A stretch of 64,000 nucleotides of DNA from the NCBI RefSeq assembly GCF_016432865.1, contig NC_067398.1:3038001-3102000 (forward strand). Reading direction: 5' to 3'. Numbering within the stretch: position 1 is the first letter of the stretch; the number at the start of each line of letters is the position of its first letter. This document shows, one piece after another, positions 1-64,000 of the stretch. Source of the DNA: Antechinus flavipes (Eukaryota). The position numbers and the translations under genes are program-made. Below the pieces are notes generated by a model. It was not told the DNA's origin and did no database searches. It worked only from the letters and a program-made list of their open reading frames with translations.

Positions 1-95
1 TCCATCCACCTACCCATGCATCCATCCATTCACCCACCCATCCATCTTTCCACCCAACCATTCAACATCCACCCATCCATCCATCCATCCATTCA
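1..95. repeat. imperfect (CCAT)n/(CCAC)n tetranucleotide repeat
   Basis: Repeated ccat/ccac units read directly at the window start. Confidence 0.8.
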
Positions 96-2639
96 CATAC
101 ACACTGACTCCTTCTCAGAGTTTCAAGTGCTTTTCATCATCATGATGAATAAACAGGTTTGTTTAGGTGACTAATATCTATGAAAAACCCAGTGGCTGCC
201 CCAGCAGGGAACAACAGAGGAGGCCAGTTGAGAACCCTCTAGTCTAAACCAGACCAAAAAGGAACCCCCCCATAATACCCCGGCCAAAATGGGTGTCTTT
301 GGAGAAAGGAGCCCCCTCCAAAAAGCTCAGGACCATCTGGAAAGCTCTCAGGGTCCAAAGTATCCCCCAATTTGCATATTTGTAACCGCCCCCCTTCCCA
401 TTACCCCTAGTTCTGCCTCTGGGTCCAACAGAATACTTGGATCCGTCTTCCCTAGGGTGGCCCTTCAGAATCTTTAAACTTGTCTCATTCAATCAGCTCG
501 CAATCTATCTAGTCCCATTATCATCCAGTTCTCTTCTTTGCATCTCTTTCCCAAGAAGGCACCAGAGGCTTAGTGAAACGAAGGCAGGATGGCTGGAGAT
601 GGTCTGAGGCGCCCCGAGGGGGGGGGGCTCACATCTATCGGGGCCTCTGGGTCTCGGTTTCCTTCTCGGGATAGTAAGTGGGCAGGTCTAGACGAAGCAT
701 TCTTTGCCGTGCTTGTGTCTCGGGCCCCCTCGGTTGCCGGTGAAGCCCGCGGCCCCCCAGCTCAGAATGATTTTTGTTGGCTGCATTCATAAGCGGGGCA
801 AGGAGGAGCATGGAGATGAGACGGAGCTAGGTCTGGGGCCCGGAGGATCCGGACTCAGACAAGGTCCTGCTCCGTGACCTCGTTCACCTATGCTTCTCCA
901 GCTGCCAGATGGGTAATTACATAGCACCATCTCCCAGGGTGGTTGTGGGGACGGAGTGAGGTAATCACCACAAAGAGCTTCGCACAAAGTTTGGCACACA
1001 GTAGGTGCTATGTAAATTATGAATTACTCTTACTGTGGCTGGGAGTCTTTAAAGAGTGTTCAGAGCAAGGACCCCAAGGGCACGATGGATGTTCAGTCCC
1101 CCAACCCGTGGCCCGGAGGGTCTCCCTTCCCGGGGCTTCTAAGGGCGTAGGGTTCGCTTCCCCGGGAGCAGACAACCACTGGAGCCCGTGATTGGGAGCG
1201 AGCCGGTTTTCCAGCCACTTTCCCGCCCGATTAGCATCCCCTCGGTGGAAGGCTGCGCTTTCCCGTTGCTGGTTTTGCTGTACACCCACATTATTTTTTA
1301 ATGATGAAATCTGGGACTCCAGCTTGGCTTCCATTTTTGGCAGTTCCCCGTCGCTGAAACACTGACAGCCGAGTGGGGCCAGGGACAGCGTGCCAGGCCG
1401 ACATGCTTAGGCAGCACTGCGGGTGCCAGGCAGGAACCCTTTCTCCAAAAGACATTCCTTCTTCTCCCTTTTATGTCCCTCCAACCAGGCTGAGCAGAGC
1501 AAAGCAGGCACAGGACATCATGTGCAAACTGGCCCGGGACCAGAAACGTATCCGGGGCCCAGAGAGTCACAGCAATCTCTAATAAGCATCTGGGAAGGTG
1601 AGGGAGGGCCACAAAACCCTCCGCTGAGCCTGCTTTCAGGCGGCCCCTCCCTGCCCTTCCACAGCGGGCTTTCACGCAGAGGCTTATCGACAAGAGGCAC
1701 AGACTCGTTAGCGAGCGGCTTCTGGGCTGTCCCGGAGCCGAAAAGGGGAGAAAGACGCAGGGGTGTGGATGCTCTTGGCCGACAGATGCGGGGCTAGAGG
1801 GTTAACCTCTGAGTAATTCTGCATTTGCTGAGCTCATTAGTGGTAACTCAACCCCAGGAGGATGGCCAAGGAATGGAGCGAGCTCAGTGATCAAAAGGCC
1901 CGTGCGGCCTCGGGAGAGCCCCGGCAGCAGCGGGAGGGTGGCTGCGGACCCCAAAAATCAAGGTGCGGCAACAAGGAAAGTCACAGACCCCATGGGCCCC
2001 CAAAGCGCCTTCTGTTGTCCTCGGGCGGCTGAGCTTCCTGAGCATTTGCTGCCCGGGGTCCTGGTGGGGAGTCTCGCCGCTCCGGAATGACGGATGGGGG
2101 CCAATGCTAATGCAGCCTCGAAATCCGACCAAGTCTTTCCCAATCTGTGGCTTCTCGAGAAGCCATTTCAGTAGTCTGTAGAGGACTGGGAAGGGCCTCC
2201 CCCACTCACATAAGCCCAGCGGCTCCTCAGCCCGGGGCGATGGGGCCCCACCGGCTCTGAGGCTGTTGGACATGGCCCCTCTCCGGGAGGCCAAAGGAGC
2301 CATCCCCCCTTTCCACGCTCCATCTCCCAGCTCCATGGCAGGCCTGCAGCAGCCCCTCTCGGCAGCCCCCCTTCCCTTCCCCCCCCCCCCCCCCGCCCGG
2401 AGCTCTCAAACACTCCAGCCCCTTCTAGGTAACCCTGCCGGCGCCCTCCTTCCGCCCTGTGCATTTATTTGTCCATATGTATTCCCTTTAACTGACTGTG
2501 ATAGACACCATTAAAGGTGTTTGTCTTCTCCCAAAGAACCCGCTCCTTGGGGGTGGGAGACATTCCCTTCTTCCCTCACAGGGAATTCCCATTCTCAAGG
2601 AGAAGACAAATTAAAAATAGTGGGGGGAGGAGAGGGGGG

Positions 2640-3320
2640 ACAAGTTTGTTGTCGAGAGCTAACCTGCAGTCGCTCGCTGTGGCTCTCCCTGCTGGGAGGA
2701 TTCTCCTGGCTCTGCTCCCTGCACTTTGCAGCCGGGCGTGCGTGTCAATCTCTCCAGGCTCCTCCGCAGCCTCGCACGCTGCTTCTCCCAGCACGGGCAG
2801 ACTCCATCACGCTCCCAGATGGCGGATTGTTCAGCCATCACCCAACTGAGATTCCAGTTCCAGCTCCAACAACCAACACCGCTGGAATTATTGCGGTGGA
2901 GACAAAGGTCCAGGCCCGGCAGGGGAATCTCTGCGTCCAAGGGAATGGACCTTTCACCTTACTTGCCTAACTCCAAAGTGTTTTGGAATGGTTGTGCTCC
3001 TTCACAGCTTCACCAACAATGCACCGGCGTCCCTCTCTTTCCACAGGTGCGCTAAGGCCGACTGTTCCCAGTTTAGTCACTGCCGGTCTGCAGGGGGTGA
3101 CAGGAAACTTCCGGGTGGCTCTGATTTGTGTTTCCCTCCTTAGGAGCGATCCGAAGCCTTCTTTCAGGGGGCTGTTAACAGACGGCGACTGCCCTGCTCT
3201 TCGAAGCCTTTCAATGCTTTCCTCCTGGAGAGCGCCATTTCTATCTCTGTTCTTCGTCTCCATTACCTTAGATACCAAACCTTTAGTGGATATGTTTGCT
3301 ACAAAGATTATTTTTTGACC
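2640..3320 (-). mobile_element. degraded LINE-1 ORF2 3' end relic
   Basis: The minus strand has blocks such as tgcattgttggtgaagctgtgaa...caaccattcc, gatggctgaacaa...gtgatgga and gcaaagtgcagggagcagagccaggagaa. These are collinear with the L1 ORF2 C-terminal region as I recall it. No intact ORF. Confidence 0.65.
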
Positions 3321-4278
3321 AGCTGACTGCTTCCCTTAGCCAAGGCGTGGTCATGTTGTGGGACCGCTTTAACCTCGGTCATTATCCTGTGTTAACTATG
3401 GCCGAGCCGGAGGACCCCAGGGCATTTTCAATTAGTAACATAATTTTTGGTATCTCTGAGGTGCCAGGCGCTGCTCTAGGCCCCTGAGAGGCGTGGCTAC
3501 AAGCTTCAAGGACACAGCCCAAATTGAGATTTGATGGCCAGGAAAAGCAGCCTAGCATTCCCGGGATAGTGATATTGGGTTCTGGTGGACGGTCACCCCC
3601 TTTCCAACAGTAATAGAAATAGCCATTTGGCCACTTTCCACCATTTTTTCACTCCAGAATATACCCACTCGTCCCTCATTCGTGTAAAAATTAAAGACCT
3701 GGGTCTTGGCTATCCTGCCGGACCCCCCTCAGGGGGCTCCCTGAGGGGAACAGGGTGAGTGGCCAGAGGAAGGAGAAGCAAAAATGAGCCGCAGGGACGC
3801 TCTGTCTGGGCGGTCACACCTATCCTTGAACAAGAAACCCCTTTAGACTGCTCCAGATCCCCAGTTAACCAGTCGTGAGGAAAGACAACAGGAGACGGGG
3901 GATCCCCAAAAGGCAGAGTCGCTTTTCCTTCGGGGGTCCTGAGCCCCGGGTGGTTGTAGAGGGGATGCTCTCCCGGTGGGAAGGTTTCCCTTCCCCGAAG
4001 GCTCGGCTGCCCTGCAGTTTTCCGACGCTGCTTTTTATTCCAGTCTCTAGGGAAGTCCCTCTAGTCCTAGATGTCATCTTTGCCAAGAGTTTCAAGTGAG
4101 GGACAGAGGGTGCAGCCTGATGGTCTTACAGGCCATCTCCAGACAAGGGGACCGACTGCTGGTGATCTGAAAAGCCAGATGAAGGCCGTGGGCTCTGAAA
4201 TCCCCTTAAACTTCAGACCGGACCTTGGATGCCCAGACCCCCCGCCTGATAACGGGCCCTTCTGCTTCCTTCTTCCAG

Positions 4279-4492
4279 GGCCTCATGCTAAACAACAACA
4301 AGTTAACCAAGATCCACCCCAAAGCCTTTCTGCCCGTCAAGAAGCTTCGAAGGCTCTACCTGTCCCACAACCTGCTCACCGAGATTCCCATAAACCTTCC
4401 CAAGTCATTGGCAGAACTCAGGATTCACGACAACAAAGTTAAGAAAATACAAAAGGGGACGTTCAAAGGAATGAATGCTTTACACGTCTTGG
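4279..4492 (+). CDS. ASPN: asporin internal coding exon (first ASPN exon in the window; upstream exons lie outside)
   Basis: ttccAG|GGC...TTG G|GTAAGT, 214 nt, phase 0/1. Encodes GLMLNNNKLTKIHPKAFL...KGMNALHVL, matching recalled asporin LRRs. Confidence 0.96.
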
Positions 4493-6257
4493 GTAAGTTC
4501 TTCCATATGTGAAAGAAACTCTTTAACTGTTACCAAATGTCAGATTCTTGACTTCGAAAATGGTCAAACGGGTGCCCAGACTGGTGTTTTTTATGGAAGA
4601 GACACTTTCTTCCAGTGATAAAGCAAGCTGATTAGGGCCAGCATTTTAAGCCCGGGGATCTGATGGACTTCTGATCCAAACAATAAGCGCCCGATTTTAT
4701 AGCCTCCAAAATCCCGCGAGGCTGGACAGCTTTCTCAGGGAACCTGAGGGAGACGCAGAACCCAGTGACAGTAAGAGCAGACTGGAGGGGCGGAAGGTGC
4801 CCAGGGCCCTTCATTCTCCACCAGACTTATCTCCAGCTTAATCGAACCACAAGCATCCAGCCATTTCTGGCTGCAGAGGAGAAGCCTGTAAAACGACCAA
4901 GGGCCTCCACCTTAAGTCGAGCAAGTTCTGCTTGTTTTTTTAAGGCAGAGTGAAAGGGAAAATGTCTGGAATCCATTTCCTAGACTGTTTATCTAATTTG
5001 TGAGAAAAAATTTGCTTATCCATGAATTAATTCAAAAAATATTTGCAGAGTAAAAAACAAATACAGAAACTTATTTGCAAAATACATCTGACTACTGGTT
5101 ATTTGTGCTTGTGCATTTGGGGCATCGCGCTTAAGCGTAGCCATGTGGCCACCCCCTCGTCCCTGGCTGCACATCAGGACCTGGCCGGGACCTCAGACGG
5201 GCCCCTCGCTTACTGGCATACAGAGGCATTGTTTAAAAAATCTGTTGCCTTTTTGTTGATGAAGATGAGGGTGGGAACTGACATCCTATCCCGAGCATCA
5301 AGTACACAGCAGGTGCTTAATCAAGGCTTGCTGATTGACCAGTAGCGGCTCTAAAGTCTGTAAAATTCTCCCTCCCCCTTATTTACATCACCAGTTGGAG
5401 CTCAGCTGCCAGGCCGAGCAGAATGCCTGTGGGAAAATCTCCTGGATCCTATTTTTACAAGCTCTCTCTAATTTTCATTGGAAAAGCATCGGGCCCCCTC
5501 TCAGACCCCAGGTTTGTGCTGCTCAGGATCAATGACTCGCACATTTCGGCTTATAGAACAAGGCTGGTGGTGACAGCCCTGGCAAAGATCGCCAAAACAA
5601 GATAGGGAATACCAGCATCGCCCAAGAGGCCGCTGGGCAGGCTGCGCTCGGGCCCCTCGGCCCTGGGCACCGGCCTGGCCCTTGGCGGTTCCACGCCCGG
5701 GCAGTGAGCCTGCACTTCAAGTGCTCGTTTTTAAGATTTTCATGTCAGTCAATCAACACGCATTTAATAAGCTCTTACCGCGGCCAGGCCCTGTGCCAGG
5801 GGCGAAGGAGGCAAAGGCGGGTCTCTGCTCTCCAGGTGCCCCAGGTGAATGGGGAGTACATTTTAAACCTGGTCCTGGGCTCAAAGATGCCATTAGCTCC
5901 ATTTGACAGATGAGGAGGGTCAGGGATTTATTTGCCCAAGGCTTCAGTACAGAAGAATCAAAGGCAGGCCAGAGCAGCCCCTTCCTCATCCCTAAAGGTA
6001 CACAATGGCATAAAGGCCCGGCTGCCAGCACTGCTCTCCGAGCCTGCATCAGAGCCCGAAGGACCATGGGAGAAGACGGTGTGGGGCAGAAGTCCCGAGG
6101 ACCGGGTCTGGGGCGTCTGAGCTGCCCCTGTGGGCCTCCCTGGCCAGGCTCGGGGAAGCCGGCCGAGTGGCCAGCAGAAGGGGCTCTGACGTGGGCCGGG
6201 GGGAGACCGGGGGCTCCCCTCCCAATTTCTGTTAATGAGGTGCTTTCTGCTTCCTAG

Positions 6258-6368
6258 AAATGAGCGCCAACCCGCTGGAGAACGACGGAATCGATCCCGC
6301 AGCCTTTGAAGGAGTGACGGTCTTTCACATCCGAATTGCGGACGCGAAGCTGACCTCCGTCCCCAAAG
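6258..6368 (+). CDS. ASPN: asporin coding exon
   Basis: ttcctAG|AA ATG AGC...AAA G|GTGCGT, 111 nt. Encodes EMSANPLENDGIDPAAFEGVTVFHIRIADAKLTSVPK. Confidence 0.96.
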
Positions 6369-9300
6369 GTGCGTGCGGGCCATCTCACGCGCCGCCGATG
6401 CGTCCGGGAGGACCTGGGGCGGCCGCCAGCACGGGCACCCGCTCAGTGCCCAGCCTGTGTGAGGGAGGGACCGGGGGGTATGAGAGGAGGCAGAAGCAAA
6501 GGCTGCTCTTGCTGGAGGCCAAGGGGAGCCTCTGGCCTCCACGCTGGCTGGGGAGACCTCAGGGCTTCATGAGAGAAGAGGGCTGGCCAAGAGGGGCTAT
6601 CAGCAGCCGGGCTCCTGCTGGACTCAGAGCAGAGAGGCCCAGGAGGCCCCAAGGCCGATCTGGGCTTGGGGCTCGACTGTAGGGTCTGCCCCAAAGGAGC
6701 CTTTTCTTTCCCCCCTTGGTGAGTTTACTTAGGAAGCTCTTCCCAGGTAAGTCCCAGGTAACGTGTGCTTCAGTCGTTTCAGCCGGGTCCGACTGCGACC
6801 CCCTGGGGGGTTTTCTCGGCAGATAGCGGCGTGGTTGGCCATTCCCTACTCGGGCTCATTTTACAGATGAGGAAACTGAGGCACACAGACCAAGTCCCAG
6901 CATCCCCCTCCACTGACCGTCTGATGCCCGAGAAATGTCACAAATGCTCCTCCAGCAGGGACCTCAGTTTCCAGTTTCCAGTTAACCAATGAGCAGGGGA
7001 CAAAAATGCAAAAATAGAGGGCTTCACAAGGCCTAGAAACAGACACAGAAAATGCCGAAGCCGCCCACGTTCCCCGGGAAGGAAGCCGCCGGTCCGGGAG
7101 CCAGCGCGGTTGGGTTCAGGAGCCAGGGCCGCAGAACTGCCCCCTGGCTGTGACTCCCTCCCCCCACTCCGCGCCTTTCTCCTCCAGCGTCCAAGGTGAC
7201 TCTGAATTGAAGGTTTCTTTTTCCCATTTATGGGAAAGCTTTGAAGGCGATGTCAGAAGTCTGGCGGGAAAGGCCGGGCCATTGACCCAAGCTCTGCCTG
7301 AAGCTCTTCGGGCCGGGCTCAGAAAGCTCTGGAAGCTCGCTGACGCCTCCCTGACGGTGACAGGCTCAAGGAGAGCCATGGGGGCTCTGGGGTTCCGCCC
7401 CCCCCCAACCCCCCCGAAAGTGCAGGGACCGGATTCCCCTTCTGAGCTTTGGGGCAGTCTGGCACCAGAACAAGCTGAAGGGCGGGGCTGCCACACTCAG
7501 GGAGAGCCCCCCCCCCAGACCTCCTGCACACTCACACACACTCACACACTCCCCAGTTTTTCCAAGGACTTCTAGGCAGCTGTGACAATTCCTGAGGCAT
7601 GGGTGCCCGGGGACAGCCTTGGGGGCTGCCAGCCTCAGAGACCCTGGGGAGCTGCAGGAGCCCCGTGGCTTCTGGGAGCCTCCACTGCTACTGAGCCCTC
7701 TGCCAGTGGGGCTGGAGATCAAGAGCAAGGGATTCTTAACCATCCGGTCGATAGGCAATGATTAAGCGCCTGCTGTATGCCACAGATTCTGCTAATGCTA
7801 GGGACGCTCCCGGCCCTGTCCCAGCCCAGGGGGAAGGCGCAAGGTCCCTGCAGAGCAGCCGGGGAGACCTGGGGCTGCTCCCCAGCCGAGCAGAGCTGTT
7901 TCACTCTGACCATCATGCTACGAGAGCTTTACCATCTGTGGCTTTTTACACTCGTTTTTTCCATGGAATTTTCCAACACTAACGAGACCCCCCAGTCAGC
8001 GGGACAGAGCTGATGGGAACTGGCCGGCAGCTAGACGCAGAAGGCCGCCATCCTTGTTTCTGGAACACGCCTGGGCGGTAAAACCCAAACGAGACACTCT
8101 GGACACTTGATGGCTTTTCCAGCCTCCAGCCCACAGCCACAAGCCCCGTTCCTGGCGAGGGCCGAGCCCCGACGCTGTTCAGCAGAACAGACGCTCCAGA
8201 CCTTCCAAACTCCCCCCCCCGGCGCATCTGCGGGCAGAAGGAGCCACGGGGCCCCCTGGGCCGGGGCCGAGGCTGCGCTCTGGAGATCTCGTCAGAAACA
8301 GCGCTACGGGCTAACCCGGGAGACCGCCCTGCGCCCGCGCTTCCAAGACCACCCGCCGCGGCTTGGTTTTTAAGAAGGGAGCAGCCTCGGGGGCGGGCGC
8401 TGCCGGGCCCCCCACAGGGCCAAACGCCGACTTAAGGAGGCATCCCCAGGCTCTGGGCGCCAATGACCCCGCCAGGATCCTTCGTGCTCCACAGGGCTCC
8501 CCGAGCCCAACTTCTCTCAGGACTTTCCCTCCTCCCCCAGGCCCAGGAGGGAAGGGCCCCAAAGAAACGGGTAACGGTGACGGCAAGGCGCGCCCACCGA
8601 GGTTTTACTAAGTGCTAGACCAGCCCTGGGGAGGCAGAGGGAGGCAGCGACAAGCCTCCGGAGAGGCAGGACCGGAGAGCCCAAAGGCAGGAAAGCAAGG
8701 CACGGGAAGGACATGGATCTGGTCCCCGCCCCTGGCCCCCCCAGGGATCGGGAAGTGGGGGCCGCCGGGGCCACAGCCAGCAAGGGGGACGGACCAGTGG
8801 AAGGGCCCGGGAGAGGCTTTTATCTGACGGGTGACTGGGAGCTTTCTGATGCAGGAGTGACTGGGAGAGCTGAAGTCTGCAGCTGAATCTCGCAGGGCCT
8901 CCCCCTAAAATTCAGCGCTCGCATGCCTCGCGCTCTCATGGGATGGCGGGGGGGGGCACTTCAGGGCCACTTTGGCCTCCAGCAACAAGGAGGAAGCCAC
9001 GTTTATGGAGCCCCTGTTATGTGCCAGGCCCTGGGCCGAGCCCTTGCAAACAGAGCCTCAGATGAGCTTCAAACCCCGCTGGAAGGGAGGGTTAGGGTGA
9101 GAAAATGGAGGCAGCGGGGGATGACCGGCCCAGCTGCCTGGGAGCCGGGTCTCACTGGCCGGACAGAGGAACGCCCCCACTGGCGCGCTCTCGCCGGGAC
9201 GGGCGGCGCCCATCAACCAATCCCACCTTAGCTTTTCCCGCATTTCACTGAGATCTCCGCTCCCCAGTGTCTCTGCCAAGAAATCCCCAAGGGGGTCCTG

Positions 9301-10114
9301 GAGCGTCAGACATGACGCACCTCCCGCCATCAGAGGCGGGGGTTGGGGCGACGGACACAAGAAAGGCTCAGCCTTATAACCAAGCCGATGACCCAGAGTC
9401 AGGGGCTCTGGGGAACTGTGCTCATCCCGCCACCCGGAGGGAAATCCCAGGGCCCGAACAAAGAACGCCTCAAATGCCAGGCAGAGACCTCCCTCCCTCA
9501 CCGGCCCCTCCTGCCTTTAAAACACGAGAAGGTCTCCAGGCCTTTCAATCAGGAACAGCCCCCCCGGCACAAGCCCTAGGACTCGGGCCATCTCCTTGTT
9601 CCTGACGCAGCTCTGGGGGTTCCCGACACTAAGAACCACCATTTCTCACGGGGCCCCAGCCAGGGCCTTGCCCACGATGCCCCAGTTCCAGACAGGCGTG
9701 AGTAGAACAATCATGCTCTGAAACTGTTGCAGAGGGGTCCCAGCAGGCACCGCGGCCGGGGGTCGGCGAGTATGGGGCTCGGGCCCAGCCCCGGGGCGGC
9801 GTGGCCCGACCCCGCCAGAGCAAAAGGGGGACCCACTCACAGAACAGAACCGAGGCCCTGGGACCCTTCCTAGCTTCCATCCCTCGAATCTGCCTTTCCC
9901 AGCACAGCGGGGCCAGATGCTCAGAGTCCCCACCATCAATCCTCTTTCAGTCGTGCTCGTCTTCAACATTCAGAGCAAGCGGGCTCTGCCATCCCTAACG
10001 CGACCCTCTGTGTGCCCCGGTCCCTTCTCCCCCCCTCCCCCCAGCGGGGCTCCTGGGCACTGAGGTGATGGCACGGTGCATCCGGAAGCTCCGCGGCCTC
10101 CCACCTGTGCCAGC

Positions 10115-10235
10115 TGGGTGAGCCTGGGCAAGTCACTTAACTCTGTCCAAGCAACCGCGTGGGGTTGTTGTGAGAATCAAAGGCGATCATATTTGCCAAG
10201 CGTTCTGGAAATCTTAAGATTCTATATCAATGCTC
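10115..10235 (+). mobile_element. MIR/CORE-SINE fragment
   Basis: gggcaagtcacttaac...gttgttgtgagaatcaaa...gatcatatttg matches MIR core and tail. Other MIR cores (ttttacagatgaggaaactgagg type) occur near 6855, 13905, 16140, 31130, 44570 and 46615. Confidence 0.65.
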
Positions 10236-10466
10236 TCGTCGGTACTATCGCCTTCCTCCTCCTCCTCCTCTTCTTCCTTTTCCTCATCTTCCTCATCACA
10301 GAATGGGAGATCTGGGAGGTCGTAGTCCTAGGCATAAGGGAGGCCGAGGGACAGCAAAGGCAAAGAGGTGGGAGGAGCAGCTGGGGGGCTTTCCAAAGGG
10401 AAAGGGGGGGTGTGAGCCCCCAACCCCAGGCTCGGACCCAGGGCCCTTCTCCTTCCTCCTCAATAG

Positions 10467-10560
10467 GCCTCCCGTCCTCTCTGCTGGAGCTGCACTTGGA
10501 CGACAACAAAATCTCCACCGTGGAGCTGGAGGATTTTAAGCGGTACAAAGACCTCCAAAG
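10467..10560 (+). CDS. ASPN: asporin coding exon
   Basis: caatAG|GC CTC...CAA AG|GTAAAA, 94 nt. Encodes GLPSSLLELHLDDNKISTVELEDFKRYKDLQR. Confidence 0.96.
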
Positions 10561-10891
10561 GTAAAAGCCCCAGTGAGGCGAGACTCGGGAAGCGGAAGAG
10601 CCCGCCAGATGCCCACCCGGGGACAGCGGGGCCCCTCTGGCTGGCTTGGGGCTGCTGGGAAGGGGTGGGCGTTCCCTGCAGCGCCGGGTGGAAGACGCAG
10701 TGGGGGAGGGAGGTGCTCATGGCGTGGGCCCCGTCCGAGGGAGACTTTGCCCACAGTTAGGGCCGGTAGACACCAAAAGGAAATGCTTATTCAGGTGAGG
10801 AAAAGATGTCACTGAAGGTTCGGTGATGGCCCGGAAAAGCCACGCGTTTGGCTAACCCAGAGCGCCGCCATGTTTCTGTCCTCCCTTTCAG

Positions 10892-11030
10892 GCTGGGCCT
10901 CGGGAATAACAAGATCAAGGACATCGAGAATGGCAGTCTGGCCAACATCCCGCACGTGAGGGAAATCCACTTGGAGAAAAACAAGCTGAAAAAGGTGCCC
11001 CCCGGCCTACAGGACCTGAAATACCTCCAG
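10892..11030 (+). CDS. ASPN: asporin coding exon
   Basis: tttcAG|G CTG...CTC CAG|GTGAGG, 139 nt. Encodes [20 protein letters not shown]...LKYLQ. Confidence 0.96.
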
Positions 11031-11656
11031 GTGAGGCTGGCCAACGGGGAGCCACCGCCACGGCCCCTCCCTCCCTGCCACGGCCCCCTCTCTGTCCCTG
11101 CCACAGTCACTGCCACAGCCCCCTCCCTCCCTGCCCCAGATAGCCCCGAGGGCGGCCATGTTCTGTGGCTCTCAGAATCAGGCTCTTTATAATAGCATGG
11201 AATAAACCCTCCGGGATTCCAAAGGGAACCAATTCTAGTGAAATACAATGATCAGAATATGAGGGGGCTCATGCTGCCCTTGTGGAGAGCCCCCAGTCTC
11301 CCCCAGACCCCCGAGGTCCTGCCCATAGAGCAGAATCTAGGAGCCTCAGCGGCAGCTCTTCCCCCCCCAGCCCAGTGACCTAATCCTCCCTCGAGGCTGG
11401 CTGAGTGTCCTCTGAACCAAAGAGGGTGCTGGTGGTGAGCTTCAGTCACCATCCGCTGCCTGTTCAGGGAGCCCATGAGGCCCTCCCGGGCCCACAGCAC
11501 AATCAGGGTGCTCAGGCCTCCCGCCTGTGCCCCCCTCTCCGGCTCTCCCTCCTCCCTCCCGTCTCAGCTCTGGGAGCCTCCCGGACACGGGGGCCTTCCT
11601 GCTGCTTCTCCCCCCCCCCCCAATCTATCTCTGAGCCGTCTTCTTGTTCGGAACAG

Positions 11657-11854
11657 GTGATCTTCCTCCATCACAACAACATCACCAGAGTCGGGGTCAA
11701 TGACTTCTGCCCCACAGTCGCGAAGAAGAAGAAATCCTTATACAGCGCCATCAGTCTATTCAATAACCCCGTGAAATACTGGGAGCTGCAGCCGGCCACC
11801 TTCCGCTGCGTCTTAAGCCGAATGAGCGTCCAGCTCGGGAACTTCCGGAAGTAG
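11657..11854 (+). CDS. ASPN: asporin terminal coding exon
   Basis: gaacAG|GTG ATC...AAG TAG, 198 nt. Encodes [19 protein letters not shown]...[18 protein letters not shown], with the class I SLRP C-terminal cysteine pair. Confidence 0.96.
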
Positions 11855-12896
11855 GGCCCGGGAAGGAACCCGCCGACACCCACGGGCCTCTAGGGAAACC
11901 TCTCAGGATACTTGAAGTCTGTTAAGGTCGGACAAGTCTCAGCCCGAGTTCAGCTTACAAAACAGCTCTCTTTGATTGGACGTTGTAAACACGGCACGTG
12001 ATTGGACGAGTCCTGTCCTTAATTGACAAAAACCAAGGCAGAATTTCCAAAGTCGGTAGGGACCCAGAGCTATAGAGCTTAGCTTCTTTTTCCCGAGATA
12101 ATGTCAGATGACACGGTTCCTAATTTTTTTTTTTTTTTTTACTAAAAATGCAAGATTAATAGGCCAAACTTTTGCCCTTATGCCTTTTTACTAACCATTC
12201 TGAATAGGAGAATGATGCCTGTGGGATACTGAGTTCCGCAGAGATCGATTCACGGTCACAAAAACCGACCCGACAAGAACGACGACGTCGGGGCGATGAC
12301 CCGGCCTGGGCCTCGTTCTGTCCCTGAGGAATCGGGCAGTACTGTAACGCAGTCCTTCTGGGGCCTGAGCAGGCCTGGAGAATAGGGAGAGGAACTCCTC
12401 CCGGGCTCCAGGTGGGGCGCCCCAGAGGCCCAGCTCAGTCACTGCCCCGCGGTTCCCGACGGGCTCCAAGCGAGGACGTTTGCCTTTCGCGTAATCACAG
12501 AACCTACGTAGAAAACTATATCTGTAGTGAGTTAGTGAGCTTCTATTAGCCAAACCTATAATCGCCTGCTCCATTATATATCTCTCTGTGCTTCTCATGT
12601 CATATCGCTAGACCATGTGCAATTACACAGTGTAACCTCACTACCCGGGGCCTCTTGGGGGGTCACGGAGCCCCCCTTCGGGACCATCTCTTCCTGGCAA
12701 CCAAAGCTTGCCTGCAGGCCGCTCAAACTGGGTAGCATTACGAGATATTGTTCTAAGAGATCTGTAGCTTCTGTAAAATATACAAATATTTAAAGTTTTG
12801 TATAAAACCGAGGGATATTGTCTGTATCTCCTTACCTCCATATTTATTGGTAGCAGCCCAGCTAAGTTAAGTCAAATTTGAGAATAAGAATACATT

Positions 12897-12902
12897 ATTA
12901 AA
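12897..12902 (+). terminator. candidate ASPN polyadenylation signal (ATTAAA)
   Basis: ATTAAA about 1 kb after the stop codon, followed by T/GT-rich sequence. Position is inferred only. Confidence 0.35.
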
Positions 12903-13159
12903 CGGGTTTGATTCATATCCAATTTTATCGTCTGATGTCAAGATTTTTTTTTCCATTTTGCCCAGAATGCCAGAAGACATTTTACAAACAGCTTAATTAA
13001 GACACATCGGAGGTTGAATGATGGTAGGGGGCCTCCTCAGACACGAGTGACAGGGCCCCCCTCCCCCAACCCGCCAAGGTGGCAGCAGGTAGGGCCGACA
13101 AGGTGGCCCCTCGGGGGCTGTGGAGGACCCCCTGGGGAGGAAAGGCGCCCCCAAGGCAG

Positions 13160-13335
13160 AATCACACACTCGTAACATATGCACGTGATTTACACATGCC
13201 AGGCGCAAAATGTCAGCTGTAGGTACCACGAGTGTCCCGTACCATGACACGCAGTGCACGGTGTACGGTACGTGGCACCCCGTGTGTAATGCGCGTCACA
13301 CATGTCACCATGTTCACCCACACGTGTGCTGTGCT
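13160..13335. repeat. alternating purine/pyrimidine (CA/TG/CG)-rich low-complexity tract
   Basis: Sequence such as cacacactcgtaacatatgcacgtg...gcgcgtcacacatgtc...cacacgtgtgc. Confidence 0.55.
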
Positions 13336-13899
13336 TGGAGGGCGTGTCCGGAGTGCCTGGCAGAGGCCTGGGGGCTCCCCTCCGCACGGCCCTGCAGGCA
13401 TGAGCACTGAGGGAAGGCCAGCGCTTCTAGCTGAGCTCTCGGGGGCTTGGGGGGTGGGGCTTGAGCCCCAGCTTTGCCCTTACTCCATGGGGAGGCGCCC
13501 TGTGCCCCCACACTTTGGGGCCCTCAATGTCTTCCTGAGAAATCAGGGGCTTAAGTTTCTTTCCCAGTATCCGTGTAAAACGCGGCCCGATCTGAATAAC
13601 GAGAATTCTGCTGCTCTGAAGTTTACGCTGTAATTTAAAAGCTAGAACTCTCATTCTGCAAAGGCAAGAGCAGAAGAAAGCTTTAACTCTGTGGGGTAAT
13701 AGACCTACAGTGGGTAAGGGACACTGCTTGGGGCAGGGCGGCCGGGGAGGCTTGTGGAAACGGAACTAAGCGCTGGGAGGGGGGGGCGCACACAGTAGGC
13801 GCCACATTAATGGTTCTGTTGTTCGGTTGTGCCTAACTCTTCACGCCCCCTTGGGGTTTCCTGGCAGTGACACTGGGTGACCGGCCACTTCCTTCTCCA

Positions 13900-13995
13900 G
13901 CTCATTTTATAGATGAGGAAACTGAGGAAACGAGAGACTTGTCCAGGGTCGAGCGGCTAATGAACCTCCCAAGTCAGGTTCAGCTGCAAAGATGA
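13900..13995 (-). mobile_element. MIR/CORE-SINE fragment leading into the CTCF array
   Basis: ctcattttatagatgaggaaactgagg...gacttgtccagggtc is a reverse-strand MIR core. Confidence 0.65.
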
Positions 13996-13997
13996 GC

Positions 13998-14285
13998 CCC
14001 GTGCTCTGCGCCCTCTGGTGGCCCCCATGAGCACTAACTATTGAGCCTTTCTGAATCCTGCCGTGTTCTGCGTCCCCTGGTGGCCCTCAAGAGCACTAAC
14101 TTTTGAGCCTTCTTGAATCTGGTCCCGTGCTCTGCGCCCCCTGGTGGCCCCCATGAGCACTAACTATTGAGACTTTCTGAACCCTGCCGTGTTCTGCGCC
14201 CCCTGGTGGCCCCCAGGAGCACGGACTATGAAGCCTTCCTGAATGCGGTCCCCGTGCTCAGCGCCCCCTGGCGGCCCCCAAGAGC
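13998..14285 (-). promoter_or_regulatory. tandem array of five CTCF core motifs (62/64-bp unit)
   Basis: GCG(C/T)CC(C/T)CTGG(T/C)GGCC begins at 14008, 14070, 14134, 14196 and 14260. The reverse complement is GGCCACCAGGGGGCGC, the canonical CTCF core. Confidence 0.8.
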
Positions 14286-14299
14286 GCTCTCTTCCCCAC

Positions 14300-14960
14300 A
14301 AGCAGGACACTCAGGGGCGACAGCATTGGCCCCCTCCCTCTGCGTTGGCTCTGGCCGTGCTCCGACACCCTTCCCCGCCACTTCTCTGAAGCTGGCGCAC
14401 CAGCGCCACCCCACGGCGCCAAAGGCCGCCTCGGAGCCGGGCGCTGGCGGACTCCCCGGCGCCTCCGAAGGCCCGGCCTCCAGTCGGAGGCGTGACCGGC
14501 AGGGCCCCGGGGAGAGCTCCGGCCGGCGTTTTGCAGGCGCCTTTCCGCCGCCGCTCTTTAACCTCCCTCCGTTTTCCTCAGGGTTCGAGGTCACCGAATA
14601 GAGCAAGGCCTCAGATGGCGGCCGGGCGGGGGGTGGGGCAGCAGGCGCGGCAAGTGCGGGAGGCGGCCGCAACCACCTCCCCGCAGGTGGGGCCCAGTGA
14701 GCGGGAGCTGCGTTGTCAGCAGGGGCTCCCCCGTATGAATGCCCAGAGGCTCTAGACGGGTAGGCGGGCGGGTGGGAGTGTCTACGCTAACCCGCAGGGG
14801 ACAACCAACAGGCCCGGCCGCCCAGATCTGCCAGATGAGTCCCATCCGTAACAAGTGCGGAAGCTCTGCCGCAGGGTTTTGCCAACTGGGCAGACGGAGG
14901 AAACCTGCTGGGCCGGAGGCGGGAGGCCCCGGGCAGCTTCGGGCGGAGAAGTGTCCAAAG
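14300..14960. promoter_or_regulatory. orphan CpG-island-like segment with a YY1-like motif
   Basis: Very dense CpG/GC sequence with no coding exon. CAGATGGCGGCC at 14612-14623. Confidence 0.5.
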
Positions 14961-17649
14961 GCCACCCGGCTGAGATTGGGTTTCAGCAGAGTTCATGGGG
15001 AGCCACTGAAGACTCTTAAGGAAAGGAGTGACCGATGGGACTTCTGATTAAGGAGGATGGGCACAGAAGCTGAATGGAGGAAGGCCTGGAAATGGGCCAG
15101 AATGGAAGGAGGGAGCCCAAGGAAGAGTGGCCGGCAATGGTGCAAGTGAGGGGTGATGAAGGGCTGCATAAGGGGGACGTATAGGACACAGAAGGAGACG
15201 CGCATGAGCACTTATTAGGCCCCCTCTCTTCCTGGGAGAACAAGCCCTTCCTGAGCATCTCCTGAGAGCCGGGCGCTGGCCGAGGCCCTTCCCGGATATT
15301 TCCTTTGGTCTTCACAATAACCCTGGGAGGCAGAGCTGTTCTCATCAGCGAAGGGAGGAAACTCGCACAGGAGGCCCCACATACATGCTGCCTGTCTCCT
15401 TCACCCTACTACGCCCCAGGTGCCGGTTAAGCCCCTTTTACCTCCTTCTGACTCCAAAGCCAATAGTTTATTCGTCCCATCCTGCCATTTTTCACAAGTC
15501 AGGATCTTTTAAAAAGCTGAAATGTCCCAAGCAACCCCAGGAGCCTTTGGACATAAAGCTCCGTCTGCAGCCAGAACTAAGGAGACTGAATGGAAGTCAC
15601 CGCATGCACTTTCTGGATTTTTCTTTTCCCCTTTTGCTCTGATTTTTCTTTCCCAACATGATTCATAAAGTAAAGCATATTAAAAAGAAATCGATTTACT
15701 AGGAAAGGGGGGAAGCTGAAATCCTCCCCACATATTAGACACTTGAGACTGAAAATGAATTCCCGGGTAAGAGCTGTTGACACGAAGCCAGAGGCGTAGC
15801 CCTCCGCAGCCTGGCGGGCCCCCAGCCCTGGAGAGCCGGTGACGAGAAGTTTTCATCTTCTCGTACCAAGAGAAGAAACTTGAAGTTTTGGGGGGCAAGT
15901 CCCCACGGGGGCTGAGAGAACTACTGAATGTTGGCCAGAGGGGGGCAGCCATGCCCCAGAATCCTTAGGGAGGGAGAGGGGAGGGAAGAGGAAAAGCCCT
16001 GGGAGAGGAGCCAGAGGGGCCATCTGCCCCTCCCTCCCTCCTCTGCCGAAGGGGAGGGCCTTGGCCCATCCCCCACCCCGTGGCTCTCTGCGGCACCCTG
16101 AGGCTGGCAAATGTCCCATCACTTCACACATACTACTATTGTCCCCACTTTATAGATGAGAAAATTGAGGTAGAGATTCCGGGGCCACGGTCGGAGTCCC
16201 ACAGACATAGGGAGTGTCAGCCTGGGTGCTCTGTCCACCCCAAGGCCCCTGACCCAAACTCCCATTGAAGAGACGAGGTAAGTGAAGCTCAAGCAGGGTT
16301 CCAAGGTCAGTGGGCAGCCAGGGCCTCTACGGTGGAGCGCCCACCCTGGGAGTCATGGGAGGGGGCCCGTCCGGTGGCTACTTTGCTGGCCAGATCTGTG
16401 ACCAGAAGCCCCAGAACCAACAAAGAGCCGTTCTGGTCTGGAGGTTAAGAGCCAGTGGGTGACAGACATTTTGGAGAGAAAGTCCAGAGGAACTGGCCGG
16501 GCAGGGGCGGCCCCACCCCTGCCGTGAGAAGCTCCCCGCTGTTCCCGTCCCCTCCCCACGAGAAGGTTTCGGTCAGTTCCCTTTAGGGTGATGTCATCTC
16601 TTACACGTACTCCTAAACATGTTCCTCGCCATCCACCCCGCGGCCTAAATGGGGTTCTCGTGCCATATGGGATGCCATGGCTCCATAAGAGAATTCATTC
16701 CCCGTGCTTGACCCCGGTCGGTTTAAAGCAGCTTCTAGGCCAGACATCTGGCTCAGAAGTTGGGAGTCCGGGGCGTCCCCTCTGAAAGTTCACTGCCCAG
16801 AGATGTTTCTTATCTTCCATTTCCTGGAAGCTGAGCTCCTCAGTATTTCCCACTGGCTGCTCAAGGTTACTGAGGAACGGAATTTTAACTGTTTGCTGGA
16901 AACTTAACCCCTGTCTGCCCGAGTCCCCAGAGCCATCAGGCCTCTATTCTCCAGACCCGAGCAATAAGTGGCCGCTTCTCAAGCTCCCGAAGTTCTGTGA
17001 ACCAAGCCACGCCGCAGGATCAGATCTGGTCCATTTGAAATTTACTAGCCAGTCGGCCAGAGATTCGCCGTTATCTTAGCAGAAATAAAGTTTAAATATC
17101 ATTCAAAACAAAGGGAAAAGGCAGTGAGAGGTGGACTGTGTGAATCTCTCTCATGAGAAGCTGGTTTATTTGAACACTTCCCAACCAAACAACCCTCACA
17201 AGTCTTCTCGCCCCAAGTTTGTCAGCACCCACTAAGACTACCGCTGCTCAAGGACTTATTTTTGCTGCCATGTGTCCTTTTCTTGGGCCTTCACCTCAAA
17301 AGCACCTCTGCGTCCCTCCTTTGCTTTTTGGGGTAATCCCCTTCCTATCTTCCCAAAAGAAAAAAGAAAAATCAGTCCTTACCATAAAGACCCAGCCAAA
17401 GTAGACCCCTTAAAGGCTCTGGGGGTCCACCGGCCTCCCTGAGCCGCCCAAGCTCAGGACTGGTCTTGATCTTTGGGGGCCTCTTGGCAGCTTTGCCACT
17501 GCCAGGGCCTTTTTCCTGAGTAGCCTTTCCTCAATTTTCCCAGCTGGATCTGCAGCCAGAACACACCCACCCTGCACATGGCCCCCGGGGCTCTGTCTGG
17601 GACCTCAACCCTACTTCTTCCATTGTTTTTCATCGACTCCCAGAATTCC

Positions 17650-17800
17650 AAATATCTTCTACTTGCTGAAGAGTCTCACATATTTTCCAGCCCTAACCTC
17701 TCTCGGAGCTTCCAGACTCGCATCTCCACCTAGATGACCGGGAGACATTCTGACACGTTCAAAATGGAACTCGGTGTTTTCCCCTACCTTCCCTCTCCCT
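17650..17800 (+). mobile_element. degraded L2 fragment
   Basis: ccagccctaacctctctcggagcttccagactcgcatctccacc...ttcaaaatggaactc resembles the L2 3' body as I recall it. Confidence 0.45.
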
Positions 17801-18379
17801 CCTCCCCTGGTACTGTTGAGCGCACCATCAAGCCCACCTCCCTCTGCCAGGCTCCCAGACAAGGAGTCACCTGGACTCCTCATCCTCAACCTCCTGCCCC
17901 AATATGGTGCCAAAGCCATCAGTTCTCCCTTCCCACCTCTCTCCCCTTCTCGAGCTGCAAGCCCTCCGGAGGCACCTCAAGCCTGGAGAAGGGCCACAGC
18001 TGCTGGGGTGGGGGGTCCCATCTGCCTCCAATCTGCCCTCCTGTTCCCAAAGGGGCTTCCTAAAGCCCAGATCTGAACCCACCATCCCTCCCCCCGTTTA
18101 ATAAACACCAATAATAAAAGCTGCCTATTTTCTCCGGGATCAAACACAAAATCTTCTGTTTGATGTTCACAGCCTGTCTCTGTAATTTAGACTCTTCACT
18201 TCAATTCTGAAATGGTAACAAGCTCAGGGAGAATGTGCTAAAATAGAAACCCCCACACCCATTTCGGGAGCTTTTCTATTCTCAGTCTTCTGGACATGAG
18301 ACTCATTTAGATGTTTCTGGACTTTATTGTTTCTCTGTGTCTAGAGATACAACCTCTTGTATCTTTTCACATTCCCATC

Positions 18380-18545
18380 GATTCCGAGAAAAGATTTTAT
18401 TTGAAATTTGTAATATTTTATCCCCCCACCCCCACCCCGGCCCGATATATAACAAGAGCACTTTCAGCATTTGTTTTCACAAGATCTCGGTTCCAAATTT
18501 TTCTCCCTCCCTCCCCTTCCCTCTCCTGAAGATGATAAAGAGTTT
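18380..18545 (-). mobile_element. LINE-1 3' end fragment
   Basis: The reverse complement reads ...ggagagggaaggggagggagggagaaaaatttggaacc...aaaacaaatgc, a marsupial L1 3' tail motif. Confidence 0.55.
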
Positions 18546-20039
18546 CATTTGGAAGATTGAGAGCTGGAGAGAAATGCGTCCCCGAGAGGTTTCTGGGTTA
18601 CGGCTCAAGGTTTCAGAACCTCGCTCCGGAAGGAAAGGTGCGGTGCGCCACTGCTTCGGTGGGGAGCCCACTACGAGCTGCCGTGGGGAAGGGCCTTTCG
18701 CTCGCGAGTCTCCGAGGACCCGGCGAACGCCCCGGCCTGTAACGAACACTGGCGTGTTTTCTCTGCGGAATCGCCAAGGGAGGGCAGACCCTTCTTTCTG
18801 TGTCTTTGTGGACAGAAGTCTGAGGGTTAAGAACGAGTCGCTAATAAGAACCATATGAGCAGCCTGTGTACTGAGCTGAAAACCTGACCCGAGTACCCCG
18901 GGCCACGTTTTACATACCAAAGTCTTGAGTAAGAGCCTGGCTTCTGAGATTTACCTTATATGTTCAACAGAAACTCCCAAGAACACAGACCACTGAGGGT
19001 TTAAGTCAACAGCAGAAAGGCAATCAGATGGATTTTTTTTTTAATTCAAAAGAAAGGACGATTTGGGAAAGAAAAAAAAAGCTGAAGCTCGACTCACTTT
19101 ACCTTAATCATCTGTACAAGCTTGAAAGAATGTGTAAAAGCATGATCTCAGCAGCCCACCCTGCCAAGAGACACAAACCCCGGTGCGGCGGGATGAAGCA
19201 AATCCTTGTTAGTCCTGGGAGGGGAGCGGAGAGGGGAAATTTCTAAGGGGACAAAATAAAACTAGGGCAGCCAGCAAGGGCCAGAGTACCCTGCCTTAAA
19301 CACCAGGCCCACTCTCCTTCCTGGATGAGCTACAAACTGACCAGGCAGGGGCCATGGATGTTAAAGTTTCCGAGGGTCCACGGCTCTTCGTCCTCGTGGA
19401 GCAGTGGCTGGAGGGGCTGGTGGGGAGGTGCTGAGACGGGGTTCCCTTGGGTTTTTGGGGAGGGAGAGGAGGTCCTCACAAGAGGTAGCTGGCTCACGCA
19501 TGAGTCGTCACTTCTGGGAGTTTATTCATTTGGGGGGAGATTTAGTCGCCACCTAAGGTCCCTCCAAGTCCCAACCTTTAAGATTCCTTTGTTTAGGTGC
19601 GAATGAAGCCGTGTGGGAAGCCCATTCCCGGGGCAGAGCAGAGAGGGGAAAGGAAGGCCTACGTGTTTATTAGACCAAGTTGCGGATGGGTCTAGCTCTG
19701 CTGCTATAAAAATCTAGCTTCCCCTTAATTTTAACTAGAACAAGGAGTTCCACTTTCTGGTGGCCATTAACTTGGAAAACTCATGTGGAATGGGAATAAA
19801 AATATAAGCAGTAATCAGTACAGCGTCTCATTTGGTTTTTCTGGTGACCATTGGGATTACAGGAAATGCTTGCCACACCTCAAACCCCAACTGAGGGGGG
19901 AAAGGAAGAAGGAGACCGCATAAATTGACCAGGGCTTGGAAGATTTTTATTTGCATTCGTAATGTTTTTCTGGAAAAGAAACATATCATTTAATCCAACC
20001 CAAATGTTACTAAAGCAAATTATATTTTTGCTTAAATTG

Positions 20040-20181
20040 CGACAGTATTTCAAAGGACACCCCTGACTGGGGACAGAGTTACTGTGGATTTTTAGGAGAC
20101 ACGGTTACAGATTTCAGGAATTTCTGATTCATTCAAAGGATTTGCAAATTCATCACCCACTGAAAACTAAAGCAAAATCAG
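20040..20181 (+). other. OMD: candidate non-coding first exon of OMD (start approximate)
   Basis: The acceptor 10 nt before the OMD ATG requires an upstream exon. This AT-rich unique block ends in tcag|GTATGA (20182), and TATAAAA lies at 19705-19711. Placement is inferred. Confidence 0.35.
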
Positions 20182-23100
20182 GTATGAATGGAAATGCAAT
20201 AGGATTTGTATTTTCAATGTTTGGAAACGGTATTTCTGCTGTTTACCAACAAGAATATTTAAAAAAACAAAAAGTAGACTGCCGATTGAAAACTTTTCTT
20301 GCAAGAAGAGCTGATGAGAAAGTGTAGTTAAATCCCCAGTGTTTAAAATGGCAGGAGAGTGGAGCCGTCGGGTGCTGGAGCTCCCATACGAACCTGAAGC
20401 GGCTCTGTCTGCGTGCTCCTAGAGGGGGTGGGGGGGCTTCTTGGGGACCCCCCCCCGTGATCCCCATCTCCTGCACCCACTCAGGACCAGTGAGCTGAGG
20501 ATTTCTTTGGCTATGGAGGGTCTCGCCTGGGTTCGTGATCCCCGATGTTAATCGTACTTTGCCTTACTGTAGTCAGAAGAGGGAGTGGAAGGGGGAGACT
20601 TTGTAACGGGCTCAGGAAGTTTCGTGATCTTCCTGCATATCCCTGCTCTTGTCTCGTCATTTCTCCCCTAATTCGCCCCCTTTCCCTGAAATCACAGTGG
20701 AGGGAAGAGAGTAGGATCTGGCTAATGGAGGATTCTGGGGAATTCAGCTGAGCAAATACTGGGATCCCAGTTTATTGAGACCTTATTGTATAAGTTGAAA
20801 GAGGTCTCGAAGTAGAAGTGACACTCAGCAGAAGAAACCTTTTCTGGATCTGCAGTTAGTGTACAGCGCTTTATGAAGAGCCCGTCTCAAGTGAGTAGAG
20901 CAGCTGTTGAGGCAAGTCCCCAAGCAGACGATATCCCCGGGAACCCCCGTGGCTCCTTCCTAACTCTCCCTCCTGACTCCTACAAATGAATGGGACAACT
21001 ATTTTGAGCCCCTTTCTTCCTAAAGTGAATTATTACTCATCATTTCACTTAATCTGAATTTCTCCAAATAAATTTGGTCCCCAAAGCATTAATTAACACC
21101 TATTGGACACAGACACTGGGAACCCAAGGAGGGATGACTGACCTCGGTGCTTTGGACTGAATTTGTGACTCTATCTGGAATCACAAAGGCTGGGGGGGGG
21201 GAGGGGGGGAGAAGAAACTCGTTAAAGGGAAACCTTGTTTTTAACTCCTTTCAAACTTATGTCTGCATTGAGCTCTCAACAGTAATTTTGGGGAAATGGT
21301 CCCCAAAAGCGCTGTGGTAAACACTGGACAGAGCCCTAGACAAGTCAGGGTAGAAGAGGAGGAGAAGGGGCAGCTCTGGGAGAAACAGCCTTAGCAAAAG
21401 CCCAAGTAAATGACTAAAATCACTTAACATCGGTACTTAAACCCAAAAAGCCTGGGGAGCAGGCGGGAAGTGGGGGGTGGTTTGGAGTTCTACATGCAGG
21501 AAGGACAATATTCTATCTGAGCCTCACTATGGCAGAGCACGGAGAGGGACTTGGGGGAGGTAAAAACACGGCAGCAAATTAGGGTTTGGAGGTGGAAGAA
21601 TCCAGAGGTCAATCTGCAGTGACTGAAAGACACAGAGAAAGCTGGGTGGGAGCCCTGGGCTGAGGGGTCTTACAGAGGTTCCCCCAAAAATCTCTGAGGG
21701 ACAGATGGCATGAACTCCCCTGAAAGAAGAGGCAGCCGGCACCTCCAGACCCTCATAGATGGGGAAGGGGGGACTCTTGGGAGGAGCTGGGTCAGGGCAG
21801 GGGCTGAGAACCTGAGGCCCAGAGGCAGCTAATGGGGCAGAGATGCAGGAGGTGGGCACCTGGCTGGGTACTGCTAGTGCCACAGGGCAGGAATCAATCT
21901 GCTTGTGCTCAGGCACAGTGGGAAGAGGCCCAGCCTCGGGAGGCAAGAAGGCCTGAATTCGAATCTGCCCTTAAGCCACCGCTCCTCTCTAGACATGAGC
22001 TCCCTCACCCAAAGCAGGGGCTAGGAAGGGCACCTGCCTCCTGGGCTGCTGGGAGGCTCCAGAGATCTCTGCCCACCAATTCTTCTCATTCTTCTCATCA
22101 ATCAGGAGCAAAATCTCTCCCTCACCAGGCTCAAACACAGCACATTCAGCCCGGGCAAGTTCCCTAAGGAAAAGGAGAACCAAAGAAACCCAAGATGTTC
22201 CTTTAAGAAAATCCTTGGAATCAGGAGTCAGTTGTGGGGAGGAGGCAGGAGCCAGTTCAGACTGGGGTTTGTGATTTCACAGCTGTAGACCCCACCACGC
22301 TCTTCTGAGCTTGTCCCAGAGGAGCCCCAGATTCTCAGGGGTTCTAGAAGATGATCCTGGAAGGCTCCAGCCTCAGGGGCGGCTCTGAGCAGTGGGCAGT
22401 ACCCAGAGCCCATTTCTGCTGGCCAGCCCGGGTGGCCCATTCCCTTGCTGCAGTGACCATTGGGCAAGGGTCCCAGGGTGAGCGGGCCCATGAGTTTTGG
22501 ACCCCAGGGTCCTCGTCTTGTGACTGATGAGGAGAGCTGATGAGTGAGGTTGCGGGAGGCTCCGGTCAGAAATGAATGGAGAGGGTGCAGACAGATGGGA
22601 GCCGGCACTGCTCAAGAGGGCCCAGGCCGGGCCCAGAAGGGATCCCCACTCTAACACAGGGAGGCGCGTTCCTCCGACCTCTGCACCTGTCGCCCACTGT
22701 CCAAACTCTGGGATAGCTCTTGGATTAGAAAGTTCCCCTAGCCTCAGGCCCAAAGTGGTCTCTGCCCCACCATGCTCCCCCCCAGGATGGCCCTTCCTGT
22801 ACTTAAGGCAACCGTCCCATCCCTCACTGCTCCCGCTCCCCCACCCTGTCTCTATGAATCAGGTCCAGGAAGGCTCGAGCTCCTTCACCCCCTGCCCCCT
22901 CCCCAGCTCTCAGGGTCACTGATGCCCTTCTGACACCAAAGGTCTGGGCACGGGGGGCTCTAGACCCGTTGCCCTTAGAGGCCTTGCTCCTCCTAAAGTA
23001 ACCCAAGGCCACTTTGCAGCACTTGCTGATACCCAAAGGCAACAAGAAATGCCATTTCTGGGGACACTTGGTCATCGGGCATCGATGCCAAAAGGCCGCT

Positions 23101-23720
23101 GCCCTGCGCCATCAGTGGCAGGTACAAGGCAGGGAGGCCTGGGTAAAACCTTCCAAGTTAAACAACCTGGATTTGGACCATCAGCCTCATCAATGAGAAG
23201 GGAACCACGGGAGAGAAGGCAACGATCACTTTGAGAAATAGGTCAGAGGGAGAAATGGAAGCAGTCAGAGGAAAGGATGAATCCCAGTTTAACTAGGGGG
23301 AGTCTGATGGGGCTCCTGGCTTAAGATGGCGTCAGCAAAGCCGGTTTGGACGGTCCCCGCAGACGCTGGCAAGGTGGGTCTGGCGCTCGGGAAAGGGCAG
23401 AGCAGAATTACACCCATTTCTGGATTTGAAGGTGCCCTTTTCTCTTATGAATAGAACGCTCTCTTTTAGATGGCAGACAGAGGAGGGAAGAGGCCTGGGG
23501 TACCAGAACTGAGCCTCCAGTTACCAGGCAGGTCCTGAAAAGTGGGGGTGGACAATGAGAGACCAGAATGGAGGCAGTAAGGCGGGCTCAGACACAGAGA
23601 AGGTCGGGGGGTCTGGCAGTCGGACAGTTTATTAAGTAGAGGCAGACTCTGGTCCTGGAGCCAATGAGTCCCACATTGATGGGACTCAACAGGCTGAAGC
23701 CCGGCTGGCTCCCCTACAGC

Positions 23721-23907
23721 TGAGGTGTCAAACAGCCCATGACAGTCCCGAGCTCTGGGGGAACCAGGTTAAGGTGTAACTGGGCCGTACTAAACAGAAT
23801 TAATCTGTGACGATACCAAAGCGGGTCTTCCAAGCCGGTCCGTGGCCCTCGGGGACCCCACTGTACAGCTGGGCGGCCGCCATTTCTGTCTGGGTAGACC
23901 AGTCCTG
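23721..23907. mobile_element. degraded hAT-type MITE-like DNA transposon relic
   Basis: Begins gaggtgtcaaac and ends with a degenerate inverted end (gtctgggtagaccagtcctg). The interior aaccaggttaaggtgtaactggg resembles marsupial hAT MITEs as I recall them. Confidence 0.45.
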
Positions 23908-24104
23908 CCGGACGTGATGTAGACATCTGGCAAGCAGACATGCTCTGTCACCCGTCGGGGCTCTGGCGTGAACTCCTGCATCGTCACTCACTCTTCCTTC
24001 CATTACTTGTGACAACAAATGCGCCGTCAGGTATCTCAATGTGAGTTTAACGAACGTCCCCTGAGCTTTTCCCCTTATTTCTCTCCTCCATTAGGCACAA
24101 GAAC

Positions 24105-25041
24105 ATGAGTTTTCTCGGTCGACTCTGGATCATTTTCTGCTTTCTCGAAGTCACCGTGTATTGTCAGTACGCCATGTACCAGATGGACGAAGACTACGAC
24201 GAAGAGGCCGACGACGAATATTCACCCGCGTTTTATTTTCACTCCAATCAAGATTACGACATTTCCTCTCACCGAAATCCCCTCGGCTGTGCCGCGGAAT
24301 GCTTCTGCCCCCTGACCTTTCCGTCCGCCATGTACTGTGACAACCGCAAGCTCAAGACGATCCCAAAGATCCCGACGCACATCGAACAGCTCTACCTCCA
24401 GTTCAATGAAATAGAAGCCGTGACGGCCCATCCGTTTGCCAACGCTTCCAACCTGAAGGAAATCAACCTCGGCCACAACAAGATCAAGTCTCACAAGATC
24501 GAACGCGGCGTGTTTGCCAAGCTTTCCAATCTCTTACAACTGCATCTGGAGCATAACGACATGGAAGATTTCCCATCTCCTCTTCCTAGTTCTTTAGAAA
24601 AACTTCTTCTTGGTTACAACGAGATCTCTAGAGTGGAGGCGAATGCCATCGAAGGCCTGATGAACCTAACCACGCTGGACCTCTGCCACAATCGGCTTCA
24701 AGACTCTTCCTTAAGAGAAAACTTTTCCCAAATGAGCAAACTGGCGCAACTCAACTTAGGTAGTAACAGATTAGAGTCGATGCCCCCGGACTTACCTTCC
24801 TCGCTCATGCATCTCTCTCTAGAAAATAATTCCATCTCTCTCATCCCGGACAATTACTTCCAAAGGTTCCCCAAGCTTCTCGCTCTAAGAATGTCGTCCA
24901 ACAACCTGCGGGAGGTTCCCTATGACGTTTTTAACATTTCCAGCCTCATAGAGCTCAACGTGGGACACAACAATCTGAAGCAAGCGTTCTACATCCCGAG
25001 AAGCCTGCAACATCTGTACATGGAAGACAATGACATCGAAT
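24105..25041 (+). CDS. OMD: osteomodulin (osteoadherin) first coding exon
   Basis: Acceptor cattAG|gcacaagaacATG (exon starts 24095) and donor GAA T|GTACGT. 937 coding nt encode a signal peptide, a Tyr/Asp-rich N-terminus, the [23 protein letters not shown] class II SLRP cysteine cluster and LRRs. Confidence 0.96.
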
Positions 25042-25482
25042 GTACGTAAACCTTGTCTTTTTACGGAGGGGCTCAGGGTGGGCTGACAGTGAATGAGCTC
25101 TGATCCTCACGCACAGCTGTTGATAGGACCTGGGCGGGGAGAGGCTGAAATTATGTGCAACCAGAACAGCTCCTGCCTAGAAGTAAAAACAAGGATTCTT
25201 TCTGCTAAATGGCACTCTCCTCTATAGACGGCTTAAGCTTGCCGAAATCCTGTCGCTACTTAACTTTCCTTTCTCTGATTCCTCTGAAAGACAATTAAAC
25301 CGTGACTTCTGCAAGGGCTCGCCGTAGCCGGTATAGACGCCGCTAACTCCTTCCTGACTGCGGCGGTCCAAGCGTCACTCCCTGGGGGAAGCATTTAAGC
25401 ATGACCCCAGATATGTCCTTAGATGGGTTCTTAGTGACAACCAAGGCCTTCTGGATGCTAACTCTCTATTTTTACTTTACAG

Positions 25483-25865
25483 ACATAAATGTCACCCTGA
25501 TGTGTCCCCGAATTGACCCGACGCATTACCACCACTTAACCTACATTCGTCTGGACCAAAACAGGCTAAAAGAACCAATTAGTTCCTACGTGTTGTTCTG
25601 CTTCCCTTACATCCACAGTATTTATTACGGGGAACAAAAAAAACCCGACGGGCAAATGATACTGCTGAGGACCCAAGTGTTCCGCAGGTTTCAGGAAGAA
25701 GAAGAAGAAGAAGGAGATGGAGAAGGAATGAGCCTGAGGGGCAGGAGCGGGGAAGAACGGAGGAGAACTTTGATCCTTACTTCTACTAAATTCAGTAACT
25801 ACAAAAACCCGGAGCTTTATGTTGCTCCTTTCCTCAGGCTTAACAGCCATTCCAGATGTCGATGA
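25483..25865 (+). CDS. OMD: osteomodulin terminal coding exon (as read; likely ancestral stop is TAA 25787-25789 in a shifted frame)
   Basis: tttacAG|AC ATA AAT GTC ACC CTG ATG TGT encodes [26 protein letters not shown]...[14 protein letters not shown]. The tail after about 25726 looks frameshifted (see findings). Confidence 0.9.
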
Positions 25866-26739
25866 TACTAACAAATAAACCAAAACCAGCTTTGCATGTC
25901 TGCAGAATGTGAATGTTGCGACATTTTTAAAGCCAAAAGAGTCCCCTGTGCCCGCCTCCCCCCCCCCCAAGCAACCTGGACTTTACTGCCTTCTCCTCAA
26001 TGTTTAACCCTTAAGGAGAAAATGCCCCCAAGTAGGAAAAGAGCTCACATGTCACCAAAGCAGACTGCTCCAATTTCTGCCACACCCGGAGTCCAATTCC
26101 ACCCCTGGGGTGAGTTACTGCCCCACTGGTTAGTTACAACCCCCCTCCCCCAACTGATTAGTTATAAGGCACCCCCCCACTTTATCACTCATGTTAAAAT
26201 AAGACAGAATTGCACTTGGCCAACAAGGTCTGTGAATGCAGTCACAAAGGGGGCGCAGAAATGGCACCTGGTGCCTGTGGCTCTCTGGGAGTTTGACAAG
26301 TGAGTCAGAAAAGCAGGATGAGAATGGGGAGGAATGCAGGAGAACCTCTAGAACTAGACCCTAATGGATCAGAACCAAGTCACTGAGACCAAACCCAGAA
26401 GTCCTCAGGTTCCACAATGGCCTGAACATGGGCATGTGGACAAAAGGCACCAGGGACAGGAACAGGAGCTTCCAATGAGCATTTACAACATTACCATAGT
26501 TAATGTGCTCATTAAGAAACAAAGTCAGCAGAAGGAGTAGCTGTACGTGGCACCGCTCCACCCTAGCCCTCCACCCACATAGGACGGTCTCCTCCATTTC
26601 TGAGGCTTCCCTTTCCCTAACAGAAGCCGGGCAAGACCACTCTCCAGACGGCCACCTTGGCTCCTTCTTCCCCTACCTGGTTCCAGCATCCTCGGGAGCT
26701 CCCGCCAACCGCACATCCCTGTCTCTATGGGGAATACTG

Positions 26740-27145
26740 GAGGCCCCTCAGTCATCCTCAATCCCTGCTGCCCCGTCCCCACATTTGCCAGTGCTCTGGA
26801 TTCTTTCCTCACATCCTCTTACCCACCTCACCCCTCCATGGTTCCCTCCCGGTTTTCCTCCTGGCCCCCTCCTGGCCCTCCACAGGGTTCTCTCCTGGTC
26901 CCCCATGTGGTTTCCTCCTGGTTTCCTTCATGACTCCCCTCTTCATCCCCCACTTGGCTCCCTCCATCCCCCTGGGCTAATGGCTGCTTCTGGTCCCCAT
27001 GTGGCTCCCTCCTGGTTCCCTACATGGATCCCTCCTGTTTTCCCTCCTCATCTCCCACGTGGCTCCCTCCTAGTCCCCCCTGACTCCCTTTTGGTCACCC
27101 ACGTGGCTGGCTCCCTCCATCCCCTTGGGCTAGCGGCTGCTTCAG
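26740..27145. repeat. degenerate pyrimidine-rich minisatellite
   Basis: Recurring catgtggttccctcc(tgg) units. The block ggctccctccatcccc(c/t)tgggcta.(t/c)ggctgcttc is duplicated near 26955 and 27108. Confidence 0.6.
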
Positions 27146-27771
27146 GAGCCCCTTTCTCAGCTTGTCTGCTTCAAGCCTTTCCTCCTTCAGGGTAACCTCA
27201 GAACCAAGGTCACACGGGATGGATTCCTTCATTGTCTCCTCTGCCCTCCCAGGCTCATTCCTGTTCCCCTTCCCACATTCTGCATCCTCGTCTCCCGGGG
27301 CTCCCCATGCACCCCCAAAAGACCCAATCTCTCTTTTCTTCCCCTGCCTCCTTCCCAACCAGGGGCACAGGTGATCCGAGGTGCCCAGTGCCCCCCAAAC
27401 TTGGGAGGCTCCCAGAGCTCTCTCCTCCTTTGTGGTCAGGGAAAGGCTCCCCAGCCCTGCTGTGGCTCCCGGCTCTTGAGGAATTAGTGCTAATTAACCT
27501 CAGTAATGAGGTTATAAATAATCCTCACTAACCTTGCCTATTCCCCTGATCCTCCCCCACACCTTCTCACCTGCTTATTCCCACCTCCTCCTTTGCTCTT
27601 CCCAGTACAGTACTGATTTCAAGAGCCCCCCTCCTGGAGACGTCCACACTCCCTGGTCTCCCGTCTTTTCCCTCTGGGCAGAACCTCCAGAAAAAGCCCC
27701 CCTCCAGACCAAGCTCCCACTGGTTATCAGTGTGTCTGCCCTAAAACACACGCTACATACCCACAGTGACA

Positions 27772-27772
<1 letters not shown>

Positions 27773-27816
<44 letters not shown>

Positions 27817-27826
27817 ACACACACAC
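27773..27826. repeat. (CA)n microsatellite
   Basis: Near-perfect AC run with one TA interruption. Confidence 0.95.
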
Positions 27827-28394
27827 TTGAGGCAGGGGTGCCCCCTCTGCTTCTCCTGCTCAGCCAGATAGCCTGGGGGGAAGCACAGCATAGGAGCCCC
27901 GTCCTCGGCCAGGACCCGGCTGCCTCTCGTGGCTGCCCCGGTCAGTGCCCTGGACAAGCTGCCTCCTGGCTGCTCCCCTCAGCACAGCGGCCTTGTGCAA
28001 GGAGCCTGTCCACCCCGCTGCCACTGATGCCGGGGGACGCATCTCCCCGGTTCTTATGTTAGAGCGGACGGCAAGATGGCATTTCTAGAGGCCGTGGGCA
28101 CTCCAAACTTGGCCAATGTTCAATCACAACTCTGAGCCTAAGTCCTTCTGCCGGCTGGCGGCTGCTCTCCTCCGCTGCCTGGCAGCCATGAGAAAGGAGA
28201 GCTCCAACATATCCAGATGCCGGGCAATCACGGCAGGAGATGTTTCCATCTCCGAGGATTCTGCTCTGGCTCAATCCATTCCATAGTGGACCACCCGTTT
28301 CTACATCCTGGATATGAGCAGAGACACTTGAACAAATGCTTCCCCCGAACCTAGGGAAGTGCTGGCCTGACCTCAAGCTGTTCCTCTGGTTCTA

Positions 28395-28479
28395 GACCGC
28401 CCCTCGCCATCCTGGTACACGTGGACCGCCCCTCGCCATCCCGGTGCACATGGACCGCCCTTGCATCCCGGTACACATG
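28395..28479. repeat. 29-bp tandem repeat, about 3 copies
   Basis: gaccgcccctcgccatcctggtacacgtg; units start at 28395, 28424 and 28453. Confidence 0.85.
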
Positions 28480-28949
28480 TGAGCTAAGTGCCATTGATGG
28501 ATGAGACCTACGTGGGCATTCCCCTTGTCTCACGGATCTTTAACCCTCCCGGGCTGCCCGACCCAATAATTACACCATTGTCCAAACCACAAAATACACG
28601 ATGAAACAGGGTCTCCAGGAAGGGTCACTTTCCTGAGACACCTGAGCACCGGGCCCCAAAGATCCATACTGTGAGTCACCTCCCCAGAGTCCCCCAGGCA
28701 GGAGGAGAGAGCGAGCTTATACATAAAACTGCACAAGGAAGCGATAGGAAAAACGCTAACGGGTCCAACAGTGAAAACATTCCCACTAAGACGTAAACTA
28801 TGAACTCCTCGGGAGGTACATTAATGGGATACATATGTTGGCGCGCGAGCTAATTCGGAAAGCAGATGGCGCGTCTCCTAGGAGAGGGGTCAGATGATTG
28901 AATAACTCGGCCATCTTCATAAATTCATCTCCCCCGACAAGAAGCAGCC

Positions 28950-29232
28950 GGGGTCCGCGAGCCGGCCGGGGGCGGGGGCTCGGAGCGACTCCGGCACCTC
29001 GTCTGAGGAATGTTCTGAGCAGCCTCGGCGCTCGCCGACAGCGGCAGGAATGTTGGCAGGCCCGTCTCCCCCATGGAAAGGGCTTTGCGAGCTGTCCGCC
29101 CCCAGAACGCTGGAGAGCCTGAAACCTTCTGCAGCTTCCTGAGCTGCCTGCGCCCTCCCACTGTGGGCTCCGGCGAGCGAGCGAGGAGCGAGCGAGGGGA
29201 AGAGAGCCGCAGACGCTGGGAAGCAAGGCAAG
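28950..29232 (+). other. OGN: candidate non-coding first exon of OGN (start approximate)
   Basis: CpG-rich block after a TATA-like CATAAAT (28918-28924), ending in a strong donor GCAAG|GTAGGC (29233). The next + strand acceptor (30038) precedes the OGN ATG. Confidence 0.55.
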
Positions 29233-30113
29233 GTAGGCTCTGTAAGCGCCGCGTGTCGCGATCAGGGTGACTGTAAACAGTCGTCCCCAGCTGCAAGAGC
29301 AGTTTTGAAGGCGGGCTCCGCAGACTTTAACATCAATCTTGAAGGGATCTTTTCGGAGCCTCGGCCGACTTCAGATTCGGGGCAGGAGGTCCAAGGTGCT
29401 GCCCTGGGTCCCTGTCGGGGGGCTGTCCTTGAGGGCCGAGGGCTCGTGTGCAGTCCCGCCCAGACCACTGCTGGGAAGTGGCCCCCACCCCCATCGCAAA
29501 TGCTGCTGGGTTTGCCCCAGGCCCTGGGGAAAGTGCGTGCCCCAAGTGCCTCCTTCACAAACACACCGAAGGACTCCCTGGAAGGGGGCGGAGGTGGGGG
29601 GAGGGCAGTTTAGCTGAAATCACCAAGTGAAGACAAATATGAAGGATTTAAGGCTTTTAAAAAACGTGCGATGGAGACAAGTAGTTCTTGTATTTATCTG
29701 GAAGCTCAAATGGACGGTCGCTTCCTTGGAAACGGGCCACGTTTAGATCCCGCAGAACAGGCACGCGTCCACCTAGCAGCGAGCGGCAATAAGGCGACCC
29801 TGCCTCGGCTCTGGGGTCCTTTATTGCTTTCATGTTAATGATACAAAGAGAGACAGGATGGCAGGCGTGTGATGGCCCCACGTAGAGCGGGTAGAACAAA
29901 GTGCCGCAGGATTGTTCACTCTGCTAAAGGGAACTCTGAAGCCCCCCGGGGAAGTTCAGCAGCTGGTTAAGATGGGGGAAGCCTGGGGCCGGCCCTGTGG
30001 CTCTCGCCAGTCCTGTCTCTCTCCTTCTTTGCTTTTAGGCCCCCAAGAGGGAATAGAAGCCCACCCAGCGGCCTCCTCAGAGACCCCTGCCGCCGCCCCT
30101 GGTCTGGGCCGCC

Positions 30114-30260
30114 ATGAATACCCCGCAGGCCGCCTTGGTCTGGCTTCTCCTGGTGCCCTGGGTGAAGCCGGCCCCGCCCGCTGCACAGAGCTCTCCCACA
30201 GAGACCTTTGGAGAAATATGGGATTATGAGGAGCCGCCGCGGGACGGGGGAGACATGAAG
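30114..30260 (+). CDS. OGN: osteoglycin (mimecan) first coding exon
   Basis: Acceptor ttttAG|gc (exon starts 30039), ATG at 30114, donor AAG|GTATCA. Encodes MNTPQAALVWLLLVPWVKPAPP, similar to the recalled human signal peptide MKTLQSTLLLLLLVPLIKPAPP. Confidence 0.88.
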
Positions 30261-31249
30261 GTATCAGATTTCTTTTATTCTACAGGCGCACGCGGTTGCT
30301 CTCGACGCCATTTGCTCCTGAACAAAAGAGGCTCCCGTTTAAGTGATTTAAAGTCTCTCCTCATCATCTCTGTCCCAAAGTGGATTCCTGGGACGATTAA
30401 AGTGAGAAGTGTCAGTCAAGGTGACCTAAGAGTCCCTGGGAAATGGGAAAGAGCAGCAAAGGGCCCATTGTGCTCGGCCCCGGCCCCTCCCCACAGGGCT
30501 GCAGCCCATGTCGGCCGGGTTCTCCGGGGCGACGGTCCCAGGGTGATTCAGATATGGGAATGGGACCAGAAAGTACAAGAAGCATTTAATTGGGGAGTAC
30601 TTGTAAGTCCCCCTAGAGATCGCTGACCTAAGAAGGGACAGCTTCCTAGACTGGGCCAGGAGGACGGTGGAGACCTTCTGGTATCTCCCTCCTGGGGGTT
30701 CTGGCCCCAGGGAAAACAAGCTGCTGCCGTACCTCGGTGGTCCCATGTCGTGTGGCCTGAAGACCACGCCGGAGAGGCTGGCCCGGATATCCCATGATAA
30801 AAACCAGTGTAGATGAGGGGTTTCAGTTTACTAAGGATGAAAAATAAAAGGGAATTTCTAAATGGTCACACTGGTGGCTCCCAGGGTGCACCTGGTCCAC
30901 ACTTCCAGTTGAGGGGAGCACGTAGCGCCCAGGGAGGTCGTCATGGAATCAGAGCAGAAAGAGGTCCCTGCAATCATCTAACCCTACTGTGCGCAGACAG
31001 CACGGGACTCTAATGTGTGTTCCTCCAGCTTCCCATTAATGACAACAAACCACTAAAATGGAGGTGTGCAAAACTCCTTACATGAATCCTCTAATCTTCT
31101 CCTGTGAGGAAGGTGATGGTATTATTCCTGTTTTATAGAAAAGGAAACTGAGGCAGAGGACAGCTAGGGTCTGAGTTGGGATCTAAATGCAGCTCTTGCC
31201 GACCCCAAGCTCAGGGAGGTCTCCCATAGCCCAGTCAGCTTCCTAGCTT

Positions 31250-31370
31250 GTGCCCAATGACTTCACATGCCCAATGCCTCCATGTGTCCAAAGGCTCCAC
31301 ATGCCCAATGCTTCCAAGTGTCCAGTAGCTTCACCTGCCCAATGCCTCCATGTGCCTAGAGGTTTCATGC
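31250..31370. repeat. 34-bp tandem repeat (17-bp subunit) containing CCAAT
   Basis: gcccaatg recurs at 31252, 31269, 31303 and 31337. Confidence 0.75.
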
Positions 31371-31721
31371 GCCCCCGTGTCGTGTCTTTTTCAGGCTGAC
31401 CCATCCCCTTCCCTTCCTCAACAACCTCTGGGTATCCATCCCTTTTGATGGATCCCTTTTGATCCATCCAGGCTTCCCTAAAATGTTACCTGACAACAGC
31501 CTCCAGAGGAGGCACAGCCTTGCATGGCAAGGAGAGGGGGTCGCTATCCCCTCCCTGGTTCTAGGCACAGCATCCAGACAAATTAATGCACCTCCTTCTC
31601 CCCCATTAGTGCTGGCTCAAGACTCCCTTCTGTCCCACCCCATGCCCCCATTACAAATGATCTATAGGGTTTGCCTTTTGGCTAAGTCAAATAACCTGGG
31701 TCACCTGTATTCTTCTAATAG

Positions 31722-31803
31722 AGAAACGAGATCCTGACAATCCTACACGACTTACAGAAAGACGAAAGCACGACGGAACAGCCAGAAAGAGCTGAAGCTG
31801 GCG
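31722..31803 (+). CDS. OGN: osteoglycin coding exon
   Basis: ctaatAG|AGA AAC...GGC G|GTAAGG, 82 nt, phase 0/1, joining the flanking exons in frame. Encodes RNEILTILHDLQKDESTTEQPERAEAG (LQKDE is shared with human). Confidence 0.85.
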
Positions 31804-32247
31804 GTAAGGAGGCCGGGCCGGGCGGGAGTGGGCGGGGGGCGTGGGCTGTACCCCCAGAACTTGTGGCCCGGTGGGAGTTGATTCAGCAGGAAATGACCAG
31901 AGCAGCAATGGGCATCCCCATCCCGGAAGCAAAAGCTCTTTGTCTACACCTGTATGGAGCCCAGTCCCTCCCCAGTGTGTGAGGCAGGGAGGCAGGGAGG
32001 GAGGGAGGGGAATGGGGAGCCTCAGCACAGGGCCTGGCACAGAAGAGATGCTTTAAAATGCCTGGAGGCTGACTGACTAAGCCAATGTGTCAGGGAAGGG
32101 GAGTTCTCCAGATTAGAAGGAAGCCAGAGAAGTGGCGCTAGGGCACAGTGCCCCCCAATAGCGCGCTCCCTCACAGTGCCCCCCCCATACACGTGATATG
32201 CAAGAGTCGAATCTGGGACCAACAAATGCTTTTAAAAGGCCTCTCTA

Positions 32248-32433
32248 TGCACACATATATTGTATCTAGAATATACTGTGATCTATTTAACATGTATAGG
32301 ACTGCTTGCCATCTGGGGGAGGGGGTGGAGGGAGGGAGGAGAAAAGTTGGAACCGAAGTGAGTGCAAGGGATGATGTTGTATAAAATTACCCAGGCAGGG
32401 GTTCTGTAAAGTTATAATTATTAAAAAAAAAAA
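32248..32433 (+). mobile_element. 5'-truncated LINE-1 3' end with poly(A) and a degenerate TSD
   Basis: tttaacatgtataggactgcttgccatctgggggaggggg...aaaattaccc...poly(A). Flanks are tttt/aaaaggcctctcta (left) and aaaagcctcccta (right). Confidence 0.75.
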
Positions 32434-32613
32434 AAAAGCCTCCCTAAGTTCTCATCCCCGCGGAGACGGCTGTCCCTTCAACCACTCAGCGGGGTCTGGA
32501 TCTGCCACCTGAGGGGGAGAGTCTGAATGCAGAAACCCTCCCCTGGGAAGGGGCTGGCCGGGGCGGGAGGGCTCTCTGGGCCCGCCGTGGCTCACCACCC
32601 CATCGTCCCTTAG

Positions 32614-32772
32614 AAATGCCGACCTGCCTCCTGTGCGTCTGTCTCAGCGGCTCCGTGTACTGCGAGGAGACGGACATCGATGCCGTGCCCCCCTTGCCCA
32701 AGGAGACGAACTACCTGTACGCCCGTTTCAACAAGATCAAGAAGATCACGGCCAAGGACTTTGCGGACATCC
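32614..32772 (+). CDS. OGN: osteoglycin coding exon
   Basis: cccttAG|AA ATG CCG...ATC C|GTAAGT, 159 nt. Encodes [19 protein letters not shown]...KDFADI, the class III SLRP cysteine cluster. Confidence 0.96.
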
Positions 32773-34713
32773 GTAAGTGAATTACATTTCTGTGAATCCT
32801 AACTCAGACAGAAAGGGGCATTTCTATGTCGAGAGCAGAAGAGAAGGCTCCGTGTGAGACCGAGAGGCTCCGCGGGCACGGCCCGCTTGGTTTGTTTTTA
32901 AACTTTCCGCAGGCGCTCCTCCCGAACCTTCAGCACTCAGGACAGTGCCTGGCACAGGGCGGGCCGCGGGGCCGCCAATGGCGTTTATAGGTGACTGTGT
33001 TAGGAGAAATGGCGGCAAAAGTGGGCAGAACCAGGAGAGCCACGTATACGATGATCACCACAACCTAAAGACAAACAGTTTTTTTCACTCACTCTTCTGC
33101 GTGCAGCCACTGGCCCCGGAGAGGGGCTGGGATGAAGCGCGCCGCCATGCTCTGATGGCCCAGCAATAAATGCAGGGCTCGGGCCGAAACACACGCCCGG
33201 GTCCGCGTCTGTGTTTGGGGGTGACACGGCCAGTGTGGGCGCTTGTTTGGCTTGTCTGTGTGTATCTGTTCAAGGCCGTTGTCTTTTCTTTATCCCCCAA
33301 TGGGAAGGAGGGAAGGAAAGTAGGAGGGAAAGGGGAAAAAAATTCATTGAAAAGAAATTTAGTTTAAAAAACTCTGTCCAACATTTGAAAACCTGTAGAC
33401 ATGATGCCCGGTGAACGCGACGCCCCGTGAACGCCTTTCTATTCTTTTCTGTGGATGTTTTTAAAAGAACTATCCTGGCCTTTATTTGCCATCATACTGC
33501 TAACCCTCCTCCTGTCTTCCACCCCACTCCCACTGAGGGAAAGCAAAGAAACAGCCAAACAAAATGAAACAAGGTCTTGGAAAAGCGAGTGGGATCGCTG
33601 TCCTCAGCGCCCATCACTCTCAAGGGGGAAGAGGCGAGCAGCCTCTGTCCCACGTCTGTGTGCTCATGCGTCACCAGAATCGAAGATTTTCCAAAATGGG
33701 GGCGGGGGGACCTGCCGTCCTCCCCGTTTCCTCCAGGCGGCATTTTCTTCCTTCCACATTTCCCTCCTTTCCACACTAGGAGAGCCTGCTTTCTATGCCC
33801 CTTCTCTTTCCAAACCGATCCACTGAGAACCTGGCTCCCAGAAGCGCCCATAGCCCTCCCTGATTCACCAGGGGTCTTCTGGAAGCTCCCCGGGCTGCCC
33901 GCTTTGGTGCTAGCTAGTGGTCCACTCAGACTTTCCTCTCTGCTCACAAGTGGAAGGGCATCTCGGACCAAGACTTTATGGCTTCTTTCTTGTCCCTGTT
34001 GCCTCCGGACCAGAGTCCCTTCCTCAGGCTCTTCCTCCTCCACTCTCCAGCCCTGTCATACCCTTCCTCAGAAGCCTTCGTTCCTTTCTTCCTTCCTCCA
34101 AGATACACCGCCAACATCTACAGCCAGCGTTGAAGGCCCTCTGAGGTCCGGCTTCGGCCAGACCCTCCAGTGAAGCTGTGGTTTCCTACCCCCCTCAACG
34201 TTCCAACTGGATGGGGCCCTTGGCCGGCCCCCAAATTTGTATTACCACCTCCCGGCCCTGGGATGAGACCCCTCCTGAGCCCAACATTACAGACCCTCTC
34301 ATCCTTCAGGGCTCAGCTTTGGGGCCGAGAACTGGGCAGGGCTAAGTGATTTCTCCCTCTCTGATTGGTTCTCTCCTCTGCTCTGATGATCCCAGTCGGC
34401 AGCAGGCGTAACCCTTCATCCCCCTTGTCTCCCTGGGGCCTGGACGGTTAGCATAAGCGGGTCCTATCGGAACCTGGTGACTTAATTTCTTGTGACTCAG
34501 TTTCCACATCATGAGAGCACCAAGCTGAGCCAGAGCAGGTGACAAAGAAAGGCTCGATCTCATTTCCTTAGCTGCAGAACAGGTGACTTGGACAATGTGG
34601 CTGCTAAAGGAGTCTACCTCTGTGCTTTTAAATGGTCGTGAAATAGCGCTAGTTTAAGATGAAATAAAATATAATATTTATCAATATTTTTATATGGGGT
34701 TCTTTCCCTCAAG

Positions 34714-34916
34714 CTAACTTAAGAAGGCTCGATTTCACCGGAAACCTGATAGAAGACATAGAGGACGGGGCCTTTTCCAGGCTCTCCCTGCTTGAGGAAC
34801 TCACGCTTGCAGAGAACCGGCTGTTAAAGCTTCCCATTCTGCCCGCTAAGCTGACTTTGTTTAATGCCAGACACAACAAGCTCAAAAGCAAAGGCATCAA
34901 AGCAAACACGTTCAAG
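34714..34916 (+). CDS. OGN: osteoglycin coding exon
   Basis: cctcaAG|CT AAC TTA...TTC AAG|GTAAGG, 203 nt. Encodes [29 protein letters not shown]...GIKANTFK. Confidence 0.96.
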
Positions 34917-35583
34917 GTAAGGGACATCCTTATAACAACTGCTCCAAGGAAACCGACACTGGCCAGAGGGGAAGCCCCCGAGGTTGGTATGCTGTCAGTC
35001 AGCTGGGCTCTGATTGCCAGCTTGAGGGCCTTGGGCCTAGTGGCTGAAACAAGGCCTCTGTGCCCTTCTGACCAGTCCATCCACAGTTGGTCCTCCACAC
35101 CGCAATCCAGCTGGTACTGGTGCTGAAGCCCAGCTTTGTCTGACCACGCCACTCCTCCCACTCCTCTGTGGCTCCTCAGTGCCTCCAAGCCAGGGCCCAG
35201 AGGCCACTGAGAGCCCTTCCTTCGGGCCCCCTTTCCGGGCTGGCCACACAGGACTCTGCAGCAGGCAGAGAGCCTCCTGGCTCTCCCACATTCTGTCCCC
35301 TCTAGCCCACGTGACTTTGCCCAGCTGTCCCCCAACTCTAGAATGATAGAATCCCCGGTTCCCTTCCAAAGGCTGGGGGCTCAGGGTGCCTTCTGCAGAG
35401 CCTTTCCTGATGGCCCCCACCTCCCAAACTACCCTGAGCCAAGACCAATGGGAAAGAGCCCCAGCAAAGGAGCGCGAGGCCCTCGGGTGAGCCCCACCTG
35501 CCTCCTCCTCAGCGGCTCCCCCAGTTGCAGCTCCTAGTTAAGACCTCTAAGGAAGGTTAACCCAGAAGCCCTTCTTCCCCCAG

Positions 35584-35679
35584 AAGCTGAAGAACCTCTC
35601 CTTCCTCTATCTGGACCACAACGACCTGGATTCCGTGCCGCCGCATTTGCCTGAGAGCCTGAGAATCCTTCACCTTCAG
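35584..35679 (+). CDS. OGN: osteoglycin coding exon
   Basis: ccccAG|AAG CTG...CTT CAG|GTACGT, 96 nt. Encodes [32 protein letters not shown]. Confidence 0.96.
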
Positions 35680-35832
35680 GTACGTGGTGCTCTGGAACAC
35701 GCAGTTGGGCCTAACCCAAATTTATGCCGATGGGAATCACCTCATTCTTTGACCCCGAATGCAATCCCAGCAGCCCCCACATTGCCTGACCCTGCTAGGC
35801 CATAATACCTGCATTTGGCTGATTAACTGAGT

Positions 35833-35833
<1 letters not shown>

Positions 35834-35875
<42 letters not shown>
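35834..35875. repeat. (GT)21 microsatellite
   Basis: Perfect GT run in an OGN intron. Confidence 0.95.
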
Positions 35876-35876
<1 letters not shown>

Positions 35877-36578
35877 TGAATCTCCTTCCTTCCTTTCTCT
35901 TACCACCCTTCTTTCCTCTCTCCTTTCTCCCCTCCCTCTTTGTCTCCCCTCATAGACTCAGGGCTTAATCACTGCATTAACTCAAGGCCTCGAGTCCTTC
36001 CAAGTTGTTTCCTTGCCAGCGCTGCGGTCTTTTTATGAATTGTTAGTTCTGCCCTTCTCTCGGTCTTTTCCGTTTCCTCTGAAACTGCCCGTTCCATCGT
36101 TCCTTCCTCATAGCTCCTATCATTTCCTTACACTCACACACCGGCCTTGTTCAGTCTCCTTCCAATACAGAGCCAGACCCTTGGTTTGCAACCCGGTCGC
36201 TAACAAAAGACTTGCAGAAATGCCCGTTCCTTTGCTCTTTCTCTGACCTCTTTGGGACGTCCATACTAGAGTTTTCGAGCGGGGTCAGAGGTTCTGCTCA
36301 TTTCGGTGATTTCTCCAGTATGACCCCAAATTTGAGGCGCCTGGTCCATGTCTGAGGATGCCCCCAAACTCTACCTTGCAGAGGAAGGCTTTCCCCATTG
36401 CTTTATGGGTGGCTCAGACCAAGCCTGTCCAAGTCTTCCACCCCAGCCGGGGGCTTCCCGGGCTTGAACCACCCACCTTGCCCTGGACGAGCAAACATGG
36501 TACATTTAGGGAGGACGTTTGTCTTTCCACACTCAAGGACAACTGGGAGCTTCCTAACCTGTTTCTCTTGTGTCACAG

Positions 36579-36749
36579 TTTAACAACATAGCCGACATCA
36601 CGGATGATACATTCTGCAAGTCCAACGACACGCGCTACATCCGCAGCCGCGTGGATGAGATCAGAATGGAAGGCAACCCCATCCTCCTGGGGAAGCATCC
36701 CAACAGTTTCATCTGCCTAAAGAGACTGCCCACTGGAACCTACTATTAA
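36579..36749 (+). CDS. OGN: osteoglycin terminal coding exon
   Basis: tcacAG|TTT AAC AAC...TAT TAA, 171 nt. Encodes [22 protein letters not shown]...[17 protein letters not shown]. The six exons total 858 nt (285 aa). Confidence 0.96.
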
Positions 36750-37335
36750 CTGAGGCGCACTCAGCCCCACGTACCCCTAAAGGGAAAGCCAGCTGTCTGC
36801 TTACCTCTCATTTAAAGGATCTATAGTCTCGTTTAACGATATTTTTGTATACTCTTGGCAGCTTTCAGACACCTACACCTTTTTTTGTTCTTTTTTAAAC
36901 TAGAGTATTTAGAAAACTTTACATCTACCTTACATTGTGAGTTCAAAATGTAACATAATGTGAATAATGGAGACTAGTCAGATAAACATCACCACACACC
37001 CCACTTGGTTCATGGCAAGATGTCGGCACACTGTGACAACGTCTCTGTGGCTGCGTCTCAGCTGGGGGCACCTTCTCATCGCTACCAACGTGTAAGTGTG
37101 GGCACACACCCAGGACTGGCTCTCTGATGCCCTTCCTTCTCGTTCCTGCCTGAGGATGCCTCCCTGGCTCAAAGTGAAATATTTTCAGGCACCCACAGTT
37201 TTTGCAAGCTGGACTGACATCGGTGAGGGACTCATTACTGTCGTAGGCCGTGAAATATGGTAGAGTTTGCTACAAGACATGTGTCTATACCATACTTTTC
37301 AACTGGAGAAAACTCCATTCCTTTGGTCAAGTCCC

Positions 37336-37341
37336 AATAAA
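37336..37341 (+). terminator. candidate OGN polyadenylation signal (AATAAA)
   Basis: AATAAA about 590 nt after the stop codon. Confidence 0.35.
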
Positions 37342-38464
37342 ATGTTCATTTACAGGAAGTGACTCTGGTTTGTGGAGGTCCACTCGAGACGACTTCTTTG
37401 GCAGCATTCCCAGAATGCTTTCATTCTCGGGGGAGGGGCTGCTCCCTACAGCTCAGAGGGGGTTACCATAAACAGGAACATCCCCTCCCTTTTATAAGCT
37501 TACACAAGGGTTAAAGGGAAAAGCAAAATTAGATTTGGGAAACAATCTCTGGTCTTCTGATCCTGGTCTAGTCCTGTTTCTCCAGCCCAGGAGACTACAT
37601 CTAGTGGGGGGAATGCACCTATGCTGCCAGTTGAGCCCATGTTTCATATGTAGTTTCAAGGAAGAGCTCAGCCCCATCCTCCTGGGCTAAATCACGAGAG
37701 GCTTTGGTGGACCCAAGACCTGTGGACATCCCTCCCACAGAGAGCGATTACAAGGTCTCCTCTTCCTTCCTATCTTCCCATCCCAGCCAGGGCCTTGCCC
37801 AAAGCCTCCATCAATGGCCCACACAACAGACCCCAGACGTTGTATTATTGCAGGACTATAGGCTCCCGCACGTGCCCAGCCCACACTGAGACCACGTCGT
37901 ACACCCAGCTCACCACTGGTCACTCGTACAGCCCAGCCATCCCTGATGTATTCATTTCCATTGACCTGTGGGTCACCTACACTTATTTTTCTGAGATCGC
38001 GGTCCCTATGGTTAATAGACAGTATCCATGGGATGGCAGCAGAACTTAAAAGCCAAGCTCCTGCAGCTCAGGGACATGGAAGGCTATTTGTCACTTCCCA
38101 AATGTGCCCACTAGTCTCTTTGATTCATTATCCATGACGCAGGTAGTCAACGACACAGAATCACCTGAACGATAAGCACTTCTCAGCTTCTTCCCTTCCC
38201 CTTGTAGATGAACAGGAGACTCTCTCTGGAAGGAAGCTGGATTTGATTGGGGAGGTCCTAGAGTGATCCATAGCTTCTAGGTGCAAATCAACAGATCTCT
38301 GTTAAACTATATCATTTATATGACAACACTTTGGAGTTGAAAGAGCCTCCAAGAGTCCCTTGGCCAATCTGTAAGAAAAAAAATCCCCAACAAAAACCAT
38401 CCAAGCAGCAGTGAGCTAGTCTATGCTTGACGACCTCCAACGATTGCACATATTTAACCTATAT

Positions 38465-38600
38465 CACAATGGGTACAGGGAGGTAAGGGAGGCAGGGAGA
38501 AAAATTTAGAACCCAAAGTTTTACCAAAATGAATGTTGAAAACTATCTTTGTGGGTTTTTGAAAAAAAAAAATTTTAATTGGGAAGAAAAAAAAAAAGAA
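38465..38600 (+). mobile_element. LINE-1 3' end fragment with A-rich tail
   Basis: gggaggcagggagaaaaatttagaacccaaagttttaccaaaatgaatgttgaaaactatc followed by A-runs. Confidence 0.65.
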
Positions 38601-38609
38601 ACCTCCAAT

Positions 38610-39130
38610 GAGGGAAAAAACCATTAACTTCCAAGGGAGTCCCTTCTACTTTTAGACAACTCTGTTAGGAAAGTTTCTCTGAATTCAAGCCTAAAATTGT
38701 CTTTTTTAAACCTCCCTCCACTTCTCCCACTGGCTGTGCCTCCTCGCGCCAGAGAAGTAATCCAATCCCTCTTTAACAGCAAAGTCCTTCAAATACTTGA
38801 AAACCACTATCGTGGACCCCTCCCCGCTTCCTGTGTGCCCTACCTCCTCCTTCCCTTTCCATGGCTAAAAATCTTCAGTTCTTTCAAGCATATGATATAG
38901 ACTCAGTGCCCTTCCCCATGCTGACCGCCCTCCTCGTGAGGCTTCTAACTCATCAAAATCTTTCTTAAACTCTGGTGCCCAGAGCTGGACACGACGCTTC
39001 ATCGTGTGGTCGGGCCCAAGCAGAGATCCAGAGGCACTCATTTCTGAAAGCTCTGCCCCTCGAGTTTCCACCAGCCTTCTCAGTTGCCAGATCATACTGC
39101 TGAGCACTAGCCCAGCAGCCATCCAACCAA
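38610..39130 (-). mobile_element. L3/CR1 LINE reverse-transcriptase 3' relic
   Basis: The minus-strand translation VQLWAPEFKKDFDELEASRGGRSAWGRAL resembles the CR1/L3 motif VQFWAPxFxKDIDKLERVQRRATRMVRGL. Confidence 0.75.
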
Positions 39131-39557
39131 GCCTTGCTCATCTTGCCAGACATACATTCAGTTTATTAATGAGGGTATTATACAGACATAAAAACAAAAT
39201 AAGATTTTACTAATTTCAATTTAATTGAAGAAGAATTGGGGGAAATACAAGTCTCAGTCGGTCTCACTTTATCAAATGTTATCACTCGTCTCCTAGGGCT
39301 GAAATATCCCCATCGATTCTTACAACAGCCCTGGGAGAAAGGCACTACCAGTAAGAAGGAAACAAGCTAAGAACAGGAAAGTGACTATTTAAGGCCACAC
39401 AGCTCCCAAGAGTCTGAGGCTGGGCTTGAACCCAGGTCTCCTTAACACCAATCAGAATAGTGGAAAAAATATATATTCCATCATACATGTGTACATTCAG
39501 CCTCTAAGCAGTGCCATTCATGCCCTCTAGTTCTCTGTGATTCTTTTCCAAGTCTTT

Positions 39558-40085
39558 CCAGAGATCATACACAGAGAACCTATCAAACATGGTGGGAGCC
39601 CAGAGATGTTCATAGGGAAGCTCCCCAATATAACAGGAGCTCAGAGATTGTACAGAGAGAAGCTCCCCAACATGGCGGGAGCTCAGAGATTGTACAGAGA
39701 GAAGCTCCCCACCATGGCGGGAGCCCAGAGAGTGTACAGAGAGAAGCTCCCCAACGTGGCGGGAGCCCAGAGATTGTACAGAGAGAGCTCCCCACCATGG
39801 CGGGAGCCCAGAGATTGTACAGAGAGAGCTCCCCACCGTGGCGGGAGCCCAGAGAGTGTACAGAGAGAAGCTCCCCAACGTGGCGGGAGCCCAGAGATTA
39901 TACAGAGAGAAGCTCCCCAACATGGCGGGAGCCCAGAGATGGTACAGAGAGAAGCTCCCCACCGTGGCGAGAGCCCAGAGATGATACAGAGAGAAGCTCC
40001 CACCGTGGCGGGAGCCCAGAGATGGTACAGAGAAAAGCTCCCAAAGTGGTGGGAGCCCAGTGATAGTATGCAGAGGGAACCTCAC
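39558..40085. repeat. 41-42-bp minisatellite, about 12.5 copies
   Basis: Consensus ccagagattgtacagagagaagctccccaacatggcgggagc. Units start at 39558, 39600, 39641, 39683, 39725, 39767, 39808, 39849, 39891, 39933, 39975, 40016 and 40057. Confidence 0.95.
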
Positions 40086-40329
40086 CTAGGTGTAAAAATA
40101 CTTTGCTAGACAAGACTTTGGCTGTTCATCCTCATTCTCTCTCCATCTTGACTTCCATCAGAGTCTGGCATGGTAACCATGCTTACCAAGAGGGCAGATG
40201 GTAGCGGGCTACAAGAGACAACAACTCTAGTGGATGATAATCAGGATCTGAAAACGCTAGTCTCAAAACCAAAAGAGAATGGAGAAAATAAGTCCTATAA
40301 CATAATCAAAGATGAAGTTACAAACATAA

Positions 40330-41150
40330 TTAGCAGTTATATTCTAAAAATAATCACCCAAAATAATCCTATTTATAGAAACACCAAAAAAAAAAAAAAA
40401 AAATCTGGGAATTAACTAAGACATCCCGTGCAGTGTGTGTGAGAGAAAATTGCAAGACATCATTGAGAGAAACAAAGATCCCCCATCCTGCACCGGTGGC
40501 CAGCCCAATCACTGATCATAACACCCTTTTCTGCCAAAATCCCTTTTCTGATGTCGTTTATCATCCAAAGACAAATACAAATGGATTCCTTCTATTTGTA
40601 TAAAACGTATATGGGGAAACTGAGCGAGAACACAAAGGTCATGTAAAAGCCACAGCTAGTGCACATGCCTGTGGCCACACACGAATGAGTGAGCGGCTTT
40701 CCTCAGTCTGACTGTGCACACACACGTGTTTCTCATGACAACAAGCTGCTTCTGGTATAAAACAGAAGCCGTGCCGCCCCCGCGCCACTCTCTGGCAAAG
40801 ATCCGAACGACGCCTCGCCAAAGCCGTAAGCTGGAGGAGTAAACACAGGAAGGAGCAGACAAAACGCAGGGAATCAGAAATGGCCAAAGCGGGGCGCCTG
40901 GAAGGGAGGCTGGTGTCGGGGCACCCCACGGGCCCGGGGAAGAGGCCGGTCCTTACCCTGAGGAACGGTGAACCGGTGAGAGCACGTGGCCCCGGAACAG
41001 TTCTGGTGCCCTGTTATGGGCCAGAACTTGAAACAAGGTGCTAAGTAAGTGGAATGGAGGAGACCATGGTTAAATCTGGTTTAGCATTGATTTACTCCTA
41101 CAACAAATAATGGTTTCCTAGTGATAGAATGATTGACGTATACTCAGTGT
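40330..41150 (+). mobile_element. highly degraded LINE-1 ORF2 relic
   Basis: Blocks resemble L1 RT-downstream motifs: ctgggaattaactaagac (LGINLTK-like), gaaaattgcaagaca (ENYKT-like), and caacaagctgcttctggtataaaacaga. Confidence 0.45.
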
Positions 41151-41499
41151 GGAGCATATAAGGAGGAGCTCTCAGGGCCAGGAGGGACAGACGCTTTCTG
41201 AGGCTGAGACAGATTCATTCCATCTTCCACTTTTGTTGTGGCTGGAGGCTCAAGCACAAACCTTTGGAAGCTGGAGAGATTCACAAGCCAGAGAAAGCAG
41301 GCGGGCAGAGCTAAGGAACACAGAGAAGTGGTGGCAGGCTGTCCTGGGGAAGAACACTGAAACCAAGATCCGGAAGCCTCCAGAAAACTAGCCGAGCCCC
41401 AAGTGAAGGAGACGAGAATTTGAAGGAGACAATAAAGGATTTGGACTTTAACACCTGGCTGTGTTTGAGGTGATTATTGAACTGAAAAGAAACCTGCTC

Positions 41500-41949
41500 G
41501 AACAATACTCTATGAGGACCAATTCTAATCGATGTGGCCATCTCCAGCAATGAGATGAACCAAATCAGTTCCAATGGAGCAGGAATGAACTGAACCAGCT
41601 ACACTCAGCGAAAGAACTCTGGGAGATGACTAGGAACCATCACATAGAATTCCCAATCCCTATGTTTTTGCCCGCCTGCATTGTTGATTTCCTTCCCAGG
41701 CTAATTGGACACTATTTCAGAGTCCGATTCTTTTTGTGCAGCAAAATAACTGTTTGGACATGTATGCATACATATGTCATATTTAACTTATACTTTAACA
41801 TATTTAACATGTATGGATCTACCTGCCATCTGGGGGAGGGGGTGGGGGGAAGGAGGAGAAAAATTGGAACAAAAGGTTTTGCAATTGTCAATGCTGAAAA
41901 ATTAATCTTGCATAGAACTTGTAAATAAAAAGCATTTAAAAAAAGAAAA
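41500..41949 (+). mobile_element. 5'-truncated LINE-1 3' UTR with A-rich tail and a perfect 16-bp TSD
   Basis: GAAAAGAAACCTGCTC at both 41484-41499 and 41950-41965. The interior aatgagatgaaccaaatcagttccaat...ctgccatctgggggagg...aataaaaag is a dasyurid-type L1 tail as I recall it. Confidence 0.85.
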
Positions 41950-41988
41950 GAAAAGAAACCTGCTCCTAGCAAACATTACATTTTAGAG

Positions 41989-42186
41989 AAGAATATTACA
42001 GTGCCCCAGCATCTCAATCCATGTATCTCAATCCATGTATCACAATGAGTTCAAAACTGAATCACATAAGAATTAAAAACCAACCAAGAAAAAAGAATAT
42101 TACAGTGCCCCAGCATCTCAATCCGTGTATCGCAGTAAGTTCAAAACAGGGAATCACATAAGAATTAAAAACCAACCAAGAAAAAA
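41989..42186. repeat. two-copy tandem duplication of about 100 bp
   Basis: aagaatattacagtgccccagcatctcaatcc...gaatcacataagaattaaaaaccaaccaagaaaaa occurs twice (starts 41989 and 42093). Copy 1 has an extra internal atctcaatccatgt. Confidence 0.9.
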
Positions 42187-42761
42187 TTAAACTCTATGAT
42201 CTGCATTCCTCTTTGGTGACTGGTCAACAGACAGATGGAAATTCAGGAGGCCACCAGGGAGAATCTGTCCGTCACGCCTGATCTGTGGCACCGGCAAAGC
42301 CACACACCTGGCAAAAATCTGACCGTCGGCGAGCCAGACCTGGTAATACTGGCCCCGGTTTCATTCCAAGGAAATTCTCCAGAAGAGAGGGCAGAGAAAA
42401 CAAAGGAAGGACAGGGATTCGTCAACGGCCTTGCGAAGCCTGACGGGGGAAGGGGAATCCAACCCTCTCGTGCCCGCGGCGGCCCTGGCACAGAGCGCCT
42501 CACACGGGCACGAGTCCGGAGCTGGGAGACTGTGGAGAAAGGGGGCCGAACCGCCAGGAGCCTGAAGCCCGGAAGAAGAACTTCTCACTCTCATACAAAG
42601 AACTAATCTCCTCTAGCAAGGCTGGTGTCCTCTGATATCTACACTTGGGAAAGTCCTCCAAACTCCCAAAGCCCAGGGGTGGGGAGGGCCGCCGAACATC
42701 CCGGAACGTTCTCATAACACGAGCATAACAGGCAGGCGGACGACAAATGAGAGGACCTTAC

Positions 42762-42858
42762 CTTGAAGTACTGAAATGTCCGCTTCCGGTATTCACACCA
42801 CTCCAGGAAAAAGTGAAGACTTCTGAAAAACTGGAAAAGGTCCCGCTTCTCTTCTGTC
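42762..42858 (-). CDS. CENPP: centromere protein P coding exon 5 (remaining exons lie outside the window)
   Basis: ctacAG|G ACA GAA...TTC AAG|GTAAGG, 97 nt. Encodes TEEKRDLFQFFRSLHFFLEWCEYRKRTFQYFK, similar to recalled human AEERKDLFMFFRSLHFFVEWFEYRKRTFKHLK. Confidence 0.95.
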
Positions 42859-43059
42859 CTGTAGAAATAAAATCTCTTATGAGCAAGGCTCAGGAATCGC
42901 AATAACCAAGAAAACAATATATGCGACGACTAGAAAAGTATAAAAGGAAAAAAAAACTAAATAAATGAAACCAAAAGCGATGGAATGATTGTACCAAAGT
43001 CTGGCCCCAGAACGGGCTCCAAGACAGCGCCAATGGCACATGGCACAGTCAGGCAGTCT

Positions 43060-43480
43060 ACTGCGAACATCTGGGAAGTGCCTACTCTGTACTGGGCCCT
43101 CTGTATACGCTGGGAATTTGTAAAAAGAGGCAAAAGACAGTGTATATGCTTTATATGCAGGACAAAAAGGAAATACTTAATAGGAGGGAGGCACTGGAAC
43201 TAAGGGTAGGGAGGAGGCTTCCTATGGGAGGTGGGACTTTTGCTGGGATCCAAATGTCAGAGAGGTGGGTCAGTGGTCCCAGCAGAGGGAGAGCACCCAA
43301 GCAGGGCAGTCGGACAGAGAAAATGTCCAATGAAGAGAGGAAGCCTCTTGTTCATGGAGCAGCTAGGAGGCTGGAGACCCCAGACCAAAGACTTGTGTTG
43401 GGGAGTGGGATGGATGAATCCTGGAAAGGCAGGAAGGGCCCTGAAGGCCAATCGGAGCCTTCTGTATCTGAAGGCCAAGG
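43060..43480 (-). mobile_element. L2 3' region relic
   Basis: aagtgcctactctgtactgggc...gctggga...ggcaaaagacagt is the reverse complement of the L2 3' terminus. Isolated L2 tails (cacagtaggcacttaataaatgc type) also occur near 995, 5300, 7750, 32030, 47105 and 49085. Confidence 0.55.
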
Positions 43481-45930
43481 GACCTCCTGAAGTTTAACAT
43501 GGGAGGGAGAGTACAGCCAGACGTGCACTTTAGGAAAATCCCTTTGTGGAACACGGATGGGGATGGGAGGCGAGGGGGGGGGACCGGAGACCCAGGGCTA
43601 CTGCAAGAGTCTAGGTGGGAGGTGCTCAGGGCCTGCCGCGGGGTGGGAGGGGCCAGGGAGAGCTCTGCGCTGTACAGTGTGCAACTTCCTCAGTGTGGGG
43701 GTTAGTTTTGCTAACGTAGTTTTTCTCTTTTTTAAAAAACATCCTTTGTGATAAGAACTGGTCCTGCAGAGGGGATACTCGGAGCATTGTAGGAGGCAGG
43801 AAGAGAAGGCCAGCAGGAAAAAAGTTATTGCTAAAGAGAAATAAGGTGGAGGAAAAGAAATAAGTATCGATAAACAATGGAAAGCGTAGCTTCTTCTAGG
43901 TGCGTTCCCACTAAGGGCAGACCAAAGGGAAGAGCCGGGATGCTGACCTCGGGGGGCACCGCCTGGGGTTGGAGAGGGGAGGAAACTAATTACCCAAAGG
44001 CCTAGAGCACAAAGCAGGAGGGGCAGATCAGAGACTAAATGCTGGGGAGCAAGGGAAAAAGGGTCATTTGTCCCAATGGGCTTTGGAGAAAAAATGACAG
44101 AGAAAGTCACATCTAAGCTGGCTTTGGAACATCCAGAACCCCAAGGTGGGGATTTTGCAAACGTGTACAGAGAGAAGGATGGAGACAGGGGGCTAGAGCT
44201 CGATCCACATGGGCAGCCTGGGGGAGGGCCGGGGGCACATTAGCTTAGTCGGGGGCAGTGTCATGGCAAGACACGGAGAGCGCGTCCGGGGGGATCCATG
44301 GCAGGGGGACCCACAGACGTGCGACTGCTACAACGAGGAACTGGCTACAGCTGCCCCCGGCACCCGCTCTTCTCGTAAGCACCACAGAGACAAGACCGGG
44401 GGTGTCGAAGCAGGGGAGGCAGTGCCCCCAAGGATCCGAGTTACGGGAATCAGAGCTAGGGCTGAGAAAGCCAAAGTCTACGTCTCGGTCTGGAACGGAA
44501 GGCCTGAGCTCAAACCCCTCGGCGGGCCCTCTAGGCTGGTGATGCAGGGCAGGCATCTGCCTCACTTTGCTTATCTGTAAAATGAGCAAATAGCACCTAT
44601 GTGCCGGGCTTGCTGGGAGGAGAACATGAGATATAACTTGTAAAGGGCTTTGCAAGCCTTTGTAAGATGCTGGCTGAGAACTACAGTGCTAGAGCCAGGC
44701 TCCATCAGCCATTCAGATGCCAGCAAGCTTGTGTCCACGACTACCCCTCAGAGCCCCGGCCCATCCCAGGAGCCCCTCTTCTTGGGATGGACTCTCCTCT
44801 CAAGGGTCCTTGAAGGGCTCTGCTTTGGGATCTGGATCCCTAGCTCTGGGCAAGAGGCCGGTTCAAGTTTCTGCACTACATGATCTGGTCGTTCTCTGCT
44901 AAAGGGAAAAAGAACAAGCCTTTATGACCTGGGGCGTCGGGAGCCATGTTTCCAGAGTCCAAGCCTAATGGAAGCCAGCTGTTCCTGACTTCTGCCTGTG
45001 AACCGCTGGCGCTGCTGCAGCCTCCAGCCTTAACCGCAGCAGTTAAAAGCTAGAAAGGAGGATTGGGACCCAGGCGGGGCTGGGAAAGCAGATGGAAGGC
45101 TGTGCTCGAGCGGCCGGGGCGGGATCGACCTCGGCCGAAAGGTCACTTCACCAAGTGTCCACACGCGAAAGCGCACGGGACGGGAGCCTGTCCTGGAGTG
45201 CAAGTGAGCGCGGTCAGCAGGAGGCACGTGTTGCTGGCAGTTGTCGGACGTCAGAATTCTGTGGGGAACGTGGGCTCCGAGGGGCCCGGCCTCATCCAGG
45301 GCCGGGCCAGGGTCCCTTGTCAGACGCCACAGGCCCCTCCAGGAGGCTCCCCCGTAGATGTTCAAAATCTCAGACTCAATCTTGCCCTGAGTGCCCGGCG
45401 CAGAGTCGGCGCTTAATTAAGGTTCACTGATTGATCTCCTCCTGTCTCTGACAGCAGGTCCGCACGGAGCCGGGTCTCCAAGCATCTCAGCCCCCTCCCT
45501 GCCGGCTAACTCACGGCTCGGCGCCTGGAGCCCGGCCACCATCAGCACCAAACAGACGAATGCAGGACGGGACAACGAGACCCCAGAAGACGGACTGAGC
45601 CAAGAGGCCTCTAGCCCTCAGTGCTGAGCCCTCGAGGGTCCCCTAGTTCTCTCATCAGCACATCCAGGTCCCCGGGGGAGGGCAGAAAGGGGGAGGGGGG
45701 GCAGACCTCTCAGGGGTCCCCACCACCAGTCGGAACCTCACAACAACCTCTGCCCAGAGGAATGCAAGTTTGGGGGGCTGGGCCCTTGCAAGGCACCTTG
45801 GGGCTTATGGGTAAGAGCCCTTCCTGAAGGACCAATTGTTCTGGCTCTCGTTACTTAACCAGAAACAGGTTCCAAGCCAAGCCCCAGCTGGGAATGTCAA
45901 TAGCCAGAAATCCTGAGGATTTTTCCTCCC

Positions 45931-46078
45931 AAGAGACAGAGACTCACAGAGAGACAAAGAGAGACAGACAGGGAGACAGGGAGACAGAGAGACAGAGAGA
46001 GACAGAGAGAGAAAGAGACAGAGAGAGAGAGAGAGAGACAGAGACAAGAGACAGAGATACACAGAGAGACAAAGAGAC
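45931..46078. repeat. (GA)/(GACA)-rich microsatellite running into an assembly gap
   Basis: agagacagagactcacagagagacaaagagagacag... continues up to the first N. Confidence 0.9.
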
Positions 46079-46356
46079 NNNNNNNNNNNNNNNNNNNNNN
46101 NNNNNNNNNNNNNNNNNNNNNNNNNNNNNNNNNNNNNNNNNNNNNNNNNNNNNNNNNNNNNNNNNNNNNNNNNNNNNNNNNNNNNNNNNNNNNNNNNNNN
46201 NNNNNNNNNNNNNNNNNNNNNNNNNNNNNNNNNNNNNNNNNNNNNNNNNNNNNNNNNNNNNNNNNNNNNNNNNNNNNNNNNNNNNNNNNNNNNNNNNNNN
46301 NNNNNNNNNNNNNNNNNNNNNNNNNNNNNNNNNNNNNNNNNNNNNNNNNNNNNNNN
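46079..46356. other. assembly gap (278 N)
   Basis: Run of n characters. Confidence 0.99.
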
Positions 46357-47967
46357 ATCCTCCACCTCATTTCTTACCTGCCTTAATCCCTGATCAGGCC
46401 CCTCAGACAAACAGGGACCTGCTTCCTAAAGCCAGGGTCTCCTCCCCATCCAGGGCCATCTGCATCGTCCAGCTCTCTGTCTGGCTCTGGAGGAGGCAGG
46501 GAGGCCGGTGACCTTGCCCAGTCCTGCCCTCCCTCTGTCCCGGTACCACGGCCCTCCTTGCCAACGAAGAACAAACAAGGAGCAAATGGGAGGCTAGGGC
46601 TGACTGTTATTCCCATTTTACAGAAGAGGAAACTGAGGCAAGCAGGGATAAGTGATTTCTTCCAGGGCACATGGCTCATCGGTGCCGAAGCCAGATTTGG
46701 CGGCAGTTCCTGTCCCTAATTCCGCAGAGAGGAGAAGGTTAAAGGGCACCTCTGCCGGCCGATAAAGAGCCGCCCCCACAGCGCCCTGGGCTGTCCGGCC
46801 CGGCTGACAGGGAGGTGGGCAGGTCCTTCTCCCAAGCCAGTGTGGCCCTCCTTCCCTCCTTCCGAACCCCTCCCCGGGCCTCCCCACCCCTGGACCCTGC
46901 ACTGACATAAAGGGTCGCAGGGGCCTGGGCCACAAAGGCATCTCCGTAAGGGCCCCCAGAGACATCACAGGGACTGTGGGGCCAGGGGCGGGTGAGAGCA
47001 GAGGGCAGGGCAGGGTCTGTGGCGGACGGACGGCGCTCAGAAGGGCCGTGTCCCCCGGGGGGTGGCCACGGAGAGGCCCCTCTCAGCACACACCAGGACA
47101 CGTGGCACACAGTAGGCACTTAATAAATGCTCGCTGCTCAGCTGGCCTCCATTTGCTTTTCTATCTCTATAAAGGCCTTAATCTCAGGCTCCCTTCCTCT
47201 CAGGCCTGTGAGGGATGTCGCCTCGGCTCCTCATTGGAGCTCCAAGCCGTCCATCACAAGGGAAGGCAAATTAAAACAGCCCCGAGGTCCCCATGCTACA
47301 GACTGGCAAAGATGCCGGAGCATGGCGACTGTCAGTGTTGGGGAGGCTGTGGAAGAAGGGTCCCAGTGCACTGTGGGAGCAGCTGCCAATCAGCACAAAT
47401 GACCCGGAAGCAGTTTGGGAGGGTGCGAACAAAGTCCTCCAAGGCCACTGACAAGAATCACGCGCCCTGAGCCCAGGCACCGCAGCAGCACCTTAGTGAT
47501 GGTCAAAAGCTGGACGCAGAGATGCCCCCGAGCGTGGCCCGAGAGGGGAGGGAACAGCGCGGGGCCGAGGGGAAGGGCAGTGATGGACACCGAGGGGCTG
47601 GGAAGGAGCCGGGCAGGACCGCCCGATACCGCACAGCCAAGGGGGCGGGGGCGGCCCCCACACGTTGCCCCTCCACCGGCCAGCCCGACCTCTCTGTCTT
47701 CGAGGGAAGGCCCTCGGGGAGGGCCGGAGGGAGGCCACCGGGGGAGCGCCAACGATGAAAAAAAAACCATCCACGGAAACGGGAAAAAGAAAGAAAATCT
47801 CTGCTCTAAAGGATGGTCTTGGAGAGGAGGGCGGGGACGAGATATGGGGCAAGGGCGGGGGCCAAAGGGCCGACACAAGTCGCTTAAAAGCGCCTCCATC
47901 TACCTCACCTTGCAGTCAAAGAAAGGGACAGGGCTCCCCCAGGAGCTAGCCCGGGTCAGGGTCTTAC

Positions 47968-48056
47968 CGGGCCACGAAGCGGCTCAGCTCGCCGTACTCC
48001 ATGGGCTCCAGGATAATGCTCAGCTCGGTGATGGCGGCCGAGAGGTTCTCTTCATC
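47968..48056 (-). CDS. CENPP: centromere protein P coding exon 4
   Basis: ctttAG|GAT GAA...GCC CG|GTAAGA, 89 nt. Encodes DEENLSAAITELSIILEPMEYGELSRFVAR (human NKERLSSAVTDLNIIMEPTECSELSEFVSR). Not in the ORF track because it is too short. Confidence 0.93.
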
Positions 48057-48111
48057 CTAAAGCAGAGAAGCCGTGCAAAGACCCTTTAACTGAACGCGGG
48101 ACCCGTTGGCA

Positions 48112-48290
48112 AGATCCCCAGCCCTCTCCCCCCCGAGCAGGATCCCCAGCAGGATCCTCAGCTCTCTCCCCCCCCAGCAGGATCCCCAGCCCTCTCCCCC
48201 CCAGCAGGATCCCCGGCCTTCCCCTCCCTGCAGGATCCCCAGCCCCCTCTCCCCCAGCAGGATCCCCAGCACTCCCCCCACCCCAGCAGA
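48112..48290. repeat. imperfect repeat of about 26 bp (caggatccccagccctctcccccc)
   Basis: ggatcc recurs about 7 times, separated by C-rich spacers. Confidence 0.8.
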
Positions 48291-51200
48291 ATCCCTGGCC
48301 CTTCCCAGGGGAATCATGACGAAGGATTCCGCCCTGAGAAGTGTGTAAAACGACGCGCTCAGAAACAAACGCCCTTCTCCACTCCCGCTCAGGTTGGGGA
48401 AGGGTCCGTCACTCAGTGCCCCGCAGACTGCGGGGCCTCCAGGGCAGGGACCCTCGGCGCTCGGCGCAACGCCTGCCAGTAGCAGAGAAAGGCTGTTTTG
48501 TTGGCCCGGGGAGCTCTCGGGCCGCCTGTTTGCTCTGCCCTGTCCCCCGCACACCCGGCCCGCCGCACACACTTGGCACCCCCTTCACCTCCCAAGCTCT
48601 TCTCGTCCCACAGAGCGACCTCCAACGCCCCCAGAACCACCTTGTGGCCCCCCGCCCCCGGCCCATCTCCCTGGGCCTACCTCCCCTCCAAGGAAGGAGG
48701 CCTTGACTGCTGGCGTCCAAGGCTCTGCCACGCCTCCCACATCCTTCCTGCCGAGCTCCTCTGACACCCCCCCCACTCTGAGACCCCCAGCCCTTTGCCA
48801 CTGGACACCGCCGGTAAGCTCCGGAACGCCCGTTGCTGCTTCCCCATCTCCCCTCCTAAGACCCGGCTCGGATCCCAATTGGGCACAAAGTCTTTCCAGA
48901 AACGGCCACTTTTGTCTCGGCCACGGGGGATAGCATCAGTAGGAAGCCGACCGCTGCTCCAGGAGAATAGAAAGTGGGAGAGAGACAACAGATGCGGTGC
49001 CGCCGTTCCCCAGTGCCGCTGTTCCCCGGTGCCACTGTTCCCTGGTGCCTTCCTCTGGGTCCCGATCCCTTAGCGCCGGGCGTCACACAGCAGGCGCTTA
49101 ATAAATGCTTTTGGACTGACTGTGTCAAAGTACGTTAGAGCTTCTCTTCTCAATCCAAAGTTCCCAGATCTCCCCGAGGGAAACCTGGTCGGTGCTTTTA
49201 AGCACTTCCTAGGGAGTAGCGGCCCCCCTTCTCTTAGGAAAGGTGCAAAAGGCAGAGGGTGACAGATGGCGAGGACCCCCCTCGGAGCAGAGCCTCCTGC
49301 CATTCCCAACACGGGGGTGGGGGGGACACCCGGGAGCAGCAGTTAAGGAGGGGCTCCAGCCTACAGTCTCTGCGGCCACCCGAGCTGCAGGACCGTCTGT
49401 TCGGGCCTAATAAGACAAAGCAGAACTTGTAGCTCCCCCTGGATCGTGTAACCAGACTTTGTCACATCATGAATCATTCTTGCTCAAGATTTCTGGAACC
49501 GTCCCTCCAGAATCCCTTGGGTGCTAGGGATCCATCCCGAGAGGCCGGCCGTCTCCTCGGACGACAAACCTGGCCTTTGTGTTAACGACAGATCAGTCCG
49601 ACTCGTTTCCGGCAGACCAGTGCCCAAGAGAGCTTTTCCTGGACCTTTGTTACCGGCCAAGCGGAGAGAGCTGATCAGCAAAGACCCCGGATTAGAACGG
49701 GCCCTGTCCCAAAGAAGAGGAAAAAGGGAGAAAAACGGCTAAAAAAGAAAACAGAACGAAACCACGGAAACAGGAATAATTACAGCTCTCCTCGGTAGAA
49801 CCCAGTTCGTGGAGTCCTTTAAAGATGCTCAAGAGGAATGTGAGAGAGAAAAAAGAAAAGGGAAATTCTCTGGGGTGGTTACCTTTTAAATGGACAAACT
49901 GTCTTCCCATGAGGGTCGCCTCTCCGGACCATCCCCCTGCAGCTCTGGCTGGGCCTGGCAGGGGCGAAGGCCGGCCTGGGCAGGGTCTCCTCCTCTGCCC
50001 TTGTCTCTCTCCCGGGCCCCGGGGGAGGGCAGGAACAGCCCTTCCAGGCAGGCACTCAACAAACCTGATGCCATGTGAGACCACGGTGTGAGAGCAGCTT
50101 CTTTCTCCTGGCCACGCTCAGGGATGGACGTTTGCCCCCGGCGACCCCTCCAGGTCTCGGAGGAAGCTCTTCTCGCTGCCTCTGAACATCACGCTCTCAC
50201 TTTTCTGATTTCCCTTCAAGCCCAAGGTCATCGAAGGCAGGCCTTCCTTCTCCCTGAAGCCGCGTCGCCGTCGAGTCGGAGCCTTTGGGGACGATGCCGG
50301 CTCCTGTTGCCACGGGGAGGATGCCGGACCTGGATGGCTCAGCTCTGCCGGACAACCTGTCTCTCCAACAGGTCACTCTGCCCGCTGAGGTCAGCCTCGC
50401 CCAGGCAGGGGCCTGAAGAGGAGCCCACTGGAAGCTTGTTCCCCTGCTCCCAGGGTGGAGAGGCCGGTGCTCGAAGCGGGGAGGATCGGCCAGGTGTGAG
50501 ACGCTCGTCGTGGCCCCTGGTCAGCAAGGCAGTTCTGGACCCAATGCCAGGGATGGCCTGAGGCGGGCCTTCGGCCCCGAGCCGCAGCCTTTGCAGTGAG
50601 GGGGCCGGGGCCGGCAAAGTCTGCCGCCGTGTGCCCACAAGAGGGGCCAGAGCCGGGCAGCAAGGACGTGATCCTTAGGTGCCCAGCCTGAGCTGCCCTG
50701 GAAGCCACAGAACACAGCAAGGAAACCCCGCAGAAAGCAGAGTTCCCCCTCCCCGCCACAGGCCCCCAGGCCTGCCTAACACAAAGTTTCAATTCAGGAA
50801 GTCGGGAGGACTGGCCACTCAAGGGGAACCTAAGTCAACGTGCCCTCACTAAGCCCCTATTATGTGCCAGGCACCCACTAAGTGCCGGGAATGAAACACG
50901 GCTGGTGAGCTTTAACTCAAACGCTCAGAGAATCGTCGTCTTGTGGCTCTGAGGCCTCCGGGGGCCCGGCTGGGTCTTGGGGGCTGTTCTGGGCCTGCTC
51001 AACGTTCAGAGACTGGGATGGGAGCAAACCCTCGCCATCATCCTCACCCCTATGGCTGCTGGGGGTGCCGCGACAGGGCAGACAGGAAGCCCGCCGGCCC
51101 CTCCCCACACCGCTGCCCACCACGAGTGCTGGCAAAAGTGAACTAAAGCCGCAGGGAGGTCTCCATGGGGGCCCCCAGCCACGGGGTCAGGGAGCCCGGG

Positions 51201-51599
51201 GGCAGCTCGAAGGGCCACGACGCAGAAACCACTTTTATGGAGGTCAGGGAAGGAAACAGGGGAGCAGAGGCTCTGGGGGCTCCCTGGGACCCGAAGGGAG
51301 GAGGAAGGGCAACGCTCCTGGTCCTCGCACAGCTCCGACGGCCCCACGTGCCCGGCCCACGTGGCCACCGTGGGCAACACAGCTGCCCGCTCCCCCCCCC
51401 CGCCGCCGCCGAGACAACTCGGACTTGGAACACGGAAGCTCCCGCGCAGCCGCCCAGCATGTCTCCCTTCACCTGGCACCCCCCCCCCCTCCCAGGTCTG
51501 GGAGCGGAACAGAAATCACGACTCCCAAAGGAAAAGCGTCAACGGGAAGTGGTCAATAAGGCTCTTTCTGGGAACACAAGGGCGGAGGCGGCAGGAGCC

Positions 51600-51745
51600 G
51601 GCTCTGGGGCTCAGAGGTTCTGGAGCTGGGATTCTAGGCTTTAGGCTCTGGGTTCTGAGCTCTAGATTCTGGGCCCTGGGGCTTTGCCCTCTGGGGCTGG
51701 GCACGGGCTCTGGAGCTCTAGATGCCGGACTCCAGGGCTCCGGGG
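51600..51745. repeat. degenerate 7-bp (gctctgg)-type low-complexity repeat
   Basis: gctctggggctc...gttctggagctg...gctctgggttctgagctctag...gctctggagctctag. Confidence 0.55.
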
Positions 51746-53194
51746 CCGGGCGTGGCTCCTGGTCATCCCTTTCTGCCCCGAGGGCCCGGGTCCCAAGGAG
51801 CACAGGGGGCTGGGCCGCAGACGGGGGTCCCAGAGGCAGTACTTAAGGGCCAGAGAACCGGGCTGGCCCTGGCTGGCAGCGTGACCATCCTCGGGCGCCT
51901 CGGTTTCCTCCTCCGTAGGAAGGGAACGATGATGCTGGAGGTTTCTCTGGCTCCGGCTGGTTGAGCCTTTTTGTGGCCCCCCAGGTTCCAGGATTGGGGG
52001 AGGGAGGAGCTGAATCACGGCAGCACTTCTGGGACATCTGCGGGTGCAGCTGAAGGTTGGGCGGCTCCTCAGATTTCCAACGATGAAAGGCCTCCCTCTG
52101 CTGGCGGCCCGCAGCGAAGAAACCCAGGGGCTGCCTCCGGCGGCCAGCTGCCGGACAGGCTCCGCCCACTCAGCCCCCAGCCCAGCCGGGGCCCGGGCAC
52201 CCACGCCATTTGGGCCTGCCCCCGTCCCAGCCACGCCGCGTGTGCCCAGCGTCCCCCTTTCTCTCCTGCCAGGACGAGGTCGTCCCGTGTCGCCGCCCCC
52301 CTAAACCCCAGCTTCTCGGGTCTCGGGACCGAACGCGGGGGTCGCGACGTCACGATTCATCGTCAGCAAATGTTCCATTTGCACGCTTAGCTTATGAAGC
52401 TGCAGAGCCGGGCCCGTGTGAACTGGTCTTGGGCAAAAAGAGGGAAAGTGCCCCCCATGCAGCTGGCACAACGTCCCGAGGGCTCCAACAGCTCAGGAAG
52501 TGCCGGAGCATCTGGGACGGAACCTCAGAGACCCACCGGGCCGGGCCCCCTGGAGGAGCAGCCTCAGACCCCCCTGGGCCGGCTGCCAGAGAATGCCCCC
52601 CTGCAGACCCACCACGCGGGGCTCTGAGCAGCCTGGCTCAAAATGAGGGGACTGCGGGAAGGTCTGGCAGGACCCCACCTGTCTCCCCACCCTGATCTCC
52701 CTCACCCGTGGTGGGCTCCAGGTCCTCTGGCCTGAGGGCTGGGAGAGCGCCCCCTCCCATCCCCCTTCTTCTTTGCACAGACCTCCACCAAGGGGCCCCT
52801 GCCCACAGGGCAGTTGGAGAGCCTGGGCAGGCCCTTTGACCTCTGCCCGCCTGGGCTCCTCCTCTGTAAGATGGGCTTGCGCGACGTGCCTCGGCCCCTT
52901 GGGTGCGCTATAAATGCCAGCCGGCCGCTGGGACGAGCCAAAGGCCCTCTGCCCTCGCACTCGTGCCCCCTATGGGAATCCTTAGACTTGGTTCAAGCTC
53001 CCGGGCCTCCTCCCCTAAGAAGCCTCCCTGATTTCCCCTCGTGCCAGTTACCTGGGCTTCTTCCTCGCCTCAGAGGAACCAGCTCTTTAGGCTGCCCCCC
53101 CCCCCTCACGGAAGCAGGGAGAGGTCTCCGAGGCACCGGGAGTAAGGGGGGAGCCAAAGGACCCGCAGACCGGGGCAGGGCCGGGCCCACTCAC

Positions 53195-53283
53195 CTGCGT
53201 CTCCAGGAGCTGGAACTCCAGGTGAAAGGTCACATCTCGGCAGCCTCCGGCCAGGCGGCCCTTTCTCAGGATCCTGGGCCCGT
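53195..53283 (-). CDS. CENPP: centromere protein P coding exon 3
   Basis: tcgcAG|AC GGG...ACG CAG|GTGAGT, 89 nt. Encodes NGPRILRKGRLAGGCRDVTFHLEFQLLETQ (human ...HRLSGNCHMVTFQLEFQILEIQ). Confidence 0.94.
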
Positions 53284-53415
53284 CTGCGACACGGAAAAGA
53301 GACGTGAACGTCGGCGAGCCCTGGGCCGGTTCTTTGGGGAGCCCTGCCGCTGCCCTGTGCCCGGGGGGCCGCCCTCCCGACGTGCCCTTTGGAGGGGGCT
53401 GGCACACAGCAGACA

Positions 53416-53655
53416 CAGGCGCTTCCTGTGATCAGCCCCGCCCCTCCTCCCCTGCCCCACACAGTAGGGCTTCCTGTGATCAGCCCCGCCCCTCCTCCCC
53501 TGCCGCACACAGTAGGGCTGCCTGTGATCCGCTCCGCCCCTCCTCCCCTCCTCCCCTGCCGCACACAGTAGGGCTTCCTGTGATCAGCCCCGCCCCTCCT
53601 CCCCTGCCCCACACAGTAGGGCTGCCTGTGATTAGCCCAGGCCCCACACACAGTG
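53416..53655. repeat. 48-bp VNTR, about 4.5 copies
   Basis: gcttcctgtgatcagccccgcccctcctcccctgccccacacagtagg; units start at 53421, 53469, 53517, 53573 and 53621. Confidence 0.92.
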
Positions 53656-54435
53656 GGTGCTTATTGCGCTTAGTCTAGGTGGCGTCCCGCAGACGTGCCC
53701 AGGGAAAAGCGGAAAGAGGGAGCGTGAAGAGGCCGTGGAGACGCCACAGCCCTGCAATCAGCGGGGCGAGACCCCTGGCCCGGAGCAGTCACCAAGCCAC
53801 CCCCAGGCCAAGGCGATGAGCACGGCGCCCTTGGGGCGCACTTGAGGCCGGCCTGTCAGACGGGCATCTGTGAAGCTGGCTCTGGTGCCACGCTCCCCAT
53901 GACACAGCCACGGGCTTGGGAGGGGGTCCTGCTCTGCCCTCCCCCAGCCACAAAGCCCTGGGGTCTTCTCAGGACGCCCCGCCCCCAGCCCTCCCCGCCC
54001 TCTGTGGGTGAGCTCCTATTTACTCAGACCACGGCTCGTCAGCCCCCGGCTCCGAGGGTTGTTTCCCCACCGGTCGCCGAGCAGGGCTGGCTCCTGCCCT
54101 TTTCCTCTCGCCGGGGCCCTCCTGGGCACACGACGGGCACCCGGTGACTACCAGCCTCTCTCCCAGGCTCGGCTGAGGCGGCTGCCTCTCACCCACGTGC
54201 CCCCGGACACTCACTGAGCCAGGAAACTTCCCGGAGGAGCCCAGCTGGCTTTCGGGAACCCCCCCTCCATCCCTTTTCCTCCCAGGGGCCCGGGAGCAGG
54301 GGCCGCCCCCCCAAGCGACGCCGGGTGTCTGAGCCGCGGCTGCCCAGGACTGGGTGAGGGAGCGGGCGTCTGAGGCACGGGTCAGAGCGAAGCCTCGGGA
54401 AACTGCCCGGGACCAGGGAAAACCAAGACGCTCAC

Positions 54436-54620
54436 TCCTCTGCATCCCCTCCGCGCTTCCCGGGAGCTCGGCTCTGGTCACGGAGTAATCGGTTATCCTG
54501 ATGCCGGTGACCTCAGAGAGGAAGGAGAGGCCGGATTCCAGGCGCTCAAGCTGGGCTTCCGAGGCCCTGGCAGGCTCCGCTCGGCCCGCGGGAGGCTGCT
54601 CGTCATCCTGGCAGAAACGT
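54436..54620 (-). CDS. CENPP: centromere protein P coding exon 2
   Basis: ttgcAG|A CGT TTC...AGG A|GTGAGC, 185 nt. Contains QLERLESGLSFLSEVTGIRITDYS (human QLGHLESELSFLSTLTGINIRNHS). Confidence 0.93.
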
Positions 54621-54719
54621 CTGCAATGGGGGGACGGTGAGTCAGAGGGAGAACTCGCTACCCGGCTCCTGCCCAGAGCCTCCCAAAACCCCGGACGTCG
54701 GGGCGCAGAGCAACCAGCA

Positions 54720-55095
54720 CGGCGCACGTGTGTGTGGCGCCGGCGTGAGCACAACTACAAGGTGCGCACACACACGTGTACCTGTGCATCGTGAGCATGG
54801 GAGCACCCGGGCGAGAACACGCATGTGTGTGAGCGCTTGTGTGCTCACAGCGTATATCTGTGTGCCGTGTGCATGCATGCGTGCCCCAGCACGAGAACAT
54901 GTATGTGTATGAAGGCTTGTGCGCTCGCAGTGTATACCTGTGTGCTGTGCATGTACATGTGTGCATGTGCATGTGAGCCAGTGCGAGAGCATGCATGTGT
55001 GTGTTATGCTCACAGTGTGTATCTGTGTGCCCCGCGCAGGTGTGTACGCGTGTAGCTGCATATCCCTGTCCGCATCCCTTTGCTGTGCACTGTGC
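54720..55095. repeat. TG/CA-rich alternating purine-pyrimidine tract
   Basis: About 370 bp of gtgtgc/atgtgt/gcatgc units in CENPP intron 1. Confidence 0.8.
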
Positions 55096-55395
55096 AAGTT
55101 TGGGGAAGGCCCCTCCCCCCGCGCCCACGCCCGCTCTCCCACCAGCTTCCCATCGGCTCCCTGACCCCGGGGCCCGGCTCTGCTATGACAGATGCCCCTC
55201 CCCCACCTGCCAACCGGACAGGTGTGCCGGTGGGCCACAGCCCTTCCCCTCCAGGGCACAAGGGGGCACCTGCCGCACTCCCTGTCCCCACCCCCGTCAG
55301 CTGCCAGGCACGCCTTCCCCTCAGCTGGAACCGGCCCCAGCTCCCGCCTCCGAGCCCCCGCCCACCCGCCGCACCACCCACGACTGGGGGCCTAC

Positions 55396-55658
55396 CGGGT
55401 CGGGTCCGGGTCCGGAACCGGGTCGGCTTCGGGACGACTCCGCTCGAGGCGCCTGCGCAGCGCGGCAATCTCGGCCCGCAGGGTCCGGAGCTCCTGCTGC
55501 TGCCGCAGCCGCTGCCGCTGCCGCCGCTGCTGCTCCTCCTGCTCCCGCCGCTGCTCCCGCCGCTGCCACTGCCGCTGCCGCTGCCGCTGCTCCTTCAGCA
55601 GCTGCTCCCGCCGCTGCCGCCGCCGCTCCTGCTGCTCCCGCCGCCGCTGCTCTTCCAT
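55396..55658 (-). CDS. CENPP: centromere protein P coding exon 1 with a Q/R/E-rich N-terminal extension
   Basis: ACC ATG G Kozak start, donor ACC CG|GTAGGC, 263 nt. ELRTLRAEIAALRR matches human EVRALQAEIAALRR, and the phase joins exon 2. Confidence 0.88.
55491..55652. repeat. imperfect CNG (CAG/CGG/GAG) coding trinucleotide tract
   Basis: About 54 consecutive codons are almost all CAG, CGG or GAG on the minus strand. Confidence 0.9.
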
Positions 55659-55899
55659 GGTCTGTGCAGCCCCAGCGGAGAGGGTGCGGGGGTGGGGCGC
55701 GCGCCGGAGCCCAGCTGTTCAAGGCTCCCGCGCGCTGCCGGCACAGACCAACTCCTCACACTTGGGGGGGGAGACGGGGCTGGGGGCGGCGCGGGCCTGG
55801 CCGAGACCACCCCCCACAGAGTGTGTCCGAGACAGCGCTGAAGAAAACGTCGTCCCCACCAGCCCGCCCTCCCTGGAGGGTCCGTCACCCAGGCTGGGG

Positions 55900-56426
55900 A
55901 GCGAATAGCCGGCGACCCGTGGCTTCCGAACCCCTCCCCTGGAGGACCAGTTTACTTCGGAGCTGGTCCTTGAGTGACGTCAGAGTCCGGCACGGACAAA
56001 AGCTTCAACATCTCGATATGCGCATGCGCCTCGCTGAGGAGGCGGGGTCAATGAGCCCCAGCAGGAAGTTGAGGTAGAGTAGGGGAAAAGAAGGAAGGTG
56101 GTGTCACTTTATTTTGCTTCCCTCTGGATAACCGAGTTCGGCTGGCGTTCAAGGGTTCCCTAACTTAGCAGACAAGTGATTTCGATCCATCACCACGAGT
56201 CGCGACGGAGATACCAGACAAGATGCAAAGAAGACAGGGATATAGTCCGGAAACGGAGCGACCGACGGGGCGGGAACGGAGTCCCGGAACTTTGGATAGG
56301 GGAATCCGGGTCCCGCTTGCGGGGAAGAAGGAGAACGGACAGCTGCGCATTCACGTGACCGGAAGTCGGAAGCACGTGTATCGGAAGCCCGGGCCGGGCG
56401 AAGAGGTTCAGCTAGTGAAGAGCACC
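55900..56426. promoter_or_regulatory. bidirectional CpG-island promoter shared by CENPP and NOL8
   Basis: Divergent ATGs at 55658 (-) and 56427 (+). Motifs: CRE TGACGTCA 55975-55982, NRF1 GCGCATGCGC 56020-56029, E-boxes TCACGTGA 56351-56358 and CACGTG 56373-56378, ETS CCGGAAGT 56359-56366. Confidence 0.85.
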
Positions 56427-56565
56427 ATGGCTGCGAGCCCCGGAGAACGGCGGCTCTTCGTGGGCGGCCTCGGGCCCTCGGTCACGCAGGACGACGTGCG
56501 TGCGCAGCTGGGCCGCTTCGGGGTCGTGTCCTCCGTGGAGCTCGTGTCTCGGGTAAATGAGCTCG
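56427..56565 (+). CDS. NOL8: nucleolar protein 8 coding exon 1 (RRM start)
   Basis: ACC ATG G start and CTC G|GTAAGG donor, 139 nt. Encodes MAASPGERRLFVGGLGPSVTQDDVRAQLGRFG (RNP2 LFVGGL). Confidence 0.93.
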
Positions 56566-57106
56566 GTAAGGCCAAAGGGAAGGGAGCCCCAGCTCCAGTT
56601 TCCGCGCTGGGGCCGTCACCGGGTCCCGGGATCCCGCTTCGGCCCCTTTTCCCACTCAGAGTCCCGCAGGGCCCTTTGTCTCTGGCCTCCCCGAAGCCCA
56701 ACGTCCCGCCCCCATTCCGGAGCTCTTTCCGTCAGTTGTTCCAACCACTCTTGGCGGGTGCGCTTAGTGAGAGCTTGCTGAGTGCCCCGAACTTCCCTCA
56801 GAGGGAAGGTTGGGGGAGGGAGCCTACCCGCGTGCCTGGGGCACACCAGAGGTGCTAAATCCGTGCTCATGGTGCCTCATTCGGAAAATGGAGGAGCGGC
56901 AGCCCCCCCCCCAAGCAGCTATTAAACTCTTGCTGTGTAACGGTCTTCTGTGGGAAGATCTGAGGGTGAGGAGATGAGCGCCCCGGCCCTGGCTGACCTG
57001 GAGCTCTCTCCCTCCCGTCCTCCAGCTGGAGGCTGACCTCTGACCCTTGTGGGAGCCAAGGCCGGGACTCTCCCTGCATATGCATCTTTGCGAGTTCTCT
57101 CCCAGC

Positions 57107-57470
57107 CACGCCCTCCTCGCACGCTCCGCGCCCACACTCCCCGCACACGCTCCCTGCATGCTCACCCCCGCGCCCTCCCCGCACACACTCCCCGCGCCCA
57201 CGCTCACCCCCACGCCCTCCTCGCACGCTCCCCGCGCCCTCCCCGCACACACTCCCCTCGCACGCTCACCCCCGCGCCCTCCCCGCACACACTCCCCGTG
57301 CCCACACTCCCTGCACACGTTCTCCTTGCGTGCTCTCCTTGCACACGTTCTCTTTGCACACTGTCCTTGCACACTCTCCTTGCGTGAGTCCTCCTTGACC
57401 GCTCTCCTTGCACGCTCCCTGCGTGTGTTCTCGCACTCTCCTCTCGCGCTCCTTGCTCGCCCTTTGCTAA
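57107..57470. repeat. C-rich imperfect minisatellite in NOL8 intron 1
   Basis: cacgctccccgcgccctccccgcacacactcccc units followed by tctccttgcacac units. Confidence 0.8.
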
Positions 57471-57891
57471 GCGCTCTCTCCTGACCCGGTGTGATGTTCT
57501 CTGGGAGCGCCTTCCTTTCGCTCAGAAATCCCCCCAGACGCAGCCAGGAGTCCTTTATCGGCTCCTCCCTTGGCCCGGGCAGCTTTCTTAGCGGCCCCTC
57601 CCTCTCCCTGGCTCCTGCCGCTCGTCCTCCGCCGGCTTCAGCCTCCAGCACGAAGGGGGACGATGGAATGAATCTGTCTCAGCCTCCGAGAGCTTCCGGC
57701 GCCTTCCTGGCTCCGAGGCTTCTCCCTTCCACGCCCCACACTGAGCACAAACCACTCCTTCTATGGCTAGGAAACCGTTATCTATTGTAGGGTCAAGTCA
57801 GTGCTGAGCCAGGCTTGACCGCTGTCTCCTCAGTTCCACTTAGTTAGCACCTTGTGAGAATCCTAGCAGCCCGTCACGGTTTCTGCTAACG

Positions 57892-57910
57892 CCCCCCCCC
57901 CCCCCCCCCC
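57892..57910. repeat. C19 homopolymer
   Basis: 19 consecutive c just upstream of the branch-like CTAAC (57921-57925) of the NOL8 exon 2 acceptor. Confidence 0.9.
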
Positions 57911-57948
57911 GGTCGCGGCTCTAACCCGCTTTGTCCGCTCGCTCCCAG

Positions 57949-58011
57949 GGCTCCCGGAGAAGACCTTCGCCTATGCCAACGTGCGGCTCTCTGAAGGTGA
58001 CCTGAAGAAGT
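57949..58011 (+). CDS. NOL8: NOL8 coding exon 2
   Basis: ctcccAG|GG CTC...AAG T|GTGAGT, 63 nt. Encodes GLPEKTFAYANVRLSEGDLKK (RNP1-like KTFAYANV). Confidence 0.93.
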
Positions 58012-58656
58012 GTGAGTGTCGGGGCCTCCCCGTGTCTGCTCCCTTCTCTCCCTTTATGCGCCCCGTCCTGCGGCAAGGAAGGCTGACGGGCTGGGTCTCG
58101 GGGATCCTCGGTGCTCCCCCACAGCTCTCCCAGGGCCACGAGCCCATCGCTTCTCTCCCTTCTCCGAGGTGACATTGGGGGGGGGGGTGGCTCGTGAGTC
58201 CCCTCCCCCGTCTGGGCAGAGAGGCTTGAGGTCCTGGTGGGCAGACCCTGCAAGGCCGCGTGCGCAGCCAAGCTCCACTTTCTACAAGGGGACTTTTGTG
58301 AAGCCGGACCCGAGGGTCCCGCGGTCAGAGGCCAGGCCACCCCTGGGGCAGGGCCTGGTTCCCAGTGGGGTTGGGTGGGCAGGCCCACATTGCCTCTGAA
58401 AATCTGGGTGTAAGAGGACCTGGGCAGTGGGGGTTGGGACGCAGAAAGCGGGGGCCTGTGAGTCGGCACAGAGCCAGGAGCCGCACACAGGGCACAGCCA
58501 CGCCACGGGACGTTCCGGGCCCGGCTCTGGGAGGCCCCGATGCCCTCCCTGCCCGAGCTGCTGTGAGAAAAGTGGCAAAAACCTTGTGTTTGGGGCGCCT
58601 AGCTTGGGGGCGCCCCCTGGGGCGGGCACAAAGGAAAGGCCGGTTCTGTTCTGTAG

Positions 58657-58735
58657 GTATGTCCGCTTTAAACAAGACCACCTGGAAGGGCGGCACCCTG
58701 CAGGTCCAGCTGGCCAAAGAGAGCTTCCTGCACAG
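58657..58735 (+). CDS. NOL8: NOL8 coding exon 3
   Basis: ctgtAG|GT ATG TCC...CAC AG|GTATGG, 79 nt. Encodes CMSALNKTTWKGGTLQVQLAKESFLHR. Confidence 0.95.
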
Positions 58736-59067
58736 GTATGGCGGGAGCCATGGAGGCCAGAGAGCATACCTGGGGGGTGGGGAATGGGGGGAGGCTGTAC
58801 GTGTGCAGAGCCGCAGCAGCCGGGGGGGGTGGGGGTGGGAGTGAGCGTGTGCACATGCCCCAGAGAGGTCGGGGAGCAGGTCGCACCCTGCAGTGGTGCA
58901 GTGCCCGAGTAGGGGACCCTGCAGCCTTTAGAAGGGGCTGGGGGGAGCAAGAGAAGGCCGAAGGACACCAAAAACATGGGCCTGACCCTGGGTGCCAAGA
59001 TGCCCCCCTCTCCTGCCCGGGGGCACAAGGGTTACTCTGGCACCCTGGTTGGCATTCTGGGTTTCAG

Positions 59068-59203
59068 GCTGGCAGAGGAGAGGCTTCAAGCCAAAGCGCA
59101 GCAGGAGGCCTGCCCACAAGGGGGCAGCACAGCCAGCCCACCCACAATCTTGGAGTTCCATATGAAAAAAGCTGTGCCGGGAACCGAGGTGCCGGGACAC
59201 AAG
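59068..59203 (+). CDS. NOL8: NOL8 coding exon 4 (ends at a GC donor)
   Basis: tttcAG|G CTG GCA...CAC AAG|GCAGGT, 136 nt. Encodes LAEERL...FHMKKAVPGTEVPGHK. Confidence 0.9.
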
Positions 59204-59351
59204 GCAGGTGCGGGAGACCGGGGCGGGGGCGGGGATCCCCCATCCCACAGCCAAGCTCCACATTCGGCCCCTCCTCCCCCCCACGGTCATGCGGCTGGCC
59301 CGTGCGCTCGGCGTCCCCACCGTCACATCATCCATTTCCTTTCTGCCGTAG
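59204..59351 (+). other. NOL8: GC-AG intron (148 nt)
   Basis: Only the GC at 59204 gives phase 0 into GAC TGG GTC. The GT at 59208 is out of frame. Confidence 0.85.
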
Positions 59352-59420
59352 GACTGGGTCGTGAGCAAGTTTGGTAGAGTCCTGCCCGTCCTTCACCTGA
59401 GGAGCCAGAACCGGCGTAAG
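59352..59420 (+). CDS. NOL8: NOL8 coding exon 5
   Basis: ccgtAG|GAC TGG...CGT AAG|ATATCCTTT, 69 nt. Encodes DWVVSKFGRVLPVLHLRSQNRRK. Confidence 0.92.
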
Positions 59421-60270
59421 ATATCCTTTCCCCTGGTCCTCCGCCTTTATGCTCGGTCCCCCAGCATCCGTGTGGCCCCGCGGGCTCCCCGTATGTGCTT
59501 GCTCAGCCGCGGCTGTGGAAGAAGCCTCAGGCCGTGGGAACCTGACAGTCGGGATCGAAGGCTGCGGCCGAGCCCGGTTTGTTTACAGAGGGCTCCCTGG
59601 CCCCAGAGCCAGACGCGGAGGCCCAAGCCCTGGCTCTCTCCCACGCACGCATTTCCTTGGTCCCCAGGGTTTGGCCACCTTCCGACAGTTTGACTGATGG
59701 AAGCCCTCGGGGCTTAAGCCTGCTGGGAAGCCCACGTGCCCTCATAGGTTTCATGGAGTCAGCGTTAACTTAGGCAGGTGATTAAGGGACGTAGGCTGGA
59801 TTTAGGGAAGGGGCCCGTTCCCTGGAAAGACTAGCAGCATCCTTGGCTCGCATTGAAACACCACGGATAAGCTAGGAACTGCATTGGGGGATTCACCCCA
59901 TTGGCTGCCCCTGCATGGTCAGCAGTCTCGTGGGACCCGGTCCTGATGGTGGGCCGTCTTGAGTGGGAACGTTCCCTTGGGAACTCCGAAGGGGCCACCT
60001 GGGGCTCCTGGGTTCTGAGTCACCCTCACCCAACCCAGAGTGGTTGCCGCTAACTAACGATGTAGCGTGAGCTTTGACACGTGCAGAGGGTAAAATGTTA
60101 GAAATGTAGAGGTACAAAGACTCCCAGAGATCACCTTGCTTAAATTACTCGCTTTCCAGAGGAGTAAACTGAAGGCCCCAGAAGCCCGGCTCAGGGTCCT
60201 CTTTCTGGTTTTGCAGAATGTTTGTTTTTCTGTTAAACGACTTTTGTTTCCTACCTTAACTTTTCCTAAC
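59421..60270 (+). other. NOL8: U12-type (minor spliceosome) AT-AC intron, 850 nt
   Basis: 5' ATATCCTTT, branch site TACCTTAAC 60252-60260, 3' AC at 60269-60270. Splicing restores RRK|ILKYDPSKYCHNLKK (human KRK|IIKYDPSKYCHNLKK). Confidence 0.92.
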
Positions 60271-62046
60271 ATCTTAAAATACGATCCATCAAAATATTGC
60301 CACAACCTAAAGAAGTTTGAGCAAGACGTCACAAAAACCGTCTCCGTTTCTGACCTCACTTGGAAATTGGAAGGGGGAGATGATGTGATGAGTAAGAAGC
60401 GACAAGGGCAGTTCCCTGCCTTCAGAAGCCATCCAGTGAAGAGAGCAAAGGTGGAGGGCAGTCCCTTCCCCTCCTCCCGAGCCGCGGGACGTCCTGAGCC
60501 GCCATCTGCAGCCCACCCAAACACGGCGCGTCCCCAGCCAGCTGCCTCCCAGAAGGCCCCGAAGCCAGAAGCGGGCCCCCTTCGCTCTTCAAAGTCACTC
60601 AGCGTCCGAAGCAGAAACGCCACGTCTGATGACGACGTTGATTCTGAAGAAGAATTGAAAGCCATGATAGCAGAAGAGAAATCCCGAAGGCCTGCCCTCC
60701 CCGAGACAAACGGCACTGAAAGGGATTCCTTTGAAGTGGTCAGCAGTGACTTCAAGCCAAACCCCCCCAGAGCGGGGGGGACACCCAGAAGACCCCAGGC
60801 CCCTCGCTCAGACAGCCCCGCTCAGCTTGCCGAAGACGACCAGGAGTACGACTCGGGGGACACAGACGAAATCATTGCCTGCGGGAAAAACGGCGACCAG
60901 AGCAAAGACGAGCCAAAAATGTCACCAAAAGAGAAACCCAAAGCAAAAGCGAAGGCCGCTGTGAGAAACGGAACAAATTGTGCCCGTGCTACCCGTGGGA
61001 TTAACAAAAGGGAGTCAGCCGATTGTACAAAGCACGTCACTAAGAAGCCGGGGGGCGCGCCCCCCGGATCCGAGGATGGCGAGTCTGAGGAGGATCTGGA
61101 CTACGAAGCCATGATGACTAACTGCTATCGCCTGGACCTCACCTTGACCGACTTGGAAAAGCTGGCAACCGAAGCTGCCGAGGGCCCTGGGGGGAGCGTC
61201 CGACGGACTAAGCGGGCGCTCCCCGAGGGAGAGGGTGCCGGTTCTGGCCAGAAGACTAAGAAGGCTCCTAAAGGGGCTCGGTGCATCAATCCCAAGGACA
61301 TCCTGGCTTCCCTCTTAGAAGGGGAGGAGAAAACCAGGGACCAGAACCCACCGAAGGAAAGTATGCCGAAAGCCAAGTTTCAGGCTTTCAAAGGGGTGGG
61401 GGCGCTCTATGGCGGGGAGACACCAAAAAGGCCCTTTAGGAACGGTGGAATCGCCGCTCATGTAAAAGCACCCAATTCTCTGAAACAGGCAGCATCTCCC
61501 ATTGGTTCTCTGGGAAAACAAGCCTTTGATTTGAATACTCTTTCTGGTGATGAAATGTCTGCGTCCCAAGATGGGAGGGAAGCGGAGGAGGCAAACAGCC
61601 CTCCACATCATCCTAAAAAACCGCCAAGGAGGCGGGCAGCCACTGGAGAGCAGCTTGATGCTGGCCCCTCCCCCTCCCCTGGTTCTGCTTCTGGCCTGTC
61701 CCCGTTGGGCTCCAAGAAGCCCTCGAGGCTTTCTGCAGAAACTTGTAGGATGGACTCGAGAGGGCGTGGTGGCCTTGGCGCCTCGGCAGTGGGAGACCCC
61801 TGCCGGGAAAGCAGTGATCCCGTCACCCTCGGACCCCCGCCAGGGACGGCCTCTTCTCGTGTGCCAGAGAAGGACCCCCCGGGGACGGTCCAGAAGGAGC
61901 CGGAAGGTCCCCGTGATGCTCCTGCCGATGCCGTCGGCCCTCAGAAGCCCTCTCAGGATAACGAGAAGCGCTTGGCGGCCTTGGAGGAGAGGAAGAGAGC
62001 GCGGGAGCTGCAGAAGCGGTTGGTGCACAGCGCTCTCTCCGGCTTG
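60271..62046 (+). CDS. NOL8: NOL8 large coding exon 6
   Basis: 1776 nt open frame ending TTG|GTGAGT. Contains YDSGDTDEII, YEAMMTNCYRLDLTL, KFQAFKGVG and DNEKRLAALE, as in recalled human NOL8. Confidence 0.95.
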
Positions 62047-62313
62047 GTGAGTGTCTTCCTCGTGAGCCTGGGCAAAAGCTCGCTCCCCAAAAGCCCCCAC
62101 ACTTCCCTGAGGGGGTTGAAGCACATTGGCCAGCTGGGTTCTTGTCTACACTGGCCTTGCCACCAGGGGACCAGTGGTTTTCTTGGCTCGGTGTGGCTGA
62201 GTGCCAGCTAACGAGCGGATGCAGAGATGGTGCCCGCCGTCTGGGCGCGCTGGCTCTCGCTTACGGTCCGGATTCGGGGCTGTAATCTCGCTGCCTCTTT
62301 CCTTGCCTCCCAG

Positions 62314-62430
62314 GACGGCCGGCCAGTGAGCAAACCGACGCACATCCTGTTCAACTCCGACAGCGAAGAAGAGACGGACGTGAAAGGTGACGCCCATGAG
62401 AAGCCCCTTCCGGACAGTGGCGGCAAACGA
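62314..62430 (+). CDS. NOL8: NOL8 coding exon 7
   Basis: cccAG|GAC GGC...AAA CGA|GTAGGT, 117 nt. Encodes DGRPVSKPTHILFNSDSEEE. The donor was chosen by phase. Confidence 0.85.
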
Positions 62431-62865
62431 GTAGGTGGCGATGGTAGCTCCTTCCCAGGGCCGGCATGGCTGACGGGCCGGGGCGCCCGCTGCCCGGGCG
62501 GTTCTGTGGTCGGGCCCCCTTCTGCGGTCTGTGTGCTGCCCGGCCGGCTCTCTGCTGGCGTTGGAGGATCGCCTTCCTCCTTTGGGGAACCTCCCCTCCC
62601 AGCGAGGCTGCCCGCCTTCCCCGCGGCTCCCTGCCTCTCTGCACTGGACGACCTTGGGTCCTTCCTCTGACCCCTTCCAGACTGAACTCCGGGCCTTGAA
62701 GCCCAGAAACGAGTGCGGATCCCGCTTGTGCCCCTGCAGTTAATGTGGAGAATTCTCCGGGCCAGCTGGCTTGTGGTGGAGCTGTAGGGAGAGGGTTCTG
62801 GGACGTTATGACTTAGAGACCCTCCAGCTTTAGCGCAGCCGTAATCGCCGTTTGGGTTTTTTAAG

Positions 62866-62979
62866 GATTCTAAAGCCTCCGGGAGACTCTTTGAGAGCAG
62901 CGAGGACGAGGAGGAGACCGAGGAGGACCGAGCCCGCTTCCAAATTAAGCCCCAGTTTGAAGGCAAAGCTGGAAAGAAG
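62866..62979 (+). CDS. NOL8: NOL8 coding exon 8
   Basis: ttttaAG|GAT TCT...AAG AAG|GTTGGT, 114 nt. Encodes DSKASGRLFESSEDEEE...RFQIKPQFEGKAGKK. Confidence 0.92.
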
Positions 62980-63310
62980 GTTGGTGACGGGTGACCTGGG
63001 TGATTGGGCGGCGCTGCGGCTGCGCCGAGTCCTGCTGGGCGCACGGGGGAGCCGGACGCTTGGGATTCTCTCGGGTTTGGTAGGAAGGTGTGAGTGGGCT
63101 TAGGAGTTGTCTGGGCTGGAAATCCCAAAGCCCTGAATTCAAGTTCCGCCCAGGACAGGCTGGGTGACCCTGCGTAAGTCATGTGATCCCAGAGTCGCTC
63201 TTGCCGCTCTGAGGTCGAGGGATGGGCTGAGTTTTGTCACGTGGGAGTCCCAGGTCCAGTGCCCATCCCTGCCCCTCTGCATGGGGTTATTGTCTGTTTT
63301 CTTCGGACAG

Positions 63311-63401
63311 CTCATGAGTTTACAGTCCCACTTTGGCGCTGATGACCGGTTTCGAATGGACGCTCGCTTTCTGGAAAGTGAGAGTGAAGAGGAAGAGGAA
63401 G
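63311..63401 (+). CDS. NOL8: NOL8 coding exon 9 (gene continues beyond the window)
   Basis: ggacAG|CTC ATG...GAA G|GTGAGT, 91 nt. Encodes LMSLQSHFGADDRFRMDARFLESESEEEE. Confidence 0.94.
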
Positions 63402-63895
63402 GTGAGTTTTATCGTTCCGCGGTTTTCCCCGCTGACAACCAGACAACGAGATTCTTACTGGAGGAGCCTCGCTTCATCCCCACGCCCCATCCGGAGATTT
63501 AGGGCCCCTCTCCCTCCTACCTCTGTCACCTTCCTCCCTCTTCCTGTTTCTGCCGACTTGTTCCTTGGAAGAGAAATGGATGGAAGGAATGACAGTCTTT
63601 GAGGGAGTGGAGCCGTCTGGGCAGAGGGTCAGACAGGGCAGGGGGCAGGACTGGGACGCAATTTCCTTTTGAGACAGCCCCCAGTGAGTATCAGGAGGGA
63701 GACACAAACCCGGCTCAGCTCGGCCCTCATGGAGCATCTTAGACAAAGGTGTAGACGGGGGCGGGGCGTGCGGCCTCGGGGCTTTCCCCTGAAATGGTCT
63801 TTTTCTTTCTGTAAATAGTATTTGTTTCTTTCCTTATTACGTGCAAAGGTGTTTTTAAAATTAATTTATTTCTTATTTTTAAATTTAATACGTTA

Positions 63896-64000
63896 GCGCC
63901 ACTAGGTGGCGCAGTGGATAGAGCATCAGCCCTCAAGTCAGGAGGACCTGAGTTCACATTTGCCCTCAGGCACTTAACACTTCCAGGCTGTATAACTCTG
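63896..64000 (+). mobile_element. marsupial tRNA-derived CORE-SINE 5' end (WSINE1/MAR1-like), cut by the window edge
   Basis: ctaggtggcgcagtggatagagc (A box)...caggaggacctgagttcac (B box)...cacttaacacttcc. Confidence 0.85.

What the first reader, a model, noticed from the sequence alone, without database searches (positions are those of the whole stretch)
13998..14285. Tandem array of five phased CTCF sites between ASPN and OMD, apparently amplified from a SINE head
Five near-consensus CTCF cores (GCGCCCCCTGGTGGCC type) sit in one orientation at spacings of 62, 64, 62 and 64 bp. Units 1 and 3 resemble each other, as do units 2 and 4, giving a 126-bp higher-order dimer. A period of about 63 bp is about 6 helical turns, so all sites would face the same side of the helix. 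The array directly continues a reverse-strand MIR core, and each unit (ttgagcc.ttctgaat..ccgtgctctgcgcc) resembles the reverse-complemented B-box/A-box head of a CORE-SINE. SINE-borne CTCF sites are known, including in opossum, but local tandem amplification into a super-anchor is unusual. All motifs are reverse-oriented, which predicts a strong boundary looping toward ASPN/ECM2 and separating tendon/ligament ASPN from bone-type OMD/OGN regulation inside the CENPP intron. Copy number may be polymorphic.
Basis: partly seen in the sequence, partly recalled or inferred. Interest (0 to 1): 0.8.

Follow-up and report, generated by a model that had tools for sequence, protein, structure and literature searches.

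The report
SINE-head minisatellite carrying five CTCF motifs
A short tandem repeat between the ASPN and OMD genes of a marsupial has multiplied the front end of an old SINE, which gives five strong, same-direction matches to the CTCF binding motif; this could be a chromatin-loop anchor, but binding has not been tested.

Summary
TRF finds a 4.6-copy array at 13998-14285, with period about 63 bp and a better 126-bp dimer. They rank 1, 2, 3, 5 and 8 among all CTCF matrix hits in the window.

The array lies about 1.1 kb past ASPN's likely poly(A) signal and 9.8 kb before OMD's ATG exon. It abuts the 5' end of a minus-strand Mar-1/MIR-type CORE-SINE. A young SINE head elsewhere in the window carries nearly the same word. 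The roughly 35-bp spacer shows no B-box or other SINE similarity above chance, so the origin claim is only half supported.

Assembled contigs from public sequencing runs of four related species show parts of the array. It has single-copy depth, so it is old, real and not a dispersed family at 80% identity or more. The cores vary less than the spacers, and every CpG is kept.

The window holds about nine minisatellites, so tandem duplication is common here. CTCF occupancy and insulation are untested. First readers of this scan noted other CTCF-motif minisatellites of 62-66 bp elsewhere in this genome; those notes are unchecked.

The parts
13998..14285 (-). Minisatellite of 4.6 units of 62-65 bp, arranged as 2.3 dimers of 126 bp. 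Each unit carries one CTCF-type core in canonical orientation on the minus strand.
   Evidence: TRF, unit alignment, contigs of four public runs
14006..14024 (-). CTCF-type 19-mer of unit 1, GGGCCACCAGAGGGCGCAG, 20.4 bits. It is also the head of the adjoining SINE.
14068..14086 (-). CTCF-type 19-mer of unit 2, GGGCCACCAGGGGACGCAG, 17.4 bits
14132..14150 (-). CTCF-type 19-mer of unit 3, GGGCCACCAGGGGGCGCAG, 21.1 bits
14194..14212 (-). CTCF-type 19-mer of unit 4, GGGCCACCAGGGGGCGCAG, 21.1 bits
14259..14277 (-). CTCF-type 19-mer of the partial unit 5, GGGCCGCCAGGGGGCGCTG, 19.4 bits
13808..14030 (-). Old Mar-1/MIR-type CORE-SINE. Its 5' head is unit 1 of the array. The CORE part is 13849-13970.
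   Evidence: Word depth is 1-2 million at 13849-13970 in four runs. The consensus of contig ends running off the match gives the family's flanking sequence. The head aligns collinearly to the native head at 63893-64000.
14262..14742 (.). CpG-island-like stretch (GC 72%, CpG observed/expected 0.76) touching the array's right edge
   Evidence: It is one of 21 such stretches in the window.
15932..15950 (+). Plus-strand CTCF-type match (16.2 bits), 1.7 kb to the right. Together with the array it forms a divergent (minus then plus) pair.
11690..11854 (+). ASPN last coding exon (...[18 protein letters not shown]...QLGNFRK, then stop). An ATTAAA signal lies at 12897. The exon start is approximate.
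24105..25049 (+). OMD main coding exon
63893..64000 (+). Young native SINE head, cut off by the window's end. It has a perfect A-box and its own CTCF-type word GCGCCACTAGGTGGCGCAG (18.6 bits). It was used as the natural comparator.

Best explanation
This is an old, single-locus minisatellite in the ASPN-OMD intergenic DNA of a marsupial. A segment of about 63 bp was duplicated in tandem. The segment contains the first roughly 28 nt of a minus-strand Mar-1/MIR-type CORE-SINE (the A-box end, GGGGCCACCAGGGGGCGCAGAGCACGG) plus about 35 nt of unresolved origin. That extra part is most simply the SINE's original 5' flank. The segment first became a dimer, and the 126-bp dimer was then duplicated again.

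Heads of this SINE family natively carry a strong CTCF-type word, so each unit inherited one. The result is five co-oriented minus-strand sites 62-65 bp apart.

Shown here: the array, the motif strength and orientation, contiguity with the SINE, single-copy status, presence in related species, and lower variability of the cores.

Inferred: that CTCF occupies one or more units (my estimate is about 0.6-0.7). Also inferred: that the cluster then stalls cohesin coming from the ASPN side, acting as the right-hand anchor of loops that run leftward and adding insulation between ASPN and OMD/OGN (about 0.3).
For: The array and its dimeric order are shown. There are five cores against 0.28 expected. 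They are the top PWM scores in the window, all on the minus strand.

The SINE CORE next to unit 1 has a word depth of 1-2 million, while the array has single-copy depth: 23-35 in X1 against 21-25 in the flanks.

Unit 1's core aligns collinearly with a native SINE head. The core matches 15 of 17 bases. The 151-bp stretch of unit 1 plus the SINE body is matched or beaten by 16 of 500 shuffles, and unit 3 alone by 6 of 500.

Contigs from organisms A, B, D and E cover parts of the array with 0-3 differences per roughly 92-156 bp. The word shares imply up to about 6% divergence among them.

The core 19-mers show 4 mismatches in 95 positions against the unit consensus, versus 30 in 195 for the rest of the unit (p 0.006). 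Both CpGs are intact in all five units. A CpG-island-like stretch adjoins the array.

In the relatives, the array plus this stretch shows 12 differences in 625 bp, versus 133 in 2823 bp for the flanks.

A plus-oriented site at 15932 gives the divergent pattern typical of boundaries. The published precedent is that opossum MAR1_Mdo SINEs carry the M1 motif and are bound by CTCF at hundreds of sites (PMC3368268). Tandem CTCF sites have been shown to act as insulators (PMC7087399).
Against: There are no ChIP, methylation or Hi-C data, so occupancy and insulation are pure inference.

The lower variability of the G+C-rich cores, and the CpG retention, could come from GC-biased gene conversion in this 56% GC window rather than from selection.

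The between-species comparison pools non-independent lineages and uses only contigs that passed an 80% filter.

The window holds about nine minisatellites, so a neutral tandem duplication that happened to include a SINE head is a sufficient explanation of the structure.

Only hundreds of the many opossum MAR1 copies are bound (PMC3368268).

The spacer's origin is unresolved. No contig spans the whole array, so copy number in the other runs is unknown.
Confidence: 0.6

Rival explanations
1. This is a neutral minisatellite with no CTCF role. Tandem duplication is frequent in this GC-rich, probably highly recombining region. One event happened to copy a SINE head. The motifs are inherited baggage and are either unoccupied (methylated or closed chromatin) or bound without consequence.
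For: The 64-kb window holds about nine separate minisatellites. A native SINE head already carries an 18.6-bit CTCF word, so no selection is needed to explain the motif. Core conservation and CpG retention can be produced by GC-biased gene conversion. There are 21 CpG-island-like stretches in the window. Only a minority of MAR1 copies are bound in opossum (PMC3368268).
Against: The words CCACCAGGGGGCGC and CCACCAGAGGGCGC are near-perfect consensus. The cores vary about 3.6 times less than the rest of the unit. The array plus the adjoining stretch shows roughly 2.5 times fewer differences than the flanks among relatives. All 10 ancestral CpGs are kept despite about 15-20% divergence between units.
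Confidence: 0.33
2. The whole unit, spacer included, is the reverse-complemented SINE head from the A-box through the B-box, with internal deletions. The array would then be an amplified SINE head and contain no flanking DNA.
For: Two of the four spacers contain GGACCAGATTCA, which resembles the native head's GGACCTGAGTTCA. First-reader notes report other CTCF-motif minisatellites of 62-66 bp in this genome. A recurring period would fit a unit defined by the SINE itself.
Against: The spacer's score against the native head equals the shuffle mean, and 246 of 500 shuffles reach it. The spacer shows no similarity above chance to this SINE's own post-core sequence. No B-box lies within 3 mismatches. 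The model needs deletions of about 7 and about 14 nt that the adjoining SINE copy itself lacks.
Confidence: 0.3
3. The array is one copy of a dispersed repeat: a satellite, or a SINE subfamily that carries a built-in tandem head and spread by retrotransposition.
For: Several similar-sounding arrays were noted elsewhere in this genome by first readers. These notes are unchecked.
Against: At 80% likeness or more the array has only single-copy word depth in four genomes, while the adjacent SINE CORE reaches 1-2 million. A profile of the unit finds nothing else in the window.
Confidence: 0.06
4. The array is a set of Pol III/TFIIIC sites (an 'extra TFIIIC' type insulator) made of tRNA-like promoter boxes.
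For: The units descend from a tRNA-derived SINE head.
Against: The A-box has at least 3 mismatches in every unit, and there is no B-box within 3 mismatches. ARAGORN and Rfam find nothing.
Confidence: 0.03

Closest known systems
SINE-borne CTCF sites: opossum MAR1_Mdo, rodent B2/B3, dog SINEC_Cf (Schmidt et al. 2012, PMC3368268)
   Same: The CTCF M1-type word sits in the head of a MIR-family marsupial SINE. Here the first unit is the head of such a SINE, and a young copy in the same window carries the word.
   Different: In the published cases the motif is spread by retrotransposition, one site per insertion. Here one insertion's head was multiplied in place by tandem duplication, giving five sites within 270 bp. 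Binding was not shown here.
Clustered or tandem CTCF sites at domain boundaries (Jia et al. 2020, PMC7087399; clustered-CTCF boundary studies such as PMC11344162)
   Same: Several co-oriented sites lie close together. A nearby opposite-oriented site gives a divergent pattern.
   Different: Known clusters are usually independent sites spread over kilobases. Here the sites are paralogous units 62-65 bp apart, close to the size of a CTCF footprint, so simultaneous occupancy of neighbouring units is uncertain.
CTCF-binding tandem repeats: DXZ4, ICCE, FIRRE, the tRNA VNTR at 1q23.3, and DXPas34 (PMC3491370, PMC6125249, PMC4041453; DXPas34 from my own knowledge)
   Same: A tandem repeat in which every unit carries a CTCF motif in one orientation.
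   Different: Those are macrosatellites with kb-scale units and tens to hundreds of copies, or X-inactivation-centre elements. This is a 0.29-kb autosomal minisatellite with 4.6 units, derived from a SINE head.

Membership tests
CTCF binding site (M1 core, JASPAR MA0139-type) | High-scoring match to the 19-bp core matrix | tested here: met
   The five sites score 17.4-21.1 bits out of a possible 26 and rank 1, 2, 3, 5 and 8 in the window. The exact-word test gives 5 found against 0.28 expected.
CTCF binding site (M1 core, JASPAR MA0139-type) | In vivo occupancy by CTCF or cohesin | not testable with these tools
   No ChIP-type run appeared among the nine runs returned.
CTCF binding site (M1 core, JASPAR MA0139-type) | Unmethylated CpG within the motif | tested here: inconclusive
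   Both CpGs are retained in all five units, and a CpG-island-like stretch adjoins the array. This fits germline hypomethylation, but GC-biased gene conversion could also explain it.
Mar-1/MIR CORE-SINE derivative | Contiguity with a CORE-SINE body of a high-copy family | tested here: met
   13849-13970 has a word depth of 1-2 million in four genomes. The consensus of contig ends running off the match gives the family's CORE and tail flanks.
Mar-1/MIR CORE-SINE derivative | The unit matches the A-box end of the SINE head | tested here: met
   GCCACCAGGGGGCGCAG matches the native head's GCCACTAGGTGGCGCAG at 15 of 17 positions, and 6 of 500 shuffles reach that score. Unit 1 continues collinearly into the SINE body. 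The strict A-box consensus itself is degraded, with at least 3 mismatches.
Mar-1/MIR CORE-SINE derivative | The unit matches the B-box part of the SINE head | tested here: not met
   The spacer's similarity to the native head is at the shuffle mean. There is no B-box within 3 mismatches and no similarity to this SINE's own body.
Minisatellite / VNTR | Head-to-tail units of 10-100 bp | tested here: met
   TRF reports period 62 x 4.6 copies and period 126 x 2.3 copies.
Minisatellite / VNTR | Copy number varies among individuals | tested here: inconclusive
   No contig spans the array, and no joints that skip or go back by 62 or 126 bp were reported. Organism E shows about four times the flank depth at 14215-14275, which may mean extra units.
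Clustered-CTCF domain boundary | Several sites, with divergent orientation across the boundary | tested here: met
   Five minus-strand sites at 14006-14277 are followed by a plus-strand site at 15932-15950.
Clustered-CTCF domain boundary | Insulation or loop anchoring in contact maps | not testable with these tools
   No Hi-C or Micro-C data are accessible here.
CTCF macrosatellite (DXZ4 / FIRRE / ICCE type) | Kilobase-scale units in tens to hundreds of copies | tested here: not met
   The unit is about 63 bp, in 4.6 copies.

The most novel reading that the evidence does not exclude
This genome, and its close relatives, may hold a recurrent class of small minisatellites made by in-place tandem amplification of Mar-1/MIR SINE heads. 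Each would create a multi-site, one-directional CTCF anchor. The ASPN-OMD array would be a bound, conserved member that separates the regulation of ASPN from that of OMD/OGN. That would be a second route, besides retrotransposition, by which SINEs build boundary elements.
Probability: 0.2. Interest if true: 0.6.

Novelty: new member of a known kind. Interest (0 to 1): 0.38.

Why it matters
Suppose CTCF binds here. The locus would then show that a single SINE insertion can be turned into a multi-site, directional loop anchor by ordinary minisatellite expansion. That would add a local-amplification route to the known spread of CTCF sites by retrotransposition.

It would also give a compact natural test case for how closely spaced CTCF sites (62-65 bp) share occupancy and stall cohesin. 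The test case would sit between two tissue-specific SLRP genes (the small leucine-rich proteoglycan family that includes ASPN, OMD and OGN). These genes lie only about 12 kb apart here.

If CTCF does not bind, this is one more neutral minisatellite in a repeat-prone, GC-rich region.

Tried and rejected
1. Dispersed-family idea. I laid contigs from four genomes on the locus at 80% likeness or more. The array has single-copy depth while the neighbouring SINE CORE reaches millions, so this idea is rejected at that similarity level.

2. Other copies of the unit in the window. nhmmer with a unit profile, and blastn-short with the spacers, found only the core of the young SINE head (E 0.43).

3. Origin of the spacer. 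I ran local alignments with dinucleotide shuffles against the native SINE head, this SINE's own body, and both flanks on both strands. None was above chance.

4. More native SINE heads for comparison. The three other old SINE fragments in the window (near 6799, 9257 and 46614) have no recognisable head.

5. RNA genes. Rfam at a permissive E-value and ARAGORN found nothing meaningful.

6. Pol III boxes. These are degraded or absent.

7. ChIP evidence. There was no ChIP-type library, so occupancy could not be examined.

8. Literature. Full-text searches found SINE-borne CTCF sites, tandem CTCF insulators and CTCF macrosatellites, but no description of SINE-head minisatellites in marsupials.

9. 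SINE consensus sequences. I did not type MAR1 or MIR consensus sequences from memory into the tools. The family name rests on the contig-end consensus and on my recollection of the Mar-1 tail.

Full report
**What is there.** The sequence at 13998-14285 is a tandem repeat. TRF scores it as 4.6 copies of a 62-bp unit (80% matches) and, better, as 2.3 copies of a 126-bp unit (88% matches).
- Phased on the cores, the units are 62, 64, 62 and 65 bp long, followed by a partial fifth unit.
- U1 and U3 are 93.5% identical and U2 and U4 are 81.5%. The other pairs of full units are 77-80%.
- The dimeric higher order is therefore real. It implies two steps: an old duplication to a dimer, then a later duplication of the dimer.

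**The motifs.** GCGCCCCCTGGTGGCC, with at most one mismatch, occurs five times in the window. All five are in the array, at 14008, 14070, 14134, 14196 and 14261.
- Dinucleotide shuffles give 0.28 expected matches, and none of 100 shuffles reaches 5.
- The last spacing is 65 bp, not 64.
The five 19-mers score 17.4-21.1 bits and all lie on the minus strand.
- They rank 1, 2, 3, 5 and 8 of all positions on both strands of the window.

**Genomic setting.**
- OMD's main coding exon is 24105-25049 on the + strand (LRRNT plus LRR domains; osteomodulin 5yq5 at E 2e-133).
- Asporin-type exons lie on the + strand at 4210-4509, 6239 onward and 10827 onward. The last coding exon ends at 11851, and an ATTAAA signal lies at 12897.
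- Osteoglycin-type exons lie at 34668-36746.
- The order on the + strand is therefore ASPN, array, OMD, OGN. The array lies about 1.1 kb beyond ASPN's likely poly(A) signal and 9.8 kb before OMD's ATG exon.
- I did not test the CENPP-intron placement.
- The window is unusually GC-rich at 56%.
- It also holds about nine separate minisatellites, so local tandem duplication is common in this stretch.

**Origin.** Immediately to the left of the array, on the minus strand, lies a SINE.
- When contigs from four public runs are laid on 13300-15100 at 80% likeness or more, the 13849-13970 part collects a word depth of 1-2 million.
- Contig ends that run off this match give a consensus of ...GTTTTCTTGGCAAAGATACTGGAGTGGTTTGCCAT on one side and CAAACAGGGTTAAGTGACTTGCCCAGGGTC... 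on the other.
- From my own knowledge, that is the CORE and RTE-like tail of the marsupial Mar-1/MAR1 branch of the MIR family.
- Read on the minus strand, unit 1's core runs collinearly into this SINE body.
- A young native copy of a SINE head lies at 63893-64000 on the + strand. It has a perfect A-box and carries GCCACTAGGTGGCGCAG where the units carry GCCACCAGGGGGCGCAG. That is 15 of 17 matches, and 6 of 500 shuffles reach that score.
- The alignment of unit 1 plus the SINE body to the native head extends to the GACCTGAGTT region at the expected distance, apart from a 7-nt deletion.
- So the core plus AGCACGG is the A-box end of a SINE head. This native head already scores 18.6 bits on the CTCF matrix. 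That agrees with the published finding that opossum MAR1_Mdo SINEs carry the CTCF M1 motif and are bound at hundreds of sites (PMC3368268).

**The rest of the unit.** The remaining roughly 35 nt are another matter.
- Their similarity to the native head is exactly at the shuffle mean (246 of 500 shuffles reach it).
- They do not resemble this SINE's own post-core sequence or either flank, on either strand.
- No B-box consensus lies within three mismatches, and the A-box is degraded in every unit.
- The simplest model is duplication of a segment that spans the SINE's first roughly 28 nt plus about 35 nt of its 5' flank. An all-SINE unit with internal deletions is not excluded.

**Single locus, and old.**
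- At 80% likeness or more the array has only single-copy depth. In X1 it is 23-35 against 21-25 in the flanks. A profile of the unit finds nothing else in the window. It is therefore not a copy of an abundant dispersed repeat.
- The nine runs returned come from five related organisms. Their shares of the sampled 31-mers imply roughly 2.5%, 3.7% and 6.2% divergence for B, D and E.
- Organism A: contigs cover 14016-14171 with 0 differences and 14142-14642 with 3 differences.
- Organism B: a contig covers 14016-14170 with 1 difference, which lies in a spacer.
- Organism D: a contig covers 14152-14529 with 8 differences.
- Organism E: contigs cover 14131-14222 with 3 differences, and about 14217-14277 joined to 14312.
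- The array thus predates the split of these species and is not an assembly artefact.
- No contig spans the whole array and no unit-sized joints were reported, so copy number and polymorphism remain open.
- Organism E has about four times the flank depth at 14215-14275, which could mean extra units.

**Hints of constraint.**
- Across the paralogous units, the 19-mer cores show 4 mismatches in 95 positions against the unit consensus. The rest of the unit shows 30 in 195 (Fisher p 0.006).
- Both ancestral CpGs are intact in all five units.
- The array touches a CpG-island-like stretch at 14262-14742 (GC 72%, observed/expected 0.76). However, 21 such stretches exist in the window.
- Among the relatives, the array plus that stretch shows 12 differences in 625 bp, against 133 in 2823 bp in the flanks (pooled p 0.0009).
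- That comparison is not over independent lineages, and it uses only contigs that passed the likeness filter.
- All of this fits a germline-unmethylated, possibly occupied element.
- GC-biased gene conversion in a GC-rich, minisatellite-rich region would push in the same direction, so I treat these points as suggestive only.

**Likely mechanism.**
- If CTCF binds, minus-strand motifs act under the convergent rule (established knowledge) as right-hand anchors of loops that extend to lower coordinates, towards ASPN.
- A plus-strand match at 15932-15950 (16.2 bits) lies 1.7 kb to the right. It gives the minus-then-plus divergent pattern typical of boundaries.
- Tandem CTCF sites are known to strengthen insulation (PMC7087399).
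- With 62-65 bp between cores, neighbouring units lie about one CTCF footprint apart, so full simultaneous occupancy is uncertain.
- The helical-phasing point follows automatically from tandem duplication, and the period varies by 3 bp.
- My estimates: at least one unit bound, 0.6-0.7; a measurable boundary between ASPN and OMD/OGN, about 0.3.
- No ChIP-type run was available, so none of this is shown.

**Comparison with what is known, and novelty.**
- SINE-borne CTCF sites are published, including in opossum (PMC3368268).
- Tandem or clustered CTCF insulators are published (PMC7087399, PMC11344162).
- CTCF-binding tandem repeats are published: DXZ4, ICCE and the 1q23.3 tRNA VNTR (PMC3491370, PMC6125249, PMC4041453).
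- This locus combines them on a small scale: a 0.29-kb minisatellite made from one SINE head.
- My full-text searches found no description of such SINE-head minisatellites.
- First readers of this scan noted several other co-oriented CTCF-motif minisatellites of 62-66 bp elsewhere in the same genome. None of these notes has been checked. My depth test shows only that they are not 80% or more similar to this array.
- A genome-wide census would decide whether this is a recurrent class.
- As it stands, I file this as a new member of a known kind. It is real and tidy, but its function is untested and its formation is unsurprising in this repeat-prone region.

Noticed in passing
window 39558-40068: A 42-bp minisatellite of 12.3 copies (88% matches) with a 208-bp higher order. 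It lies downstream of the OGN exons. The unit is CCAGAGATTGTACAGAGAGAAGCTCCCCAACATGGCGGGAGC.
   Followed up: no
window 28395-57411 (several places): The window is rich in minisatellites: 28395 (29 bp x 3), 31249 (34 bp x 3.1), 48109-48306 (27/53 bp), 53421-53638 (48/104 bp), 55490 (51 bp) and 57106-57411 (13-104 bp). Together with 56% GC, this suggests a highly recombining, perhaps subtelomeric, region.
   Followed up: partly
window 63893-64000: A young SINE head on the + strand, right after an A/T-rich stretch and cut off by the window's end. It has a perfect A-box, TGGCGCAGTGG, and its own CTCF-type word scoring 18.6 bits.
   Followed up: partly
window 4210-36746: The ASPN 3' exons, OMD and OGN all lie on the + strand within about 33 kb. 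This is far more compact than I recall for the human cluster.
   Followed up: partly
window 14614-14686: Inside the CpG-island-like stretch there is an ATGGCGGCC start context followed by an open frame that ends at CAG|GTGGGG, which looks like a 5' splice site. It could be the first exon of an unannotated + strand transcript, or it could be chance.
   Followed up: no
window 14278-14528: Organism E (run X9) lacks 14278-14311 (34 bp), just past the array. In place of 14450-14528 it has 42 other letters. The CpG-rich stretch is therefore not strictly conserved.
   Followed up: no
window 54288-58115: A cluster of CpG-island-like stretches with GC up to 72%. By synteny recalled from human, this could be the NOL8/CENPP bidirectional promoter region. 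Strong CTCF-type matches lie at 52089 (-) and 59111 (+).
   Followed up: no
window 45932-46356: An AG-rich microsatellite or low-complexity array runs directly into the only N run (46079-46356).
   Followed up: no

What the first reader, a model, noticed from the sequence alone, without database searches (positions are those of the whole stretch)
55396..55658. CENP-P with an about 49-residue Q/R/E helical N-terminal extension encoded by a CNG repeat
The only in-frame ATG has a perfect Kozak (ACCATGG) and lies 49 codons upstream of where the human N-terminus aligns (E63 here corresponds to human E14). The first 55 residues contain 20 R, 19 Q and 10 E with no Pro or Gly. That composition predicts a long charged single alpha-helix or coiled coil, trichohyalin-like and net basic. 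CENP-P pairs with CENP-O in the inner-kinetochore CENP-OPQUR complex through its N-terminal helices and RWD domains. A repeat-expanded basic rod there could be a lineage-specific kinetochore or DNA contact. The CAG/CGG tract is hairpin-prone, so length may vary among individuals and species.
Basis: partly seen in the sequence, partly recalled or inferred. Interest (0 to 1): 0.7.

Follow-up and report, generated by a model that had tools for sequence, protein, structure and literature searches.

The report
Repeat-built helical extension on marsupial CENP-P
The first exon of the kinetochore gene CENPP in the yellow-footed antechinus carries a triplet-repeat stretch that adds about 49 arginine/glutamine/glutamate residues, predicted to form one long helix; related carnivorous marsupials share it at very different lengths, other mammals lack it, and its function is unknown and may be neutral.

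Summary
On the minus strand, 55658-55396 is the first coding exon of CENPP. The five in-window exons are 100% identical, exon by exon, to RefSeq XP_051833587.1 (centromere protein P, Antechinus flavipes, 339 aa). The extension is therefore already in a public gene model, but I found no paper that describes it.

Codons 1-55 are 20 CGG, 19 CAG, 9 GAG and 3 CTG, giving 20 R, 19 Q, 10 E and no P or G.

The extension is specific to Dasyuridae and its length varies widely. There are 55 residues before the conserved ELRxLRAE helix in Antechinus, 60 in Sminthopsis and 154 in the Tasmanian devil. Other Australian marsupials and Dromiciops have 10-12, and a human-type primate ortholog has 6. The bilby has an unrelated repeat at the same place.

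AlphaFold2 predicts one continuous helix: residues 2-73 in Antechinus and 2-172 in the devil. A low-confidence linker joins it to the double-RWD body.

Human CENP-P residues 1-52 are absent from all solved CCAN structures. The rod therefore sits on a free N-terminal arm, not at the CENP-O interface.

Net charge is not conserved (+11, +10, -5), which argues against a conserved basic DNA contact. No RNA data could be obtained, so translation is inferred, not shown.

The parts
55396..55658 (-). CENPP exon 1, coding part (87 codons + 2 nt; phase-2 intron follows)
   Evidence: ORF and donor read directly. The translation equals residues 1-87 of XP_051833587.1 (P0033).
55494..55658 (-). Codons 1-55: the R/Q/E extension encoded by interrupted CGG/CAG/GAG triplets
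   Evidence: Codon counts. TRF period-3 array at 55490-55651. Predicted helix with pLDDT 93-98. Alignable with the Sminthopsis and Sarcophilus extensions.
55440..55493 (-). Codons 56-73: the conserved N-terminal helix shared with all mammals (ELRTLRAEIAALRRRLER)
   Evidence: Alignment A1 has invariant columns L60 and E63. This stretch is the C-terminal part of predicted helix 2-73.
55394..55395 (-). Splice donor GT of intron 1
   Evidence: Read directly. The split codon CG|A gives R88, as in P0033.
55719..55721 (-). In-frame TGA 21 codons upstream of the ATG
55659..56426 (.). Interval of 768 nt between the CENPP ATG and the divergent presumed NOL8 ATG (56427, + strand). It is taken to hold a bidirectional CpG-island promoter and both 5'UTRs. 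The TSS is not determined.
   Evidence: Sequence reading and CpG o/e of 0.75-1.29. The NOL8 name comes from earlier notes and from the devil locus layout. The inference is untested.
54436..54620 (-). CENPP exon 2 (linker and start of the helix before the RWD domains)
   Evidence: AG acceptor and GT donor, and the phase fits. The translation equals P0033 residues 89-149.
53195..53283 (-). CENPP exon 3
   Evidence: Equals P0033 residues 151-179.
47968..48056 (-). CENPP exon 4
   Evidence: phmmer against human CENP-P residues 128-154, E 3.9e-4. Equals P0033 residues 180-208.
42762..42858 (-). CENPP exon 5. The later exons lie outside the window.
   Evidence: phmmer against human CENP-P residues 158-188, E 3.9e-10. 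Equals P0033 residues 210-241. tblastn finds no later exon in the window.

Best explanation
This is the true first coding exon of CENPP in Antechinus flavipes.

Origin (inferred). A short ancestral E/R/Q-rich N-terminus (about 10 residues, as in koala, possums and Dromiciops) grew by slippage or duplication of GAG/CGG/CAG triplets inside the CpG-island exon. This happened in the common ancestor of the sampled dasyurids. The tract then kept changing in length: 55, 60 and 154 residues in the three sampled genera.

Product (inferred). Translated from the first AUG, the tract lengthens the N-terminal helix of CENP-P from about 20 to about 72 residues, roughly 11 nm. The helix is highly charged, has almost no hydrophobic residues, and resembles a single alpha-helix.

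Placement. A flexible linker of about 30 residues ties the helix to the double-RWD body. The equivalent human N-terminus is not ordered in any CCAN structure. The rod most likely projects freely from the kinetochore and is sterically tolerated, which would explain why repeat growth recurs here.

Function. Its effect on kinetochore function is probably small or neutral. A modest electrostatic contribution to microtubule or DNA contacts is possible but not indicated.

Shown: gene identity, exon structure, composition, restriction to dasyurids, and the helix prediction. Inferred: transcription and translation from this ATG, the slippage origin, and near-neutrality.
For: Gene identity:
- Exons 4 and 5 hit human CENP-P in the PDB.
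- All five exons equal XP_051833587.1, compared exon by exon.
- Pfam PF13096 scores 242 bits on that protein.
- The AF2 model matches human CENP-P chains with Z 19.
- The devil locus has the expected NOL8 / CENPP (with nested OGN, OMD, ASPN, ECM2) / IPPK layout.

Start codon:
- It is the only ATG in the exon and for 350 nt upstream, in ACCATGG context, with an in-frame stop upstream.
- No downstream Met occurs before residue 146, so skipping this ATG would delete conserved sequence.
- The MEE-x-RRR start and the reading frame to the conserved helix are kept in Antechinus, Sminthopsis and Sarcophilus despite large length changes.
- The ATG and its context are also present in contigs of three further runs.

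Lineage pattern:
- Extension lengths are 55/60/154 in dasyurids, 10-12 in other australidelphians and 6 in a human-type primate ortholog (Mandrillus).
- The shared core (REQL-KEQRQRQ...) aligns among the three dasyurids: exon 1 versus the devil protein gives 63% identity, E 3e-28.

Origin by repeat processes:
- All 20 Arg codons are CGG and all 19 Gln codons are CAG.
- CGG to CAG and CGG to TGG are CpG transitions (established mutational knowledge).

Helix:
- AF2 gives helix 2-73 with pLDDT 93-98 in Antechinus and helix 2-172 with pLDDT 80-97 in the devil. The linker has pLDDT below 50 in both.
- Only 5 of the 55 residues are hydrophobic.

Free arm:
- Human chains are modelled only from residues 53-62 onwards.
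- Pesenti et al. 2022 list the CENP-P N-terminus only as one candidate for an unassigned helix (PMC9235857).
Against: There is no RNA, CAGE, ribosome or peptide evidence. No RNA run was listed, and a search for short transcript-derived fragments found nothing.

All three sense frames and the antisense frames are open across this GC-rich repeat. An open frame alone proves nothing, and frame-keeping in three genera is only moderate evidence.

Gene models in databases are predictions, and the two devil models disagree (400 versus 438 aa).

AF2 confidence for isolated charged helices does not prove a stable helix in solution. The Antechinus tract is Q-rich, with a charged fraction of 0.56, lower than in classical ER/K helices.

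Persistence in all three sampled dasyurid genera could also reflect function rather than tolerance.
Confidence: 0.73

Rival explanations
1. The extension is an adaptive kinetochore innovation. The charged rod would act as an extra microtubule- or DNA/chromatin-contacting arm, or as a spacer, of the CENP-OPQUR complex. It would have been selected in dasyurids, for example under centromere drive.
For: - The extension is retained with a recognisable shared core in all three sampled dasyurid genera.
- An independent repeat has grown at the same N-terminus in the bilby.
- There is precedent for charged arms at centromeres. The basic CENP-Q tail binds microtubules (PMC6162344). The INCENP single alpha-helix binds microtubules (PMC4571873).
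- CENP-O and CENP-P show signatures of positive selection in rodents and primates (PMC10292211).
- The Tasmanian devil had the most kinetochore genes under diversifying selection in one survey (bioRxiv 10.1101/2024.07.10.602950).
Against: Net charge is not conserved (+11, +10, -5) and length varies threefold. Codon usage is purely repeat-like. The bilby repeat is proline-rich and chemically different. There is no functional or expression data.
Confidence: 0.15
2. The repeat is not translated. It would be 5'UTR or promoter CpG-island sequence, and the annotated start would be an artefact of gene prediction. The real protein would start at a non-AUG codon or at a downstream Met.
For: There is no RNA evidence. 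Every frame is open across the repeat. Gene models for relatives choose different starts: an upstream ATG in Sminthopsis and Dromiciops, and 'MVKLFF' in the older devil model.
Against: - The residue aligned with the eutherian Met1 is not Met in any dasyurid.
- The next in-frame Met is residue 146, beyond the conserved helices.
- The ATG, its Kozak context, the MEE start and the frame are kept across genera and in independent contigs.
- There is no upstream ATG for 350 nt.
Confidence: 0.1
3. The tract is an assembly artefact, for example a mis-assembled or chimeric GC-rich repeat.
For: Contigs of three runs break inside the repeat, and the reads tool skipped 55487-55655. The two devil assemblies give different N-termini.
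Against: One contig of a fourth run (X6, record 30) bridges 55486-55666 with 180 letters against 179 in the window. If X6 carries the same 1-nt 5'UTR difference that X1-X3 show just upstream of the ATG, the coding length is identical. Contigs of X1, X2 and X3 enter the repeat from both sides with the same ATG context. Homologous tracts exist in two other genera.
Confidence: 0.02

Closest known systems
Eutherian CENP-P (human Q6IPU0-type, 288 aa; PDB 7R5V, 7PB8, 7QOO chain P)
   Same: It is the orthologous gene with the same neighbours. It has the same short N-terminal helix, linker, helix and double-RWD body (Z 19, 55% identity over model residues 105-339). It matches Pfam PF13096.
   Different: Only 6 residues precede the conserved helix, against 55 here. 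The human N-terminal 52 residues are unresolved in structures, so the role of the part that is extended here is unknown.
CENP-P of other dasyurids (Sminthopsis crassicaudata XP_074140685.1; Sarcophilus harrisii KAM9098797.1)
   Same: They carry a homologous E/R/Q extension with a shared core and the same MEE start. One long helix is predicted for the devil protein; Sminthopsis was not modelled.
   Different: Lengths are 60 and 154 residues. The devil version consists of alternating E-runs and R-runs and has a net charge of -5 instead of +11.
ER/K single alpha-helix (SAH) domains, e.g. the INCENP coil (PMC4571873) and myosin SAH levers (PMC5378345)
   Same: The tract is a long predicted helix that is highly charged, has almost no hydrophobic seam, and has many i/i+4 opposite-charge pairs. 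This is most marked in the devil (72 pairs in 154 residues).
   Different: There is no homology. The Antechinus tract is one third glutamine, with a charged fraction of 0.56 and a strong net positive charge. Monomeric helix stability is untested.
Trichohyalin-type E/R/Q low-complexity repeats
   Same: The amino-acid composition is the same (E, R and Q dominate), and a rod-like helix is predicted.
   Different: The resemblance is in composition only, and I recalled it rather than tested it. No family match was found for the extension.
Yeast Ctf19 (CENP-P ortholog) N-terminal tail
   Same: It is a flexible N-terminal appendage on the same kinetochore subunit, outside the RWD body. In yeast it is known to be a docking site (cohesin loader; from my own knowledge of Hinshaw et al. 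2017, not read here).
   Different: The sequence is unrelated, not repeat-built, and disordered rather than helical. No such role is known in vertebrates.

Membership tests
CENP-P (Pfam PF13096; CENP-O partner in CENP-OPQUR) | Sequence match to the family profile above the curated cut-off | tested here: met
   P0033, which is identical to the window's five exons, scores 242.3 bits against a cut-off of 25, over residues 157-332. Window exons 4 and 5 hit human CENP-P at E 3.9e-4 and 3.9e-10. Exon 1 alone gives no hit.
CENP-P (Pfam PF13096; CENP-O partner in CENP-OPQUR) | Double-RWD fold preceded by a helix | tested here: met
   AF2 model residues 105-339 align to 7R5V_P residues 53-283 with Z 19.2, rmsd 3.8 A and 219 aligned residues. 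Yeast Ctf19 chains give Z 12-14.
CENP-P (Pfam PF13096; CENP-O partner in CENP-OPQUR) | Orthologous genomic position (head-to-head with NOL8; OGN, OMD and ASPN nested in an intron) | tested here: met
   The devil locus layout shows this arrangement. In the window, a divergent ORF with an RRM-like start begins at 56427. OMD, ASPN and NOL8 were named by earlier notes; I did not verify those names independently.
CENP-P (Pfam PF13096; CENP-O partner in CENP-OPQUR) | Binds CENP-O and localises to kinetochores | not testable with these tools
   This needs an experiment. No CENP-O sequence of a dasyurid could be obtained here.
Single alpha-helix (ER/K SAH) domain | Long helix rich in E and R/K with i/i+4 opposite charges and no hydrophobic heptad seam | tested here: inconclusive
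   Antechinus: charged fraction 0.56, 11 i/i+4 pairs in 55 residues, 5 hydrophobic residues, 19 Q. Devil: charged fraction 0.84 and 72 pairs in 154 residues. AF2 predicts a helix with pLDDT above 90. No dedicated SAH predictor was available.
Single alpha-helix (ER/K SAH) domain | Monomeric, stable, non-cooperatively melting helix in solution | not testable with these tools
   This needs circular dichroism and analytical ultracentrifugation on a peptide covering residues 1-75.
Unstable (dynamic) trinucleotide-repeat tract | Long uninterrupted run of one triplet, with length polymorphism among individuals | tested here: not met
   The longest pure runs are 3 units ((CGG)3, (CAG)3), and the tract is interrupted throughout. 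Folding is no better than shuffles. One bridging contig from another labelled organism has the same length. Length differs among genera, not demonstrably among individuals.

The most novel reading that the evidence does not exclude
Australidelphian marsupials have repeatedly built new N-terminal arms on CENP-P. Dasyurids have an E/R/Q single-helix rod that reaches about 170 residues (about 25 nm) in the Tasmanian devil. The bilby has an independent (RAELRAP)n array. Under this reading these arms are adaptive kinetochore innovations, for example an extra microtubule or chromatin tether evolved under centromere drive, analogous to the CENP-Q tail or the INCENP helix.
Probability: 0.12. Interest if true: 0.75.

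Novelty: new variant of a known kind. Interest (0 to 1): 0.4.

Why it matters
CENP-P is a conserved inner-kinetochore subunit, and no function is known for its extreme N-terminus in vertebrates. The dasyurid genes form a natural length series: 6, about 10, 55, 60 and 154 residues, plus an unrelated repeat in the bilby. The series shows that this end of the protein tolerates large charged helical additions. It could be used to ask whether the CENP-P N-terminus is free in the assembled kinetochore and whether a charged rod there affects microtubule or chromatin contacts. It is also a clear case of a coding triplet repeat that creates a predicted single alpha-helix. If the extension is neutral, it is a well-documented curiosity already contained in RefSeq models.

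Tried and rejected
Searches and look-ups that gave nothing:
- Exon 1 alone, and its non-repeat C-terminal 38 residues, against Pfam and the PDB gave no CENP-P hit. Identity had to come from the downstream exons.
- The search for sequencing runs listed no RNA run.
- The reads tool skipped the repeat itself (55487-55655), so repeat length could only be inferred from contig coordinates.
- The look-up of encoding contigs returned no DNA for the devil gene because its range exceeds 100 kb. The koala short isoform is not on record. A DNA-level comparison of exon 1 among species, and any dN/dS estimate, were therefore not possible.
- A word search with the 88-aa exon 1 ORF for short transcript-derived fragments found nothing. 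That search sees only proteins of 48-154 aa, so the blank says little.

Ideas rejected:
- The 51-nt period reported by TRF. Self-identity at lag 51 (0.62) is no higher than at other multiples of three.
- Special hairpin propensity.
- A coiled coil. There are too few hydrophobic residues.

Exons were searched and compared one by one by reference.

Full report
**What is in the sequence.**

The feature is on the minus strand. An ATG whose A is at 55658 sits in ACCATGG context. It opens an 88-codon frame that reaches a GT donor at 55395-55394. The coding part of the exon is 55658-55396, which is 263 nt, or 87 codons plus two bases.

Their codons are CGG x20, CAG x19, GAG x9 and CTG x3. The third codon position is G in 54 of 55 codons. 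TRF calls a period-3 array at 55490-55651.

The 51-nt period that TRF also lists is not real. Self-identity at lag 51 is no higher than at other multiples of three.

The composition is far beyond chance. None of 20000 shuffles reaches it, and no other open 55-residue stretch in any frame of the window does.

55658 is the only minus-strand ATG between 55396 and 56010. An in-frame TGA lies at 55721-55719.

**Gene identity.**

Exon 1 alone matches nothing in Pfam or the PDB. Reading the minus-strand open stretches downstream gave candidate exons with canonical AG/GT sites and fitting phases: 54620-54436, 53283-53195, 48056-47968 and 42858-42762.

Searched one at a time by reference, the last two hit human CENP-P. 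Exon 4 matches residues 128-154 at E 3.9e-4, and exon 5 matches residues 158-188 at E 3.9e-10.

A search of the representative library with the 32-residue exon 5 returned 31 CENP-P proteins. A word search seeded with one of them gave named orthologs.

Each of the five exon translations is found, without a mismatch, at the expected place in P0033. P0033 is RefSeq XP_051833587.1, 'centromere protein P [Antechinus flavipes]', 339 aa. The window is therefore Antechinus flavipes, a dasyurid marsupial. The extension is already part of a public gene model.

I made no search with a joined spliced model. The comparison was exon by exon.

Further support for the assignment:
- P0033 matches Pfam PF13096 at 242 bits.
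- Its AlphaFold2 model aligns to human CENP-P chains with Z 19.
- The Tasmanian devil locus shows the expected order: a 1196-aa divergent neighbour (presumed NOL8), then CENPP spanning 120 kb with OGN-, OMD-, ASPN- and ECM2-like genes nested in it, then IPPK.
- This agrees with earlier notes on this window that named NOL8, OMD and ASPN.

Exons 6 onwards are not in the window.

**Is the repeat translated?**

I could not obtain RNA evidence. No RNA run was listed. A search for short transcript-derived fragments found nothing. The reads tool skipped the repeat itself. Translation is therefore inferred, from these points:
- The ATG is the first AUG for any transcript start within 350 nt upstream, and it has a strong context.
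- The residue aligned with the eutherian Met1 is not Met in dasyurids. The next in-frame Met is residue 146, so another start would delete conserved sequence.
- Antechinus, Sminthopsis and Sarcophilus all keep an MEE-x-RRR start in frame with the conserved helix, despite large length changes.
- Contigs of three other runs carry the same ATG and context.

An open frame by itself proves nothing here. All six frames are open across this GC-rich repeat.

**Is the assembly sound?**

One contig of run X6 bridges 55486-55666 with 180 letters against 179 in the window. Contigs of X1-X3 show a 1-nt difference in the 5'UTR just upstream of the ATG. If X6 shares that difference, the coding length is the same. 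Contigs of X1-X3 enter the repeat from both sides.

**Comparative picture.**

The number of residues before the conserved ELRxLRAE motif is as follows:

| Species | Residues before motif | Note |
|---|---|---|
| Antechinus | 55 | |
| Sminthopsis crassicaudata | 60 | counted from the internal Met |
| Sarcophilus harrisii, newer assembly | 154 | |
| Sarcophilus harrisii, older RefSeq model | 68 | different start |
| Trichosurus | 12 | |
| Petaurus, koala, Dromiciops | 10 | |
| Human-type primate protein | 6 | |

The three dasyurid extensions share an alignable core. Window exon 1 against the devil protein gives 63% identity, E 3e-28. The expansion therefore predates the split of the three sampled dasyurid genera.

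The short ancestral N-terminus (for example MDREREEQQQ) already consists of E, R and Q, so it is a plausible seed.

The exclusive use of CGG for Arg and CAG for Gln points to repeat processes rather than residue-by-residue selection. So does the fact that CGG to CAG and CGG to TGG are CpG transitions. This last step is inference.

The bilby protein (XP_074055199.1) has a different, proline-containing (RAELRAP)n array of about 73 residues at the same place. That is an independent event.

**Structure.**

With a 40-sequence alignment, AlphaFold2 predicts the following for the Antechinus protein:
- one helix over residues 2-73, with pLDDT 93-98 over residues 1-60;
- a linker over residues 75-102, with pLDDT below 50;
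- a helix over residues 104-126;
- the double-RWD body.

For the devil protein, the helix spans residues 2-172 with pLDDT 80-97.

The tract has only 5 hydrophobic residues in 55, so a coiled coil is unlikely. A single alpha-helix or a helix-prone disordered arm fits better.

Human CENP-P is modelled only from residues 53-62 onwards in 7R5V, 7PB8, 7QOO and 7XHO. Pesenti et al. 2022 mention the CENP-P N-terminus only as one candidate for an unassigned short helix (PMC9235857). The extension therefore lengthens a tethered, unresolved N-terminal helix.

**Function.**

Net charge is +11 in Antechinus, +10 in Sminthopsis and -5 in the devil. A conserved basic DNA-binding role is therefore unlikely. 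What the three share is a long, highly charged helix.

My best reading (confidence 0.73) is a translated, slippage-derived extension that is sterically tolerated and nearly neutral.

An adaptive arm is the main rival (0.15). Its support is as follows:
- The basic CENP-Q tail binds microtubules (PMC6162344).
- The INCENP single alpha-helix binds microtubules (PMC4571873).
- CENP-O and CENP-P show signatures of positive selection (PMC10292211).
- In a recent survey, the Tasmanian devil had the most kinetochore genes under diversifying selection (bioRxiv 10.1101/2024.07.10.602950).

A non-translated repeat (0.10) and an assembly artefact (0.02) are less likely.

Fold energies equal those of shuffles, the repeat is heavily interrupted, and one other labelled organism has the same length.

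**Novelty.**

The protein sequence is in RefSeq. Full-text searches for CENP-P with marsupial or Tasmanian devil found no description of the extension. I class it as a new variant of a known kind. It is a real, neatly documented lineage-specific feature of moderate interest, and its functional meaning is open.

Noticed in passing
P0008 (Macrotis lagotis XP_074055199.1), residues 1-73: The bilby CENP-P has an independent N-terminal repeat, (RAELRAP)n with 9 prolines. It looks like serial duplication of the conserved RAELAALRAE helix itself and is unrelated to the dasyurid E/R/Q tract.
   Followed up: partly
P0001 versus P0032 (Sarcophilus harrisii): Two public devil CENP-P models differ at the N-terminus. 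One is 400 aa and starts MVKLFF. The other is 438 aa and has about 95 more residues of E-runs and R-runs. The cause could be a collapsed repeat in one assembly, a length polymorphism, or a modelling difference.
   Followed up: no
window 55700-55750 (minus strand): Sminthopsis and Dromiciops gene models start at an upstream in-frame ATG (M-C/R-RQRAG-A/G-LNSW...). The same nucleotides are conserved in Antechinus, but there the codon is CTG and it is out of frame with the 55658 ATG. This looks like a conserved 5'UTR or promoter element rather than coding sequence.
   Followed up: partly
window 54800-55040 (CENPP intron 1): A TG/CA-rich GTGTGCATG-type repeat shows contig depth up to about 275, against 10-20 beside it, with several alternative joints in runs X1, X2 and X6. 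It is a multi-copy or unstable repeat.
   Followed up: no
window 55416 and 55662-55665: All four runs laid read G instead of A at 55416, which is a synonymous Val codon in exon 1. Runs X1-X3 read TCGGAC or TCTGAC instead of TCTGT just upstream of the ATG, a 1-nt longer 5'UTR. The window's individual or assembly therefore differs from all sampled runs at these sites.
   Followed up: no
window 56427 onward (+ strand): A divergent ORF begins at an ACCATGG 769 nt from the CENPP ATG and starts with an RRM-like MAASPGERRLFVGGL... sequence. It is presumably NOL8 exon 1. CRE-like TGACGTCA and NRF1-like GCGCATGCGC motifs lie between the two starts at about 55975-56030.
   Followed up: no
window 46079-46356: A run of N (assembly gap or masked stretch) lies inside CENPP intron 4. 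I left it untouched.
   Followed up: no
window 48100-48400 and 53300-53660 (minus strand): GC-rich minisatellite-like arrays in CENPP introns translate as repeated GILLGGERAGDPAG-like and ITGSPTVCGRGGGAG-like units. They are probably non-coding tandem repeats.
   Followed up: no

What the first reader, a model, noticed from the sequence alone, without database searches (positions are those of the whole stretch)
59421..60270. U12-type AT-AC intron in NOL8
The intron has an exact U12 donor ATATCCTTT, a U12 branch site (TACCTTAAC) ending 10 nt from an AC terminus, and splicing restores the conserved K|ILKYDPSKYCHNLKK. AT-AC introns are very rare and are often mis-annotated; the ORF track here wrongly runs exon 6 back into the intron. 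With the GC-AG intron upstream, the 69-nt exon 5 has non-GT-AG introns on both sides. That could make this nucleolar RRM protein rate-limited by minor-spliceosome activity. I cannot confirm whether it is already catalogued in other species.
Basis: partly seen in the sequence, partly recalled or inferred. Interest (0 to 1): 0.7.

Follow-up and report, generated by a model that had tools for sequence, protein, structure and literature searches.

The report
Known minor (AT-AC) intron in NOL8
The stretch is a genuine minor-spliceosome (U12-type, AT-AC) intron in the marsupial NOL8 gene, but the same intron is already catalogued in human and mouse and is already correct in this species' public annotation, so it is ordinary.

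Summary
Window 59421-60270 is an 850-nt, phase-0 intron. It starts with ATATCCTTT, the only copy in 64 kb. It carries TACCTTAAC at 60252-60260 and ends in AC at 60269-60270. Removing it joins ...SQNRRK to ILKYDPSKYCHNLKK.

That join is what the public NOL8 protein of Antechinus flavipes (P0001, 100% identical to the window) contains, and 83 of 110 public NOL8 models share it.

The intron is not new. Human NOL8 was listed as a U12-intron gene in 2007. The Minor Intron Database (MIDB) lists the mouse and human NOL8 minor intron with donor AAA|ATATCCTTT. In human cells the intron below the same 69-nt exon doubles its retention after knockdown of the minor-spliceosome protein RNPC3.

About 26 public NOL8 models from primates, other mammals and birds are wrong at this junction. 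Their spurious residues translate the U12 motifs, which indirectly suggests conservation across amniotes.

No RNA reads were available for this species, so the junction rests on sequence, homology and the public model. The rate-limiting idea stays an inference.

Verdict: real, correctly read, already known, low interest.

The parts
59068..59203 (+). NOL8 coding exon 4 (...FHMKKAVPGTEVPGHK)
   Evidence: tblastn of P0001 on the window and a local junction check
59204..59351 (+). Intron 4, 148 nt, GC-AG (AAG|GCAGGTGCG ... TTCTGCCGTAG|GAC), major-spliceosome type
   Evidence: It is the only recognised dinucleotide pair that reproduces GHK|DWVV of P0001
59352..59420 (+). NOL8 coding exon 5, 69 nt, phase 0 at both ends (DWVVSKFGRVLPVLHLRSQNRRK)
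   Evidence: The human exon above the orthologous intron is also 69 nt, from published intron coordinates
59421..60270 (+). Intron 5, 850 nt, U12-type AT-AC, phase 0
   Evidence: The junction is present in the public protein P0001
59421..59429 (+). U12-type 5' splice site ATATCCTTT. With the last exon codon it reads AAG|ATATCCTTT
   Evidence: It is the single copy in the window. The same 12-mer is scored 94.6 (mouse) and 99.2 (human) for the ZDHHC18 and TCEA1 minor introns in MIDB Table S2
60252..60260 (+). U12-type branch-point sequence TACCTTAAC (core CCTTAAC 60254-60260). The candidate branch adenosines are 60258 and 60259, 11-12 nt before the last intron base
   Evidence: The 12-mer CCTACCTTAACT resembles MIDB entries such as TTTACCTTAACT (score 92.1) and TGTACCTTAACC (85.0)
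60269..60270 (+). Terminal AC of the intron (3' splice site ...TTTTCCTAAC|ATC)
60271..62046 (+). NOL8 coding exon 6, 1776 nt (ILKYDPSKYCHNLKK ... HSALSGL), followed by donor GTGAGT at 62047
   Evidence: It is 100% identical to P0001 residues 231-822
59416..59421 (+). Candidate cryptic major-type donor GTAAGA, 5 nt upstream of the U12 donor. It is not used in any model
   Evidence: Joined to the AG at 60216 it shifts the frame and stops after 6 codons (RSQNR-QCLFFC*)
60196..60216 (+). Candidate cryptic major-type acceptor (pyrimidine-rich tract + TTTTGCAG), 54 nt upstream of the AC and open in the exon-6 frame
   Evidence: Noted separately by the scan as s1-209018. No in-frame GT donor partner exists near exon 5

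Best explanation
Window 59421-60270 is intron 5 of the NOL8 gene of the yellow-footed antechinus. It is a U12-type (minor-spliceosome) intron of the AT-AC subtype, orthologous to the catalogued NOL8 minor intron of human and mouse.

Shown here: both sequence signals are present, their spacing fits, and the junction gives the conserved protein.

Inferred from established knowledge of the pathway: U11 snRNP, and later U6atac, pair with ATATCCTTT at the donor. U12 snRNP pairs with CCTTAAC and bulges a branch adenosine 11-12 nt from the 3' end. The intron is cut out between AAG| and |ATC.

If the intron is retained, translation runs 90 codons into it and stops at TGA 59691, so the transcript cannot make NOL8. 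Output of NOL8 mRNA should therefore follow minor-spliceosome activity, as for other minor-intron genes.
For: Sequence evidence in the window:
- The donor is an exact 9/9 match to the U12 consensus and is unique in the window.
- The branch motif core is 7/7, ending 10 nt before the terminal AC.
- Of the equivalent junction placements, only AT-AC is a recognised pair.

Protein evidence:
- The public Antechinus flavipes NOL8 protein P0001 is 100% identical to the window and carries ...SQNRRK-ILKYDPSKY....
- 83 of 110 public NOL8 models share a clean K/Q|[IV] junction.
- K230 and K233-N242 are invariant across marsupial, placental, bird and lizard sequences.

Published evidence for the orthologue:
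- MIDB Table S2 lists mouse and human NOL8 with donor AAA|ATATCCTTT and branch sites TTGTCCTTGACT and TGTTTCTTGACT.
- Human NOL8 was listed as a U12-intron gene in 2007.
- The human intron lies directly below a 69-nt exon. Its retention ratio rises from 0.08-0.11 to 0.17-0.23 after RNPC3 knockdown (PMC12332006 Dataset EV2).
- Mouse Nol8 is named among genes with affected U12 introns in Zrsr1/2 mutants.

Indirect conservation evidence: mis-modelled proteins from birds and primates carry ISF after the lysine and SLT or FLD ... N before I[IV]KYDP. These are the in-frame translations of ATATCCTTT and of TCCTTAAC or TTCCTTGAC ... AAC.
Against: No RNA run was found, and the four runs laid were all genomic contigs without exon-exon joints.

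The branch site has A instead of T or C just before CCTTAAC.

A GTAAGA lies 5 nt upstream of the donor and a good AG acceptor 54 nt upstream of the AC, so some major-type cryptic splicing cannot be excluded.

Orthology to human and mouse rests on published 12-mers, exon length and the protein junction.
Confidence: 0.95

Rival explanations
1. The region is spliced mainly by the major spliceosome through the GT at 59416 and the AG at 60216 (an 801-nt GT-AG intron), and the U12-like motifs are incidental.
For: GTAAGA at 59416-59421 matches the intronic part of the major donor consensus. TCCTCTTTCTGGTTTTGCAG| is a good acceptor.
Against: The join shifts the frame and stops after 6 codons. It destroys the invariant K230/K233-N242 block. 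No public model of this species uses it. The exonic side of that donor (GGC) is poor. A perfect U12 donor together with a branch site at exactly the right places is not credible as chance.
Confidence: 0.02
2. It is an AT-AC intron removed by the major spliceosome (the rare U2-type AT-AC class).
For: The terminal dinucleotides alone do not define the spliceosome class.
Against: By established knowledge, U2-type AT-AC introns lack the TATCCTT donor and the TCCTTAAC branch site close to the 3' end. Both are present here. The human orthologue responds to knockdown of the U11/U12 protein RNPC3.
Confidence: 0.02
3. It is not an intron at all, but an assembly or annotation artefact, with exons 5 and 6 belonging to different transcripts.
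Against: Contigs from two samples of one organism label (X1, X2) run across the whole stretch at even depth, and contigs of two relatives (X3, X4) cover most of it, including both splice sites. The joined protein is conserved across amniotes.
Confidence: 0.01

Closest known systems
Human and mouse NOL8 minor intron (MIDB; listed among U12-intron genes by Chang et al. 2007, PMC1874599)
   Same: Same gene. The intron follows the same lysine codon and precedes I[IL]KYDPSKY. The donor ATATCCTTT is identical. The branch site is of the CCTTRAC type close to the 3' end. The upstream exon is 69 nt in human. The subtype is AT-AC.
   Different: Length is 850 nt here, against 939 nt in mouse and 2479 nt in human. 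The last exon codon is AAG instead of AAA. The branch site is CCTTAAC instead of CCTTGAC or TCTTGAC. An upstream GC-AG intron is shown here; I could not check whether it is GC-AG in other species.
U12-type AT-AC introns in general (for example those of ZDHHC18, TCEA1 and PHB2 in MIDB Table S2)
   Same: The donor 12-mer AAGATATCCTTT is identical to those of ZDHHC18 and TCEA1. The branch 12-mer is close to TGTACCTTAACC of PHB2.
   Different: Nothing of note. This is a textbook example.

Membership tests
U12-type (minor-spliceosome) intron | 5' splice site matching /RTATCCTT(T) | tested here: met
   ATATCCTTT at 59421-59429, 9/9, unique in the window
U12-type (minor-spliceosome) intron | Branch-point sequence TCCTTRAY, with the branch adenosine about 10-15 nt from the 3' splice site and no long polypyrimidine tract between them | tested here: met
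   TACCTTAAC at 60252-60260. The adenosines at 60258/60259 lie 11-12 nt before the last base. Only TTTTCCTA lies between. There is one mismatch, A for T/C, before the core
U12-type (minor-spliceosome) intron | Removal depends on U11, U12, U4atac and U6atac snRNPs | not testable with these tools
   Evidence exists only for orthologues. Human retention doubles on RNPC3 knockdown, and mouse Nol8 is named among genes with affected U12 introns in Zrsr1/2 mutants
U12-type (minor-spliceosome) intron | The junction is observed in transcripts | tested here: inconclusive
   No RNA run was found, and the laid runs were genomic. The public protein model has the junction, but its RNA support was not visible to me
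AT-AC subtype | Terminal dinucleotides AT and AC | tested here: met
   59421-59422 AT and 60269-60270 AC. This is the only recognised pair among the five equivalent placements
Orthologue of the catalogued NOL8 minor intron | Same position and phase in the coding sequence as the human and mouse minor intron | tested here: met
   The MIDB donors read AAA|ATATCCTTT, lysine codon then intron. The human upstream exon is 69 nt. The K|I[ILVM]KYDP junction is conserved.
GC-AG major-type intron (upstream neighbour) | GC at the donor with an otherwise consensus-like site, and AG at the acceptor | tested here: met
   AAG|GCAGGT ... TTCTGCCGTAG| at 59204-59351, the only recognised pair that keeps GHK|DWVV. 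Conservation in other species was not tested

The most novel reading that the evidence does not exclude
In dasyurid marsupials, three features might together form a switch: the 69-nt exon 5 flanked by a weak GC-AG intron and the AT-AC intron, the GTAAGA donor 5 nt upstream of the U12 donor, and the strong AG acceptor 54 nt upstream of the AC. When minor-spliceosome activity falls, the major spliceosome would take over and make a frame-shifted, decay-prone NOL8 transcript, tying output of this nucleolar protein to minor-spliceosome activity more sharply than simple intron retention would.
Probability: 0.05. Interest if true: 0.3.

Novelty: already known. Interest (0 to 1): 0.1.

Why it matters
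It matters little beyond correct annotation. NOL8 is an established minor-intron gene, and finding the intron in a marsupial only confirms that it predates the split of marsupials and placentals. The indirect protein evidence suggests it predates the split from birds too.

The one practical by-product is that about a quarter of public NOL8 protein models, mainly from birds and some primates, carry spurious residues at this junction because gene predictors forced other splice sites. That is a useful warning for anyone aligning NOL8 or training on those models.

Tried and rejected
- RNA evidence: the look-up of sequencing runs found no RNA run. Read laying on 56200-62100 with four runs showed only genomic contigs and no exon-exon joints. 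The list of base differences in relatives was truncated, so conservation of the motifs in close relatives could not be read from it.
The other DNA collections hold no animal genomes, so I left them unused.
- Hidden RNA gene in the intron or its neighbours: Rfam at E up to 0.1 gave nothing for 55500-64000.
- The supplement of the intronIC/IAOD paper does not mention NOL8. No supplements were held for the Zrsr1/2 paper or the 2024 intron taxonomy paper.
- A GT-AG reading through 59416/60216 was considered and rejected because it shifts the frame.
- A major-type GT 4 nt into intron 4 (AAGGCAG|GT) was considered and rejected for the same reason.
Exons were searched by reference, one at a time, and only joins of about 40 nt were made inside scripts to test boundaries.
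- No human DNA was fetched or compared. All human information comes from published tables.

Full report
**What is there**

The window carries the 5' part of NOL8 on the + strand, head to head with CENPP. The best protein hit agrees: 'nucleolar protein 8 [Antechinus flavipes]', P0001, 1196 aa, 100% identical to the window.

I mapped P0001 back onto the window with tblastn and tested each boundary against the protein with short local joins. This gave the following coding exons:

| Exon | Coordinates |
|---|---|
| 1 | 56223-56565 |
| 2 | 57949-58011 |
| 3 | 58657-58735 |
| 4 | 59068-59203 |
| 5 | 59352-59420 |
| 6 | 60271-62046 |

Introns 1-3 are GT-AG. Intron 4 (59204-59351, 148 nt) is GC-AG. 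Intron 5 (59421-60270, 850 nt) is AT-AC.

**The observation**

- Exon 5 ends ...CGT AAG at 59420.
- The intron opens with ATATCCTTT (59421-59429).
- TACCTTAAC lies at 60252-60260, ending 10 nt before the last intron base.
- The intron closes with AC (60269-60270).
- Exon 6 opens ATC TTA AAA TAC GAT CCA, giving K|ILKYDPSKYCHNLKK.

ATATCCTTT occurs once on both strands of the 64-kb window (0.21 expected), and the looser RTATCCTT also occurs only here. CCTTAAC occurs six times in 128 kb of strand. A donor motif exactly at the codon boundary that homology requires, together with a branch motif in the narrow permitted window before the acceptor, is not a chance event.

Because ATATC at the donor resembles ACATC at the acceptor, five placements of the junction give the same mRNA. 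Only 59420|60271 has recognised ends.

**What it is**

It is a textbook U12-type intron of the AT-AC subtype, in phase 0.
- The 12-mer AAG|ATATCCTTT is letter for letter the donor of the ZDHHC18 and TCEA1 minor introns in MIDB Table S2, scored there at 94.6 (mouse) and 99.2 (human).
- The branch 12-mer CCTACCTTAACT is close to catalogued ones such as TTTACCTTAACT (92.1) and TGTACCTTAACC (85.0).
- The candidate branch adenosines (60258, 60259) sit 11-12 nt from the 3' end. By established knowledge of U12-type introns, that is in the preferred range.

**Is the junction real?**

I could not get transcript evidence. No RNA run holds the stretch. The four runs I laid were genomic contigs, which run across or cover nearly all of exons and introns at even depth and show no exon-exon joints.

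The junction is supported in three other ways:
- The public protein of this species has ...HLRSQNRRK-ILKYDPSKY....
- 83 of 110 public NOL8 models from marsupials, placentals, birds and lizards have the same clean junction.
- In an eight-species alignment, K230 (the last residue of exon 5) and K233-N242 are invariant, within the best-conserved block outside the RRM domain.

Pfam recognises only the RRM in exon 1.

**Already known**

- Human NOL8 appears in the 2007 table of U12-intron genes of RNA metabolism (PMC1874599).
- MIDB (PMC6717393) lists a minor intron in mouse Nol8 (939 nt) and human NOL8 (2479 nt), with status 'Both'. The donor is AAA|ATATCCTTT in both species. The branch sites are TTGTCCTTGACT (mouse) and TGTTTCTTGACT (human).
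- Published IRFinder coordinates place the human intron directly below a 69-nt exon, the same exon length as here. They show its retention ratio rising from 0.08-0.11 in control A549 cells to 0.17-0.23 after knockdown of the U11/U12 protein RNPC3. The flanking upstream major intron rises as well (PMC12332006 Dataset EV2).
- Mouse Nol8 is named among genes with affected U12 introns in Zrsr1/2 mutant embryos (PMC7312986).

**An indirect view of conservation and mis-annotation**

Twenty-six or 27 of the 110 public models have extra residues at this junction.
- Seven bird models read ...KNK-ISF.... ISF is the in-frame translation of ATA TCC TTT, that is, read-through of the U12 donor. The antechinus retention frame gives the same RRK-ISF.
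- Many bird models end the spurious stretch with SLTxTN before IVKYDP. Several primate models end it with LLFLDL(H/R/D)N before (V/I)IKYDP.
- SLT fits TCC TTA ACN, FLD fits TTC CTT GAC, and the final N fits AAC. These are the U12 branch motif and the terminal AC, at the same spacing as in the antechinus (TLTFPN|IL).

Codon degeneracy means this is suggestive, not proof. That does not apply to this species, whose public model is right.

**How it works, and what is inferred**

Shown: the signals, the spacing, the junction and the consequence of failure. If the intron stays in, the frame runs 90 codons into it to TGA at 59691.

Inferred from the established pathway: recognition by U11/U12, then catalysis with U6atac/U4atac; slower or more limiting removal than for major introns; and exon-definition contacts across the 69-nt exon with the major-type acceptor of intron 4.

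The specific claim that NOL8 is 'rate-limited' is not established. Basal retention in human A549 cells is about 10%, and NOL8 is absent from MIDB's table of minor introns retained in normal tissues (no hit in file 6).

**Rivals**

- A major-type GT-AG intron from GTAAGA (59416) to TTTTGCAG| (60216) is conceivable as a cryptic route. It shifts the frame and stops after six codons.
- The in-frame AG at 60216 has no in-frame GT partner near exon 5. It lies upstream of the U12 branch site, so the minor spliceosome could not use it with that branch site.
- A major-type AT-AC intron is excluded by the U12 donor and branch motifs.

**Limits**

- I could not see whether the GC donor of intron 4 is conserved.
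- The variant list from the related runs was truncated.

**Verdict**

The feature is a known, catalogued minor intron found in one more species. Interest is low.

Noticed in passing
window 56223-56429: The public A. flavipes NOL8 model (P0001) starts 68 residues upstream of the methionine at 56427 (M69, MAASPGERRLFVGGL). All seven aligned orthologues start at that methionine, so the N-terminal extension is probably an over-extended start.
   Followed up: partly
proteins P0018, P0021, P0027, P0029, P0042, P0047, P0056, P0078-P0082, P0085, P0088-P0092, P0104, P0106, P0114, P0119, P0120 and others: About a quarter of public NOL8 protein models (primates, a desman, a sengi, many birds) carry intron-derived residues at the exon 5/6 junction. 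They show ISF after the lysine, or SLT/FLD...N before I[IV]KYDP. These are gene-prediction errors at the AT-AC intron.
   Followed up: yes
window 57106-57417 (NOL8 intron 1): A C-rich minisatellite with periods of 13, 28, 42, 64 and 104 nt. Contigs of two runs (X1, X2) skip 104 and 80 nt here, so its length varies.
   Followed up: partly
window 57579-57972 (NOL8 intron 1): Word depth in all four genomic runs jumps from about 20 to between about 3,000 and 43,000, with many loose ends. This is a very high-copy interspersed repeat.
   Followed up: no
published human data (PMC6717393 Table S7; PMC12332006 source data): Both papers' custom pipeline flags cryptic 5' and 3' splice sites inside the human NOL8 minor intron at indices of about 0.6-1.0, and its retention index is about 0.75. 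IRFinder on the same A549 RNA-seq data as the second paper counts about 275 exact junction reads and 10% retention. The conflict is unexplained. It may be a junction-placement artefact at AT-AC ends, since five equivalent placements exist in the antechinus.
   Followed up: partly
window 59690: Contigs of two related organisms (X3, X4) carry a 4-nt insertion (TGAC) inside the minor intron. X1 and X2 differ at 60239 (G>A, 13 nt upstream of the branch motif), and X1 differs at 60282 (C>T, synonymous TAC>TAT).
   Followed up: no
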